A DNA stretch of 64,000 nt from Oculina patagonica (taxonomy: Eukaryota): the NCBI RefSeq assembly GCF_052425735.1, contig NC_135770.1, positions 6,262,001 through 6,326,000 of the forward strand. Direction: 5' to 3'. This document shows positions 1 to 64,000 of the stretch, piece by piece. How positions within the stretch are numbered: position 1 is the stretch's first letter; the number at the start of each line of letters is the position of its first letter. The notes under the pieces were generated by a model. That model ran no database searches and was not told the DNA's origin. It saw only the letters and a program-made list of their open reading frames with translations. The position numbers and the translations under genes were made by a program.

Positions 1-212
1 ATGACTGCTTCACAGCATTGGGATGGATACCAGAAGGTTGAAGAGCGAGAGGTAGGCCAAGAACAACTTGGAGAAGGACAGTGGAGAAGGAAAGAAACAA
101 GGCGGGGTGGGCAAGCTCGGAGGTAGCCAAAGCGGTGGCGCGGAACAGGGAGTGTTGGACAGAAAACGTGACGGCCTTATGCGCCTACTGGCGCGACGAG
201 AATTGATGATGA
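1..212 (+). mobile_element. 3' end of RTE-type non-LTR retrotransposon (degenerate)
   Basis: Frame 3 reads ALGWIPEG*RARGRPRTTWRRTVEKERNKAGW..AKAVARNRECW..VTALCAYW, a typical RTE ORF C-terminus with one internal stop, followed by a (TGA)n tail. Confidence 0.75.
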
Positions 213-469
213 CCACTATAAAAAGAATTGAATCTACCACATTCCCCGCCTTTTTTGCGCAAAATGCAAGTTTGTACTCTTGTATTCATAGAATGTTTGG
301 CAACGGTATATTTTGGTTTCATGAAAATTTTATAGCGCGTTTCAGTTTGACTCTGCAACATTCTATGAATACAAGAGTACAAACTTGCATTTTGCGCAAA
401 AAAGGCGGGGAATGTGGTAGATTCAATTCTTTTTATAGTGGTCATCATCAATTCTCGTCGCGCCAGTAG
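185..469. repeat. Perfect inverted repeat, ~113-bp arms with ~59-bp spacer
   Basis: 185-297 is the reverse complement of 357-469. Confidence 0.9.
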
Positions 470-709
470 CCAAAAGTAAGTTTCAAATTGTTAACTAAAG
501 GTTTTAGCATGAAATTCTCCCAGAAAAACTGAAACACATAGAAAAAGCGCAGGTTGCTTTACGCTTGGAAAGCTAGGCGTAAGAATAACTAGACTAGGCC
601 CCTTTTATACCGGAACTTCTTGTTTAATCCCTTAATGCCTTAGCATAAAGAGCTGAATTTATGCGATTCTACAAGTCTTACAATGAATGTGAAGATGATG
701 AGTTAATAC

Positions 710-1171
710 CTGGTGTGCCATAGACCTCCACTCTTAAACATATTGACGTGGAAGTTGGTTTAAACCGGATACGTTGTGCCGTTATGGTAGGTGTCAGTTC
801 ATGGAAGTCAGCAGCATTACCATCATTGGCAGTTGCTGAAGTAAATGTCTGAGAACATGTAAACACAAATTACAGAAATTCAGTTAAAAATAGAGCATGG
901 GTTTTCTGTCGATGAGGAATCCAGCGCGTTGGGTGAGGGAACTACCATGTTAAAGGGGTTGGGGTTAAAGGGGTTGGGGTTACTGCATCCGATAAAAGGT
1001 CTTTACGATATTTAAGTCACTTCATGTGTTCTGTGTTACAATGGTGTATTACTTATACTAGTTCCCATTGTTTTTATAATACATTTTAATTATTGTCATG
1101 CGCTTTTTACATGAGCCTTTGGCTCGGATAGAAAAGGCAACCTCATCCCGCGTCACGAGATTAATAAATTA

Positions 1172-1225
<54 letters not shown>

Positions 1226-4200
1226 TCTGGCTGGTCATCAACAAGCTTTAACCAGGCCCACGTTAGCTTCCTCTAGGGGTTAATTCAAATCATTCTTCCG
1301 ACGAGTAACCTCGCCTCTTTTTAATGAAGTTTTCCCCGTGAGGTGGGGATGTTCCATTAGGTATTTGCTCGGCTAATCTGTAGCAGTTTTCTGAAGCAGG
1401 TGATGAAGTAGTGCACGAACATTTTCATGTACCTCCCTTATTGTGTGCGGGAAAAATTCCAGGGTGTGGCTTTTTAAATGAAAACTATTGTAATCTATTG
1501 ATGATACCCTTAGCAGTGAAGGAAATGGGAAAAACATTTTGAGGAATATTTTTTACGTGATGTCCAATTGTCCGCAAGTGGAATGAAAAACAAATAAGGG
1601 GGCGTTTTAAACTTAGGGTTTCAAGCTGAGCAGTTGTTTTCCAAAACATTCATATCTGGATAAAGTTGATTGAGTGTAAGTTTAGACTAAAGAGACGGGG
1701 TGATGGCAGCTGAAAGGCAATAACGATGATTCGGCTGTACGACATTACCTGAATGTCAGTGAATGCCGCTGAGCCATCAGGGGAATAGCTCAGTATAAAA
1801 CTTGTCGTCACCGTGGTATCATCAGGTTTCCCTTGCGCTTCAACGGCGCAAACATCGTATGGTTGTCCCAGGTCAATTTGAAGGTATGCCGGGGTCATGT
1901 CACCGGAATCTGGACACCACGCACTTGTTCCACGCAGACGACCAAGCTCAGGAGTAAAACTGGCAAGGCTAGTACTAGCGGTCATGTCGCCGTCAGGAAT
2001 GATCTTTAGTTCATCACGGACTCCAACGTTGTTCTCTCTGCATGCACCTGTAAACAAGTTGAAATGCTCTAAAATTGATACAAACAAGGGGAGGTGTTAG
2101 GTAAAGCCTGTATTCGAACCTCTAAGTCCACGGGCGCTTGTCTGAAGTTCCCCTAGCATGAAGTGACTAGGATTTTTTCTACTCCCATATCTGAATGGGA
2201 TGCTCGTTCATCCCTTGGTAATTTAAATCATTTAATTTGCTGGTACCCATTTAAACACCTAGCTGGTGAGAGGGACTGTAAGAGTACAGTGTCTTGCATA
2301 CACACGGTTTACAGGATTGGCCAACGATCGAACCCGAATTGCTTGATCCGACGTGCAACGCACTAACCATTAGGCCACCGCATCGATTATAAAATAAAAT
2401 AAATTTAAAAAAATAAAATATAATATAATGAAACCAAAAATGGAAAATAAAGTAAAGTAAAGTGAAGTGAAGTGAAGTAAAGTAAAGAAAAGTAATAAAG
2501 CAAAGTAAAGTAAAGTAAAGTAAAGTAAAAATAAAACTTAAGGTAAAAGCTGTTAAAATGCTAAACGTTTTCGATCTGGTCGATCATCATCAGAGCGATG
2601 ATCGAAGATGATCGACCAGATCGAAAACGTTTAGTATCCATTTTAACAGCTTTTACCTTAAGTATTTATTTTTNNNNNNNNNNNNNNNNNNNNNNNNNNN
2701 NNNNNNNNNNNNNNNNNNNNNNNNNNNNNNNNNNNNNNNNNNNNNNNNNNNNNNNNNNNNNNNNNNNNNNNNNNNNNNNNNNNNNNNNNNNNNNNNNNNN
2801 NNNNNNNNNNNNNNNNNNNNNNNNNNNNNNNNNNNNNNNNNNNNNNNNNNNNNNNNNNNNNNNNGTAAAGTAACGTAACGTAAAGTAGTAAAGTAAATTA
2901 AAGTAAAGGAAAGGAAAGGAAAGGAAAGCAAAGTAAAGGAAAGTAAAGTAAAATAAAGTAAAGTAAAGTAAAGTAAAGTAAAGTGAAGTGAAGTGAAGTG
3001 AAGTGAAGTGAAGTGAAGTGAAGTGAAGTGAAGTGAAGTGAAGTGAAGTGACGTAAAGTAAAGTAAAGTAAAGTAAAGTTAACTCTGTTGGCTCACGTGT
3101 ATACGAGCAGATGATATCAAACTTCTTGGTGCTAGGGTTCTCGATGATTTCGTTGCGGTAAAAGTATTTCGATCTGTCTGTAGAAATAATGACTTCAGTG
3201 TCACATGTCCCCACGGTAATGATGAAGTTAATAAACGAGGCATCACTAGATGATGGAGCACAGCCACTGTCAATCAGGCGTAGAGTAGCTGGGTCCAGTC
3301 CGGTATGTTCTGTTCGATCGATTTGTACCCTCATATCATTCTCATTGCACGTGATATCCACGCCCACTGACAAAAGAAGAAACATACCATTTCAACACAT
3401 AAATTTTCGTCAAACCTTGAGTAAAAACAATTACCAATTTTATAAGTTATAGAAATTTATATGTCGTGTTTCTATAGCAACAGCTGTGAAAATCATCTAG
3501 CCCAGTACTTCTCTCCTGCCACGATAGATACCAAATTTTGTGTAGCGCATACACACAGACGTGCAATATTGTTCAAATATCTGTTCACTGTTTAGGAATC
3601 TCCATTAGTAACTCTCTCTGATCATAAATTCTAGTTTCGCAGCCGACTAGTAAATGAATGAGTTTACATAACTGGCATGGCGGCAATACAACCAACTCAT
3701 CAACCATTTGCAAAAAGGGTTGAGACACTCTGTCCTCATAGCATCCTTTCGCGCTATCTCCCGTGCACCTATCAATGTTGTCTGAATTTCGGTATTACCT
3801 TCAATCAGTTGAGCAATAACTTAAATAGAGAAAAGTTTTGTCAGGATTAAAGTTAAATGTTTCGCTTTTCATTCAGAAAATGTCTTTTTAGGAGACCCAG
3901 AGTGTCCCAACAATTTTGCAACTGGCTGTCGCCAAGTGATATACACTTCCGGAAAGAAAAATAGTTGAGATCTGTTTTATTTCTGGAAACTGAATTCTTT
4001 CTATCGCGCTTAACTTTTCTTAAAAAAAAAAAAAACAGAAAATAAATTGCACCTGCATGGGTTCAGCAAAGTTCTCGAACTTCGTCAAAATACTCCGCTG
4101 CGCGTCGTATTTTAATTTTCTTCTCGGTGTTTGGAAATCCGATAAAACACTCTCTTTCGTGTTTGATATTTTACTTCTTGTTTAATGCCTAAAGTGTTAA

Positions 4201-7200
4201 GTATAAAGAGCTGATTTTAGACGGTTCTTCTAGTCTCACAAATGAATGTGAGGATAATGAATTAATACCTGGTGTGCCATAGACCTCCACTCTTAAACAT
4301 ATTGTTGTGTTAGTTGGTTTAAACCGGATACGTTGTGCCGTTATGATAGGAGTGGTAGGTGTCAGTTCATGGAAGTCAACCGCATTACCGTCATTGGAAG
4401 TTGCTGAAGTAAATGTCTGAGAACATGTAAACACAAATTACAGAAGATGCAGTTAATTAATGAAGCAGTTTTTTGGAAGTTATTCAGCAAGTTGGGTGGA
4501 CGACCATGTAAAAGGGTTGGGATAAGTGCTGTCTCTCTTAAGGGGGGAGGGGGGGGGGGGGTAAGAGCGGAACACCAAGTGTTCTTAACCTGTCAAGGTA
4601 TCTTTAATTTTAATGGTCCCACACGAAAAGATAAAACGATACCGTCATGCTGTGTCGGTGCCGAGCTTCGATTGATCTGAAATGAAATCTCTAGGAAGAT
4701 TTTCGTAAAAATGACCGCATCCGATTAAAGGCTTTCACCATATTTAAGTCACTTTATATGTCCTGTTCTGTTCTGGTGTTTCTGGCTGGTCAAGAAGAAG
4801 CTAGAGCCACGCCCAAACGTATGGGGCGCCAAGTGTAAAATAATTATTTCGCATAATTATATCGAAATTGTGTCAAAATTATATTAAAAATGTACATTAT
4901 TTCATATAAATCGTAAGGTTTTCCTATTAATTTTTTGAAATAATATTTGCATCCTTAATTAATGTTTTCATAAAATGACAAAACTTATGTTACATTATTT
5001 CAAACAATAAAAAAGGCCTTACAAAATTATATCAAACCATGCTCGTCCAAAGATATCTTTTATTTGAAATAATTTATCTTCATTTGCAACATTATTTCAA
5101 ATCACGATTTTTTACTTCATTCATGATTTCAAATAATGTTTCTTTGTTTCTTCAATTCATGGTTTCATGTAACGCATTATATCATATAGTTCATGGTTTC
5201 ATATGATGTATTATATTAAACAATCCATTGTTTCATATAATGCAATACCATATAATTCATGGTTTCGTATAATGCATTATATGATTTAATCCAAGGTTTC
5301 ATATAATTCAGGGTTTCAAATAATGCATTATATCATATAATCCATGGTTTCATATAATTCATGGTTTCATACAATGCATGGTTTCATATAACGCATGATA
5401 TCATATAATCCATGGTTTCATATAATGCATGGTTTCATATAATGTGTTATATCATATAACCCATGGTTTCATATAATTCATGGTGTCATATAACGCATGA
5501 TATCATATAATCCATGGTTTCATATAATGCATGGTTTCATATAATGTGTTATATCATATAACCCATGGTTTCATATAATTCATGGTGTCATATAACGCAT
5601 GATATCATATAATCCATGGTTTCATATAATGCATGGTTTCATATAATGTGTTATATCATATAATCCCTGGTTTCATATAATGAATATAGTCCATGGTTTC
5701 ATATAATGAATATAGTCCATGGTTTCATATAAGTCATGGATTCATGGGCCGGTTGGAAAACATGGACTGGACTCTGGACTGGACTGAACTTTATTGTTTT
5801 TGTTTCATGTTTTTCACCTCCCCGCGCCGGGGAGGTGGGTCCATTTTTAGTGGGGGTGAAGGGGATAGTGTTTTCTTGTTTTATGTTTTTTTTCTTATAA
5901 TTTTCAGGGTCAAGAAATTTGCGTGTCATCGGCAACGTCTATTTTGTCTACTAGTCAAAGTATAGTCACACGACGTTTTGATCTCAGCTTGAACTTTGTT
6001 TTCCCGCGAACGGTGAAAATTCTACTTCTGTTTGTCGTGAATGTGTGATTTGTCCCTATCTTGCTGGGGGATTTATTTATTGAAGGTTTGCTGCATTACA
6101 ATACCCTTACGCTGCAATGATTGTGGTTGCATCCCAAGCTGAAGATCCTGTATTGCTCTGCTTCTAATAAATAGTTCAATACCGTTCTAATAAGCAGTGC
6201 AATACAGGACCCTCAGGTTTGGATGCAACCACAGTCATTGCAGCGTAAGGGTATCAGTGTATTATAATGCAGCAAACCTCCAATAAATAAATCCCCAAGC
6301 AAGATAGGGACAAATCACACATTCACGACAAACAGAAGTAGAGTTTTCACCGTTCGCAGGAAAACAAAGTTCATGCTGAGATCAAAACGTAGTGTGACTA
6401 TACTTTGACTAGTAGATAAAACAGACATTGTTGCCAATGACACGCAAATTACTGACCCCGCTCCCCTCCGGGATGACAACACTAGACGCTCCCCCCACTA
6501 AAAGAAAAAAAGACAGAATAACTCCCCTCCCACCCCCACTGAAAATAATAAACATAAAACAAGAAAACACTAGCCCCTTCACCCCCACAAAAAATAGACC
6601 CACCTCCCCCTGGCACTAAAAATGAAAAACATGAAACAAAAACAAAAACAAAAACAAAAACAAAAAAGTTCAGTCCAGTTCAGTCCAGTCCTTGTTTTTC
6701 AACTGGCCTATGAAACCATGGATTATATGATGTAGTGCGTTATATGAAACCATGAATTATATGAAACCATGGATTCTAAGATATAATGCGTTATATGAAA
6801 CCACGATTTATATAAAACCATGGATTATACAAAACCACGGATTATATGATATAATGCATTATTTGAAACCATGAATTATATGAAACCTTGGATTAAATCA
6901 TATAACGCATTGTATGAAACCATGGATTGTATGATAAAATGCATTATATGAAACCATGAATTATATGGTATTGCATTATATTGAAACAATGGATTGTTTA
7001 ATATAATACATCATATGAAACCATGAACTATATGATATAATACATTACATGAAACCATGAATTGAAGAAACAAAGAAACATTATTTGAAATCATGAATGT
7101 AGTAACAAATCGTGGTTTGAAATAATGTTGATAATGAAGATAAATTATTTCAAATAAAAGATATCTTTGGACGAGCATGGTTTGATATAATTTTGTAAGG

Positions 7201-9528
7201 CCTTACTGAATTTACTGAATTATATGAAACCTTGGATTAAATCATATAATGCATTATATGAAACCATGAATTATATGGTATTGCATTATATGAAACAATG
7301 GATTGTTTAATATAATACATCATATGAAACCATGAACTATATGATATAATGCATTACATGAAACCATGAATTGAAGAAACAAAGAAACATTATTTGAAAT
7401 CATGAATGTAGTAAAAAATCGTGGTTTGAAATAATGTTGCAAATGAAGATAAATTATTTCAAATAAAAGATATCTTTGGACGAGCATGGTTTGATAAAAT
7501 TTTGTAAGGCCTTTTTTATTGTTTGAAATAATGTAACATAAGTTTTGTATTTTATGAAAACATTAATTAAGGATGCAAATATTATTTCAAAAAATTAATA
7601 GGAAAACCTTATGATTTATATGAAATAATATACATTTTTAATATGATTTTGACACAATTTCGATATAATTATGCGAAATAATTATTTTACACTGGGCGCC
7701 CCAAAAACTAGCATCCTTTAGGGTTTAATTCAAATCATTCTTCCGATTAGCATCCTCGCCCCTTCCCGGGAGAAATCTAAACAGTTATGTGCTCGGCAAC
7801 TGTTCTGGAGCAATTCGAGGGAGATTAAAAAGCAACGAAATATTAGAGAACAGTTGTCAAAGCTAACTGAGCGTATGACTGTATGGTAAAGATTTAACTT
7901 TAAAGTTTGTCGGGATGAATTTTTAGTATGCTATCATTTTTATTATGTACTTCCCGATTGCGCTAGATGAAATTCCAAGGTGTGGTTATTTACATAAAAT
8001 CTATCGGAAACTACTTTACATACATACATATACATAACATTTTATTTCATGTACCCAGGGGGCTTTTCAGTGAAGTATTTAAATAAAAAATAAACAAATC
8101 TCTCTATATATGAAAGCCTCAGCAGTAGTGTTTGGCAATGGGAAAGAGATTTGGGGGAATTTTTTACGTGATGTCAACCCGTGGGAGAAAAAAAGAGTAA
8201 AGGAGAGCGTCCTAAACTTAGGTTTTCTGGCTAAGCAGTTGTTTTCCCACACATTCATCTCTGGATAAAGTTGATTGAGTGTAAGCTCCCATTGAAGAGA
8301 CGGGGTGAGGGCAGCTGAAAGGCAATAACGATGATTCGGCTGTACGACATTACCTCAATGGCATTTGGTGAATCGTAGTCAGTGAATGCCGCTGAGCCAT
8401 CAGGGGAATAGCTGAGTGTAAAACTTGTCGTCACTGCGTTCTCATTTGGTTTCCCTTGCGCTTCAACGGCACAAATAACGTATGGTTGTCCCAGGTCTAT
8501 CTGAAGGTATGGATCTCCGTCAGCGAGAGTTGGACACCACGCATCTGCTCCATGCAGACGACCAAGTTCAGGAGTAAAACCGGCTCCATTGTTAGTACTA
8601 GCGGTCATTTGACCGTCAGGAATTACCTTTAATTCATCACGGACTCCAACGTTGGTGTCGCTGCATGCACCTGTAAACAAGTCGGAATGCTTTTAATTTA
8701 TACAAACAAGGGAAGTAGTTAGGTAAAGTCTGTATTCGAGCTTATATGTCCACAGGCGCTTATATCCAGTTTTTGTACCATGATGTGACTAGGGGTATTT
8801 CTTCTCCCCCTCAGAGCAGAGTTTATATTTAAAGCATTTAAAAGAGCTACGTCACGGGAATTTGAGGGATGTTTGGTCTTAATTGTTCTGAAATTATTGG
8901 TAGGCCACTAAATCTGTGAAAAACATCATCTTTGAACATCTGAAGGAAGATGTAGCCTATGTGCGGAGAGAAATCAAACTCGGCTATAAATATTGCTTTT
9001 TTGAAGACGGGCGGAAACAAATTGAAAAATTTATCTTTACTTTTTCAAGTTGTAATCCATTTCCATCCTAGCCATCCGCAGCCAAAGATGCTTGATAACT
9101 TTTTCAGTGAGTAATATGGCAGTTGTTAATAAAAATGGACCGTTATTGTTAGGTTTCCTACGACACAAATATACATTTTGGCTAGCGCTGTTCAAAAATC
9201 TATTCAAGTCCGTGGCAAAGCCCCTTAAATTCGCCAGTACCGATCTAAACACCTGACTGGAGAAAGGGACTTAAGAGTGTCTTGCCCACACAAAGTTTCC
9301 AGGCTTGGCCAACGTACGATTGAACCCGAATTGCTCGATCCGACGTCCAGCTAACTAACCATTATTTGGTCACCGCATTGAATATAAAATAAAATAAATA
9401 AAACAAAACAAAATAAAACGTAAGTACATTGGTAGCTTTAGTTTTTTCATGTAATATCTCTTACCTGCGGTTGATGTTATAAGCTGAAAAAACGTTGCAA
9501 ATATTTGTATCCAAACAGTCTTTATCAT
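710..9528 (-). CDS. Secreted/cell-surface protein with F5/8 type C (discoidin) - ZP-N - F5/8 type C modules; 5' part only, continues beyond the left edge
   Basis: Exons (minus): 9528-9465 (MIKTVWIQIFATFFQLITSTA, signal-peptide-like), 8670-8354 and 4416-4269 (FA58C #1: AWCP..YLQIDLG..ICAVEAQG..AQRIRFKP..CLRVEVYG), 3366-3097 (ZP-N-like: ITCNENDMRVQI..L..SGC..GTCDT..YRNEI..IICSY), 2047-1749 and 848-710 (FA58C #2). All introns are GT-AG with compatible phases (1,0,1,1,0,1). Confidence 0.8.
1035..1223 (+). mobile_element. Retroposon 3' fragment ending in (ATTG)n microsatellite
   Basis: AATAAA followed by (ATTG)n at ~1172-1223. The segment is absent from the paralogous intron position near 4765-4780. 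Confidence 0.55.
2097..2381 (-). mobile_element. tRNA-derived SINE
   Basis: Minus strand begins gcggTGGCCTAATGGttag (A box) ... GGTTCGATC (B box). A paralogous copy lies at ~8720-8810 plus 9245-9375, with other fragments near 26715-26910 and 56900-57100. Confidence 0.65.
2447..3080. repeat. (AAAGT/AAGTG)n pentanucleotide microsatellite flanking an assembly gap (N 2674-2863), with a hairpin at 2527-2673
   Basis: Visible tandem pentamers, the N run, and an inverted repeat aaggtaaaagctgttaaaatg..cgatctggtcgatcatc with its reverse complement. Confidence 0.9.
4822..7703. mobile_element. Foldback-type element: ~2.9-kb near-complete palindrome with internal CATGGTTTCATATAAT minisatellite and a possible nested MITE (5748-6709)
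   Basis: Termini tggggcgccaagtgtaaaataattatttcg / cgaaataattattttacactgggcgcccca. Arms pair inward to a ~28-nt loop at ~6164-6191. The right arm has a ~300-bp tandem duplication. Confidence 0.85.
8838..9229. mobile_element. Non-autonomous DNA transposon with TTAA-flanked TIRs (Kolobok-like); related copy at 33287-33656
   Basis: ttaaaagagctacgtcacgg ... ccgtggcaaagccccttaa. It interrupts the SINE. Confidence 0.55.
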
Positions 9529-10907
9529 GGTTGTCCGCGTATCGTGGTAGTTTGCTTTAGTGCAATTTAACACGGCCTGCAAGTTCAAAGAGAAAAACAA
9601 GACACAAAGTCACAAATAGGGAGAACCCTCTTTCTTTTAAGTCAGTAACTGGCCCCGTTCTCCCTCCGCTTCCGGTCGGCTGACTCGCCTCCCCACCTGC
9701 CCCCTCCTCCCCCCTCCCCCTCTGTCCACTCCCACATACACACAACGCCAATTTAAGCCTCCACAGGAGTCTCGATAGAGGGGACTCAAATAAGGGCTTC
9801 AAACTTAGCATACTGGGAGTTGCTTATGAAGGCAATGTTCTGTGGCTTTGCGATCATATTACAGTTCCTCCAGTCTTGAATTGAAATAAAACTAATTATT
9901 CAGTAACTAGAAGTGAGAAATTGACTTTCAGCTAATAGTTCATTTTTCAGAAATTTCTTTCAGCAGTTAAATCATCACAAAAAGTTTCATTGAGCAGTTA
10001 TTTTTAGCTTTGTGTCAGTTTATAAGGAACCTCTGCTCTCTTTTTACGTTGCCATGGTAACGCATTTGACGTCACGAAGACCTCATTTGCTCTTTAGTAA
10101 AATCCGCACAAATTTGTATTAAACGTTAGTTCTAAACATTATAGCTGTAGTTATAAAACACTGCGAAAGATGTGAATTAAAGTCCACCATATTCAAAGTT
10201 GAATGGCAATGCAAAATTATTCGGTGAAAGGTCAGGTACATTAACGTGTTTTGTTTTAAAATGGTTCTTAAACATGCGTTAATTGTTAACCATTTTTTCT
10301 TACACATGGTTTGTGCTCAACAATGGTCAAATTCCATTTCAGAAAATTATGTTTATGCTGCAGCTAGTGAAAACATAGTTGTCGAGCTCAAAAACGAATG
10401 CGCAACAAGCGCTGCTTTTAAATGTTGCGAGCCTTTCATCTCTAAAAAGTGTACTGAAATGTTTCTTATAGTTGGTCTAGAGTGAATATATCCTTTTAAT
10501 CCCATATTTTGCGACACACGTTTATCATTAACAATAAATCAGAGAAAGCTCTAGAAGCATTTCCGCATTGATTTTGCATTGAACAACTTTACTCGCCTAA
10601 TGCGCTTTTCAATTATTTGAAAGCTAAGGAATGTAGTCTAATTGTTGTAACATAGCGTCATTGCTTTATTTTAGGTCTCGGCTGGACTATGAATACCGAC
10701 AGAACAGCCTCGATAAATTGAAAGGGCAAGAAACGTATCATTTCAGAGCAAACTGTTGACAGCATGCAGTAAACGCATAAATTTAAAACAAAGTCATTAT
10801 AAAAATGAATGAGAAGGGTTTAAAAAGCGATTTTGTACAACACTTTACAATAAAAATTTGCAATAAGATATTCGATAAAAACATCATAAACTCCGTTTAA
10901 AATATAA

Positions 10908-10956
10908 AAAATACGACGACGTTTCGACGTTGACATAACGTCATTATCAAGTCAAG
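10908..10956 (-). ncRNA. Minimal hammerhead-like motif (U3-A8 variant), Penelope-type terminal repeat remnant
   Basis: Minus strand reads gac TTGATAA t gacgtt-atgtc-aacgtc GAAAC GTC gtc. Confidence 0.4.
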
Positions 10957-11516
10957 AACATAAGTCAAGAAAATGTTTACGAATGAAAAAGGAAAATTAA
11001 AATTAGGACATTAACTGATTATTAAAAATAGTTGTGAATTATGGCGGATTTTAAGCTTGTTCCATAGCTTTGGCCCTAGAATCTCTAGCAGCTAAGTAAC
11101 AGCCGATTAAATCTAAAACATTGAATTCCATGTTGCGCTTTTTTAACACAAATATGTCCAGCAGGCAGATTATTTTCAGTTTGAATATAATAGCAATGTC
11201 TCGCATTGACTGTCCAACGCCGACATAAACTCCAATTATATACCTTTAGATTTTAGTACTAGAACGACTGACTTCGTTTGCGAGGTTTTCCAGTAGTAAA
11301 AGATTGCGCGCCTATGAGTTCAAAACTGAAAAACGCGGGTTCTGTCCTAATTTACCGAGACGCTCCGAGCAAAAACAGATTTTGTAATGATGTGGAAACT
11401 CTTACTTTTCCAACCACAAAATGACTTTTCTTTTCTCAGGGTATATATAAGCTTTTTGTAATATGTCCTTCTCAGTATTTCGCTATAAAAACGTACGGTG
11501 TAATGCAGCTAAAGTT

Positions 11517-11671
11517 CAGGGCACAGTTGTTCGAAGGTTGGATAACGCTATCCACCGGATAATTCATTTTCCAGTGGATAACATTATATATGTATTTTCT
11601 CAGGACCTTTCCACTGGATAGCGATTTATCCAGTACTTAGCATTATCCATCCTTTGAAAAACTGGGCCCTG
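11517..11671. mobile_element. MITE (CAGGGC..AGTTGTTC TIR; GGATAA/TTATCC internal repeats)
   Basis: cagggcacagttgttcgaaggttggataac ... ttatccatcctttgaaaaactgggccctg. A partial copy lies near 16934. Confidence 0.65.
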
Positions 11672-14600
11672 CTTTATTAAGTTAAAATTTAGCTGACTGC
11701 AAAAACTGAAAATGGCTAATCTCATCGAAATTATTCTTCACTGCTAGATCACACGCACAATCGGATAACATAGATCCTTTCTGAATAATTGGGCTTATTA
11801 TTATCATGCACAAACAGCTACAAACAAATTACAAACTCCTGGCCCATGGAAAATATACAACAATATAATCTAAATGTTGGTATTAAGTATTAAAATGTTA
11901 GCCTGTATACGGAGCAGGTTTATCGATTTATATTATTTAAAAAATAAAGCTTTTTTAAGAAACAAATAGTCCCCATTTGTAAAAAAAAATGGCCTTTGTA
12001 TATACATGTAATTTTCTGTCGAGGTTATAGCGAAAGACACATATTTTTAAGTAATTAAATGCTACGTTTATGGAAATTTGTTAAGGCGTTTCAGTAAATG
12101 TTTCCCGACTTATGTCAGTAAGTTTCATTTCATTATTTTTCTACCCTGTTTTGTCAGCGGAATAAAAGAACGGTTGTATCTCGTTAAAATGATAATCAAA
12201 TATGCTCTTTGAGATTTTATGCGTATGCATTTTTAAAAAGTACATACTTTGAATTAACTGTTAAATCTAGCTCTAAACTATCTAAACTATTTAAGTGTCC
12301 CTTATAAGATGGTATTGACATAATGTGCGTTTCCTAATATACAAATTCCTTGTACATCGATTGAAGATTTGTGCGGTGTACGTTCACCTCTGCACATGCA
12401 AATTTGTCGAGAAACACATCATTCGCATTGTTTGTCATTGATTGTCGTTTTCATCTTTTGAAGTTTTCATGAAGACTTGTTTGATCACTAACTACATTCT
12501 TTTCTTTATTTCGGGAGATTTTAATGTATTTTTTAGAAGTTTTGATACGATTTTCAGGATATTTCCGCCAGAGAAATTAAATATTCAAGCGATTGTGCTA
12601 AACTATTTTGCAAAAAACAAAAGATCAGGCCGATATTCGTTCCGCGTGGATGAACTGTTCCCACTAGCTTGACTTCTCAAACATTCAATACAACCAGATC
12701 CTTAATAAAATCGTGATATTCGAAGTTAAACTCTCTTATCAAATAAACAACATATTAAATCGCGTTTAAAACAAATCATTTGCGATCCAAATAGTGAACA
12801 GATTAGCGCAAAAATTCCAAGTTTGAAAATGGTTCATTGCATCTCAAGGGTATAAAATGCGCTGGAACGCAGTAAAGTTAAAACATCTAAGATCTCTGGT
12901 AGATTTCAAATACAAACTGATGAAAAGGAATGATTTGGGTGAAACTATTGATCGATTTCATATGTAGCTAACAGACACATATGTTGATATGTGAAAGTTT
13001 GGATCGAAGTTATTGTAAGCATGCTTCGTTTAGATTTGCATACCAAAGTTTAATTTGAGGTGTCTCAAAGTTGAAGTGAGAAATCACGCGACAACAATGT
13101 TTGCGTCGTTTGTTGATGGTATTCAAACAAACACTATCAGATCTTTCCGTTCATATGAAAGGTTACATGTAATGCAATAATTTCGACTACGAAAGGATCG
13201 AGACTTCCGCAAGATCGTAAGGAGTGGCGATTTCGGTTAAACAGGACAAGTCTTGAATAACAAAACATTGATCTGTTAGATCCCGAAATCCGGCCTCATT
13301 CTCGCAATAGTAGAGGAGTAAGAGCTAATATTTACGTTACTGTTTACACAGATCTACGAAAATGTAAAGTCAAAAGTAGCAACTTTACCTACCTTCCCAT
13401 TCAATTCTCGGCTCCAAAAGCGTCAATGCATATCACACGAAAACTTAAACCACAGAGAAAGCAAACGGCAAATTCAATTCTCAATTGTGATCTTCAAAGC
13501 TATTCACGTGCAATTTGCGTCTATAGTTGATTTTAATTTGCCTTTGGTAAATGATCCGTGGACTTTTGACGTACAACGCTGAAATCTCGAAAATTCTCTC
13601 AGTGCTTTTTATATGACAACCAAAACTATTTTTGCCCCAAGGGCTCTAAACCGCTGAGCTCATTGACGTTGGTTTCAATTGTTGTCCAATAATAATAGCG
13701 GCAGCACTTTTTAATCCATAGCTTTTGCTCGCAGTGTAAAACAATTGTCGTTTTATTGATTTAACTTTAAGTAAGTGAATTCAAACTCTCTTCAAGAATC
13801 GCCAAGGACAAGTAGCAAAGCTAATTCGAAATCTTTGCACTTGTCACTAAAACATTTTTAATAAGCTGAAACGGATGAAATGAAACAGTGGGGTGTTTTG
13901 TAATTGTCGGTTTATATCACAACAAATAAAATTGTTAGCAACAGATTCGCTCCCCTGCACCTGAATGTAGGTCCGTTTGGCGTACAAAGGATAAAACAAA
14001 TATTTTGTGATAGAAAGCTAGCCACTTGTTGAAACGGCTAACAACGCACGTTTGTTAGTGCTCGAGTGAACTGCGCGAAATGTGAAGTACTTGTGAATCT
14101 TCCGTCCTCTAAAGGGCCATTATCGCCTGCTATCTTGTCGGAACCTCGCGCAAACTTCGTCTTTCGATGTCATTTTTCTATTTTCTGAAATGATATAACA
14201 GATAAAGTGATTGTTTACTGTGAAAGCTTTGTTAAGCCACCTCCCTTATTTTCAAACCCTGCAGTCTTAAATAGGTCCCCCTCTACAGCTTCGATTTTAT
14301 ATTTAGCCCCTTTTATAAAGCACCCCCTCCCCCACTCAGGACAGTAGAGCAAGAGCATTTATAAAGAGGAAATAGAATTGTTTTTAAGTAACTTCGTTTT
14401 TAGCGTTGACCCTTTTTACCTTGTTACTTTTTGTAGAGATACGTTATTAACTAGAATTTGTTCTCTTCAGTGTATTCGCGAGTTGATTTAGAAACTGAAA
14501 TAAGTTCCCTCCTTTCTCTTCCATTAGACCCCCACTCAAGACCTTGAAAAGTAATTAATTTTGCACCCGGATGCTTTTATGGTATGTCGTTTTTGTCAAC

Positions 14601-16569
14601 TGAAAGCTACAAGCTTAGTTTGAGCAAGAAACGTACGGAAAAGAAAGAAAAACAGTTCGTCGAATTCTGCTTTCCAACTATTGTTAGACATAGTTTATAT
14701 TTTTTAACGTTCATACATTGCTTGCTGATATACGGACTTTAACCCCGGGGAAAAGTGCCAGCAAGCTAAACGTTTCTGTCTGTAATATATTCATAATTGT
14801 TTGTGAAACATTCCTTTGATTTATTTCCGTTATCGATGAAAACTACTTGCACGCGCAAATATTTCGAATTCGCCTACGTTCACTTCAATCTACCAAGTAT
14901 TTCTACAAATTGTCGTTTAGCGATTGATGACCAAAAATAAATAGGGATTCCTACAGTCTACAGCGCCAACACAACAACGGTAGCGTATCTGAAGTATGAC
15001 CCGCCGTGTTTCCTATGCTGTCTACATATAATGTCATAAAGATATGTCGGTTCGCAGACTCTTTTAAAAATTAGAAGCTCCCGAAACTGTTAAACTGAAC
15101 TTGAATACAGAGTGATTCATGAAACTTAATCAGTGTATCTACTGGTCAGTATGAATCAGTCACATGAGGTTGGATTATTTCAACAAACCTTTTGTACTTC
15201 GTTTAAGCCCAGGGGAAGGGGGTACCCCCTATAAAGGACTATATGGAGATCTAGAGGCTCCGCCCGGAAGTGGTTCCTTTTACAGGCTGGAGGTACATAA
15301 AAGAATAGGGATTTCACGAGTTGGAGTATAGAAAAGGGTAGGGGAAACTGTCAGTTAGGTATCTGTAAAAAAAACAAAACCGAACGGCCGATTCATAGAA
15401 TTGTTTTAAGGGGTTATTCAAGTAAAAAGTTCCGAAAATACGGATACAGTATCCCTGCTGGAGGGATAGAGTTTCTTTACCATTTTCAATCGAAAGTGTA
15501 TAAAAGAGTTTAATTTTCTGTCAAAACTGGTATAGTAAAAAAGGGTGACAGTTTGATCCTCGCGGCAAAGCCACCACGTATAAAAGAATTTTGAGCATTC
15601 CCCTTACCCGGGAGGGAGCGTTTGGCGTTTGGCGTTTACGGCCAAAACAATCAATTTCTGTATGGAAAATATTTCAGATCCTGTAGTAGGCAGTAGAAAA
15701 CCTATGAAATCTACATTTTAATTCTGTTTTAATTTTTTAATTTTAATTCTGACCAGGAAAATTCCTCCCTGGGTCTGCGAGTTGATGCAATTGTTTTGTA
15801 AAAACCAAAGCGACCTACGGTAAGATCAAGATTTTCCCGTATATATACCGGTTTAACTGTTTATTTGCCGTGAGATACAGACTAACTAATATTACATTAT
15901 TCCAACTTTTTGTTTTTGTTTCCGACACCAACTATGTATTATGCTAATAAAGCTGAGAGCAAAGTTCACTAAAAAGCTCCTCACCCCACCTTCCCCTCAG
16001 GCAATAAAGTAAACATGCATAATAAATCACGGCAGGGCATAGTGCCCCTCCCTTCCACCTTGACATTCATTTGCAAGGCCGGGTTGCTGGGGTTGCTTTA
16101 GCCAGTTGTATTTAACATTTAATTGCTACGTTTTGTAACCGGAGTAGCTTTTTTGTGGTCCTTTTCAGTATCAGTGAACGGACAATTTGTGTAGTGAATC
16201 AATAGGAAGAACCTGCTGGTGGCAACTTATACCATACTATACAGCATTTTTTTGGCTTTTGAGAATGGCCTTTCGAGCTCAAAGAGGTTAGCTCTTTTAT
16301 TAGGCAGAGTATAGCGCATGAGAAAGTGTTCCTAATTCTCTCCCTACTTACCTTATTGTTCCTTTTTTACGTTTTTCAACGTATTTTTAATGGTTTTAAC
16401 TTATTATTTTTTGGTCAAATCGCGTAAATTAAGTCTCGCGAAATACGCCTGTTCCACCCGCGAAAATAAGTAACAAAGAGGTCGGCAAGCACAAGCACAG
16501 GGTCAAAATTTGTCCTTTTTGCGTGATCGCGCTTGTGCTTGCGTCGCTAGTGAAAACCAGGCTTAAGTA

Positions 16570-16825
16570 ACTCGCGTTTGCTTTGGTTTTGCATCTCTAC
16601 GCTTAGCAATTGGTTAAAAAAACTCGCGCCACTTTCTCGACCAATCAGAAATAAAGCCAAAACCAATCTTGGCTTACTTACACACGTTTTCCCGCGCTTC
16701 CTATCGGTTACAAGTATTTTCTTCAACTTTTGATTGGTTCATTGGATTGTCTGCGACTTTGTGATTGGCCAGAGGCTTTGATAACATTGGTTTTGGTTTA
16801 ACAACAATCAATCGAAATCCGCTCT
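16570..16825 (-). mobile_element. Dispersed CCAATC-rich MITE family copy
   Basis: Reverse-orientation match to 23761-24045. Confidence 0.6.
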
Positions 16826-18335
16826 TTCGTTATAGTAATTTAATTCTTTTTACAATCTTTCAGCCTCGGGTATTATCCTCCAATATACCAGCCGCCTGAT
16901 GGGGTTTATTTATTAAATAGCTTTAATAGCTGACCCAGTTGTTCAAAGGGTGGATAACGCTCTCCACCTAATAAATCAGTTTGTTTTGTTTGTTTGCTTG
17001 TTTTTTATTGTTTTTGAATACGCAGCTTCTTTCCCAAGCGCCATTGCATTTTGTCGGTAAGGGGTGGGTATTGGAGAAAGAGGTCCTGGAACATGTAATT
17101 TTAAAATCATTCAAACTTATTTTCTAGAGTCCCAGTTGTTGGCGATTCTTCTCAGCGGTGCGAAATGATCTTTCCTTTCACTAAAAAAAGTCTACAGGGA
17201 ATATAGCGGGAGGCGGAAAGCAGGCAGGTTGCGGGAAGAGAGCGGGATGCGGGAAGCGGGAAGCGAGCGGGACAAGCGCGCGCGTTGATATTCTCGAGTG
17301 ACACTCACACGGTTCGCGAGGCCCGCCGTACATGCACACACCCTAGACGCTTGCTTCCGCCGGGTGCACAAGTGAACTTACACAAAAAAGTGACTGTTTC
17401 GTAGGCTACATATTATCGGGGTCAAAATTTAACTAAATGTATCTTTTTGATCTCGTTTATAAGCTTTTTTCTTAACCACAGAATATAAATCAAAAATTCC
17501 AATGAATACAAACAACTCAAGTAATCAAAACAGCCCGAAGCTAAACTGCTTGAGCGCCTATTGTGTAAAAACCTTTTTGCTAAAGAGCAACACGGGGCGG
17601 GTTTATTGTTTGCCTATATAATCAAGTCAAAAGCTTACGAAGATGCCTAATGATGCCTTAAATGCGATAAATATCTGTCGACCTTGACAGAGAACCGACA
17701 AACGGGGCGCCTTCGACTTAACCTTGATTGCGTGCGCCAAGCCGATTTCGCGATCAAACATTTCCAAGTTAACTCTTTGTGTTTGAAGAAGTATAGATAT
17801 AGGTCATTAAATTTATAAAGCATGGGAGCTTTCTTTTGCCATTTTTGTGCAGAGTCATTACGTAGCCAGAGCGTTTGATCCGAGAAGCGAAAGGACTGGG
17901 AAAGATTCTCACTGGGACATTGAAAACAAGTTACAAAGGCGTTTATTGTTGACTGCCAAATTCATTGTTTTCCCTTATAAGATAGACAAAGGCTGGTGAA
18001 GCAAGTCAGAAAAAGTGATAAATATCTGTCAAACTTAGCCATAGAGAAATGGCTTGTTTTGTTTGGGTTAGCTGAAGGAGAAACATTCGTCACGTTTCAT
18101 GTAATTAATTAACAACCTTAAGAAAGAGGCACAAGGTTGTTTTCGCCAGGCATGGAATAGTTTCATGCAACTAGCGACCACATAAGTTCAATTTACAGTG
18201 TTTTAGTACTTGCAAGAAGCGCCAGTTTGTTTCATGAAATTTGAAAAACGTTCTGGCTTGGAAAACAAGTTACGACCGTTATAGTCTACTGAGTTCGTCG
18301 ACGGACATGCAAAGCTGTCTTCAGATTCCATAACT

Positions 18336-19520
18336 ATGTCTTCAACTTTACGCACCGTCTTATTTACAAACATTTCAACGGAGCCACTCCAAAGACTAAC
18401 CACAACTCCAACGCCATTCCTACAGGATGTCAAGTATCTTACAACTAGTGAAGTCGCTATAAGCACCTTGTACTACACTTGTGTGGTTTTCACAATTTTT
18501 GTCGGAAATGCACTAGTTATTTCAGCCTACCAGAAAAACTGGCGACTTCAAACAACTACAAACACTTTTATACTGGGCTTGGCTGTAGCAGATTTAATGG
18601 TGGGTTTCGTTTCAATTCCCTGCTGGTTTTACGTGTATAGCTGCCATTATTTCGACACTACACTTCATCCTGTTGGTTACGAACTGTACATAACGCTCGA
18701 TGTCTTCATAGGATGCGCGTCTATTTTTCAACTCACTGCTATTAGCATTGAGCGATGCATAGCCGTAGTTTGGCCGATCAGGCATCGCGGAATCCACGAA
18801 GGCGTCTTCCACGCCATGATATTAATCGCGTGGAGTTGCTCGGCTCTTGTGGCAGGACTGTACCCGATACAACTCAAGCATTGGGAAGAAGGCTACACGG
18901 TGTTCATATTTACAATGTGCTTTGTTGGGCCCTTTATCGTCATGTTTGCAGTGTACCTACTGATCTACGAAACAGCCGGTCGTTCGCGGACAAGGGTATA
19001 CCCCGAGCTAGCCGCTGCTACGATCCACAGGGAAATTCGCATTGCGGGTACAGTAGCCCTTGTTACCGGCCTCTTCATGATCGCGTGGTTCCCGTTCTTT
19101 GTCGTAACGGTGGTGGCTACGTACGATTTGGAACGCTTACCCGAGCCTCCTGGTCTCTTCCGCTTAATAGCGTTCGTGAAAGCACTGCACTATACAAACT
19201 CGGCACTAAACCCGATCTTGTACGGCTACCGTAACCCTGAAATGAGGAAAACTATGCATAGTGTAGCGTTCGCGTGCTGTCCGCTCCTCGCCATGTTCAA
19301 GAGGAGGCCATCTGGGTTGCAAGCCAGGTTAAACCGTGTTGGAATGCAGGCCTTCGTGCCCGGAACAATGTTAGCTGTGCCGAGCCTGTTCGAAAGACGA
19401 AGCACTCCAAGTAATAGTACAGCTACAACGGTTGTTGCGTTTGTTAATAGAGGCGGAGACGTGGAGTCAAGACCAGCAAGTTTACATGAATCTCTTAGAG
19501 AACTGAGCTCTGCAGAATAA
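18336..19520 (+). CDS. Class A (rhodopsin-like) GPCR, biogenic-amine-receptor-like, intronless
   Basis: 394-aa ORF with seven hydrophobic segments and the motifs GNALV (TM1), LAVADL (TM2), Asp in TM3 (LDVFIGCASI), ISIERC (DRY equivalent), AWFPFF (TM6) and NSALNPILY (NPxxY). Confidence 0.93.
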   Translation: MSSTLRTVLFTNISTEPLQRLTTTPTPFLQDVKYLTTSEVAISTLYYTCVVFTIFVGNALVISAYQKNWRLQTTTNTFILGLAVADLMVGFVSIPCWFYVYSCHYFDTTLHPVGYELYITLDVFIGCASIFQLTAISIERCIAVVWPIRHRGIHEGVFHAMILIAWSCSALVAGLYPIQLKHWEEGYTVFIFTMCFVGPFIVMFAVYLLIYETAGRSRTRVYPELAAATIHREIRIAGTVALVTGLFMIAWFPFFVVTVVATYDLERLPEPPGLFRLIAFVKALHYTNSALNPILYGYRNPEMRKTMHSVAFACCPLLAMFKRRPSGLQARLNRVGMQAFVPGTMLAVPSLFERRSTPSNSTATTVVAFVNRGGDVESRPASLHESLRELSSAE

Positions 19521-19999
19521 CTGAACCATTTCATGGATTTATTTCATGCAGACTCTTAGATCTACTTTTATTATATCAAATCGAAATGAATTTCTAAAAA
19601 GGTCCTTATTCGTATGCGACGCAAACAGAGTTGATAAGATCAGGAACTGAATGTCCGGTATTTTTTTAATCAACAAGAAAATGCAAGAAGACTTGATATT
19701 ACTTTGCAAAGTTCGTGAATTTATTACGATATGTCTTAACTTAATTAATTATACAAATTAATTAATGCCAAAAAAGTTTGCATCCGTTATCCTAGTAATT
19801 CAGTAATTTACACTGTCTCGGCATTATTGTAAAGAAGGCTACGCAGGTTCTTAGCCGTTTCGACCAATGGGGCTCGTCATGAAAATTTGGCACTGAATTG
19901 TTCTCAGCTGCAAGAAACACTTCTACAAAAACAAGGGTTAGTTTTAAAGAACCTCAAATTTTTTGAGGATGTATATACTCACGCAGTATATCATTCATT

Positions 20000-20515
20000 A
20001 TTATACATTAGAATTACTTTGAAACTTGTGATTGGTCGAGCGCATTCAGTCAATATACAGTAGCATGTGAACTTGACATGATAACCCAACATCTGCAGCA
20101 GATATTGGGTTATCATGTCGAGTTCAAAGTCCGCCTAGTTTCCAAGCCCCTCGTCCGTGTAGTGTTGTCAAACTTTCGAAAATATGGCTGAGCGATTCGC
20201 CTCCGATTCCGAATAGGGAAAAAAAAATTCTGAATGATTATTTGAGAGGGAAGAACCTGGAGGAACCACAAGATAAAACCGCTTTGGCCAATATTCTGAC
20301 GAAGTTTTACGCCGGCGCTAGAAAAAGAGATGGCAAATTGTTAAAAAACGTATAATAAAACAATTATTGAATTCGGTTTTCGCATGATATCGTGAATTAT
20401 CAAAACCTCGTGTCTGTATTATCTGCCTCAGCCTCCGGCTTCGGCAGATAACACAGACCTCGGTTTTGATAATTCACGATATCATGCTCAACCTCATCCA
20501 ATAATTGCTTATTAT
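20000..20515. mobile_element. Non-autonomous element with long terminal hairpin (Helitron/Helentron-like)
   Basis: Hairpin atgatatcgtgaattatcaaaacc..tctgcc / ggcaga..ggttttgataattcacgatatcat at ~20360-20510. Confidence 0.5.
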
Positions 20516-21459
20516 TGTAAGTATACGACTCAGTACAATAGTCAAAGGATTTAAGGGTTGTAATCGACCTACACTCCTACATTAATAAAGCCATTGCCAT
20601 TTGGGTTATATTTGTTGTTATAACAATTTATTATCATTTCTTGTCAATTCAATTAAAGGCATCAGTAGACTTAATGGGTAATTCTTTTATGGCTTCCAAA
20701 CACTTTAATGATAAACACATTCCAAAAAAAATTAGGCGGCTGAGTACAGATGGTCAAAAATGAAACATATTAAGAGATGATTGAACTGAGCCGCTAATTA
20801 TATAAACTGGATTTCTGTTCAGCAAACACAAACAAACAAACAAACAGACAAACAAAACTACATAGAGTTGGAGGGCGGATATTTCCTACAGGGGACTATA
20901 CGGGGGGGGGGGGGGGGGGGGACTGCCAATAAGGGAGAAGCGAGTGGTCATCATTTAATGGGTGGGGGCTGGTGAATGGGAGAATTAAACATCAAAAACT
21001 TTTTACGCCTCCCCCTATAAGCTCAAGTAAACTTTTCTAGCTCCTCCCCATGTCAGTAGCTAGGGAATTTTTGTCCCCTCACCCCTTCGCCTGCAACCGA
21101 TCGACATAGAATAAAAAAACTAAGTGACCAACATATACCGGTAAAGAAGTATTCAGAAGAGTATTCAAGGCCGTAACAGGCGAACCGTCAGGCACTTGTC
21201 TCGGTCAAAATCATGAAATAAATAATTTTTTCATGTTCCTGTAAGAAGTTGATATGAAAAAAGGTGTTTCTTTTCTTGTTACACCTTAAAAATTGCATTT
21301 CCTGGGTTCTAGACATCTTAATTTGACCCCCTGGCCTAGCTTCGGCGCTTTGCAATTGCTTCGGTTATCAGAAACGTCTGGCTACGGGCCTGAACTTGAA
21401 TACTTAGTTTAAAAACGTCCTAGCATCATCATGTTTTGCAAATGAAATACAATGCATGA

Positions 21460-21830
21460 TCAGGAGCCCATTACCTGGAGCGTGCAGCTTCCATATATTT
21501 GTGCAACGGCATTCTCACAAGTTATTTTTAGCCAAGCTTTTCCCGCGAAAATTGTAAGTCAGCTGCTGCTTTGCGAGAAAATACTGAAACCATCCCTCGA
21601 AATACTGTCAGAACACTCCAAAGAAGATTCTTCGCATGTGTGCACCATGTTAACTTCCCATGTGGACGAGGTACTGCTATTACGCACCAATAATATTACG
21701 AAATCGCTTAAGATTGGCTATCCCAAACCAATTCGCAGGAAAATCACATCTAAAAATAACTTTACTTGTGAAAATGCCGTTTTGCAGTCGCAGTATGGAA
21801 GTTGTTTGCTCCGGGTAATGGGCTCCTGAT
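21460..21830. mobile_element. MITE
   Basis: TIRs tcaggagcccattacctggagc / gctccgggtaatgggctcctga. Confidence 0.7.
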
Positions 21831-21984
21831 GCTATGCATAATTTTTGGATATCTCATTCATCAACATAATTAACAATAAATAAATATGAACTAGCTAAAC
21901 TGTTACTGATATTTCAAGGATAATCTATATAAGCTGGGAGCGAATCCCAGGAAATAACCAGTGACCATGAAAAATGGTCACTCC

Positions 21985-22336
21985 GTTGGTCTCCGTTATA
22001 AATGCCAAATTTATGGAATTTGATCCCTGATGATTTAAAAAGTGTTAATTCACCTCATAGTTTTAGGAAAAAGGTTAAGCAATATCTCTTAAATATTAGG
22101 CAATAATTTAAACTCTAGCCGTAACGACATATGAGATTTCTTTAACATAGGATGCTAAATTAGTTTATACATAATACACTACCATACAAACCTGATTGTA
22201 AATAGATAATACCATATTAATTAGACTCGGGGTTCTTGTAAAAGCCCGAAAGGGTTTCCTTATCCCCCAGCATATTGATGTAAATTGATCAATGAGTTAT
22301 ATATACAATAAAGTGTTCCAAACGAAAAAAAAAAAT
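21985..22336 (+). mobile_element. 3' end of CR1/L2-clade LINE with poly(A) tail
   Basis: Translates LWNLIPDDLKSVNSPHSFRKKVKQYLL*, followed by a 3'UTR stem-loop, AATAAA and an A-run. Confidence 0.65.
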
Positions 22337-22544
22337 TCAAAAGAGGTTTCTTTTCAGGCTAGAGGTTTACGAAAGGGTAGAGATTTCACGAGTTGCAGAA
22401 AAGGGTAGAGAAAACTGTCATTTTGGCGACGGCGAATCAAGCAGAGAAGCCGCGGAGGGAAAATTCGAGTTCTCAACTTGACTATTATGTAGGTACTCCT
22501 CGTTCTCCTCGCGTCTTCGTCGCTCGCGATTGCGGCTCGGCCGT

Positions 22545-22874
22545 CCACAGGCAGACCACCCTATGTGTTCGTAGTTAATTATTGTTGTTGACATGAGACG
22601 AACAAAAGAAATTTTGAAATCGATAAGGGCTACTGAAATAAAGCTTTAGAAATAAAATATCTAAACTACATTTCGCTCTAAATATCTCAATACGACACAT
22701 AAGTCGATAAACATTTCATTAAACTTTATTGAGATATTTAGAGCGAAATGTAGTTTAGATATTTTATTTCTAAAGCTTTATTTCAGTAGCCCTTATCGAT
22801 TTCAAAATTTCTTTTGTTCGTCTCATGTCAACAACAATAATTAACCACGAACACATAGGGTGGTGTGCCTGTGG
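22545..22874. repeat. Near-perfect inverted repeat, ~148-bp arms with ~34-bp spacer, upstream of FIBP
   Basis: 22545-22692 is the reverse complement of 22727-22874 with about two mismatches. Confidence 0.9.
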
Positions 22875-23104
22875 GCCGTCGAAACCAAAACTTGACAGTA
22901 TAAGTGGTGCTCCATACACAACGTATGATACTCGAAAAATAGGACCGCTGACCTAAGTCGCCCACATAAAATAAAACATGGCGGAAAGGAAACGGAAAAC
23001 AGGTGTTGAAGGGGAACATTTTGGTCGAGAATAACACACTTTTCAGTCCAGTATGCTAATGTTGGAAGCTGCATAACACTCATCAGCTGCTATTGAAATA
23101 AAAA

Positions 23105-26100
23105 ATGGAGGACATAGATGTATTTTTCATGGACCCGACCTTCATCGACCTGCAAGTTTACACCTTGTGGTTGCAAGGTTTCTCCGGTGAGTTTATGGCT
23201 TCGCATTATATATTTTTGTAATCACGGCGTTAGTCTATAGTTTAATTAATTTCCTTCGCTGACGGCCTTTCTCGTTGTATCCAGATCGCGTTTTACTTTA
23301 AAAACGGTCGTTTTACTTTTGAATCAGAGTCGTTTTACCGTTTATCAGAGTTTAATCTCTTATATCCAATAACTTTCTTGATATTTCACATATTAGCTTT
23401 ATACTTTACTTTCTCCATGTAGGCTTAAATCTTTTAAATTTATCAGGCATTGAAACCACTAGAAGACTTTCAGCTTTTAAAAAATAACATGCCAAAATAT
23501 CCTCGAGGTAGGGATAATGGTAGTTTACTGTAGAACAAAAATTGCTTTTGGGTTCAAGTCTACAATCCTGGGCAAAACAAGTTGAGACAAGACAAAAGAT
23601 AAAATAACATTTTTCCAGGTATCTTACATTTGCAGACAGCAGACTGCAGGTTTGCGAACTTTTACTCCAGTTAGCCTGACTAACACTCCGGTTCAGTAGC
23701 CTGTTTGTGGTTAGCTCTCAAAAATGGTAATGGTAACATGGTATTAACTGATATTACTCTTAGAGTAGTTTTCAATTGAGTGTCGTAAAACCAAAACCAA
23801 AGTAATTACTCTGGTTAATCACAAAGGACACAGACAATCCAGTGAACCAATAAAAACTCGAAGCAAATACATGTAGCTAGCACGAAGCGCGGGAAAACGT
23901 GCGCGAGCGAGTCACGATTGGTTTTGATTTTACTTGTGATTGGCTGAGAAAGTGGCGCGAGATTTTTAAACCAATCACTAAGCGTAGTAATGCAAAACCA
24001 AAGCAAATGCAATTTACTTTCGACACTCAAGTGAAAACCGCTCTAACGCCCGGCATAACAAGGTACATGTTTCCATAATTGTTTCTTCATCTTGCCATAG
24101 TTCAGAAACAACAAATGTTTCTGCTGTGGGGCAGAAGTAACCTGAGTATCAGGCCTTCCTAAGGGGAGGGGGAGGGTAGGGAAGGAAAGAGGAGAGGAAG
24201 GCCTGACACAAACGCATTGATTGGGTCATGTCAAACATCCAGATTCTGGATGTGGCGCTGATTGGGTAATTCACAATGGGCCCTGACGTCACACCACCGG
24301 AAATAAAAATTTCATAACGGCGTCTTCAATGAACTGATGTCCACGCGAACGAACAGTGAGCGAAAACTTCGCTCGACGTTATTCAGCGTTATTTCAGTGT
24401 ATTTATGGAAGGCGACGAATTCAAAACGGCTCGTAAAGGCGCTCTACAGTTTTTCCTGGAATTAGACGTAATAGAGGACAGTAATTATGCCTCGAAAGCT
24501 GCTTGTGAAACGGAAAGTCGACGTCCTCGGAGTTTTAGCAAAATAAAGGTGACGGGCCTACGTTTGTGACATTTGTACCCTTGCCGTTCTGTGTTAAATT
24601 CGGTTTTTCGACGTAATTTGCTTTTCACTTCTTTCTGAGGGGCACTGTTTTATTTAGAGGCATTATGTATTAAATAGAGCCGTAAGATTGTGGCCAAGGA
24701 AGTGTCTAGTGGTCATTGCATAATTGTCTGCGCTGCGTGGTTTCCTGTTTGTTTCACACTTCTTTGCCACATGTTTTGCTAGCTTGTTTTTGCTCAATTC
24801 TATTTGTAAGATATACTTTAAACTCTCGAAATTTTCGCCGTGTAAGGACAAGATATATGTTCCGTGAAAACGTTGATTACTTGCATTTTATTGATGCCGG
24901 GATCGGCATTATAAATATTGTTGCAAGATGTATTGTGTCTTATCAGTTATATCTTGGTCCGGCCTCGTAAGTGACAACCGGAAATGAATTTGATTGGTTG
25001 ACGCTTATCACGCCGTGAGGGGTGGAAGACTGGAATTAAAGCCTCTGTGTCAGGCTTTTCTTTCCGTCCGCGCTCCTTCCTTTTCCCCCTACCCCTTAGA
25101 AAAGCCTGATACTCAGGCTAGGGCAGAAGAAAATTTTGCTTCTTGTAAACAAAAGTTGATGCTGGAAACAATGCTTCCTTTGGGTTAAAACTGGCAAACA
25201 TTTGGGAAACAAGCGTGCACAATGAGTTTTTATGGAAATGTTTCCTGGTTTTGCCAGGCCTTTAGTCTGCAGTCTGCAAATGTCAGACACAGTGATGAGA
25301 GGGAAATTGCAAGTTGAGCTTTGATATCAAATGTGGTGTGGAAGGCCAGTTCAGGTTTGAACAGTTTTGTGCAGGATTTTGGTATCTCTAATTTTAAAAA
25401 AAAAAAAACAGGAAGTAATTGTGGACAATTTAAATTTTTTAAATCTACCAGAAAATGAAGCAACTCAGAGACGAGATTGTGACGAGGTATTCAAAAACCA
25501 TGGTGCATCTCATGCTATCATTACCAGTGATACTCATGACCAGTTTCGCTTGTTCTACATGCTGGAGCGCTTCCTGCAATCTCCACCAATGCTTGCCAAA
25601 CAAATGCTGTTGCAGATTTCACCAGATGTTCAAGATTTGCTTATTGAAAAGTAAGGGCTAAATAATATTGTTTACTGGGTCTCATATGATTTGTACAAAA
25701 TTCGGCAAAAGTCAGCTGATCAACTAAGTTAAGTATTATGTTTCTGCTTGTACTACAATATAAAGCAAATAAGGATTGTCCTATCAGATGTCTTGCCCTG
25801 CTAAAGAGAAAAAAGTAAATAGTTTTTTGTTTAGTACGAAGTAGAATACAGGTATTGCTTTTTTAATATGGTTTGTTCTGCTTTTAAGAATGTTTAGTTG
25901 CATAAAATATCCATACCTCCACCATGGAAGGGGTTTTTTGGAAAAAGAACCCCCCACCCCTCTGGAAATTCCAGTTAAATTTCATACATTTCTTTAAAAT
26001 TTTTGGTCTTTGAGACCCCCCACCCCCCAGGAAATTTCCAATCCCTTCTGTGGGGGGAATATGGATATTTTCTAGAACTATGTCGTTATGATATCTTTTT

Positions 26101-29100
26101 CTTGCCTTGTCCTTAGGTATTATCAGTTTGACAAGGAGGTAGTGCGGGAACTTTTAGGTAAAAAGCTGACTGGACGTTTGAGGAAAGACTTGGATGACAT
26201 CAGTGAGAAGACAAATATTCCCCTCAAGAGTTGTCGCAGACAAGTGCGTTGTTAGAGTCAGATTTACTTAATGTTCAAAAGAGAGGGTTCAACAACAAGG
26301 GAGATGGGGGGGGGGGGGGTAAGCCAAGGCTCCTCCTCTAATTCTGGCACTGGTCATAATAATATTGTTGTTTAATGGTTGAAATGATTTGGATTCAAGC
26401 AAGCCCTGGCCAGGGTTGTTGTGGTGAGTTCTTGGGCAAGAGGTTTAAATTGGAAAGTGTAGGCCACTTTGGGAACTGGTAGAAAATCTTGCAAGGTCTT
26501 ACATGAATGACTCACTACCCTTCGAAAGAAAATAGAACAAACAACAGGAACAATCGATTCCGTACCTCCCAATACAAAAAAGAAATATAGCAACTGCTAC
26601 ACTTGAGGATCATTAGAATTACAAGCTTACGAAAGCTGCTGCACTACTACTGCGACCACTTTAGGCTCAATTGTCTTTAAGTTTACCATACAATTGTTTC
26701 AGCACTATTGAACTCCAGATCTAGATTGAGTAGTCTTGGTGTGTGCTCTGGCCAGAGTCATTGTGGTATGACCTTGGACACACCAGCAAATTTAATGCTG
26801 GGGCCAGGTAACCCTACAATGGACTAGCATAGTTACTTACCGGTATAATTTGCTACAGAAACCAGGATAAGCCCTGGTGCCTGTTGGTAACGTTGGCATC
26901 ATACAGACTTAACCTTTTGTTAGTAGTATGTTTCACCACTGCAACAAGTCTCCATACACGTGTAAATGGAAAAAATAAAGAGTGGATTAAATTGTTCCTG
27001 GGTACGTCAATTCTTTCCAAGACTTGCCCTTGATATACACCAAATTATCTATTGTCATCCGGCAGTTTTCTTAGCATTTGCTCTTTTATTTCAATCTACT
27101 GTTATTAGTTTGACAATGTGAAAAATGTGCTGAGAACAATAGAAGAGAATGAGGGAGGAGGGCTTGCTGACACTGTAAAGAAGCTCTTTCTGCTACCAGA
27201 TACTTTGGCAAGGTAATTTACATGTACATGTATGTTAAAAAGAATAAATGAAGGAGCTAGAGCAAAAACAACACATTGAATTTCGGCTAAATTTAAAATT
27301 GTCACAAACAGCTCCAGATTTCGCACGCAAGTTCGTTTACGTGTGCTAAACATTGATCTGTATTCAAATTTGCTGGATCTAGCTTCATTGCTTAGAAATT
27401 ACGTATGCAAAGAACAAAGGCGTTATGCAAAGCTTACGTTCTCCACAGTCAGCCAGCAGTATGAGTTTTTCGACACTTTGTGAGTAAATCTTTCCTTCTA
27501 GCATAATTTAACTGTCTGGGGAGGTTGAAAAATGTTTCAGAGCCATGCCACTAGTATAAAGTGGCAACACTACCAGCAAACATATTCAATTAATCAGTCT
27601 ATCACAACAATCAATCTTTTTTTCATTTATACCTCAAATTAGAGCTAACAGTAACAGATTAAAATAGTCTTGCCCAAAACAACAAAAATTAGCTAACCGC
27701 AAGCAGACTGCAGTGAAAGCTAGCCGCAAGCAAACTGGCGTGAAAGCTTACTGCACTAAAAACGTGATCTAAGTGTCAAGGCTGACTCTGATCCTAAACT
27801 TAACTTGAAACCTTAACCCTAATCCCTTGGGGTTAGGGTTAAGCTTTTTTTTTTGCGTTAGGGCTAGGCTTTTGCGTTAGTGCTAAGTCTGTAACCCTAA
27901 TCTGAAACTCTAACCCCGACCCTACGGCCTTCGGGTTACCTTTTGCATTAGGGCTAGGACTGTAACCCTAAAAAAATAGCTGACTTTGTTTTGAGGGACA
28001 AAAGGTTTCCTTTGTTTATCGTTTGTAAACAAACTTGCATGCGAAATCTGGAGCTGTTTGTGACAATTTTAAATTTAGCCGAAATTTGATGTGTTGTTTT
28101 TGCTCTAGCTCCTTCAAATATTAGTCATGTTTACTAAGTGTCTCTTTATATGAGCCTCATTGACCGGGCTGGCCCAGTTTTCGAGATCAAACTTCACTCC
28201 TATTTCCTTAGTAAAATTTTTGATGTGTTCAGTTCATATGAGAAGGCTGGCCAGCTCGGTTACCGAGATCTTGGTTGTAGAAACTGAGATCTTTGCAACC
28301 GGGATGGAAATTTTCCCATATGAACACTCCAGCCCAGTGCCTGTTATGAACCTTTTTTTTGAGAAAATAGCACCGCTTAAATTGCAGCTGGGCGGTCAAA
28401 AAGGGATAATTTTGCCTTGTATGTATTTCCACTTTAAAAGTATACAAATTTGCTTTATTAACTGAAGTTGCAAGTGTTGATAAGGCTACTATAGTCACAA
28501 ATGATGCAACTTTATGTGTTGCTATTTTGGTTTGTGTCTTGAAGTTCATCCCAGTCAACTGGGCTGAAATTTTTCATATGAACAGAGGACAAAACGCGTC
28601 CTGGTAACAAAGACAGCCAGTGGAAGAGTCTCTTAGTGGATATACCGGGATATTGATTCAGACTTACTGAGTCATAGAGATCGACATACATGTATACCCA
28701 ACATCAGTTGGTAAATATGGGTTAGTACATGTAGGTCTACAAACCAAGTTGCTAGTAGTGCTGGCAATCAATTAAGATTCATAATCCATGGGTCATTGAA
28801 AATAATCCTGTTGCCCTGACTGATCCAAATGAGACTGCAAAAAAAGTAATGTATATTCAGTGGCAGATCTAGGCGAGGGGCCTGTGGGGTAGGGAACTCC
28901 ACCTTAATTTTGGCCAAATGAAGGCCGTAAGACCAAGAAAAATTATTTTCAAGAGTGGTACCCTTTATTCCAGGGCCTGAATGATTGGGTTCCCAACTCA
29001 TCTGAAGGTCTGGAATTGCCACTGATATTGGCAGGCTAGTAAATCAGATAGTTCAAGGAATCAGATTGATGAGATCCTACTGGTTCACCTAACAATACTT

Positions 29101-32100
29101 GAAAAGGCTGGAACATAAAATTATAATAAAAAAATTGCATTGTTTTCTTTGACAGACAATACGCCTGTATATGTTTCATGGCTATCAATAAGATTGAAAC
29201 AGGAAAGAAAAGGTAAGTGTTAACACAACACTGTATATGTATTTGCTCTGAACAGGTTGCACCCAACAACACCCCTAATTTTATATTAATTTGGAAGCTT
29301 CAATTTTGGTAACGAGAGAAGAGATGTCAGTTGTTAACTTTGAAGTTCCACTGAGGAGTTCCATTATAATATTTGGTAACACAAAGACCAGCATATACAG
29401 TTTAAACATTGTTGTTGGCCTGGTTTTTGAGATAAAACTAGCTAGTGATTTTTCACAGAGAGAACAAGAGCGAATAAGATTGGATTTGCATGATTTTTCC
29501 AAGACATGCACAGATAAAGGTCTACTGACTACACATTTGTCAAGCTTCTTTTTAGTTTCCGTAAAATAGTAAAAATTAATTTTTATTTTAAACAAAACTT
29601 GAGCTATATGTTTGCATTTCTATTGGCACATTAATTAATATGTTTTTTTCTTCTTCACACTTTTCAAATTAGTGATAAATTGTGTGACTTTCCCCCTTTA
29701 TTTTGTTATCCGATAGGTTGTCCTACCTGACATTTGATGACCTTGTGTTCTGCGCAGAGCAGATGTTAGACCACTGGACTGTAGGATCAGTTGAAGGCTC
29801 TAGTGGTTAGTTGCATCTCTGCTGATCACCTTCAAATTTCTCCTTACAATCATCATTACTTTGTCTTACAGACAGGTGTTAAGAATAATTAATCAACTTA
29901 GGGTTGTGTGACTTGCATTTTCATGCTCAAACTTTGCAAATTGGTTGTTGAAATAAAAACGTGGGGTCCTGGTAATCGTTTAGGAGTAGGAGGACCTTAA
30001 ATATACCCTATAATTCCTTACAATATCAGCAAATTTAATTAAACTATCACCATATATTATTACGAGTATTGGCTAAGTTCACATTTTCGTTTATTATTTT
30101 ATAATTTCTGCAATGGAAATTTGTTCATATTCATTTTACAGAAAGAAGGTGATTGCTAGACTCAGAAAAAAAAAATGATAGGTCCCGGTAATCTATTTCT
30201 TAATACTTGATGACCAATAAATTTTAAAGTATATTAAAGAATAGAATTTGAACTTATGGCCTGTACATGTATTATGAAATGACATATAATTAAATATTTT
30301 CTTAAAATCTTTATTCTTTAATAACCTCTTTCAATGATTCTTCTCTTAACTGACAAGTTTAACTCTAACTAGTTATTAAATAATTATAACTGTTTGTTTT
30401 TAACTGTGTGCAATGTAACCTCTCTATAAAATGTACCCCTTCTATGACCTCTAATGATGTCTTTAACTAACCTATAACCTTTCACTAACCTTTCACAGCT
30501 TCTCGTCCACAATCCTTTCACAAGTTCATCATCTGTAAGCATCATTTTTTAAAGAGTAATAATTAACAATTCTTATTGACAAATTTTCTTTTCTGCTTAC
30601 TGCTTAAAAACACACCTTTTGGAATTCAGTTCCTACCAAAGTGACATAATTGTTAAACAGTTTAAAATTCCACAGAGGAACGGAAAAAGTATTCATGTCA
30701 CTTTACTGATAATTATTTTGTAAAACTCTCTGTACAAAATTTAAAAATATTACTGGGTATAAATCATGAATCATGCCAGTCTTACACAGCATTTCATCCT
30801 GGCAATGCTCAACAAGTTTACCAAAGGAAAAAGGTCTTTGAAAAGTCCACTGGCCTAGCCTCCTACGCAGACGTCCTTTGGGCTTGTCACGCATTTCTCC
30901 CCAACGCGTGACGAGCCCAAAGAACGTCTGCGTAGGAGGCTACCACTGGTCAGGACAAAATGCTGCATCAGAAGAAAGACAAGCCATGATTCAAAACCAG
31001 GCTCAACTTTTATTACCAGCATTTTATTGCTGACAAATACCAAAACTTTAATACAACAGTTAACTGTAAATTAAGATTATAAATTACTAGCTGCTTGAAG
31101 ACTTAAAAAAATAACCTGATCTTAAGACAACATGGGTCAAGGCCAGGTAAGGTAAAATCAGAACCTATTGGCTGAATGGCATCACCTATTGGCATGTCCT
31201 AGCTAAAAGTATTACCTTTTCCCCTGGATGAAATGCTATTTCATTAGAGGCACTGCAGGAGGTGTCGTCTACTGTAGAGGGCCTTGCAAGGGGCGGAGGT
31301 AGGGAGGAGGGGACCATGTTCCCAAGTTCCCCCCAAAAATGTCCCTCGTGTTCCTTTGCTCCCTTTAAGTATTTTGTTGATTTTTATCATCCGTGTTCCC
31401 TTATTTTCCTTTTGTTCCCAATTATTTTAATTAGTCGTTTTTCCTTGTTCCCTGAAACCCTGTGGGGAGCCTCACTGTCAATTCCAGGGAGCTATCTTTT
31501 AGGATGAAACTTGGTTGTTTGACGTCCAAAGTTCTTATTTTGTTTTGTTTTTTTAATTTGTTTTGTAGCTGCAGATGTAGGAGATACTGGTGCTGAATTT
31601 GACAGGGTTTTCCTTCAAGAGCTGAGAGATCTGAAGGTGTTTGTTAATGACAGAGAGATCGTGGAGGAACACAAAAGGTTTATATAGTTTTGTTATCTAA
31701 AATCACAGACATGAATTCTTATATATTGTGCTTCGCGATGTACTATAACCAATTTCCCAATTGGACAGGAGAGGCATAATAATGAGACACGCCTAAGTAA
31801 TTGAGAAATTAATTTCATTGACATATGTTAATTTTATGTTATATGTTTTTTCAGTTTGGTTTGCAGTGATATTGCCAAACGGTTTACCAAAAAGCTTGCA
31901 AAGTCTGTGGAATCAAATTTTAAGGTACAGTGAATCAAATGACAAAGTAGAATCTGCTATGTTATTGTACCTTAAGCACTGGTTTAACTGTCTCAAATCC
32001 TTTGCCCTCTTAAGCTGAAACCTGTTCCTCTTGGATTTGTTCACAGTAATTCCCTATGGGCTATCTTTGAATTCCAGCTTTCAGAAACAAATGTTTGTTT

Positions 32101-33773
32101 CCCTGATTTCTGAGGATTACTGAAATCAGGTTCATAAAATTGTCATGCAGTTTCTGAGCTTATGCATTACAGTAGCCCTGTTGTGTCAGTCAGGTACAAT
32201 AATTGATTATGATCATTGTAGTATGATTAAATGCAATGTCCATGGTAATTTATTGTAATTTTTCCTTTTATTTGGTTATCTCTAGAATCTATGCAGAGCT
32301 CTACTTAATATTGCTGCTGGTCTAATTCATAGTAAAGAAGTAAAGGATGTTTTGAGTGACTTTGTGGAAAAGGTATTCTTCAATCAGCATATTGTTTCAA
32401 GCTAACTAGTCTTATCTCCAGGCAGATCAGTTAACTGCCATTGTATATCGGGGTTTTTAGAATTGCATACTGTTATTCTCTAAAGTCATTTGCATATACT
32501 TTATTATGCATGCAAGTCATAAGTCCGGTGGAAATGGCTAATTAACCCCATAACTCTCTCCCATTGGTGTAGCGGTGCAATATTAACCGTTACCTTCAAG
32601 GCACGCCACCTTTTAGGTCTTTCAACAGTAAAACACCAAAATTACAGTTCAAATGTCGCGCCCCGCCCTTCCTCCCTTAGCGATCGGTGTTTGGTGCATC
32701 ATCTTCCAGCGGAGCGTTTATTTTGTGTTCAGGCGTACTTACCCTGTTTTTGTATCTTGTGCGTTTGCTGTTGACCACTTTGTTTCCCAAAGAAAAAAAC
32801 CTCCCGCTCCGCCGGTGACACTCTGTGTCACCTATGGCTTCACCGGAGTGTCGCTCTCCATATCGTAACCATATAACAATGACAGCAGAAATAATAATAA
32901 ACAACATTTACATTACATTCTTTGTATAAAAAAATAGAAAAAAAAAAGAAGAAGACCATTTTATTCGAAAACTTGCAGGAACTCCAATGTGAGTAAAACT
33001 CAGACATTAAAGGGAGTTCACGTGTTACCATCCTGACGTTATCTTTGTTTAATCCTTACTTAGATTGTTTTTTATTATTGTTTTGCAACAGTTCATCGAG
33101 CCCTGCAAGCAGCTTGACTGGGATTCCAAAGAGACGGAGATATTTCTTGGTTCTTTAGTGGACACATGTGGCAAATTGGATTCCTTGCACAGGTATGCTG
33201 GTACTATTACTTGGACAGGAATTTCTAGTTGTACTCATTTCTAATACGGCTCTCATTTGTTTCCTGCAAAATTATTGTTCTCACTTTAAAGGGACTGTGT
33301 CACGGATTTTAGCCAAATTTAGGCATGGGAAATGAGCATCGAATTCCACGAAAATTAATAGAAAAATAACCTCTTAAAACAGTGAAGGAACATTTCAATA
33401 ACACAGCAAATACAAAAGAAGGTACGGATGGCAAAAAGTGACGAAGATTGAAACGGATTGCGATATGGTTTTTGAAATGTTGTTGGGCAGAACAGTTTCA
33501 AAGTTAATCTCGTTTGTTTGTAACTTTAAATTAAAATGCCCGGGAGACAAATTTGATTGCAATGGAGCTATAGTTTTGTCATTTAGATCCAGAGAAGTAA
33601 TTTCTTTTCAAAAAGTAAGTTTCAAACTTTACTCAGCCGCGACACAGTTCCTTTAATCTTATGGCCGTTTTTTTTTTTAACTTCACAGAAGCAATCTAGA
33701 ACGCTTGATTCCTGTGTATTCGCGTTACATGACCGTCTCACAGAAGTGCATAGTGAGAATGTACCATGATTGA
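23105..33773 (+). CDS. FIBP: Acidic fibroblast growth factor intracellular-binding protein
   Basis: Exons 23105-23186, 25452-25650, 26117-26243, 27109-27212, 29156-29212, 29717-29805, (optional 30499-30534), 31569-31677, 31855-31924, 32286-32372, 33092-33192, 33689-33773. Phases are consistent. FIBP motifs: [52 protein letters not shown] and C-terminal MYHD*. Confidence 0.93.
23761..24045 (+). mobile_element. MITE, CCAATC-rich family, TA-flanked TIR tagag..gttttca / tgaaaaccgctcta
   Basis: Near-identical copy at 34732-35015 and a partial copy at 36688-36915. Confidence 0.8.
24138..25120. mobile_element. MITE with TA(A/G)CCTGAGTATCAGGC TIRs
   Basis: taacctgagtatcaggcc ... gcctgatactcaggcta. 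Confidence 0.7.
27249..28116. mobile_element. Non-autonomous TIR element (~90-bp TIRs) carrying telomere-like TAACCC/GGGTTA repeats
   Basis: tgaaggagctagagcaaaaacaacac.. / ..gtgttgtttttgctctagctccttca. Confidence 0.75.
30499..30534 (+). CDS. FIBP: Candidate in-frame alternative microexon of FIBP (12 codons, [12 protein letters not shown])
   Basis: cactaac branch point followed by ctttcacag acceptor, then 36 nt, then a gtaagc donor. Phase 1/1 matches the host intron and there is no stop codon. Confidence 0.55.
33287..33656. mobile_element. Kolobok-like non-autonomous transposon
   Basis: ttaaagggactgtgtcacgg ... ccgcgacacagttcctttaa. Confidence 0.65.
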
Positions 33774-33906
33774 GTGACAAAGTGAAAGGAATTCAATGAC
33801 TTTCTATCGTGAAGCCAAGAGAGAGGGCCTTGCCTAGCAACTTGTGTCGTGTTCTCACCTCTGCAAGGCTCTTCACTGTTAACACAGTGCCTCTCACGCC
33901 CGATGT

Positions 33907-34326
33907 ATACAGCTACTAGTCGAGAAAGGTTGTCGGAAAAAAGCACAAAAGTGCACGCGACAAGACCGAAAGGAAGTATGGGTAGAGGTAGAGAGCTACT
34001 GCACGTGCTGAATACTAATAAGATGGCGACATGACAAACGCGAATTTGCACGTTTTCTTCCCACCAGACAAGTGGAAACAAGGTACTTTTAGCCACGCTG
34101 AATTTTAGAAGAATTTTCAAAACTCAAAGACATGCGATAGTAAAAGTAAAGCTACAGAAAAAGGCTTCCTGAGAGGAAAGAACAAAATCTTCACGTGCAA
34201 AAATACAAACTTGTACATTTCCTCTAGGCCAATATGCAAAATTTAAGAAAATACCCAGACCACTTTTCGGTCTTGTCGCGTGCACTTTCGTGCTTTTTTT
34301 CGACAACGTTTCTCGAATTAGCTGTA
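33907..34326. mobile_element. MITE in the probable FIBP 3'UTR (~60-bp TIRs)
   Basis: tacagct..tcgagaaaggttgtcggaaaaaagcacaaaagtgcacgcgacaagaccgaaa and its reverse complement at 34265-34326. Confidence 0.75.
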
Positions 34327-34731
34327 GACCTTTCCCGCGTTCCAACGAACACTGTTGCCGAGTCGAGGCTAGGCTGGCCAAAATACAAGAAATGTATGAA
34401 AATGCCCACTCCAACCTCGTTCTGGTGCTATTGTTGACCATTGTTCGTACGCGCTAAGTAAAGAGGAATGCGGGAAAGGTCTATTAATGCAGGTTATTCG
34501 GTGCTTTGGATGAATTGCAATAAGGGTGAAGAAGGGAAATGAGGCTAGGAACTGAGTCGTGGAAAGAGGGAGAAGCTACTACTGACCAAAGAAAGGCCTG
34601 CTTGGAAGAACAGGATTGAAGTTCCTCTTCTCTCAATGAGGGGTGAATGGACTTGTAAAGGGTGAACTTGCACTAGAATAATATTCCATGTATTCCTAGC
34701 CGTTTCGTGCTTTAGGAACAGGTCTGTCCGA

Positions 34732-35015
34732 TAGAGCAGTTTTCAATTGAGTGTCGTAAAACCAAAACCAATGTAATTACTTTGGCCAATCACAAAAGAC
34801 ACGGACAATCCAGTGAACCAATCAAAACTCGAAGCAAATACATGTAGCCGGCACGAAGCGCGGGAAAACGTGCACGAGCGAGTCACGATTGGTTTTGGTT
34901 TTAGTTCTGATTGGCTGAGAAAGTGGCGCGAGATTTTTAAGCCAATCACTAAGCGTAGCAATGCAAAACCAAAGCAAACGCAATTTACTTTCGACACTCA
35001 AGTGAAAACCGCTCT
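34732..35015 (+). mobile_element. MITE, CCAATC-rich family
   Basis: Copy of 23761-24045. Confidence 0.8.
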
Positions 35016-35823
35016 AATCTCGCGAAGCTAAGATTGCCTACTAGGCGCCTTGCAGAAACCTCTAACGTGACCTTGCTTAGCAGAAAATAGAGTCATGGTT
35101 CGAAATGGTTAGCCAGAAATGGAAAGAGCGTGATTAAATTAGTAGGATTGACAATTTTATGACCATTGATCATGCCCAAATGTAAATTGTACATATGGAA
35201 TAAAGTTGCTGGGAAGAAAGTTCTGTCATCAATATCCAGCATGCAAATCTTTAAATGTTTTCAAACTTTGAAAAACATCAAAGGTCTTTCATCACGCTCT
35301 TTTAATTTCCGAAATTTAGTTTTTCCACGACCATTTTGTAGTGATTAATGTTATGGGCACGTGAATTCTGCAAAGGACTTTAATAGGTCCTGTGGATTGT
35401 GAATATGTAATTGTCATATAGACATGACTGAACTATCTGGAAAACAAAGCCATAACTATGTGGGGATGCCTATACTCCTTGACCACAAACGGCGTTACAC
35501 TGCTGTACGAGAATTGATGTCCATGTACTAAGGTATATGTTTTTAACAGGACTGAATGTGCCTGTATTATATGAAGCACTGAGTGCCTCTCACAACTCTT
35601 TGTAATGATGATGTTGAAAGAATAGAAGATTGATCTGAAAAGCTTATAATTATTCAAATGTGGTCTGTAAGGCCAAACACGCACAAAAAAGAACAATACA
35701 GCTGTTTGTTGCGTTAATTAATAGTTTAATAATAATACAATATAACAATTTTTTACAGTATTCGTTCTTGACGTCTTTAAATCTAACTCAGTCAACTTTT
35801 AGTTTAAGATTAAAAAAAGCCTG

Positions 35824-36040
35824 TACCTTATTGTTACTTATTTTCGCGGGCACTTAATTTCGCGAAAATGGAACAGGAATATTTCGCGAGACTTAATTTT
35901 CGCGATTTGGCCAAAAATACGTAATTAGCATAAAAAATACAATAGAACTCGTTTAGAATTAATTTTCGCGGGTCTTTAATTTCGCGATTTTTTGAAAATC
36001 GCGAAATTTAAGTCCCGCGAAAATAAGTAACAATAAGGTA
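35824..36040. mobile_element. MITE (TACCTTATTGTTAC TIR, TTTCGCG internal repeats)
   Basis: taccttattgttacttattttcgcggg ... cccgcgaaaataagtaacaataaggta. A degenerate relative lies at ~16349-16482. Confidence 0.75.
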
Positions 36041-36951
36041 GTTCAAACGGGCTGTACTATAATTCTGCATTTCCAGTGAAATAGCGCTAAGTTTAAAATT
36101 GCTGACTTAGGACCTCAAAAGGCTAGGAAAATTGCCGATCATAAAAACGCATTGATAACAAAATACCCAGCTTAGAAAGTAATCGCTATGTAATGTTAAA
36201 AAAATTAGTTATCGACAAACAACAAAAAAAGATTTTTCTTTTCAAAAGTTAAAAAACTAAAACTATTTTGTTGTCGATAACAAACGCGACATTCAGTTTA
36301 ATAACGACAAGCCTTGTGTTTTAGTCTGGGTGGCAGTCACCGACAAACACGCCACTTTCAGGATTATCTTAGGTGCCAGCGGTTTTGATTTTGTACAAAC
36401 AAACATGCGTAGTAAACACTAGTTACCAAACCTTCGCAGTAATCTCGCTGTTTGTTCAGATGTCGAATAACAGAATTTGACGTCGACAACACAATTCTGA
36501 GCACAACACTAGCAATCGGATATCTTAATTCAAAACAGCGAGACTGCATGCGTTCTATGCTAAAAAAAAGCATCTCAAAGGAGGATATGTAGTTTTACAA
36601 AAAAAAATTGTTTCCTAAAGTCTTTCTATGATTTCAAGTGTTCTCGATTTGAGGAATCTTATTAGGGAGAATCACGGTCGTGTAAAAGTGGTTTTCAATT
36701 GAGTGTCGTAAATTAAAACCAAAACCAAAGTAATCGTTCTGGCCAATCACAAGCCGAGACAGACAATCCAGTGAACCAATCAAAACTGGACGTATGTACA
36801 TGCTGCCCACGCGAAGCGCGGGAAAACGAGTGTGAGCAATCCGCAGTTGGTTTTGGTTTCACTTCTGATTGGTTAAAAAAATGACGCGAGATTTATTAAA
36901 ACCAATCACTAAGCGATATGGTTGTATATCAAACAAAATTACAGAGTAAAA

Positions 36952-39438
36952 TCACATGTTTCCTCCAAATAATTCTCCAAGTTCTTCTTGGTCGTAGGAG
37001 TCGTTTTTCGCAAGCTCAGTTTTTACCCAGTCGATAACAACACCAATCTTGAGACCCTCATTAGCAATGTACTTGAACCCTTTGGACTTGCGTTTGTCAT
37101 GGACAGAAAGAGCGCACTGATGGATGCCTATTAAGTTCCACATGTCGTCAAAACAGGGACCCCCGGATGACCCATCGTCGGTATCTGCAGTGTAGCGCAG
37201 GAACGGAAGATTATATTCACAATTGTTCTTCTTCAGCGATGAGAACAAACCTCGCTTTTTAGCAACCGAACGATGTGCTTTGTAGCGGTGATGCTCAATA
37301 AAGGATTTGTCGAAGAGCTTCAGGTAGCTATCGTCTGCGTGCAGGATTTGATTTTCGCGTAGAACCACCATTTGTTTTTTGTCCTGAGGGAACTGGATTA
37401 TGTTCACGTGCGTGCCTGGTTTTTCTGAGGTGATCACCCTTTCGCAGTAACCGATGTCACTTAGGCTGGAATTTCCGTCAATGGATCTCTCAGATACAGC
37501 GATCAAAGCGATGTCGAGAGTGTCATCTGGATGAGCTAGGAAGAACCTCTCTGGTTCAAGCTTGAAGATTTCCTCTGTCATATGGTACACGCTACTGCTA
37601 GGATTGACTCTTTCAAATATCACCTTGCCCCTCTTACAAGTCTTAAAAACGTGTAAGGCAGTGAGAAGGAGCCGTTTGGAGACCATGGTGCCCGTCCCTT
37701 GTCCGCCATTCTGCAGGTGGATTTTCCCGATGAACCTACTGGTTTTAAACCCGTCATACAGGAAGCGGTTGCTCTGCAGCTCTCCACTGAACAGGGCTTC
37801 TTCTTTCAGCACGTCTTGCTTACATTCCGTGATCCAATCCCACAGTCCACTGAAAATTCCCTCGTGTGCTTCGTGGAAACGATGTTCGCTCGATTTTTTG
37901 TGCCTAAAAGTAGAACAAGAAAGTTGTTTTTAAAGGGGAAGTATCAGAAACCTTAAAATAATGGCCCAGATTTTTTTTTATAAATTTAATACCACCCAGT
38001 GTACTAAAACTGTCGACGAGTGTCTCTGGCCATAGATGGAATGGGTCGAAATGAATTACAACTTAAAAAAGTCACTCCGACATTTTCAAGTGCTCGCATT
38101 CTTGTTTTCAACTGAGCCTGCGTAGCAGGCGCCGTAGTTTCGAGCGCGCGTATGGGAAACGCGAAAGGCGCGAGGGGGCCACGCGAGGATAAAAATCGCG
38201 CACTCTTTTAAACGCGCTAAAAAAAGGTACACAGACGCCTGCTACACGGGCTAGTTTTCAAAATGCGCTAGAAACAATCTCGCGCCTTTCAAATTCCCAA
38301 AAACTACTAAAAATAACTACACAGGCACGTTCTACGCAGGCTACCTTTTTCAAGAAATTCAAAATTTGAAAACAAGTTAAGGTAATTAAGAAGAAAAAAA
38401 TAATAGAAATCCTTGTGATACTTCCCTTTTAAAACGTATTACAGTCAAGCTCACCTCCCATAAAAGACACTTTACTTACAGTAGGGCCTCTTTATATGGA
38501 GAAACCCTAACCTCCACCTCCCTCATCCCCCCACCCCACCCCCCGCGCTTGTGCCGCGGTCCGACGGTTAATTAATTTTTCAGCTCAATGATGAACATGT
38601 TTGAACACGGCGTAACTTACCTTAAAATCGCATCAATTTGATCCTGATCAGTGTGAGCTCCTAGACAAAATGTATTTATGATGATGAAAATTAAAAAGGT
38701 TATATGGAGAAACTTAAGTTTCTTTAGAACGTCTTTGATTTAAAAATAGCAGGCATTGACCTTGAATTCGATGACGTCACCAGACCACGCCGAATCGCGT
38801 TACTTCCCAAAAAACAACTCATCACGCAACCGAACTTAATCACGCGAAGGTTAATATCCTTCCGCCGTTCTTACCTCGTATGAAACTTGATTTCAACTTA
38901 AACGCTGTGTACGTATTTACGTAAACCGTAAACTTTTGGGAAGGTAATTACTCGTTTTTGACCACATTTTGGACGAGAATGCAGCAATACGAGAAGGACA
39001 ATCGACTGCTCGACATAAATCATCTAAATATCTTTTTTGAACGCGAGATCGACAAAGTCGATTATGTTCTGCTTTTTGATGCTTTTTAATCGATTTGAGA
39101 TTTGAAAGATTGCTTTTAAAAGCAGCATTTTATATTCTTAAATTCCGAGATGCGCGACCCTTCCAAATTGATTTCTTGAATTGACGATCAACAGGATCAA
39201 AGACTTCAGTGTGTACATTCAAAACAACAAATGTCTTGTGTACGTATAGCCGTTTATATTAATAGTATAAATGGCGCTAAAACAGTCTAAAATGAAGCTT
39301 GAAGCGAAACTCAAGCCCTTGAAAACATGTCGTTAAACAACTTTTGATGTGTACAGAGATTACGTTTGTAGACTTTTGAATGAAATATGAATAAAAATTA
39401 CCTTGGTTTGCTTTTGAAGACTCGTTGGGATTCGGCAT
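36952..39438 (-). CDS. Trypsin-like (V8/Trypsin_2-type) serine protease of bacterial type, no signal peptide
   Basis: Exons (minus): 39438-39402 (MPNPNESSKANQ), 38660-38621, 37903-36952, with GT-AG introns in phases 1 and 2. Catalytic triad motifs: GTGTMVS..LLLTALHV (His), LDIALIAV (Asp), YTADTDDGSSGGPCF..W.LIGIH (Ser). Confidence 0.85.
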
Positions 39439-39552
39439 TGTAACAGCCAACTGTGTAAGTACAGTCTCTCTTCAGCTGTATCTTGGAATTTACGTATCAA
39501 TCGGCGAAAGATTCAAAGACTGGAGATATGCAATACGCTTCTACGCCGTCGT

Positions 39553-40590
39553 CTCTTATAACAATTATTTTATCAATGACCCGATTGTATGCGGGAATTT
39601 TTCGGGGAAGCCCCGATTTCGGGGGAAGCCCCAGTTTTCCAAGAATAGCCGTGATATAAACGGTCTGAAGTTCCCGTTGTTCTTGGCAATAATTTCCGGA
39701 AATGATTCTTTGTATGCGAAATGCAGTTTCTCCGTTAAAACAGTGCGTATCTTTGCAATTATTTTATAGTTTGCAATCTTTGTTCCTTTGTTACACCCTC
39801 GCGTGACTGACTAGTTTGATCACGTAACTATCTGGAACTCTTAAGTCCCCATTTCGAGGCGGAAGTGATATCGAATAATCTGAAACAACACCTGATCCAG
39901 CAATTGATCATAACAGAACTTCAAACTCAATTTGGTTCAGTATTTCCTATACCTAGGGAATCGGACTGTTTAATTTTCGTTCTCGGTATTTTAGTGGTAA
40001 TTTGTGCATTTGGTCGTTCTTGTTCAGTTTCTGCCTGTATTCTGTCGCAGGTCTGTATTAAATTTGCCAAAGTTGATTTGTGGGTTCGAAATGGCTAAAA
40101 AAGAAAAAAAAAACTGACTATAAGATTTGATTGGTAAGTCTCTTATTAATTTAAAACTCCTCTGGATCTTTCGGCTCTTGCTGGGATTTACTGTTTCACC
40201 GGTACTTGTTATTCGGGAAAGCCCCGGTTTCCAAGAATCCGCGCAAGATATGTCACTTGTATTTTCATTTTCTTTTCAAAGCGTGCACCTATAGAAGTCT
40301 CATTCTCGATCTAGAAACACCTTCCAGTCACAGTTGTTAACAGTCTTGGTAACGACATATGCGAATAAGCTTTCACTCTCGATAATTCATTTAATGTTAT
40401 TTCTTGTTTCAATGTTAGTTGACATCTAAACTCCTTCAGGTCTTCAATTAGTATGCATCTGTCATCGGCTTCCCCGCGGAACGGGGTTCCCAGACTGATG
40501 CATGTGGGAACTTTCCTAATTGTCTTTTTCAAAGTTTCCATATTTCCCCAACTGTGGGAGACGTTTCTCTAGAAAAGTCCCCAGTATTTG
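39553..40590 (-). promoter_or_regulatory. Protease promoter with TATA-like box and cluster of NF-kB-like and STAT/GAS-like sites
   Basis: GGGGAAGCCCC at 39604-39614 and 39622-39632, GGGAAAGCCCC at 40215-40225, GGGAACTTTCC at 40506-40516, GGGAATTTTT at 39593, TTCCAAGAA at 39637 and 40229, and TATAAGAG on the minus strand at 39560-39553. Confidence 0.55.
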
Positions 40591-40918
40591 TCTATGGCAA
40601 TCATCAAACAGACCCAGGCTGGTCAGCATGACTTAGTAATCAAAACACAGCTCTTTATATTAGGCCCATGTCACAACTGAAAGTTAAATTACAAGACAAA
40701 AAGAATATTGTACCGTCCTCGCATTTCCACGACTTACACCACAAGGATTGGAACATGTTTTAAAGCACCACCAGGCCCCCTCACATATGACCCAGGGTCC
40801 CGGAGCCGATACGGTTGGTTGGGGAGCAGCCCAAAAATCGAGATTAGCAAGAAGAACGGCGAGCGAAAAAAAAAAAAAAAAAATGGCGAGCGTCTTTTGT
40901 TTTACTCGCCGTTCTTTA

Positions 40919-41646
40919 TAGCCTGTGTACAGCCGTCCCCTTCTCCTCAAAATCATCGGGCAAAGGATACTGGAACACGATAAACGACGGCGCAACACAG
41001 ACGTTCATTTCCCTGATTTTTTTGAGGGGAGGGGGACGGCTGTACAAAATGCGCCCAAAAAACTTTATTATTATTATCATTATTATTACACAGGCTAGCC
41101 GTTCTTCGCAATGCTCCCCAACAAACCGAATCGAACGCCTGGAACAGGCCAGAAAGCCGATGAATGCGGAACGATAACAACTATAGCCTGCGAATACAGC
41201 CGCCTCTCATTCGCGTCCCGCAACGAAGAGCGAAACCGTGTTTTTGCTCTTCGTTGCGGGACGCGAATGAGAGGCGGCTGTATTCGCAGGCTATAACAAC
41301 TACTAAGAGGCTGTACACGGAGTTACATCATCCCGGCAGTATGGAATTTTTTGGGTCGAATATCAGATGTATGAAACGCTAACTCCTAAATCTTTGGAGT
41401 GCAACTCAGTAGCCCTTTGTTATATATGGGCTAACCCTTGGATATGGGCAAACGCGCGCTTTGATTAGTTCCTTACTAACACCTAGACTGTGCTTTGAAC
41501 GAAGAAACGACCAATGAAACAAAGGTGACTCATCCTCGGAGTGCCAGGGGCAGCTAGTCGGGACAACGGGATTTTCGGGCGAAAGTTTACAACAAGCCCG
41601 AAAATCCCGTCGTCCCGACTAGCTGCCCCTGGGACTCCGAAGATGA
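40919..41646. mobile_element. Cluster of short hairpin MITEs (TAGCC..GGCTA type)
   Basis: 40919-41097, 41184-41293 (tagcctgcgaatacagccg / cggctgtattcgcaggcta) and 41529-41646. Relatives at 30857-30942 and 38114-38253. Confidence 0.65.
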
Positions 41647-42012
41647 AGGTGACCGAGACTCGTTGGAATTAACGAGTACAATATTTTATCCAAATCATCA
41701 TGTAAGGCTTTTTTGCTCATTTATAAAGTTGTATGCAGTTAGGGTGGTGAGTTTTTTTTTTTTTGAAGCCAAGTTTGCACGGCATTTAAATTTGGATTAA
41801 GGAGGATTAAATGAGGCTTTCTTCGATATGTCAACGGGATCACATTAACTGATTTATGCATATTGCAACTTGGTAACACACGTTTTAGACAAAGCTTTAT
41901 TCCAATAGAAATGTACTGGGGGTTAAGCGCCCACTGTACTTCTTGAATATATAACTATCGAGATTTCTACATTTATACATAAAGGCAAAGAGTTGACCGC
42001 AATATTGTTACA

Positions 42013-42678
42013 TTACCGTACCCAAATTCGCAAGTAGCCAATCAGAAGCGCGATCTACTGTCCTGATATCCTACGATATCAAGTCACTGACCTGATATGC
42101 CACCATATCACGGTCACTTTGAACTGAAAGTAGTATTACTGTACGAAGAATTGAAAAGGGGTTTTACCAATAAAACAGAACTTTAGCGGTGTTTAGCGGT
42201 CGTAAAAAAGAGAAAAACTTTCCCGCCAGAACCAAACTTGAGCGCGCTCGCCAATTGCGCGATGTTTGCCGACGAGCACTGAGACATTCAGACTGAAAAA
42301 ATGGAGTCGGAATTTCCAAATTTTTCGCTTAATTTTGATTTTGAAAATTAGGGAATAAAACTCTAAACAAACGAGGGGAAAAAAGGGCAGAAGAAGAACT
42401 TGGTAAAAGTGTTGAAGACCAAGTCAACAAAATTTGCAGTTTGTACCTTGCAGGCATGGCTTCAACAGAGCGATAAATATAACCGGATTTTTGGCTGAAT
42501 TTGGGTACGGTAAATACCTAATCGTACCTTTTTGGTACGCTTCGGCTGCATATCAGGCTCGTTTGGTCTCGCCATGGGTATTTTGGCTCGACTGCGTCTC
42601 GCCAAAATACGAACCATGGCTCGACCAAACTCGCCTGATATGCTACCGAAGCGTACCAAAAAGGTACGATTAGGTATA
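42013..42678. mobile_element. Helentron/HINE-like element: subterminal inverted repeats plus terminal long palindrome
   Basis: ttaccgtacccaaattc (42013) pairs with gaatttgggtacggtaa (42497), then a hairpin atacctaatcgtacctttttggtacgcttcgg .. ccgaagcgtaccaaaaaggtacgattaggtat. Confidence 0.55.
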
Positions 42679-42697
42679 AGTATTGACCGCCATATCG

Positions 42698-45600
42698 TTA
42701 CAATGTAACCCCAATATGATAGTCATACTTAGCTCTGTTATTTAGCGAAAGATTTTGTTTTCTAAACTTTCTACGAATGCGTCCGGTTTCTACCGCACAT
42801 TTCAAACGCTTTTGATTGATCTTTGCTGTTTGTTGTACATGTCTTAAAGCCTTTGCAGGCTCCTTTTGACTGCTTCTTCTTGAGACCCCTGTAGCTATAG
42901 CTCTGGTTCGCGAAGGGCTAGGCTCTTCAGGGTCTAAATCCATAGGTATGCTTGAGACCTTCATCTGCACGGGCCTTACGGTCAAACAGATTCTTTTACT
43001 TTTTGGCCTGTCTTTTTGAGTTTCTGATGTTTTCTCGTCAATGGTTCGTTTTCTTTTAGTACTAAGCGTACTTGATTGTGAACTCGATGGCTTTAATTTC
43101 TCTTTAGCTTTGCATATTAACTCTTTGATGATATTAGCATCGCGCGGGAGAGGCCGTAACGGAAAGTACGCATGGGCAAATGGCTGCATCCGCAGCTGAT
43201 TGGTCTTAGTGACAGCCGCATCCTGCCAGTTGTTATGCGCAATCCTCGGCCCCAGGCTATCGCCGAATACCTCGTAGAGCTGCTGGTAGAGCTGTAGAGG
43301 ATTGGACGCGTGACTGGTTGAGCTTGACCGGGATCGGGACGAGGCCACGGGGGCTGGGCGCTGAATTACACTCGCCCCAGCCCACGGAGACAGATTGCTG
43401 CGCAGGACTGGGTGTGAGTTGTTGACTTGAAAGCCAAGAGTGGTCATGGGAACGCCATGTTGTTTCGACTTCAAAAGGCATCCAGCGGCTTGCTGTAGGG
43501 AAAAAAGAGGTGTACAGTTGATGATTAAACCTTTACCCCTAAAGCGAATGGTCTTTTTTTTATTCGTAAATTAAAAAATATATATAAACCTGATATCCGT
43601 ATATGATACACCATTTGAAAGTTCTTGATCAGAAAATTTCATAAAACACTTGAACAAATGAGAAGGAAGTTACAGTTTTGAAAGAAATGGGTTAAAACGT
43701 AAAAAAGAAAAAGATTTAAAAAAATTGTTTCTCTCCGTATATAGTAGGCATACCCCTAAACTACAGCTTATTGTGCAGATCTCAGTTTACTGGTTTATTT
43801 TAGTAATGTTGTATGTCACTTATGTGTCAGGCAAAAAAGTTGCAAAAGTTATATGGGTGGTTAATCATGTCACAAATAGGGGGGAGGTACAATTTTATGC
43901 TTTTAACATGCAGATCTTTTGAAGACAAGTGTGGTGACAAAAATTTAAATAAATTAGACAAATATTGACCAAGTTATGGCACACATGCCAACTCGCACTC
44001 TTAGGGGTAATAACCATGAAGCATTGTTTGGTACAATGTTGTTTGGGGCAAGCAGGGAAAAACGCGAGAGCATGGAACAGGCTATCTCCATTCTCGTCCC
44101 TAGGGCTGCTTGTTCCTCTTTGCTGGCTGAGCCTAGCAGGACAAAAACAACTTGAGTGGCTCTGGGGCCTGGGGGCACATGATTTGATTGGCTGGATTTT
44201 AACAAAAGAAACAGCCAGTGAATTGAGCCGTTTTAAAATCCCTTTGTTTGTATTGGAGTTTGAAATGGTTGATTTTGCTGGCTAGATTTTTGTTAACATC
44301 CAGCCAATCAAATCATTTGTCCCCATAGCCAGTCCTGTTTCTTGTGCACAGTCTCAGCCGGATTGAGAGGGACAAGCCACTCTGGGGACAAGAATGTGGC
44401 TCACTTCCAAAGACAGAAGGACAATACTGAAAACATAAACGATGAGAGCGATGTATTATGGATTGATTTTATCAAGCAATCAAGGTTTTAGGCTAAGAAA
44501 CCTCTAAGGTTTAAGACAGACAACGCGTCAGCCTGTTTTCTCTAGTTATATTCCTGTTAAACATTCACAATAATTATCAATGAAACCCATGCATCATACC
44601 AGAAGAGCTCCATAAACTTGGTAAGCTTCCTCTTGAAGAGGAGCATTTGATTGGCTGTTATCATCCAACACTTGCTGTAATTGGTTCCAATAGGTCCGCA
44701 GATGAGGCATCACGTATTGTTCTAAGGCCTGAAATGAACAAGGAAACAAATCATTTACACCTCCAATAACCTTTGTCTTTGTCAAGCTGTGCTATTTGCT
44801 AACCGAATAACCCAGGGCATGGCTTCAGTAGATGTCTGCCCTTTACTGAACAGTTGGCATTCTCGAAAGCAGACAGCTGTGTGACCACGTTTTAGTACCG
44901 TATTTTCTCGATTAAACGCGTTTATTTAAAACTTGCCCTGGTTGACTCAGCGTTTATTCGACTTCTGCAGTTTATGTGAGCCATGTGTTTACAAAGCAAT
45001 GGTTTTTATACTTCCAATAAATGTTTAAAGGGGTAATTTACATTTCCACCTTGGAGACAACGTTTTTTCGACTGAGACCTGGCGTTTAATCAAGAAAATA
45101 CGGTGGATGTAAGCGCTACCCTCCCCTCCTCCATCAAGCCCACAGTTTTGATACAATAATTTCACTTTGTCAAAAAAAGATACCCAGACTTAAACAGACA
45201 TTTAGTTTTCTTTTAGTAGTGGCCTATAACATGCAACAAGCTTTGCTTGGTAAACTGAGTGTATTTGTAATATTGTACCTCTGGTCCCAGTTCAGTCAGT
45301 CCTACAACAGCTCCATAATGCGAACAGAAAGGGCGACCATCATCTAACAACACTTCTTGTAGCGTCATGAGCAGCTGTTGTCTCAAGTAGTTGACCGGGT
45401 TGCTACATTTCCTAAAAAAATTCAAAAACCAATCGGTCAACTGATTGGTCAGAATTCCAACTATTGCTAAGCATTAATGTCATCATGCTGAAGTGAGAGT
45501 CCTCCTCACGGAATGTGCTCCCTCCTTCTCAAAAAAGGCTCGGATTTAATGATGCATTTCTTTATAAAGCGTCGCTTTTTCGATAAGTTCCATTCATGAA

Positions 45601-48600
45601 ATACTTTTTACGCAATAATCTTTTGCACTCGTAGCTCCCCATCTAATTTAGATTGAAGAGCTAATTTGAATAAGTGGGAGGAAATTCATTTGTCCAAAAT
45701 AAGCTTCCTTGGGAATGCACTTTCTAAGAATTGCTTGAATATAGTAGACTCGAAAACTGTAAAGGTTTGCCAAGGAGCAACAAGTTTTTATGAAGCTTTT
45801 TGCCACAGAAGGAGTTTGAATTTTGACATGGACCATAGTCTTGTTAAAGCTGCTAGCAGGCAGCGCATTTTACCCTCTGAACTTGACAATGTGAATTTGA
45901 TAAACAGAGCCATCCTGAGGATCTTACCTACTAATGCGAGCCAGAATGTATGCTGCCTCGTCCCTCAGTCGCCAGTGATCGTTTTGTGGATTTAACGAAG
46001 CAGCAAGAGACTCAAGCAGACAATACATGACAGCTGTAACAAGCTGGATTACCTGTTAAACAAACACTGAGTCATAAGTAAGAAAACGTGTACGTGATAA
46101 AAACTGATTGATCATTGAAGTTGAAAAAGTTAAATTAACCACCATGATAATGAATAGAAATTCTTCTAGCTGCTTAATGCTACATAAACCGGGATCATGA
46201 GCTCTGGTCCTGTTGGGCCACTAGCCTTGACAATAGGCTTACAGAGCGTACAGCAAAAACTTTTTTCCATTTTGTTTTGTTTTGTTTTGATTAAAGACAG
46301 TACAATGTACCGGTAAGTGCTTTTTTGTGTTAAGACCTGGAGAGCAAGACTGACTTCAATCCACTGCCAGTATGAAATAACTGTAAGTCACTGACTTAAT
46401 TCACATGCTATGTAGGAGGCATGCTTCTAGCTAGCCTTCTGAAAGAGGGTCAATATAAGAATGTAGGCCAAAATTGTCTGGGCAAGAGTCAAGTTTCTCA
46501 GACAATAACTGGCTTTTGACAAGAGAATAATGAATATTGTAAGTTTTGACCTACTCAATCTGAAGTCTAACCCAGTAATCTCCAGATCAACATGTCTCAC
46601 ACAAACGTAAAGGGGGGGGGGGGGGGGATGAACAAAAGCTGCAATGTTATTTACATTTAAATTACTTTTATAAGTACTGTAAATAACAAATTAAAAATAT
46701 GACTTGGGGTGCGTTTCTTTGGGAAAATCCAAAATTGGATCATTGATCGCAGATCACACGGATACTTTGCTCCCAAAGAAACGAAGAATCCGAAAACGGA
46801 TTTTTTGCCATGACAACCCCGTAAACACATTTCGCACAGAACATAAAATATCAGCACAAATTTATTTTTCGTCGAATGCATCCTAGCTAAAATAATTTAA
46901 GCATACAAAATCTTTACAAAAACCACACTTCGAAGTAGATCTCTTTAGCGTTAAGCACAATGTGGCAAGAGAAAGCATCTGAGAGCGAAAATGATTGCGA
47001 AAGGATCAGTGCAAATTTCACTAGTGACAATTTCAAAAGGATACAACTTCCGTAGGCACACAGTGGCTGTTCTACAAAATCTGTATCCCGTTTAAAATGA
47101 TACTACATACCTATCTGAAGCTACCGTTTCCTTTTATCGTGAAATATTTTTGTATTTTGATCGAAATAACCGCCTTAAACTTTCTGTATGGCAGTGAGCG
47201 AACCTGTATTTTCACAGCAAAGACCGCTGGGCCAAAGTACTTTTTTCGAATCCTTTCCCAAAGAAACGCACGGATCATGAATCCTAAAAATCCGGATTCA
47301 GATATGATCCGATGTATCCACTCGAAGTGTGGATTCTTCAGATCATTGATCCAAGATTAATCCATTTTCGGATATAGGTAAAGAAACGCAAAATCCGTTT
47401 TTGGATCAAGAATCCGGATTTGGATTTTTCCCAAAGAAACGCACCCTTGGTAATATTTAATTTTAATTGCTTACATATGGTTCAAGGAACAGTGACAGAT
47501 TATCGATTAGGGATCTGACCATACTCAGAAGCTTGCTTAGCTGAGTCAAGTCGTGGCTGTAAGTCTTAACCTGAAATAAAGTAGACAAAACATGATTTCT
47601 GGAAACAATAAATTAAATACACATCACTATCATAATAGATGCCTTCCAAGGGGGGTAGCTGTGTCACAATGTTGCATGTTTCTGAGCTGCCATGCCACCT
47701 AGCCAACAGCTGTAAATGTTGCTGTCATTTTTTCCCACTATTGTGTTGCTGTCCCATTGTGTCGCTGTCCGACTGAGTGCCATAATGACGTCGCTTGTTG
47801 TTGTTAAAATGTTCCTGTGTCGTCAGTATTCAGGGTCATGTTGCTTGTCGCTTTTACCCCTTGGAAGGCCTCATGATAATAAAGTTAAATTGCGATACAA
47901 AATATAAACACTCTGCTTAAAATACAACCACACGATGGTTTTCTGTAACAAACAAGAATGGTACAAAATGCACCATGCTAGTGGGCAAGCAACATGTATT
48001 CACTGGGACATCCAAAATGAAGAAATGTCAAGCTTGACTAGTTGAAATTGTGTCAGTTTGAAGGCTGTCACATTCTGACGTCACCCAGCATGGTAGATTT
48101 TGTACCCTGTGACTGATTGTTGCCAAAAGCACACTGTCAATAAATTAGCCATGTTCAAAACGAGCAGGGGACTGGGTACGAATATTCAATATCGTTTTCA
48201 CTGAAAAACTGGGCCCGTCATCTGAAAGAGCATCCAAAAATTAGTAACTCAGCCAAATTTGAGAGTTATTGGTTTAAATGCAAAGGCATGGAACTCTTTT
48301 AAAAATCGTTAAAATAAGAGAGCTTTGTATGGCTGGATGGACAGCTGTCCCTCCAATCCATACTAAGCTCTCTTATTTTAGCAATTTCTAAAAGTGAACC
48401 ATACCAGGGGTCCTATGCGTTTATACCAATAACTCTCAAATTTGGTTGAGTTACTAATTTTTGGATGCTCTTTCAGATGACGGGCCCAGTTTTCCAGTCT
48501 AATCGATATTAAAAACTTCATACCCAGTCCCCTGCTCGTTTTGAACATGGCCAATTGGCACTGCTACATTTGGAAAATACAGTTTTCTCCACTTACCCCT

Positions 48601-51600
48601 GATGCAATAAAGTTCACAAAATAGGCCAGTAGAGAAGAAATCTTTGGATTGGTTTTCAGATCCCTTAGAGCCACCTGTGAAAAAGAGGAAGCCGAGCAAT
48701 TATTCTTACATTTTCTCTTAGGCCCCTTCTCTTTTAAGGCACCACTTTTAAAAGGTCTTGAAAAGACTCCCCCCTCCTCCTTCACTTCAGGATGTAAACA
48801 TGTCAAATATCATTCTTCTTGCGCATGGGTATGTCACTGTGGTAAAGCTACCATGCCATTTAAAAGTACAATCATGTAGGTTACCATAGATGGTGATGAT
48901 TAATTAACAAAATAAATATCTCTTTGCAGTTTATAACTGGAAAATTCCTACCTTGCTGCATTGCTCCTCATCACCTAAAACAGCTTTTGTTATCTGTTCA
49001 TAGTAACTCAAACAGGCCTACAATGAGTAGAAACAATTGATGGTTTAAATACAACAACAACAACAACAATAAAATATGTCAGAGAGCAAAATATATTATA
49101 TAGCTGGCTTGGGATGTTACATGCAAGAAAATAGCTCATCTAGAAGTGTGATCATCCAGTTGAGGGTAGCCCTAAAATAGACTGTTGTTATGATTGCAAA
49201 GTTCTGACTAATTCAATGACTTGAGTGAAAGTCATCATTAGAGTCTGCTCCAGTTGACCCAACAACATTCCTTTTCAGTAGTACCCTCAGCACAACAATC
49301 ACACTTGACAATAAAACTACCAAATGCCTGCTCCTTGGTTCAAGCCACTCCTTATAACCAAAGAAAACAAAACTATTACACCAACTCACCTCTGAGAGGG
49401 TATGCTGCACAACTCCAGCTTCACTGACATTGTTAACTCGACCTAGTTTCACAGAAAAGAGAATAAAAACACAACAAAATATATAAGGCGAAAATGAAAT
49501 TAAATGTACACAATTCACCAGCTCATGGTGTTTGCCAGCCAGCTTCTCTAATCTCAGAAATTCATGGCATTAGGCAGAATTTTTCTTCATCTGGTAAAGA
49601 ACTTAGTCATCAGTATCAACTTACCACCATTTTGCTGAGCATGACCTCCTGCAGCCGGGGAACCCTCAGTCGGAAGCCAATAAGCTGCAGAAATAACAGA
49701 GGGTTGGGGTTTTAGACACTGTCAGTTGTTTTTGTGCTCTTATGAGGACCTGTTAAGGGTAAATTCCGACAGGCCATATGGCTCTGAAACGGCGACATGA
49801 AGGAGCTGAAATGACGACGAACGACGAGATGCTCCCGTGAAATAACGACTGCGACAAAGAAAAAAGCAAAATCGACAGCGACATTGGCGCTTTTTAAAGT
49901 GGCTTGTACTGATGTAGGCAAAATAGCCTGACCTTGTAAAGACCATTCTCGTGCATTGAACGACTGCAATCTTACTGCAATCTTAGTTCATTTTTAGGCT
50001 GCTTAAGTTAAGTAACTACATAATGATCCATCATTCTGAAAATAATTCACTCCATGTTCTCTTTGTACCTGCTCAGAATAAAGGAAAACAGGTCTAAGCT
50101 ACTTCAGTTTTTCAAAATTTTCTGGGGGAGCATGCCCCCCGACCCCCCTAGGAAGGTGTCTCCTTCATCTGTGCCAACAGATCTAATTGAGATATCCAAG
50201 AATAGGGAATATTTGGGCGACAGAACTACGAGAACGCATTATTTTAGGTTATGCACTCCGGACTCAACCATTTCCGACAGCGACATGCGGACCTTTCGAA
50301 ATTGCGACATCAAAGGGTTTAAAATTCAGACGGGGGACATGAAGACCCCCCTAACAGGGCCTCTTTTATATGGTGCATGTGATCTATACAGCAACCCACT
50401 GATCCAGTCTTGAATTTTAATCATTCACAGTCCAAAAAACAATGACTTGGTCCACAGCCTCAAACATAAACCTGATTTGGACTGAAACTTGTTAAGACTT
50501 AAGTGTAAGTCAACCACTCAACTCCTCTAGAGCTCAGTTCTGATTAACTACTTGGATCTTTATACTGCATTTTCTTACTTGCAAAAGGAAAGGAGGGATT
50601 GAAAGTGCACTGTAGATACATGTAAGCCTTTCCTTGCTCCAATTATTATAATGGAAGGGGGAATTTCCCTAAGACCTTCCTGTCTTGGATTTTTTTTTAG
50701 GTAAAATGAGGGAGACTGGATTCCCCCAAGCCCCTCCACTGAATTGTTCTTTCAAAATCAATTATTAACATATCACCTCATGAATTCTCGACCTCAGAGC
50801 GGTTTGTCCCTCTGGGGACACATGATTTGATTGGCTGGATTTAAACTATTTTAAAATCCCTTTGTTTGCATTTTATTTCTTGAAAATTCCCTTTGTCATT
50901 TGAGAGTTTAAAACAGTTAATTTGATTAGCGTGATTTGAAACTTCCTTTGTCAAAATCTAGCCAATCAAATCATGGTCCCCAGAGGCACTGTTTCTTGTG
51001 CACAGGCTCTGCCGGCTAAGAGGGACAAGCAGCTCTGGGGACAAGAATGCTTATCACCTTTGACTGTTCTCTGTCCAGGATCAGTGGGTATTGCCACATT
51101 CATTGCCAGCTCTCGCAGACCAATCTCCTTGTCTTCAACATAGAATATATCACCATCTTTAGTAGTGGTGCTGCGAAACAACATGTCCTCCAATGACCCA
51201 TAACCATAAATGGGCTGCGAAAAATTCAAAACAAACAATGAAGTTGTTTCCAGTGACAAAAAATACATTGTACATGTAACATGACAAAGCCATAAAGGGG
51301 TTCATTGAAGAGAAATGGGGAAGAGAGAGGAGCTTATTCAATTCATAAGCCAGTATAGGGCAAACTAATAAAGACTGTTGTAAGAGACCTTTTAATGTTT
51401 TATGTTTTCCATAAAACATCTCCACAAAGAAGGAACCAAAACGTTGTGTGGTGGGCAAAATAACTTTAAAAAGTACAAATGAAGTTGTAACTGGAAACTA
51501 ATGTTTTAAATCCTGACAGTGGCATTGGAAAGTGGAGAGGGGTGAAAGAGTTAGAGGGGTAGAGTGGAGCTTTCTAGAGAAAGGGGAGAGGGGGGAGGGG

Positions 51601-52069
51601 CTTAAAACAAAACAATCTGGACAGTGATCTCCCCCCCCCCCCCTCCCTTCACCAACTGTCCCGGTTTGGGTACGTACGACTATACAAAATTATGACGACC
51701 TCATCATTATACCAAAAAATAAAAAGACATGAAGCTTTGGTATCACCTCTGTGCTACTCGTTTCTAACGCTTTGTTGAAATCTTCACATGTGAGCCGCCT
51801 TCTCTTGGAATGCTTCATGAACTGCGATGCACTCTGTGTAAATCATTTCAAATAATCAAACGGAAGCTACATCAAATAACAAAAGTTGACCAGTAATCCG
51901 ATAGAATTAGGGCGCCTAACTGTACCTGAAGCGTCTCGCGAAGCCTGTAAGTTACATCTTCCGCAAGAGAACTTGCCAGGTCGTCCGTCAAACTTTGCAC
52001 GCCGAAAATTTCGGCGTACAATTTTACCGACTTGGGGGAGACTATTGCAAATTTGGAGTCGTCAGCCAT
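42698..52069 (-). CDS. TAF6L: TAF6-like RNA polymerase II p300/CBP-associated factor-associated factor 65 kDa subunit 6L (SAGA histone-fold subunit)
   Basis: Exons (minus): 52069-51926, 51833-51747, 51214-51058, 49684-49625, 49442-49390, 49017-48952, 48674-48597, 47570-47475, 46052-45928, 45411-45279, 44728-44600, 43492-42698. Motifs LAEDVTYRLRE..QFMKHSKRRRLT, GVK..SHDL.QL..LL, LAASLNP.NDHW.LRD.AA and RPFCSHYGAVVGL are TAF6L-type rather than TAF6-type. Confidence 0.92.
43526..44010. mobile_element. piggyBac-like non-autonomous element (TTAA..CCC termini); second copy at 58309-58724
   Basis: The two copies share ~400 bp, from cccctaa.gcgaatggtcttt to gcactcttaggggt. Confidence 0.65.
46706..47446. 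mobile_element. MITE (Harbinger-like GGGTGCGTTTC TIR)
   Basis: gggtgcgtttctttgggaaaatcc ... ggatttttcccaaagaaacgcaccc. Confidence 0.75.
48148..48551. mobile_element. Palindromic MITE (~130-bp arms)
   Basis: gccatgttcaaaacgagcagggactgggta ... tacccagtcccctgctcgttttgaacatggc. Confidence 0.8.
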
Positions 52070-52760
52070 GGCGTAGAATTTGATTCTCTTCTATCTGCGA
52101 AATGTCACCCCAAAAGTGTGGCCTAATCGATGAAATATTGTGAAATCAGTTTGACAAGAATTACGAAAAGAGACCTCCACCTGAGAGCGCCATGTTGGTT
52201 ACATTGGCCCACGGAGACTGGGGGAAAGCATAGGAATACCAGATTGCCAACAAATTTACTCAGTGACAAAATGGTCAAAAAACATCAAAATTTGTCTTGA
52301 AAAATTACTTCAAAATTCAGATTTATTATTAGAAGATAAAACTAAGCACGATTAAACGTTTATCAAAGCGTAAGTTTCAAACAAATTCTCGTGCTCTTTT
52401 TCCTGAATGGTTTGACAGAAATTAGATTGGGGTACCTGTGAATGTGGCATCTTGGATTGCGGGCGCATGTGTCTGCGCTCGTGAGTTGTTTCACATCTCA
52501 CGGGAGCTGACATTGTTCTCTGTCTCACATCATATTTCACACATAGACTCGGGTCTGGCTGTTCCCTGAAGCTCTACTCTAGTGGTAACTGATCTATATT
52601 TCTAAATTCTCCGTTTTATGTTATCCGTTTTAGAAGCGGTGCTTAGAAAGTGAACTTTGTACTTGTGCGTGCCCATGGGCAGGTCATTGAATGTTTTGTT
52701 TATTTGAATCAGAAAAAGGCAAATGCTTTTCTAATTATTTTTCAATTTTTTTCTTTCCAA
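52070..52760. promoter_or_regulatory. Putative bidirectional promoter between TAF6L and PC
   Basis: Head-to-head genes. The TAF6L ATG (52069) and a PC UTR exon (52764) are less than 700 bp apart. CCAAT/ATTGG motifs and a GCCATGTT (YY1-like) motif are present. Confidence 0.55.
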
Positions 52761-52763
52761 CAG

Positions 52764-52821
52764 GGCATGATCTCCCTTTGATCAAACTATCTTTTACTAG
52801 CAGACGTTCTCTTCGATCCAG
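52764..52821 (+). other. Probable non-coding 5'UTR exon of PC containing a 4-codon uORF (52767-52781)
   Basis: Long polypyrimidine tract plus caacag acceptor, strong cag|gtaagt donor, and ATG ATC TCC CTT TGA inside the exon. Confidence 0.55.
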
Positions 52822-54457
52822 GTAAGTTTATATTCAATGTTTATTTCACTGAAATACATCCGATCGAATGAATGAGTTTTATCATTACCCTTATTGACCC
52901 CTAGTGCCCTTGGCATATAAATATATTTTTGCTACACTGTATAAACGCTTTTCAACGATCACGCGCTCTGAACCGGTAATACGTATTGCAAATCGCATCC
53001 GTTTTGTTTTGACTTTTAAACTGCATAGTTTAGATGTATTTTTAATAGACGTGAAAACAATCATGACATAATTGTTTTCGTTCGTGGCAAATAGTGTTGG
53101 AAAATAAGTGAATTTCGAATTGGTTCATTCTTCTTTGTAAGAGGGGTGCCAAGAAAAGGTATGTCTAGACTGAAACACTGTAGATTATTGGGAAATAACT
53201 TAGGGATTTACAATTCGCTTGTCGTTTAATAAAACTGCGCTTCGGTTGGTTTTATCTCTGTAACATTGATCAGACTGACTAGTCGTGAGGTAATAATATT
53301 ATTGATAGAAAAGAAGAAGCCAGTATTAAATAATTAATAACAAGTCAAAATTTAAATTGTAGTAAAAATAAACAAGATTTCTTTTTGCTTGTAAAAAATG
53401 CTGTTAAAAGCATGGTCGTGTCTGGAAAGTTTTGCAAAATGTTGGGGTGAATAGAACAGATATTGTGTCCCAAATGCATGGTTGCAGGTATATGCATATA
53501 ATATTAAGTGATTTCTGAGAAGTCCATGAGGATCATGGAAACATGATATTGTTTTGGCCTAAAGATCGATATATACAGACCTCATGCTTACAAGATTTAG
53601 CCTGATTTCTTGTTTAGAAATTTATCATACACCAAAAGCTGTACACATGTACATGTATACAGTCTGTAGTGTATGTTGAAAGTGTACATAGTCTGACAAA
53701 GTACGGTATAAAAGGAGAAAATGTTCAGTGTTCAGATCTTGATAGTTGTGTAGTTTTCGCTTAGAAATGCTCAAGTTTTTGGACGTCAAAAGAGGGGTTT
53801 GCTAGTGAGGGGTAATGATTGGGAACTTTGCAAAATGGCAGGCTTGCAAAAAAAAGTCGGAGATGTTCAAAAACATTGCTGATGACAAGACAGTGACACA
53901 CAAAATTTTAATTTTGATAATTAAAACTTTGCAAGATGCCTATTTTTGCCACCCATTCGCCACCCTTGAATTCAGTAGCACACACTTCTGTATACAATGT
54001 AAACCTGGTATATATTAAGGTACTCTGTAGTTGTGATAGAGTTGCCACAGGTCAGGAAATGGTCAGGAAAAAAACTTTGTCAAGGTCAGGAAAACATCAA
54101 GGAACTTTATTTTGAATCAGGGAAATTGTCATATGGGAAAATCACCCCTGAATACATGTTGTAATACTATTGAAGGCTGTAAGAAATTTTCAGGTCAGTG
54201 TGATCTCAGTGAATCATTTTTTCTTTTGGAAATGGAGGCTGGAGGCTGCAACTATATATATGACATTTTGCATTTTTTGGTCAGGGAAATTTGATTTATA
54301 TCAGGGAAAAGTCAGGGAATTTTGAAAATGGATGTCTGTGGCAACCATGTGTAACCAACACCATTTTTTTATTTTTCTATATTTTTCAGGTTATTCCTCA
54401 TAAATTGTTAGATACACATACAAGGGTCAAGAAATTGACTGAAGTGCTGTCAGTAAA

Positions 54458-57400
54458 ATGTTACGAGTTCACGCTCCACGTTTCAAGAAAATCATACAAC
54501 AGCAGTTTACTTCAAGCAGTGGAATATGGTCCACCTGCCGTTACATCCATGCAGGAAAAAAGTTTGACCAGGGTCAAAAACCTGAGCCACGAAGGACTGA
54601 AATAAAGAAGCTCCTGGTTGCGAATCGTGGTGAAATTGCTATTAGAGTTTTCCGAGCCTCTGCTGAGGCTGGGATCAGGACTGTTGCCATTTACTCAGAA
54701 CAGGATGCTAATCAGATGCACAGACAAAAGGCCGATGAGGCATACCTCATCGGCAAGGGAATGCCCCCAGTTGCAGCTTATTTAAATATTCCAGAGATCA
54801 TAAAAATAGCAAAGGTAAGTGAGTGAATAAAGAAAGCAATATGGATTACCCCATTTGGCGGAATGACGGAATGGTGATATTATTGCCCTAACCAACAAAT
54901 AAAAGTTAACTGCAAGTAAACTGGTCAGAAAGCTAAAAAATGGCAAGCAAACCGGAGTAAAAGCTTACCACAAGCTAACTATGGTGAAGCTAACTGCAAG
55001 CAAACTAGTGACATTCAGTTATTCTGCCATTACCTTGAATAAATTAAAGTCAGTCTTGAAAGCAGTTTGTATTAAAAATGATTCTTGAAAGAGCTGACCC
55101 TGGCCAGAGTTAAATCCACACACTTTTTAAAACCTACAATGTAATGTTTAAGGTCGCTGAGCTCCACTTACAAGTATTTGTAAGAACCAAAAAAAATATA
55201 CACATGTAGTTTTTGTGTTTTTAAGAAAAACAACAATTTTTTTAAGTTTGAAAGTCGTGTTTCGACAGAGCGTCTGTCATCTTCAGTTGAATGGTTTACA
55301 AAGCACAGAGAGTTGAATAATAAGTAGTCAAAAAATGCTAATTAAGACTGAAGTATTAACAACAGAACGTGAAAATGTGTGAATTAGAAGGATAATTTTA
55401 GATTTACCGGTACATGGTGTAATTGCTGATTGAGGCAAGGTATAGTTCCTTTTGAATATGGATAGCCTCCTTTATCTTAAGTTGAAAGCTGGTAGAGGCG
55501 TAATCTAAAGTATGAAAGCCATCTATTGAACACAAGGAGTGACAACGTTCAGAATTCTGAAGGTGTTTGAAAATGTGAGAGGCCTTATCACTGGCTAAGT
55601 GCTCACGCACGTGTGTGGCAAAATGTCTGGTGGTTTCGCCAACATAACAGGCATAACAGCTCGCACATGCAAACTTATAAACCACATGCGAACGGAGACC
55701 GCCAGGGATAGGGTCTTTCACCCCAAAAAGATTACCGATCTTAAAAGAAGAAAAAACTAGTTTGATATCTAAATCATTACAATAGCGCTTAATTAGACAT
55801 TTCGCATTCTGTTGTTACTACTTGTCTTAATAAGGATTTTTTGTCTACTTTTGTATTCAACTCTCTGTGCTTTGTAAACCATTCAACTGAAGATGACAGA
55901 TGCTCTGTCGAAACATGTCTTTCAAACTTAAAAATTTTTTCGTTTTTCATAAAATCTTTATGTGTCTGCTGTTCTCAAGAGTTTTTGTGTTGTTGTTGAT
56001 TCAACATTATTCAATTATCTAGGAAACTGGAGCTGATGCCGTCCATCCAGGCTATGGGTTCCTCTCTGAAAGAGCCAACTTTGCCGAGGCCTGTGTCAAG
56101 AATGGCCTCATTTTCATTGGTCCATCGCCAGCAATAGTTAAAATGATGGGGGACAAAGTAGAAGCGCGAAGAGTAGCAGTAGAAGCTGGTGTCCCAGTGG
56201 TTCCTGGCACAGAGAACCCAATCCGAACAGCGGAAGAGGCCAAAGCCTTCTGTGAGGAGCATGGGCTGCCAGTCATTACTAAGGCGGCGTATGGAGGAGG
56301 AGGGCGTGGTATGAGAGTGATCCATAGAATGGAAGATGTTGAAGAGTTTTTCAATTTAGCCAGCAATGAAGCATATGCTGCTTTTGGTGATGGTTCAATG
56401 TTTATTGAAAAGTTTGTTGGTGAGTGTTATTATTTAATATTTTGAGTGACTGGTCCAATAATTTAAATATACATGACCTGGGTACAAACAAAGGTAGATA
56501 ATCCAGCTGGAATTGCTGTTATGATAGTCCTGGTTGTCCCAGCTGTCCTGGTTGTTCCGGTTCTCCCAGCTGTCCCGGTTATTCCAGTTGTCCCAGTTGT
56601 TTTAGCTGTCCCGGTTATCCCAGTTATCACAGTTGTCCCAGTTATCCCAGTTGTCCCAGATGTCCCAGTTGCCCTTGTTGTCACAGTTGTCCCGGTTGCC
56701 CCGGTTGCCCTGGTTGTCCCAATTGTCCCAGTTGTCCCAGCTGTCCCGGTTTTCCCAGCTGTCCCGGTTGTCCCAGCTTTCTTATTTTTACTCAGTTGTG
56801 CCAAGTGTCCTAACAGTCCCGGCTGGTCCAACTGTCCTCATTATCTGATTATTTGGTGTGCGTGATGTCAAGAAGTAATTAATATATAACAACTGTACCC
56901 AGTGACGTCACTTAGGACTTGTTATATGGAGCATGACCCATCCTATTCAAGGGGGAGTAGAAATACTTATAGTGGCTTCATGCTGCTGAAACCGGAATTA
57001 GCTCTCATTAGGGCCATTAGGCCCAAACACAGACTGTGCTCCGCAGTAACTGGGATAAGGTCTGGTGCCTATGGGACACTTCAGCCTTATGCTGACTTTA
57101 ACCTTTTTAACTTTTTCAGAAAAACCAAGACACATTGAGGTCCAAGTGATGGGCGATGCTTACAAGAATGTGGTGCACCTTTACGAAAGGGATTGCTCTG
57201 TCCAGAGACGTCACCAGAAGATCCTAGAGATTGCACCAGCTCCAGACTTAGCTCCTGAAATCAGAGACAGAATGACAAGGGATGCCATTACTTTGTGTAA
57301 GGCAGTGGGTTACGAGAATGCAGGGACAGTCGAGTTCCTGTTGGATCCAGAAGGAAATCATTACTTCATGGAAGTTAATGCACGACTACAAGTGGAACAC

Positions 57401-60400
57401 ACTGTGACGGAAGAGATAACAGGGTGAGTCTGTTACTCCTGACTGTAATATTGTTGAGTAGAAAATAATGTACTGTTGTCACTTGGCGTTCTTTTGGATT
57501 TGAATGTTTAAAGTGAGGTTACATGGCGTAAACTGTAATAGCCAAGACCTCTTTAGTTATGTATATAAATTACCCATTTCAGATCATTTGATGCTCTCAA
57601 GAGAATTGTTCCTTTGTCTATCTGGAAATTATTTATTCATTTTGAATTCATGTGAATTTATTTAAATTTGAAAGAAATATACTCAATGTAACACCACATG
57701 GTCTACAAATTAATGAGACAACAAACAAACAAAGGTAAAGAGGTTAATTCAGAGTTCAGGGGCAGATCTAGGGGGATTGTGTAGAGGGTGCACCCCACTA
57801 TTAACTTGGGTACTGATGAATCGTTGGGCCAGCCAGATAGAATGTTGAGAGATAGCCTTCCAAACTTTAAGCCCTTAATTCATGCCACCCACTGTACATG
57901 TACATGTAAGAGCTAGGATCCACTGGGGCTCAAAAATGGCTTTACTTTCAATTGTCGACTTGCAGTGTCGACCTGGTGAGAGCGCAAATTGGTGTTGCTG
58001 AGGGAAAAACTTTGGAAGAAATAGGACTGCGCCAAGAGGATATCAGAGTTACTGGATCAGCTCTTCAAGCTCGTATCACAACAGAAGATCCCGCTAATGA
58101 CTTCACACCAGATACAGGAAGGATTGAGGTACATGTAACTGTAAAAGTATTGTCGAAAATGCTTTTTGATTAAACTAAAAAGCCAATTGTCAAGGGTATT
58201 ATCTGCTTGACATCTCTGATGTGGCTTTTTGGTGAGATCAGATATAAGGTATTCTACCTACATGTACTGAGGTCTTATGGAGTATTAATTGTTCTCGGCC
58301 AGGGGTGCTCAACCCTTTATCCCCTAAGGCGAATGGTCTTTGTTCGTAAATTAAAAACTATAAACCTGCTATCATATATGATACATCATATGAAAGGTGT
58401 TGATCAGTATGTTTCATAAAACACTTGAATCAATGAGAAGGAAGTAATAGTTTTGAAAGAAATGGGTTAAAACGTTTAAAAGAAAAAGATTAAAAAGTTC
58501 GTTTCTCTCCCAGTTGTCCTAGTTGTCAGTTAACTAGTTAATTTCAGTAATGTTGCATATCACCTATGCGGCCAGGTAAAAAAGTTTTAAAAGTTATAGG
58601 GCTGGTCAATCAACAACTTTATGCTTTCAAAATGCAGTTCTTTGGAAGACAGGTTTGGTGTCAAAAATTCAAATAAATTGGACAAATATTGACACTATGT
58701 GCCAATTGACACTCTTAGGGGTTAAAGAGTTTAATAATAATAACAGTCAATAATTTGGAACATAATTTACCTTTTTGTACTGTATAGAGACTGAGGATTT
58801 CATTTTTTGTTATCAGTGAAAGCTTGTCCACTGATCATAAAATTATTAAAAACAAATAACACCATAAGTCTTGTCTCATGGTGAACAAAATCGAAAACTG
58901 GATCAAACTTTTCCCAGTCTACTGCAATCTCATGTTCGGCTTTGTTATCTTCACGATGTAGGTTTTCCGCACTGGAGAAGGAATGGGAATTCGTCTGGAT
59001 GGAAGTTCCATGTTCCCAGGTGCTGTGGTCTCTCCTCACTACGACTCACTCTTGACTAAAGTTATCAGTCACGGTGCAAATCACAGAGATGCCGCAACCA
59101 AGCTGCTCAGGGCACTGCGTGAGTTCAGAATTAGAGGTGTCAAGGTATGAAATCCTCTCAATCTATATTTTTGCTTTTAAAAATTAATATCAATTATCAT
59201 GTGAACGGTTACAATCATGTATCTGTGTCTTCAAAATGGTCCACACTTAAATTAATTTTTGCATCATGCAGGCTTGGTGACTATAGCAGAATTGTTTCTC
59301 TCCCTGGATGGGTTGTTAGTCCAATGCCAGGTTACCCTCAGCATTTTGTCACATTGCCCTTTACTTACGGCCTCAGATTCAAAACTTAATCGCAAAGCTT
59401 CATCTTGTATTAAATCGAATACATGTCAATGAATTAACTCCCTTCACTAATTACAACTACAAAAAATTCGTTTTATACGGGCATGCCATTGTGAGAAAAA
59501 AAACCAACATAACACGAGCTTATATAAAAATATCGCTCTGGCACACACATGCTAATTTTATGAAAATGGTGTCTCCTGTGTCGAACATTTTATACAGCCC
59601 AATGAGAAACGTGAAATCAACTCTCGATACGATACGCAAAACAATCCATCCATAAGCGAAACTATTTTGAATATCACCAGCTTGAGACTTCAGCGCTGTA
59701 CTGCTAGTGCACTCGAGAGAAACGGGACTCGTCTCGAGAGAAACGAGATTCGTCTCGAGAGAAACGAGTCGCGTCTCGAGCGAAACGAGACACGTCTCGA
59801 GCGAAACGAGATTCGTCTCGAGAGAAACGAGATTCGTCTCGAGAGAAACGAGACACGTCTCGAGCGAACCGAGACACGTCTCGAGCGAAACGAGATTCGT
59901 CTCCAGAGAAACGAGATTCGTCTCCAGAGAAACAAGACGCGTCTCGCGAGACGGTAGTAAATTACTTACTTTGGAGCGGTACTGTATTCTGTAGTTGCTT
60001 CATGCTACAGCGGAATGAACTGTGAGCTAGTTGGGCTTAAAAGTCTTTACTTTTTTAACGCCTTCTTCTCAGTTGCACTGGCTGTGTGCAACCCGAGATT
60101 CCTAACCCTGATAGATTAAATAATTTTCCTGTAATTGCCGCATGGTCAACCATTGTTGAAATAATTTTTAAAGAAAGATAAATCATTCTTTGTTTTTTTT
60201 TTTTGCAGACCAATATTCCTTTCTTAATGAATTGTCTCAAACAAGAAGATTTCCTTGGAGGGGCTGTCACCACCGATTTCATTCTCAACAAACCAGAGTT
60301 ACTGAAGGTGGAACGAGGCCAAAACCGCGCACAAAAACTACTTCAATATCTTGGAAATGTGATGGTTAATGGACCCTGTACACCTTTGGCGACTGGACTG

Positions 60401-63400
60401 AAGCCTTCTAAAGATGCCCCTGAACCCCCTGAGGTGAGTGTTCGGTTAGACAAGAGTTGTTTTGATTGAAAAATGTCGCCGCGTTAGTGCAGAACAGGAT
60501 TAATCTAAGCCAGTATTAAGGATATGCGAAGTATGGTATCATCCCCAATTCATCTTAGCGCTCTAAAATGTTCTGGACTACATTTTCGTATATCTGCACT
60601 TACGTTGGAAACCCAGTTTCTTGAACCTTACGAAGTCCCTCAATTTTCTCGAGCCTCCCAATAACTCGAACTAAAAGTCGTACACGAGAGGACTATTCCC
60701 TGCAACAAGCATCGGGAACAAGTCCCTTTCGGTGAACTACCCCAAGTCGCAGTGACCAAAATGTGGTCCTTGCGACTTGACCAACGAATTCAAACTGGTT
60801 TGAATTAAAGAGACAAGTTCCCGGGACTTGTTTCTCAAACTAAATTTCCTAAGGTCAGCACACATGAGGGGACAAGTCCATGCGACTAGTCCCCCCAATA
60901 AGCTCTTCAAGGGATTTGTTGCTTTGACTTTTTCCCCCAGGCTTGTGTGCGTCGGCTTTTACGATTTGACGAACTCGTCCATTTCTCAAACAAATTTTCG
61001 TTCCCGTTGGTGGTTCGGCAAAACGGGATTCCACTGTTGATAATAATTTGAATCATAATTATTTTTGGAAGGTCAACTCGACTGAATTTTTTATTCCGAC
61101 CAGGATACCAACCCCTGGCTTTCTAAAAGGTTAAATTACAGTATTTGACATAATTGTTGCTGGCAGCTGCGACAGAGCGCGATAGGGGGCATAAGTCTCT
61201 TCTGTTGGAAAGGGGAAGACAACTAAACATTTCCGTAACACCTTCTTTTCCAGATCCCCAAAGCATCCAATTCAGGCTCGTGTGGCTATATGAGACCGAG
61301 TGGCCTGCGAGACGTGTTACTGCAGCAGGGACCTGAAGGCTTTGCCAGCTGCGTCCGAAAGAGCGACAGACTTCTGTTGACAGATACGACATTCAGAGAT
61401 GCCCATCAGTCACTGCTGGCCACCCGAGTGCGGACGCATGACATGCTCAAGGTGGCGCCTTTTGTGTCGCATTATTTCGCTAATGCGTACAGTTTGGAGT
61501 GTTGGGGAGGTGAGTTGAGATACCGTAAAGATACTGAAATAAAGGCTGGTTTTCGCTAGCGAAGTCGGAGTCGGAGTCGTAATCAGAAGAGCAGAGTGTT
61601 ACGAACAAGTGAAAATCAAACCGACGGAGTCGTAGGCAGAGTTTTGATTCCGCTTATGACTCTGTCACTTGTGGTCTAGTTGCAAGCAGAAAGGAAGCAC
61701 TCAGGGGGCCTGAGAACTAGCATGTGATTAGTTTGTTCTTCCGCTTCTGCTTGCGACTCTGTTAATCTAGTTTTCACTGGATCATAAGCGACGAAGTCAT
61801 AAGCGGAATTGGAAGAGAATGGTAACATTCTGATTCTTCCTACTCCGATCAAGTCGAGCTTATACAACTTCGATTTTCGATTTTCACTAGTTCGTACCCT
61901 CTCTCTTACGATTCCGACTTCGACTCTGTCGAAAGAAAAACCAGCCTGATTCGAGAGATCTGCGTTAATTCTGATTTAGCAGCCTTTTCCTATCGCTAGT
62001 TTCGGAGGTTCGAAACTTTTTGGGGAGGGGGAGGGACGCCTCTTTTGATTAGTTATAACTTGTACAATATGTGGGCCCATCCATCTCACTTAATAAAATA
62101 AATTTAAGTGTTTTGAACCAAATTTCGCGGAAGGAATCAGTCAGGAATCAGTTCGTGCAGCTTGTCATTCTGAAACGAGCATTTGTCTGGGGCTTTGTTA
62201 CACTAAAACAGCCAAAGACCATCTGCAAACTTTGGTATTTTTTTCGGAAAAACTAGAAATCGGAAAATTTTCAGAAACATATATAATCCTAAATCAGGAG
62301 CAACAATCGTAGACCGAAAGCGTGGGATCCACGCAGACCTATGATAGGAGACAATTTTGCCACCCGTGTCTTCATAGAAAACATGGATGCACGCAAATTT
62401 GCGTTCGTGGGTGTTGCTGGAGTTGCGTGATCAGTGTCACGTGAGTCGCGAGTAACTGCCGCGCATTCCATTATGGCTCCTGCCAAAATCAATCAATTTC
62501 TCTTCGAATATAGGCTTGCATTTCATGTAAAACCATGAAATAACCAGTAAATCATTTTTCTTTCAGGTGCGACATTTGACGTGGCTCTCCGTTTCCTATA
62601 CGAGTGCCCATGGGAACGATTAGCCCAGCTACGCGAAGCTGTTCCAAACATTCCATTTCAAATGCTTCTCAGAGGCGCTAACGCAGTTGGCTACACCAGT
62701 TACCCGGATAATGTGGTGTTCAAATTTTGTGAGAAGGCTCAGAAGAATGGCATGGATATTTTCAGGGTGTTTGACTCTCTGAATTATCTCCCAAATTTAC
62801 AGGTACTGTAATACAGTGCGTTGACATCAATACACCTTTTGGTGCTTATCGCCGCCGTATTGAAAATAGGGTCAAATATAGCGTGAAATGAAGATTTTGT
62901 GGGGGGTTTTCCGGAAAGTTTCATAAAATTGAATTTCTGCATTGTAAATGATTTTACAGATGAAATTTAAGGAATGACCGTGCTGCGGAATGTAAAGTGG
63001 GGATTTCATATCTTTCATACATTTGTCTGTAAATTTTCCCCTTGGAATAGGCGCCGGCACCGTATTGCAGACGAATGTATGAAAACTAAAAATGCAATCA
63101 CAGGTCTCCCATCGTGGTTACGTCTCTCAGTGGTTGAATCTTTTACCTGACATCTTAAGTTTATAGCTCGCAAATTATGCAAAAATTTTATTTTGTGAAA
63201 GTTATTCAGTGACAGCTGTGAAGTTCCCTTCAAACTTTCTATTTCGCGCTATATTTGCCACATTTTCCATCATGATATGGCGGATTTTACCACGGAAAGG
63301 TCTCTTGTCAAACGAACGCAAAACTTCATATTTTCAGCGATAACTTAATTTACCGAACTCAGCAACGTCAGTCGAGATCACCTAGTAATTCGGTCAAAAA

Positions 63401-63983
63401 ATCTATTATCTAAACCAGGGTTTGTACGGGTCATGGAAAACCTGGAAAGCCATGGAATTTTAGAATTTCGTCGTCAAGGCCTTGAAAGTCATGGGATTTA
63501 AGTGTGGGTCATGGAAAGTCATGCAAAATGAATTACGCAGGTTATTGTTAGTGAAGAAAAGGGTAAAAACATACCCAAAATTAAGATAATTTTTGAAAGT
63601 TTACAAGAAAAATGGTTAAATTTAGGTCATGGAAAACTTTGAAAAGTCATGGAAAAGGCTATGAAAAGTCCTAGAATTTCAAAAGCTCCAAAGAGTACGG
63701 AACCCTTTTAACATTGATTCGCAACTTTGGCACAACCATATCGCTAATTTTAGTTAAAATATATCATCGAAAGGTTCCGCGCCTGACAAGTTCTAACCGC
63801 CTTCTTGTTTCATGTCGTTAGCTGGGTATTGAAGCCGCTGGCCAAGCTGGTGGAGTTGTCGAAGCCGCCATTTCCTACACTGGTGACGTGTCTAATCCAT
63901 ACAAGACCAAATACAACATTGATTACTACATGAATCTTGCATCAGAACTAGCGAGGGCCGGCATTCACGTGCTCTGTATCAAG
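54458..63983 (+). CDS. PC: Pyruvate carboxylase, mitochondrial (5' part; continues past the right edge)
   Basis: Exons 54458-54814, 56023-56419, 57120-57423, 57966-58128, 58962-59144, 60209-60433, 61254-61509, 62567-62802, 63822-63983. Basic N-terminal transit-like peptide, biotin carboxylase motifs ([53 protein letters not shown]), then carboxyltransferase motifs ([38 protein letters not shown]). Confidence 0.97.
55210..55955 (-). mobile_element. Truncated Penelope-like retroelement: GIY-YIG endonuclease remnant flanked by inverted terminal-repeat copies
   Basis: ORF 55404-55721 reads VVYKFAC..C...YVGETTRHF...REH..SHIFKH..IKEAIHI (GIY-YIG). 55210-55380 is inverted at 55798-55955. Confidence 0.85.
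55887..55919 (+). ncRNA. Minimal type I hammerhead ribozyme motif in Penelope terminal repeat (second copy 55254-55286, minus, with a mutated cleavage triplet)
   Basis: CTGAAGA t gacaga-tgc-tctgtc GAAAC AT GTC. Helix I is weak. Confidence 0.55.
56510..56836. repeat. 9-bp minisatellite (GTTGTCCCA-like)
   Basis: Degenerate tandem copies in a PC intron. Confidence 0.9.
58309..58724. mobile_element. piggyBac-like non-autonomous element
   Basis: Paralog of 43526-44010. Confidence 0.65.
59712..59952. repeat. 21-bp tandem repeat (GTCTCGAGAGAAACGAGATTC), about 11 copies
   Basis: Contiguous near-identical units with no spacers. Confidence 0.9.
61540..61947. mobile_element. MITE (AGGCTGGTTTTC TIR, GGAGTC repeats)
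   Basis: aggctggttttcgctagcgaagtcggagtcgg ... ccgacttcgactctgtcgaaagaaaaaccagcct. Confidence 0.65.
63416..63706. mobile_element. MITE (CAGGG end, GAAAAGTCATG repeats); relative at ~54040-54349
   Basis: cagggtttgtacgggtcatggaaaacctggaaag ... gagtacggaaccc. Confidence 0.55.
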
Positions 63984-64000
63984 GTAAGTCAAGAAAATGA

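Follow-up and report, generated by a model that had tools for sequence, protein, structure and literature searches.

A Trypsin_2-type protease gene of probable bacterial origin in the stony coral Oculina patagonica

The protease gene, its neighbors and its promoter

The window, that is the whole 64-kb stretch of Oculina patagonica DNA that was analyzed, contains a protease gene on the minus strand (39438-36952) that is built of three exons separated by two GT-AG introns. The features of the locus are the following.

25361..33794, plus strand: FIBP, recognized by Pfam on four exons; its 3′ end points toward the protease gene (tail to tail)
36892..36897, minus strand: AATAAA polyadenylation signal, 55-60 nt 3′ of the stop codon
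36952..37903, minus strand: exon 3, 952 nt including the TGA at 36954-36952; encodes the N-terminal helix, the entire Trypsin_2 catalytic domain, the C-terminal helix and an LGELF tail
37904..38620, minus strand: intron 2 (GT...AG, pyrimidine-rich acceptor), placed by its splice borders and by mapping of contig L095 on locus L088
38621..38660, minus strand: exon 2 (40 nt) with donor GTAAGT; codes for the conserved ...DAILR motif
38661..39401, minus strand: intron 1 (GT...AG), placed by its splice borders; L095 skips the matching interval in L088
39402..39438, minus strand: exon 1, 37 nt (12 codons plus 1 nt); ATG at 39438-39436, donor GTAATT; the N-terminus agrees with NCBI model P0001
39555..39560, minus strand: TATA-like box (TATAAG), ~120 nt upstream of the ATG
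39601..39645, minus strand: two tandem kB-like sites (GGGGCTTCCC, twice), each flanked or overlapped by a GAS-like TTCNNNGAA, 163-207 nt upstream of the ATG
40216..40237, minus strand: third copy, a 24-nt kB/GAS-like module, ~0.8 kb upstream of the ATG
42701..52090, minus strand: TAF6/TAF6L-family gene (domains TAF and TAF6_C), with its 3′ terminus upstream of the promoter of the protease gene

Joining 39438-39402 (37 nt), 38660-38621 (40 nt) and 37903-36952 (952 nt including the stop codon) yields an in-frame coding sequence of 1029 nt that encodes 342 amino acids. The open reading frame at 36952-37812 (minus strand) is part of a longer stop-free frame that extends up to the AG acceptor at 37904/37903. 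The NCBI model for O. patagonica, named "y4fB-like", also predicts a protein of 342 amino acids, with identical architecture and 98% identity. The preliminary description of this DNA had proposed two tiny 5′ exons ahead of a catalytic domain carried by a single exon, and both the in-frame GT-AG splicing and the architecture of the NCBI model bear this out. The introns, together with FIBP on one side and the TAF6-family gene on the other (Pfam domains FIBP, TAF and TAF6_C), likewise agree with its view that this is a genuine intron-bearing animal gene located between these two neighbors. No second copy of the gene was found within the 64-kb window.

One contig of an ortholog, L095, lacks introns and aligns in three blocks to L088, a genomic locus, spanning both introns. 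It behaves as a spliced, transcript-like contig of the ortholog and is the only one to do so among L090-L095; the Logan contigs L090-L094 were rejected as transcripts because they are genomic, having the last exon of FIBP downstream, and what had been called their "N-terminus" is intron read-through. The lack of any spliced transcript, which the preliminary description had named as evidence against its reading, is countered by this contig for the ortholog. The order TAF6-protease-FIBP is retained in L088. The adjacency to FIBP is retained in L001 as well, where the 10 kb upstream showed no TAF6 exon. The locus is also present in a 38-Mb O. patagonica scaffold and on Mb-scale contigs of other corals.

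The proximal promoter contains a composite of kB-like and GAS-like sites, both of which were called as consensus matches. In the 64 kb this composite has three copies, all of them in the 0.8 kb that precede the ATG. It is found upstream of the gene once each in L088, L089, L001 and L002, and nowhere else in those loci. It is present in all five loci that have enough upstream sequence, against an expectation of 0.01-0.08 per locus. Plain GAS-like sites were not enriched over the window (33 versus 27.5 expected); information comes from the composite with kB-like sites alone. L088 has a TATAAA at the position equivalent to the TATA-like box, and the 5′ end of L095 maps ~50 nt downstream of it. 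Judged by its promoter sequence, the protease gene is probably NF-kB-inducible.

Active site, S1 pocket and predicted fold

Pfam assigns the protein to Trypsin_2 (PF13365, clan PA) with a score of 56.8 bits (cut-off 27.6; E 5.6e-15). Trypsin_2 and Trypsin are its only Pfam matches, and NCBIfam gave no match. The catalytic and pocket residues, and an insertion that precedes the S1-pocket strand, map as follows; residue numbers in brackets refer to exon 3.

37651..37653, minus strand: codon of catalytic His110 (His84); family alignment and codon check
37513..37515, minus strand: codon of catalytic Asp156 (D130); family alignment and codon check
37165..37167, minus strand: codon of catalytic Ser272 (S246), the second S of GSSG; family alignment and codon check
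37180..37182, minus strand: codon of Thr267 (T241), chymotrypsin position 190 in the S1 pocket; conserved in at least 90% of the family
37120..37122, minus strand: codon of His287 (H261), chymotrypsin position 213 in the S1 pocket, within the GIH motif; invariant in the family
37219..37332, minus strand: insertion of ~38 residues (~217-254 of the full-length protein) ahead of the S1-pocket strand; anthozoan-specific, not in bacterial relatives, modeled with low confidence

The His-Asp-Ser order and the GxSG motif are present, and the triad residues are invariant in an alignment of 76 family sequences. The intact triad, the lack of secretory and S1A hallmarks, and the assignment of the Thr before GSSG and the His of GIH to the S1 pocket had all been noted in the preliminary description, and all of them stand. 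In the alignment with staphylococcal SplB, Thr267 and His287 coincide with the Thr and His of its S1 pocket. The role of Thr/Ser190 and His213 in the pocket is known from V8, SGPE and 3C enzymes, and by analogy the pair suggests cleavage after Glu, Gln or Asp. FAM111A, which has the fold in common, prefers large hydrophobic residues at P1, and therefore the pocket residues do not guarantee Glu/Gln specificity. The first half of the insertion is conserved (F-I/V-E-H-H-R-Y). Its second half is basic here, and NLS-like in stony corals, and acidic in the L001/L002 clade.

By inspection, the N-terminus is hydrophilic and the protein therefore has no signal peptide. An IVGG start is absent, and the six cysteines, at positions 27, 89, 153, 228, 250 and 263 (exon-3 numbering), are off the S1A disulfide positions. 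Membership of the animal S1A trypsins was consequently rejected, as the protein has neither a signal peptide, nor the IVGG zymogen start, nor the C42-C58, C168-C182 and C191-C220 disulfides. HtrA/DegP was rejected as well: Pfam found no PDZ domain, and sequence matches in the PDB were only marginal (E 0.5-1).

The AlphaFold2 model (mean pLDDT 80, pTM 0.76) has a double beta-barrel, and every match retrieved by Foldseek was a chymotrypsin-fold protease, with probability 1.0 to SplA, trypsin, ETA and FAM111A. By sequence profile, the nearest solved relatives are the staphylococcal S1B enzymes (SplB, SplE, V8/GluV8 and the exfoliative toxins; SplB E 3e-10 to 2e-14), which have the same Thr190/His213-type S1 pocket, linked to a Glu/Gln/Asp-type P1 preference. 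However, secretion, signal peptides and an activation that depends on the N-terminus characterize the staphylococcal enzymes, whereas the coral protein has no signal peptide and carries a helical N-terminal extension of ~80 residues and a C-terminal helix.

Bacterial relatives and distribution among anthozoans

A phmmer search against 1.84 billion representative proteins gave 1999 matches. The top 150 comprised three anthozoan matches, followed exclusively by proteins of 250-1700 amino acids. According to Pfam, Endonuclease_NS or Endonuclease_1 is fused to the protease in 33 of the 71 best relatives (a 71-sequence subset of the 144 top matches), and all close relatives other than the anthozoan copies are bacterial-type multidomain proteins. 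Most relatives are metagenomic proteins, whose bacterial origin was deduced from domain architecture and from a separate scan of bacterial genomes. In that scan of bacterial species genomes at least 575 of the 600 candidate stretches listed were confirmed, and the 80 loci that were retained come from at least 12 phyla. Identity to the bacterial loci and named proteins is 24-33%, reaching 47% over matched stretches, with scores of 73-94 bits. The best match among Swiss-Prot structures was y4fB of Sinorhizobium fredii (E 3.5e-16), and ten of ten shape neighbors in the ESM Atlas were bacterial. The AFDB clusters at ranks 1-23 have generic or nuclease-type names; entries that we take to be the first recognizably animal ones appear from rank 24. 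Together, the phmmer, Pfam and shape-neighbor results support the earlier proposal of a prokaryote-type Trypsin_2 protease whose kin are fused to non-specific endonucleases or effector-associated domains.

The nearest relatives outside Anthozoa are y4fB-like protease modules fused to Endonuclease_NS, Endonuclease I, S8, GDSL or EAD. This multidomain architecture fits "System 3, NucA-trypsin" of Kaur et al. 2020 (eLife 9:e52696, PMC7159879). The peptidases of that system, such as y4fB of S. fredii NGR234 (P55440), are closest to the coral protein in both sequence and predicted structure, and have in common with it an N-terminal motif before the first barrel, VNIIQxP...LRENQ, ANEG, the Thr/His pocket and the absence of a signal peptide. 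The bacterial motif ahead of the domain, ERIxG..D....FL..G...A..VGRI, is found in the coral protein in a diverged, alignable form (EALFSGELQSNRFLYDGFKTSRFIGKI), as is IANEG. The N-terminal motif E-x-x-x-G/S...F-L...V/I-G-K/R-I and the ANEG motif are common to the anthozoan and bacterial clades, and E34, N281, E282 and G283 show no or almost no variation in the family alignment. Unlike the bacterial peptidases, however, the coral protein stands alone, without an Endonuclease_NS, Endonuclease I, S8, GDSL or EAD partner or an operon. Its gene has introns and an animal promoter, the ~38-residue insertion is present before the S1-pocket strand, and a bacterial loop of ~20 residues between the LHH and ANEG motifs is missing.

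Homology of the protease module was also detectable by PADLOC with RT-Protease class XI (RT-Protease_XI, 2e-8) and with the protease-type LmuA of Lamassu (3e-6). The two matches, which are weak and do not extend beyond the protease domain, support the theme of Trypsin_2 modules as defense effectors; the coral gene has no reverse transcriptase or Lamassu partner. A literature search for LOC111340559/OS493_012797 or "y4fB" returned nothing relevant.

Orthologs in other stony corals are 55-86% identical. Two deeper, putatively anthozoan clades carry the gene at 28-44% identity, the L001 clade at 44%; searching with a profile of the deeper clade (A2) retrieved four proteins only. The anthozoan copies form a single clade, with a support of 98 (SH-aLRT) in a tree of 246 rows and of 99/99 in a careful tree of 77 rows. 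They sit together on a single long branch, facing bacterial sequences whose backbone is unresolved, in an unrooted tree that, of the animal Trypsin_2 proteins, covers those of anthozoans alone. Since the tree is unrooted and its bacterial backbone unresolved, a position nested within bacteria, like the direction of transfer, is something that we infer rather than read from the topology. The gene is under purifying selection: dN/dS is 0.14-0.21 and the open reading frame is intact in every ortholog. Its coding GC content is host-like. Introns were gained independently in different lineages and are clade-specific, an example being an intron of phase 1 that L001 and L002 have in the codon of the Gly following the catalytic Ser.

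Origin and possible function

We infer the direction of transfer, the substrate specificity and the immune role of the protease from sequence. The bacterial relatives, the selection, the adjacency to FIBP and the kB/STAT-like element together indicate a gene that was probably received long ago from a bacterium and put to new use in the innate immunity of corals. We favor, with a probability of roughly 0.6, an ancient transfer of a NucA-trypsin protease from a bacterium to an anthozoan, the product being now an intracellular, probably NF-kB-inducible endopeptidase with a putative role in innate immunity or cell death. An ancestral hexacorallian anthozoan would have taken up the protease module without its nuclease or adaptor partners. 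The gene would later have gained spliceosomal introns and the lineage-specific insertion beside the S1 pocket, lost the bacterial loop and undergone one duplication. The tandem kB-like/GAS-like proximal promoter would make transcription responsive to NF-kB and STAT-type signaling, and the enzyme, cytosolic or nuclear, would carry out limited proteolysis of host or invader proteins. Its activity would probably be gated by the insertion and/or by self-association of the N-terminal helix, as in FAM111A, and an innate-immune or cell-death effector would be its most likely role. The preliminary description had suggested such a role as a possibility, and the conserved kB/GAS-like element lends it indirect support.

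More speculatively, an early hexacorallian may have captured an abortive-infection or conflict protease, stripped of its nuclease, that now serves as an NF-kB/STAT-inducible executioner or antiviral restriction protease with the insertion as activation switch (e.g. by autocleavage). If true, this protease would do in cnidarians what FAM111A or caspase-type effectors do elsewhere, and would be a further case of animal innate immunity built straight from a prokaryotic defense module.

A protein of the same origin might instead have a housekeeping or genome-maintenance job, such as protein quality control or the removal of DNA-protein crosslinks, a function proposed for FAM111A. The structural likeness to FAM111A and the basic, NLS-like insertion half of stony corals would fit such a job. 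So would the single copy in the 64-kb window, with no lineage-specific expansion seen there, and the steady purifying selection, which differs from the rapid evolution often seen in immune effectors. Yet the basicity of the insertion is not conserved, as it is acidic in the L001/L002 clade, and Pfam detects no PCNA-interaction, UBL or DNA-binding domain. Moreover, the kB/GAS-like composite is conserved in the proximal promoter of five loci and the bacterial relatives are conflict-system effectors. We consider a housekeeping job unlikely, while giving it some weight.

Rather less likely, in our view, is vertical inheritance, according to which the protease is a patchily kept descendant of an ancient Trypsin_2 family, eukaryotic or metazoan and also the source of the FAM111, mollusc and amphioxus proteases, and owes its bacterial likeness to slow evolution or to an older transfer at the base of animals. 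FAM111A and FAM111B are replication-fork and antiviral restriction proteases of vertebrates. Like the coral protein they are intracellular, of Trypsin_2 type, and have an N-terminal helix ahead of the barrels. The FAM111A protease domain is the best PDB match in Foldseek (8s9k, E 3e-11; TM 0.54-0.57 normalized by query and 0.63-0.70 by target), the N-terminal helix included. FAM111A and FAM111B occupy ranks 2-4 among Swiss-Prot structures, and a chordate FAM111A-like cluster is joint first by language-model features. A Death-domain fusion, presumably from amphioxus, is among the AFDB matches and was counted in favor of vertical inheritance, with which the unrooted tree is compatible.

The sequence data point the other way. 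Identity to FAM111 is 13-18%, versus 21-33% to the bacterial proteins. FAM111A was not matched at E≤1 by single-sequence phmmer, whereas bacterial nuclease fusions scored 75-94 bits, and no animal protein from outside Anthozoa was recognized among the best matches. An anthozoan-only profile scores FAM111A at E 1.5e-3 versus 3e-10 for SplB, and the protease accordingly is not placed in a widespread metazoan family, the outcome that the preliminary description had named as counting against its reading. Vertical inheritance also leaves the N-terminal and ANEG motifs, common with the bacterial clade, to be accounted for, and needs loss in nearly all eukaryotes. The FAM111_N/UBL and PCNA-binding regions are absent, ~80 residues being all that precedes the domain. 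Membership of FAM111 was therefore rejected on sequence and architecture, notwithstanding the structural match; the coral protease is not an ortholog of FAM111, and its pocket chemistry is expected to differ. By analogy, it may nevertheless work in a FAM111A-like manner, as a tightly gated, cell-intrinsic defense protease that depends on self-association.

An artefact, either bacterial sequence contaminating the assembly or a pseudogene in decay, has the bacterial-like best matches alone in its favor and was rejected as highly improbable in view of the two GT-AG introns, the host genes on both sides in a contiguous 64-kb window, the recurrence of the locus in the 38-Mb scaffold and in Mb-scale contigs of other corals, and the dN/dS of about 0.15, intact orthologous reading frames and host-like GC.

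The independently gained introns, the synteny, the purifying selection, the transcript evidence from an ortholog and the conserved kB/GAS-like element make this an unusually clean case for an animal gene of probable bacterial origin. Components of animal innate immunity that are traceable to bacterial conflict systems include cGAS-STING, gasdermins, TIR and Death-like adaptors and viperins, and the NucA-trypsin protease module is a new candidate for that list, in reef-building animals. Were the immune role false, the proteins would still be a well-documented, anthozoan-specific orphan protease family. Were it true, the protease would be an independent parallel to FAM111A-type intracellular defense proteases, as well as a marker of and a handle on coral immune and stress responses. 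The conserved kB/GAS-like element makes the immune hypothesis directly testable.

An intact intracellular serine protease gene

The coral protease gene consists of three exons on the minus strand (39438-36952). The listed ORF 36952-37812 belongs to a longer stop-free frame that extends up to a pyrimidine-rich AG acceptor (37904/37903), and joining the exons results in an in-frame CDS of 1029 nt encoding 342 aa, with GT-AG borders at both introns:

39438-39402, minus strand: exon 1, 37 nt, begins with ATG
38660-38621, minus strand: exon 2, 40 nt
37903-36952, minus strand: exon 3
55-60 nt 3' of the stop codon: AATAAA signal

The two tiny 5' exons spliced onto the catalytic exon and the product of ~342 aa, both proposed in the preliminary description, were recovered, and the NCBI 342-aa model "uncharacterized protein y4fB-like [Oculina patagonica]" has exactly matching architecture (exon 3 98% identical).

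The Pfam Trypsin_2 match scored 56.8 bits (cut-off 27.6). In agreement with the triad read earlier as intact, His84, Asp130 and Ser246, together with His261 of the GIH motif, are invariant in a family alignment of 76 sequences (codons checked; exon-3 numbering, to which 26 is added for full-length residue numbers), and conservation of the Thr five residues ahead of the catalytic Ser reaches at least 90% in this alignment (codon checked). The N-terminus is hydrophilic and a signal peptide is therefore absent, as had been noted. The reported lack of an IVGG start and of the S1A disulfide pattern was also borne out, all six cysteines being located elsewhere, and identity as an S1A trypsin was rejected on these grounds; HtrA identity was rejected as well. 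The AlphaFold2 model (mean pLDDT 80, pTM 0.76) displays a long N-terminal helix, two beta-barrels and C-terminal helices, in this order, with low confidence for an insertion at residues 191-228. Six stony-coral sequences compared in pairs give dN/dS values of 0.14-0.21 (dS up to 1.5). Together these results show that the coral protease is an intact, constrained, intracellular chymotrypsin-fold serine protease.

Among Swiss-Prot structure models, Sinorhizobium fredii y4fB matched best (23% identity, E 3.5e-16), followed by FAM111A and FAM111B. PADLOC reveals a weak relationship between the coral protease and the protease modules of RT-Protease class XI and LmuA, and in the ESM Atlas each of the ten families with neighbouring shapes consists of bacterial Trypsin_2 fusions. 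Names of the top 23 AlphaFold-DB clusters are generic or point to nucleases, and the first clusters that we take to be animal proteins rank 24th and lower. The FAM111A protease domain (8s9k) tops the PDB list in Foldseek (E 3e-11, TM 0.54-0.70, 14-17% identity), and a chordate FAM111A-like cluster is the joint-best language-model look-alike. Placement in a FAM111-like family, the alternative named in the preliminary description, is nevertheless disfavoured by sequence profiles. With the single coral sequence SplB was found at E 8e-4 and FAM111A was absent at E<=1; a mixed family profile gave 2.4e-14 versus 3.3e-6, and an anthozoan-only profile 3.3e-10 for SplB, 1.3e-8 for exfoliative toxin A and 1.5e-3 for FAM111A. 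FAM111 membership was rejected because sequence ranks SplB far above FAM111A and because the FAM111_N region is missing. The coral protease may still function in the manner of FAM111A.

Genomic setting, introns and transcript

The genes flanking the coral protease gene are the following:

FIBP, plus strand: four exons match PF05427; oriented with its 3' end towards that of the protease gene
TAF6-family gene, minus strand: upstream of the protease promoter; exons match TAF (PF02969) and TAF6_C (PF07571)

Of the interval between FIBP and TAF6L described previously, FIBP stands, and the other neighbour is a TAF6-family gene, either TAF6 or TAF6L. The 1-Mb contig of an ortholog with 70% identity (L088) is collinear with the window over TAF6, protease and FIBP. 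In the deeper anthozoan clade represented by L001 and L002 (44% identity), the 626-kb contig L001 has protease and FIBP tail to tail, as in the window and L088. On a stony-coral contig (L089, 1690-10750) the protease is inverted relative to FIBP, both lying on the same strand, head to tail and still adjacent.

The two small 5' exons are common to stony corals. The L001/L002 clade has instead a phase-1 intron within the Gly codon directly after the catalytic Ser (GSS|G; ~10891-11440 in L001, ~5597-6000 in L002) that is absent from stony-coral orthologs; once it is spliced out, the catalytic domain is complete in both species. Coding GC of the protease gene (0.467) agrees with that of neighbouring host exons. 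The splicing proposed in the preliminary description agrees with L095, an intron-less JGI contig of an ortholog (1316 nt) containing a 5' UTR, a full 338-aa ORF and a 3' UTR. It matches the window at the three exons and the genomic L088 at 90% identity in three blocks (6941-7059, 7826-7868 and 10019-10997). Judged from these alignments L095 looks like a spliced mRNA, with a retrocopy as the less likely alternative. Synteny, introns, selection and composition, and transcript evidence establish the coral protease gene as a genuine, old animal gene.

Relatives and origin

Seventeen coral proteins sharing 55-98% identity were returned by a word-indexed search; those with species names belong to Oculina patagonica, Desmophyllum pertusum and Stylophora pistillata. 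Beneath these, identity falls to 24-34% and the proteins look bacterial, an EAD1-containing protein from Acidobacteria being one example. With phmmer, 1999 of 1.84 billion representatives matched at E<=1e-3 and just three at E<=1e-30, two of which (P0023 and P0024, 44% identity) define the deeper anthozoan clade; the rest of the top 150 are proteins of 168-1707 aa. Among the matches obtained, close eukaryotic relatives were found in anthozoans only. The kinship with prokaryotic Trypsin_2 proteases fused to endonucleases and effector-associated domains, recognized in the preliminary description, was confirmed: ten sampled architectures include Trypsin_2 with Endonuclease I, Trypsin_2 with Endonuclease_NS, and S8/EAD1/EAD5 fusions, and Endonuclease_NS and Endonuclease_1 occur in 20 and 13, respectively, of the 71 best non-anthozoan matches.

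Scanning bacteria and archaea with one genome per species confirmed at least 575 stretches among at least 600 candidates. The 80 bacterial loci retained among the matches listed cover, among others, Pseudomonadota, Actinomycetota, Cyanobacteriota, Chloroflexota, Planctomycetota, Acidobacteriota, Myxococcota, Bacillota, Deinococcota and Verrucomicrobiota. At least hundreds of bacterial species, belonging to a dozen phyla, possess the family, in most cases as one module within a multidomain conflict protein. These multidomain relatives are the "NucA-trypsin" system of Kaur et al. 2020 (PMC7159879; see also PMC8195603), a conflict system over-represented in multicellular bacteria.

A first tree was based on the protease domains of 246 proteins (anthozoans, top representatives and ORFs from bacterial loci); FAM111, mollusc and amphioxus sequences lie outside both tree samples. 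In the first tree the 13 rows from stony corals group together (SH-aLRT 99), and this clade unites with L001/L002 (98) and then with a second anthozoan group, P0027/P0202/P0093 (98). In a 77-row tree (LG+C20 PMSF) one branch (99/99) has all 15 anthozoan rows on one side, and an unresolved bacterial backbone lies ~1.1 substitutions per site away. The tree shows that the anthozoan family arose once and underwent one early duplication; as it is unrooted, it does not by itself establish nesting within bacteria. The highest tblastn identity among the bacterial genomes listed (33%) was that of a Roseibium sp. MAG (L007, OZ246005.1). Since this sequence has a long branch and does not group as sister to the anthozoans, no donor can be named. 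Roseibium is a marine alphaproteobacterial genus often associated with corals and dinoflagellates.

Group-B proteins of the anthozoan family and loci L002-L005 derive from metagenomes of deep-sea corals (Vohsen et al. 2020, PMC7068898), in which BioSamples SAMN12856788-811 represent Leiopathes glaberrima (12), Callogorgia delta (8) and Paramuricea (4). The five positive samples (88, 89, 94, 96 and 97) are all among the first twelve numbers, which fits the black coral Leiopathes as putative host. SAMN12856789 contains both groups A and B, which are therefore paralogs. Derived traits shared by the anthozoan proteins are an insertion ahead of the strand bearing the pocket Thr, a deletion between the LHH and ANEG motifs that removes a bacterial loop of ~20 residues, and a C-terminal L-G-x-P/L-F-E/G motif in both paralog groups (window codons near 36955-36990; spliced L001/L002 proteins; P0027, P0202 and P0093). 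This motif, which truncation has removed from the pocilloporid orthologs P0016 and P0017, may serve for docking or autoprocessing.

The parsimonious reading, to which we assign a probability of about three in four, is a single transfer from a bacterium to anthozoans before the split between stony corals and L001/L002, followed by intron gain and duplication. Its main rival, an ancient animal Trypsin_2 family massively lost elsewhere, is disfavoured, since sequence distances speak against it.

Promoter element and proposed role

The NF-kB-like (kB) consensus GGGRNWYYCC has seven distinct sites in the 64-kb window, three of them at 39605-40225. Each of these three upstream sites overlaps or abuts a TTCNNNGAA site, and the pairs belong to a 24-nt module with three copies in the window. 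On the gene strand, a STAT-type (GAS-like) site and two kB-like sites (39645-39601) are followed by TATAAG (39560-39555) and the ATG at 39438. Composites, defined as a kB-like site within 8 nt of a GAS-like site, are found in the window only upstream of the protease gene, and each of four related loci has exactly one, on the sense side and 0.85-3 kb 5' of the main coding exon:

Window 39601-39645 and 40216-40237: composite elements
L088 6844-6868: composite element
L089 8066-8080: composite element
L001 9292-9305: composite element
L002 3627-3640: composite element

A first-order Markov null predicts 0.01-0.08 composites per locus. In L088 the 5' end to which L095 maps lies ~75-95 nt downstream of the composite, with a TATAAA in between, and the L002 element TTCGGGGAAGTCCC is one base apart from TTCGGGGAAGCCCC of the window, though the proteins are only 44% identical. 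The composite is a phylogenetic footprint of a putative proximal kB/STAT-type element.

We propose that NF-kB/STAT-type signalling would drive transcription of the gene, and that the protease would perform limited proteolysis as an immune or cell-death effector. In V8, SGPE, Spl and 3C enzymes the pocket owes its shape to Thr/Ser190 and His213, and for this reason the coral protease is predicted to prefer Glu, Gln or Asp at P1. The lineage-specific insertion beside the S1 pocket would regulate the enzyme, perhaps together with helix-mediated self-association as in FAM111A (PMC10920703). An immune role is put forward tentatively, at somewhat less than even odds; its main rival is that the protease does housekeeping or genome-maintenance proteolysis.

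The gene is auto-annotated in public coral genomes, and our literature search found no paper on it, its accessions or cnidarian "y4fB-like" proteins. What appears to be new in eukaryotes, for a known bacterial protease family, is a stand-alone, intron-bearing form with its own insertion and a predicted animal immune-type promoter.

Other features of the window are:

1650-2087 and 8255-8680, minus strand: near-duplicate F5/8 type C (discoidin) exons, with a Pfam match on 8255-8680
~2650-2930: N run (191 total) flanked by a short tandem repeat, with LHFTS/LYFT repeats in one frame
18336-19520, plus strand: single-exon rhodopsin-family GPCR, 394 aa (7tm_1, E 5e-41)
54458-57427, plus strand: biotin-dependent carboxylase exons (Biotin_carb_N, CPSase_L_D2)
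59667-59994, plus strand: tandem repeat translating as (T/I)RLERNE over and over

The paired discoidin exons suggest a tandemly duplicated lectin-like gene, the carboxylase is probably pyruvate carboxylase, and the repeat at 59667-59994 is probably a non-coding satellite or minisatellite.

What the first reader, a model, noticed from the sequence alone, without database searches (positions are those of the whole stretch)
39553..40590. Dense NF-kB + STAT(GAS) motif cluster directly upstream of the protease
Seen: within ~1.1 kb upstream of the protease ATG there are GGGAATTTTT (39593), GGGGAAGCCCC twice (39604, 39622), GAAGTTCCC (39667), GGGAAAGCCCC (40215), GGGGTTCCC (40483), GGGAACTTTCC (40506) and AAAAGTCCCC (~40573). 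A composite of kB site, 3-4 nt and TTCCAAGAA occurs twice (39622-39645 and 40215-40237), the first just upstream of a TATA-like box. I did not notice such density elsewhere in the window. Knowledge: GGGRN(N)WYYCC is the NF-kB site and TTCNNNGAA is the STAT GAS site; both factors exist in cnidarians. Inference: the bacterial-like protease is wired into an NF-kB/STAT-inducible programme, a candidate undescribed innate-immune module.
Basis: partly seen in the sequence, partly recalled or inferred. Interest (0 to 1): 0.8.

Follow-up and report, generated by a model that had tools for sequence, protein, structure and literature searches.

The report
Conserved NF-kB/STAT-like promoter module, coral protease
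Just upstream of a bacterial-type protease gene in a stony coral sits a short DNA element that looks like joined docking sites for the immune regulators NF-kB and STAT, and it is kept in every related coral examined, so it is very probably a real control switch, although its response to immune signals is untested.

Summary
The cluster is non-random: 4 of the window's 9 strict kB-consensus loci lie in this 1 kb (P about 0.002), and the GAS+kB composite occurs twice against 0.006 expected per 64 kb.

The density is not eight independent sites. It comes from three local copies of one element: a proximal copy with a doubled kB, a distal copy 592 nt upstream, and a decayed inverted copy.

That element is conserved. 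A 14-nt core (an 11-bp p50-type kB site overlapping a TTCCCCGAA-type GAS) lies 100-195 nt upstream of the protease ATG, in gene orientation, in every orthologous locus where exon 1 could be placed. These include Stylophora, Desmophyllum, a Pocillopora-like Tara contig, several unnamed corals and a Desmophyllum paralogue. It occurs nowhere else in about 100 kb of fetched orthologous loci.

It stayed with the gene through an inversion in pocilloporids. It is not a dispersed repeat.

The distal 11-mer is identical to a site that Nematostella NF-kB binds in EMSA (PMC10329013).

The scan had already noted GAS/kB-type modules elsewhere in this genome (s1-271028, s1-293960, s1-271121).

The parts
36952..37903 (-). 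Protease exon 3 (trypsin-like domain with His/Asp/Ser motifs, includes the stop codon)
   Evidence: ORF; sequence. 98% identical to Oculina patagonica 'y4fB-like' protein P0001. Pfam Trypsin_2, E = 5.7e-15.
38621..38660 (-). Protease exon 2 (40 nt)
   Evidence: AG/GT borders read. The spliced reading matches the P0001 N-terminus. Conserved in L001-L003.
39402..39438 (-). Protease exon 1 coding part (ATG at 39438-39436; GT donor at 39401)
   Evidence: It encodes MPNPNESSKANQ, against MPNPNESSKADQ in P0001.
39555..39580 (-). Core-promoter candidates downstream of the module: conserved block GTCATTGATAAAA (39568-39580) and TATAAG (39555-39560)
   Evidence: The block is the second-best conserved 12-mer in the unbiased scan and is aligned in A1. 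It lies about 120-140 nt before the ATG. An orthologue's RNA contig has a 5' UTR of at least 82 nt.
39601..39645 (-). Proximal module. In gene orientation: GAS-like TTCTTGGAA (39645-39637), kB GGGGCTTCCCC (39632-39622), an 18-nt tandem second kB (39614-39604) and an overlapping TTCCCCGAA (39609-39601)
   Evidence: This is the orthologous position, 163-207 nt upstream of the ATG. The core matches all orthologues.
39593..39602 (+). GGGAATTTTT half-site-like string, which is the 3' flank of the proximal kB
   Evidence: It does not meet the strict kB consensus.
40215..40237 (-). Distal module copy: TTCTTGGAA, then ACC, then GGGGCTTTCCC, 592 nt upstream of the proximal copy
   Evidence: It aligns to L002. 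A distal copy at 593 nt that shares the TTTCCC variant exists in L013. The 11-mer equals the Nv TRAF3 EMSA probe site.
40467..40494 (+).
   Evidence: Inverted repeat I5. Local alignment score 29, against a null mean of 16.3, sd 2.2 and maximum 26.
40506..40516 (+). Isolated kB-consensus 11-mer GGGAACTTTCC
   Evidence: It is not alignable to the orthologues, so its significance is unknown.

Best explanation
The region holds the promoter of the minus-strand protease gene. Its key part is a cis-regulatory module of about 30-45 bp. Read in gene orientation, the module is a GAS-type palindrome (TTCYNRGAA), 2-4 nt of spacer, and an 11-bp p50-type kB site (GGGRNTTYCCC) whose 3' half overlaps a second GAS-type palindrome (TTCCCCGAA). 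A TATA-like core promoter follows about 40-60 nt downstream.

Shown here:
- The module is the best-conserved promoter element across all orthologues and a paralogue.
- It is gene-specific and keeps its orientation.
- It moved with the gene through an inversion.
- In this genome it has been copied locally: an 18-nt tandem kB, a distal copy at -780, and a decayed inverted copy at about -1030. Those copies create the apparent 'cluster'.

Inferred:
- The single p50-like coral NF-kB dimer binds the kB core and activates transcription on immune or stress signalling.
- A STAT dimer can use the flanking GAS together with NF-kB, or the overlapping GAS instead of it, as in the mammalian IRF-1 GAS/kB element.
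- The distal copy, which has its own TATA-like stretch, may act as an upstream enhancer or as an alternative promoter.
For: Motifs and statistics are. The gene model is confirmed by P0001.

Conservation:
- blastn found the composite as the only alignable upstream piece against L002.
- The core 14-mer GGGRNTTYCCCGRA occurs with 0-1 mismatch, in gene orientation, upstream of the protease in L001, L002, L003, L004 (Stylophora, GGGGATTCCCC at -146), L005 (Desmophyllum), L007, L008, L012 and L013 (two copies). No other zero-mismatch match occurs in 162 kb.
- The Desmophyllum paralogue L015 also carries TTCTCGGAA + GGGGCTTCCCC.
- An unbiased 12-mer scan of the 400-nt upstream regions of 7 loci ranks the kB/GAS core first. 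Its total Hamming distance is 5, against a null minimum of 15.
- Among five closer relatives the module is the longest near-invariant promoter block, in a background that is 27% invariant.
- In Stylophora and L007 the protease is inverted relative to FIBP and TAF6, yet it keeps the module.

Specificity: there are no further copies in the window. A metagenome-wide exact scan returned four orthologous promoters and two chance hits in unrelated coding DNA.

Factor assignment:
- GGGAAAGCCCC is contained in an Nv TRAF3 promoter probe that recombinant Nematostella NF-kB binds in EMSA. GGGAATTCCC, the standard cnidarian NF-kB probe, is contained in L001's site (PMC10329013).
- Cnidarian NF-kB has a p50-like specificity by protein-binding microarray (PMC5700166).
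- TTTCCCCGAAA is a standard STAT1 GAS probe (PMC3507856).
- The invariant GGG lies in the spacer between the two GAS sites, which argues for kB. The conserved GAA after CCCC lies outside the kB 11-mer, which argues for the overlapping GAS.
Against: - There is no binding, chromatin or expression evidence for this gene in any coral.
- A motif match cannot assign the factor.
- The upstream GAS is broken in Desmophyllum L005, L007, L008 and the distal copy of L013. The overlapping GAS is TTT- rather than TTC- in both distal copies.
- A spliced RNA contig (L012) starts 443 nt upstream of the ATG and contains the module. At least some transcripts therefore read through it, and the TSS is not mapped.
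- Most orthologous contigs come from unnamed holobiont assemblies, and the merulinid-like group (L001-3, L012-13) is closely related. The number of independent lineages is about four or five, not eleven.
Confidence: 0.6

Rival explanations
1. A conserved promoter element that is bound by some other factor, or by STAT alone as a tandem GAS pair. On this reading the NF-kB resemblance is a by-product of a G-rich spacer next to TTCCCCGAA.
For: In Stylophora the module reads as two identical TTCCCCGAA palindromes 17 nt apart. GAA after the kB 11-mer is conserved although kB does not need it. Unchecked scan notes report conserved paired GAS palindromes in other promoters of this genome.
Against: The upstream GAS is lost in four copies, while the GGG...CCC of kB is invariant in all 14 copies, including the spacer-located GGG. 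Both distal copies lose the strict overlapping GAS (TTTCCC) but keep a perfect kB 11-mer, one of them identical to an EMSA-validated cnidarian site.
Confidence: 0.25
2. The module acts as part of the transcript (a 5' UTR or upstream-transcript element) rather than as a DNA site for transcription factors.
For: The spliced RNA contig L012 contains the module 180-206 nt before the ATG. Contigs L011 and L014 from the same JGI sample series extend far upstream and break at the exon 1 border.
Against: Another RNA contig of the same species starts at -82, downstream of the TATA box. The conserved letters follow the dyad pattern of dimeric DNA-binding factors. A TATA box sits 25-45 nt downstream of the module in several lineages. 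A read-through transcript from the duplicated distal promoter explains L012.
Confidence: 0.07
3. A chance motif cluster, or a fragment of a dispersed repeat or transposon, with no function for the protease.
For: The local density is inflated by duplication. MITE-like hairpins lie nearby at 40807-41295. Several of the listed strings are only half-sites.
Against: Position, orientation and sequence are conserved across all orthologues and a paralogue, and through an inversion. No other copies occur in the window or in the loci. A collection-wide scan finds only orthologous promoters plus two unrelated chance hits. The cluster has P about 0.002.
Confidence: 0.03

Closest known systems
Composite GAS/kB element of the mammalian IRF-1 promoter (Pine 1997, Nucleic Acids Res 25:4346; listed in the references of PMC3708578; the paper itself was not held, so details are from my own knowledge)
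   Same: A TTCCCCGAA-type GAS lies directly next to or overlapping a kB site in a proximal promoter. This arrangement allows two immune signalling pathways to converge on one element.
   Different: The gene here is a cytosolic-looking trypsin-like protease of bacterial type, not a transcription factor. There is an extra upstream GAS 2-4 nt from the kB, and the kB is a p50-type 11-mer. No binding or synergy data exist. Homology of the elements is not implied, only a similar design.
Validated kB sites in the Nematostella TRAF3 promoter (PMC10329013)
   Same: The probe containing GGGAAAGCCCC is bound by recombinant Nv-NF-kB in EMSA, and the same 11-mer is the window's distal site (40215-40225). 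Sites lie within 1 kb of the start, there are several per promoter, and the reporter needs them.
   Different: Those sites were tested experimentally and these were not. No GAS partner or deep cross-species conservation was reported in the passages I read. The species is a sea anemone, not a stony coral.
Palindromic 11-bp p50-homodimer site GGGGATTCCCC of the MHC class I H-2Kb type (own knowledge)
   Same: The Stylophora orthologue carries exactly this 11-mer at -146. Cnidarian NF-kB is p50-like in specificity (PMC5700166).
   Different: In mammals, p50 homodimers lack an activation domain and often repress. How the coral protein behaves at this site is unknown.

Membership tests
NF-kB (kB) binding site | Matches the consensus GGGRNNYYCC or the 11-bp p50-type GGGRNTTYCCC | tested here: met
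   Window sites at 39604, 39622 and 40215. All orthologues and the paralogue match.
NF-kB (kB) binding site | The sequence is one that a cnidarian NF-kB has been shown to bind in vitro | tested here: met
   GGGAAAGCCCC (window 40215-40225) is contained in Nv TRAF3 EMSA probe 1. GGGAATTCCC (inside L001's site) is the standard probe. This is identity of sequence, not a test of this locus.
NF-kB (kB) binding site | Occupied by NF-kB in vivo and needed for induced transcription | not testable with these tools
   Needs EMSA, ChIP or CUT&RUN, and reporter mutagenesis. No published data were found.
NF-kB (kB) binding site | Evolutionary constraint on the dyad half-sites | tested here: met
   GG, TT and CCC columns are invariant in A1. 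It is the top-ranked conserved 12-mer and the longest invariant promoter block among close relatives.
STAT GAS site | TTCN3GAA palindrome | tested here: met
   Window: 39637-45, 40229-37 and 39601-09. TTCTTAGAA, TTCCCCGAA, TTCTCGGAA or TTCCCGGAA occur in the orthologues. TTTCCCCGAAA is a standard STAT1 probe.
STAT GAS site | Palindrome conserved across orthologues | tested here: inconclusive
   The upstream GAS is kept in 9 copies and broken in L005, L007, L008 and the L013 distal copy. The overlapping GAS is kept in the proximal copies but is TTT- in both distal copies and has N4 spacing in two copies.
STAT GAS site | Bound by a cnidarian STAT | not testable with these tools
   I found no DNA-binding data for cnidarian STAT. 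Only the presence of the gene family is described in the literature (PMC4583530).
Composite GAS/kB element (IRF-1 type) | GAS and kB adjacent or overlapping in a proximal promoter, with a fixed arrangement | tested here: met
   Fixed order, orientation and 2-4 nt spacing in 9 copies. The module lies 100-210 nt from the ATG.
Composite GAS/kB element (IRF-1 type) | Synergistic response to two pathways | not testable with these tools
   Requires stimulation experiments.
Dispersed repeat / transposon fragment | Many copies at unrelated sites | tested here: not met
   No further copy in the 64-kb window at up to 3 mismatches. In 162 kb, zero-mismatch matches occur only upstream of the protease. The metagenome scan returned only orthologous promoters plus 2 chance hits. 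A whole-genome scan of the host was not possible.

The most novel reading that the evidence does not exclude
Robust-clade stony corals took up a bacterial trypsin-like protease whose nearest profile matches include the protease modules of bacterial anti-phage systems (RT-protease, Lamassu LmuA). They placed it under a compact NF-kB/STAT composite switch and have kept that switch through speciation, gene duplication and an inversion. The result would be an inducible, apparently cytosolic immune effector of bacterial origin, and one of the first conserved direct NF-kB/STAT target promoters defined in corals. It may belong to a wider GAS/kB regulon hinted at by other notes on this genome.
Probability: 0.3. 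Interest if true: 0.8.

Novelty: new member of a known kind. Interest (0 to 1): 0.6.

Why it matters
Among the papers I read, the only direct NF-kB target shown in a cnidarian was Nematostella TRAF3 (PMC10329013); I did not look for coral ones. I also found no DNA-binding data for a cnidarian STAT. Here a 30-45 bp element with a precise, conserved architecture sits in front of a lineage-restricted, bacterial-type protease. That gives a concrete probe and reporter for asking whether coral NF-kB and STAT co-regulate effectors. It also offers a marker gene for immune activation in bleaching and disease studies, and a case of how a horizontally acquired gene is wired into host immune control.

Tried and rejected
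- Transposon or reverse-transcriptase remnant. Read by eye on the minus strand, the composite translates to something like F-L-E-x-G-F-P, which resembles an RT N-terminal motif. No ORF or further similarity continues on either side. The fixed position before the ATG in all orthologues explains it better, so I did not pursue this with profile searches.
- Dispersed repeat. Rejected.
- Heat-shock element. The TTC/GAA spacing is 3 nt, not 2, so it does not fit by inspection.
- ISRE/IRF, EBF and Su(H) consensus sequences. None fits all copies, by inspection.
- Literature searches that failed: y4fB and LOC111340559 gave no coral paper; Pine 1997 is not held.
- Exon 1 of L008 could not be located, so the distance from module to ATG is unknown there.
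- GAS sites alone are not enriched in the region.

Full report
**Gene context**

The window is stony-coral DNA. The 286-codon minus-strand ORF at 36952-37812 is the last exon of a three-exon gene:
- exon 1: 39438-39402, with the ATG at 39438
- exon 2: 38660-38621
- exon 3: 37903-36952

The spliced product matches the N-terminus and the full length of the annotated Oculina patagonica protein 'y4fB-like', P0001, at 98% identity. It is a Trypsin_2/Trypsin domain protein. It has weak profile matches to protease modules of bacterial defence systems.

Homologues above 55% identity come only from coral or coral-holobiont sources. The next hits are below 35% identity; two of the five are annotated as an Acidobacteria serine protease or a V8-like endopeptidase.

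All eight listed strings are at their stated coordinates. With the strict consensus (GGGRNNYYCC or the 11-mer form), the window holds nine kB loci, close to the 7.9 a first-order Markov model predicts. Four of them (39604, 39622, 40215, 40506) fall in this 1 kb, and the rest are isolated. Only 0.2% of simulated windows reach four sites in any 1038-nt span.

The composite 'GAS, 2-5 nt, kB' occurs twice, both here and both on the gene's strand, against 0.006 expected per 64 kb. GAS sites alone are not enriched.

Two corrections are needed:
- The hits are not independent. The proximal pair is an 18-nt tandem duplication, and the distal composite is a second copy 592 nt upstream (alignment score 34 against a null maximum of 25). 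The stretch at 40467-40494 is a decayed inverted copy of the proximal double kB (score 29 against a null mean of 16.3 and sd of 2.2).
- The 'TATA-like box' at 39653-39661 lies upstream of the composite in gene orientation. The plausible core-promoter elements are the conserved block at 39568-39580 and TATAAG at 39555-39560.

**Conservation is the decisive result**

I fetched orthologous loci through the protease protein: L001-L003 and L008 (ENA coral holobiont assemblies), L004 (Stylophora pistillata), L005 (Desmophyllum pertusum) and L007 (Tara Pacific contig, Pocillopora-like).

FIBP and/or TAF6 exons flank the gene in L001-L005 and L007, as they do in the window, so these are true orthologues. 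L008's flanks were not examined; it is tied in only through the protease exons.

- blastn against L001-L003 aligned only exons and, in L002, one further 37-nt piece. That piece is exactly the composite.
- Each locus carries the same arrangement in gene orientation: TTCTTAGAA + 2-3 nt + GGGA(A/G)TTCCCC in L001-L003, TTCCCCGAA + ACT + GGGGATTCCCC in Stylophora, and GGGGCTTCCCC in Desmophyllum.
- The 14-nt core GGGRNTTYCCCGRA has zero-mismatch matches only upstream of the protease, and always on the gene's strand, in 162 kb of window plus loci.
- The kB site lies about 100-195 nt before the ATG in L001-L005, L007 and L012.
- A Desmophyllum paralogue about 1 Mb away (L015) also carries TTCTCGGAA + AACC + GGGGCTTCCCC upstream.

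An unbiased test gave the same answer. I took every 12-mer of the window's 400-nt upstream region and summed its best Hamming distance to six orthologous upstream regions. The top hits all fall in the kB/GAS core, with a total distance of 5. The best value in 100 shuffles was 15 and the mean was 18. The next block is the GTCATTGATAAA core-promoter candidate.

Among five closer relatives, where the promoter can be aligned, 27% of columns are invariant. The module is the longest near-invariant block outside the start of the coding sequence.

In Stylophora and L007 the protease is inverted relative to FIBP and TAF6, yet it keeps the module at -105 to -146. The element therefore belongs to the protease gene, not to the intergenic neighbourhood.

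**It is not a dispersed repeat**

The 25-nt unit has no other match in the window at up to three mismatches. One exact scan of the metagenome collection with a degenerate 26-nt pattern gave six loci. Four are orthologous protease promoters from JGI coral samples, and two are chance matches inside unrelated coding DNA.

One of the four, L013, has a second full promoter copy 593 nt upstream of the proximal one. That is almost the same spacing as in the window. Both distal copies share the TTTCCC variant. The two-copy layout may therefore be old rather than specific to this genome.

**Which factor binds**

The invariant letters are the GGG and TT(Y)CCC of a dyad 11-mer. That is the p50-type kB pattern.

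Published work supports the fit:
- Anemone NF-kB has p50-like specificity on binding microarrays (PMC5700166).
- Recombinant Nematostella NF-kB binds a TRAF3-promoter probe containing GGGAAAGCCCC, which is identical to window 40215-40225. It also binds GGGAATTCCC, which is contained in L001's site (PMC10329013).

The GGG lies in the spacer between the two GAS-type palindromes. A STAT-only model does not explain why it is invariant. Conversely, the GAA that follows CCCC lies outside the kB 11-mer but is kept in nearly all copies. It completes TTCCCCGAA, a standard STAT1 probe sequence (PMC3507856).

The upstream GAS is kept in nine copies and is broken in four. My reading is therefore:
- NF-kB site: well supported at the sequence level.
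- Overlapping GAS: moderately supported.
- Upstream GAS: lineage-variable.

The design resembles the IRF-1 GAS/kB composite (Pine 1997, reference seen, details from my own knowledge). In such overlapping arrangements the two factors may cooperate through the flanking site or compete at the shared one.

**Open points**

- No binding, chromatin or expression data exist for this gene. Searches for y4fB and for the Stylophora locus name found nothing relevant.
- The transcription start is not mapped. One RNA contig of an orthologue begins at -82. Another, which is spliced, begins at -443 and contains the module. This fits a read-through from a distal promoter copy but leaves a 5' UTR role formally possible.
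- Species names are lacking for most contigs. I count about four or five independent lineages: the window with Oculina, Desmophyllum, the L008 species, the L001-3/L012-13 group, and the pocilloporids.
- The whole host genome could not be scanned, so a regulon cannot be assessed. Unchecked notes from this scan report GAS-pair and kB modules in other promoters of the same genome. I treat these as leads only.

**Verdict**

Immune inducibility still has to be shown at the bench.

Noticed in passing
window 36952-39438 compared with L004 7001-8896 and L007 2191-4173: In the pocilloporid loci the protease gene, with its promoter, is inverted between FIBP and TAF6. The window, Desmophyllum and L001-L003 share the other orientation.
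   Followed up: partly
L015 5745-6040: The Desmophyllum paralogue has an inverted (palindromic) duplication of the promoter plus exon 1, with a reversed kB site at 5895-5904. It lies between the upstream composite (5673-5696) and the real ATG.
   Followed up: partly
window 40807-41295: Nested inverted repeats of MITE type lie between TAF6 and the protease promoter. They include a near-perfect 54-nt hairpin (41182-41235 / 41242-41295, 98% complementary) and 42-nt arms at 40926-41046.
   Followed up: no
L008 763-1239: A 117-nt unit is repeated 360 nt apart (85% identity). Each copy carries a kB-like 11-mer (GGGATTCTCCC / GGGATTTTCCC), upstream of that locus's composite at 1465-1500. The unit may be a mobile or satellite element.
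   Followed up: no
L002 4020-4060, L012 60-115, L013 3150-3215: In the merulinid-like group a degenerate third promoter copy sits about 170 nt upstream of the proximal one. It keeps the TTC..GAAAT part but has lost the kB. A conserved CAGGAACAAC..GGAAC..GAATAGAAGG block precedes each copy.
   Followed up: no
window 18336-19520 (+): An intronless 394-codon ORF whose sequence looks like a rhodopsin-type GPCR.
   Followed up: no
window 54458-57427 (+): Exon-like ORFs with a biotin-carboxylase / ATP-grasp signature (pyruvate- or acetyl-CoA-carboxylase type).
   Followed up: no
window 36952-37903 (protein): The protease has no obvious signal peptide. Its best PADLOC matches are protease modules of bacterial defence systems (RT-Protease class XI at E = 9e-9, LmuA at E = 3e-6). 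This fits a bacterial origin, as noted in s1-286750.
   Followed up: partly
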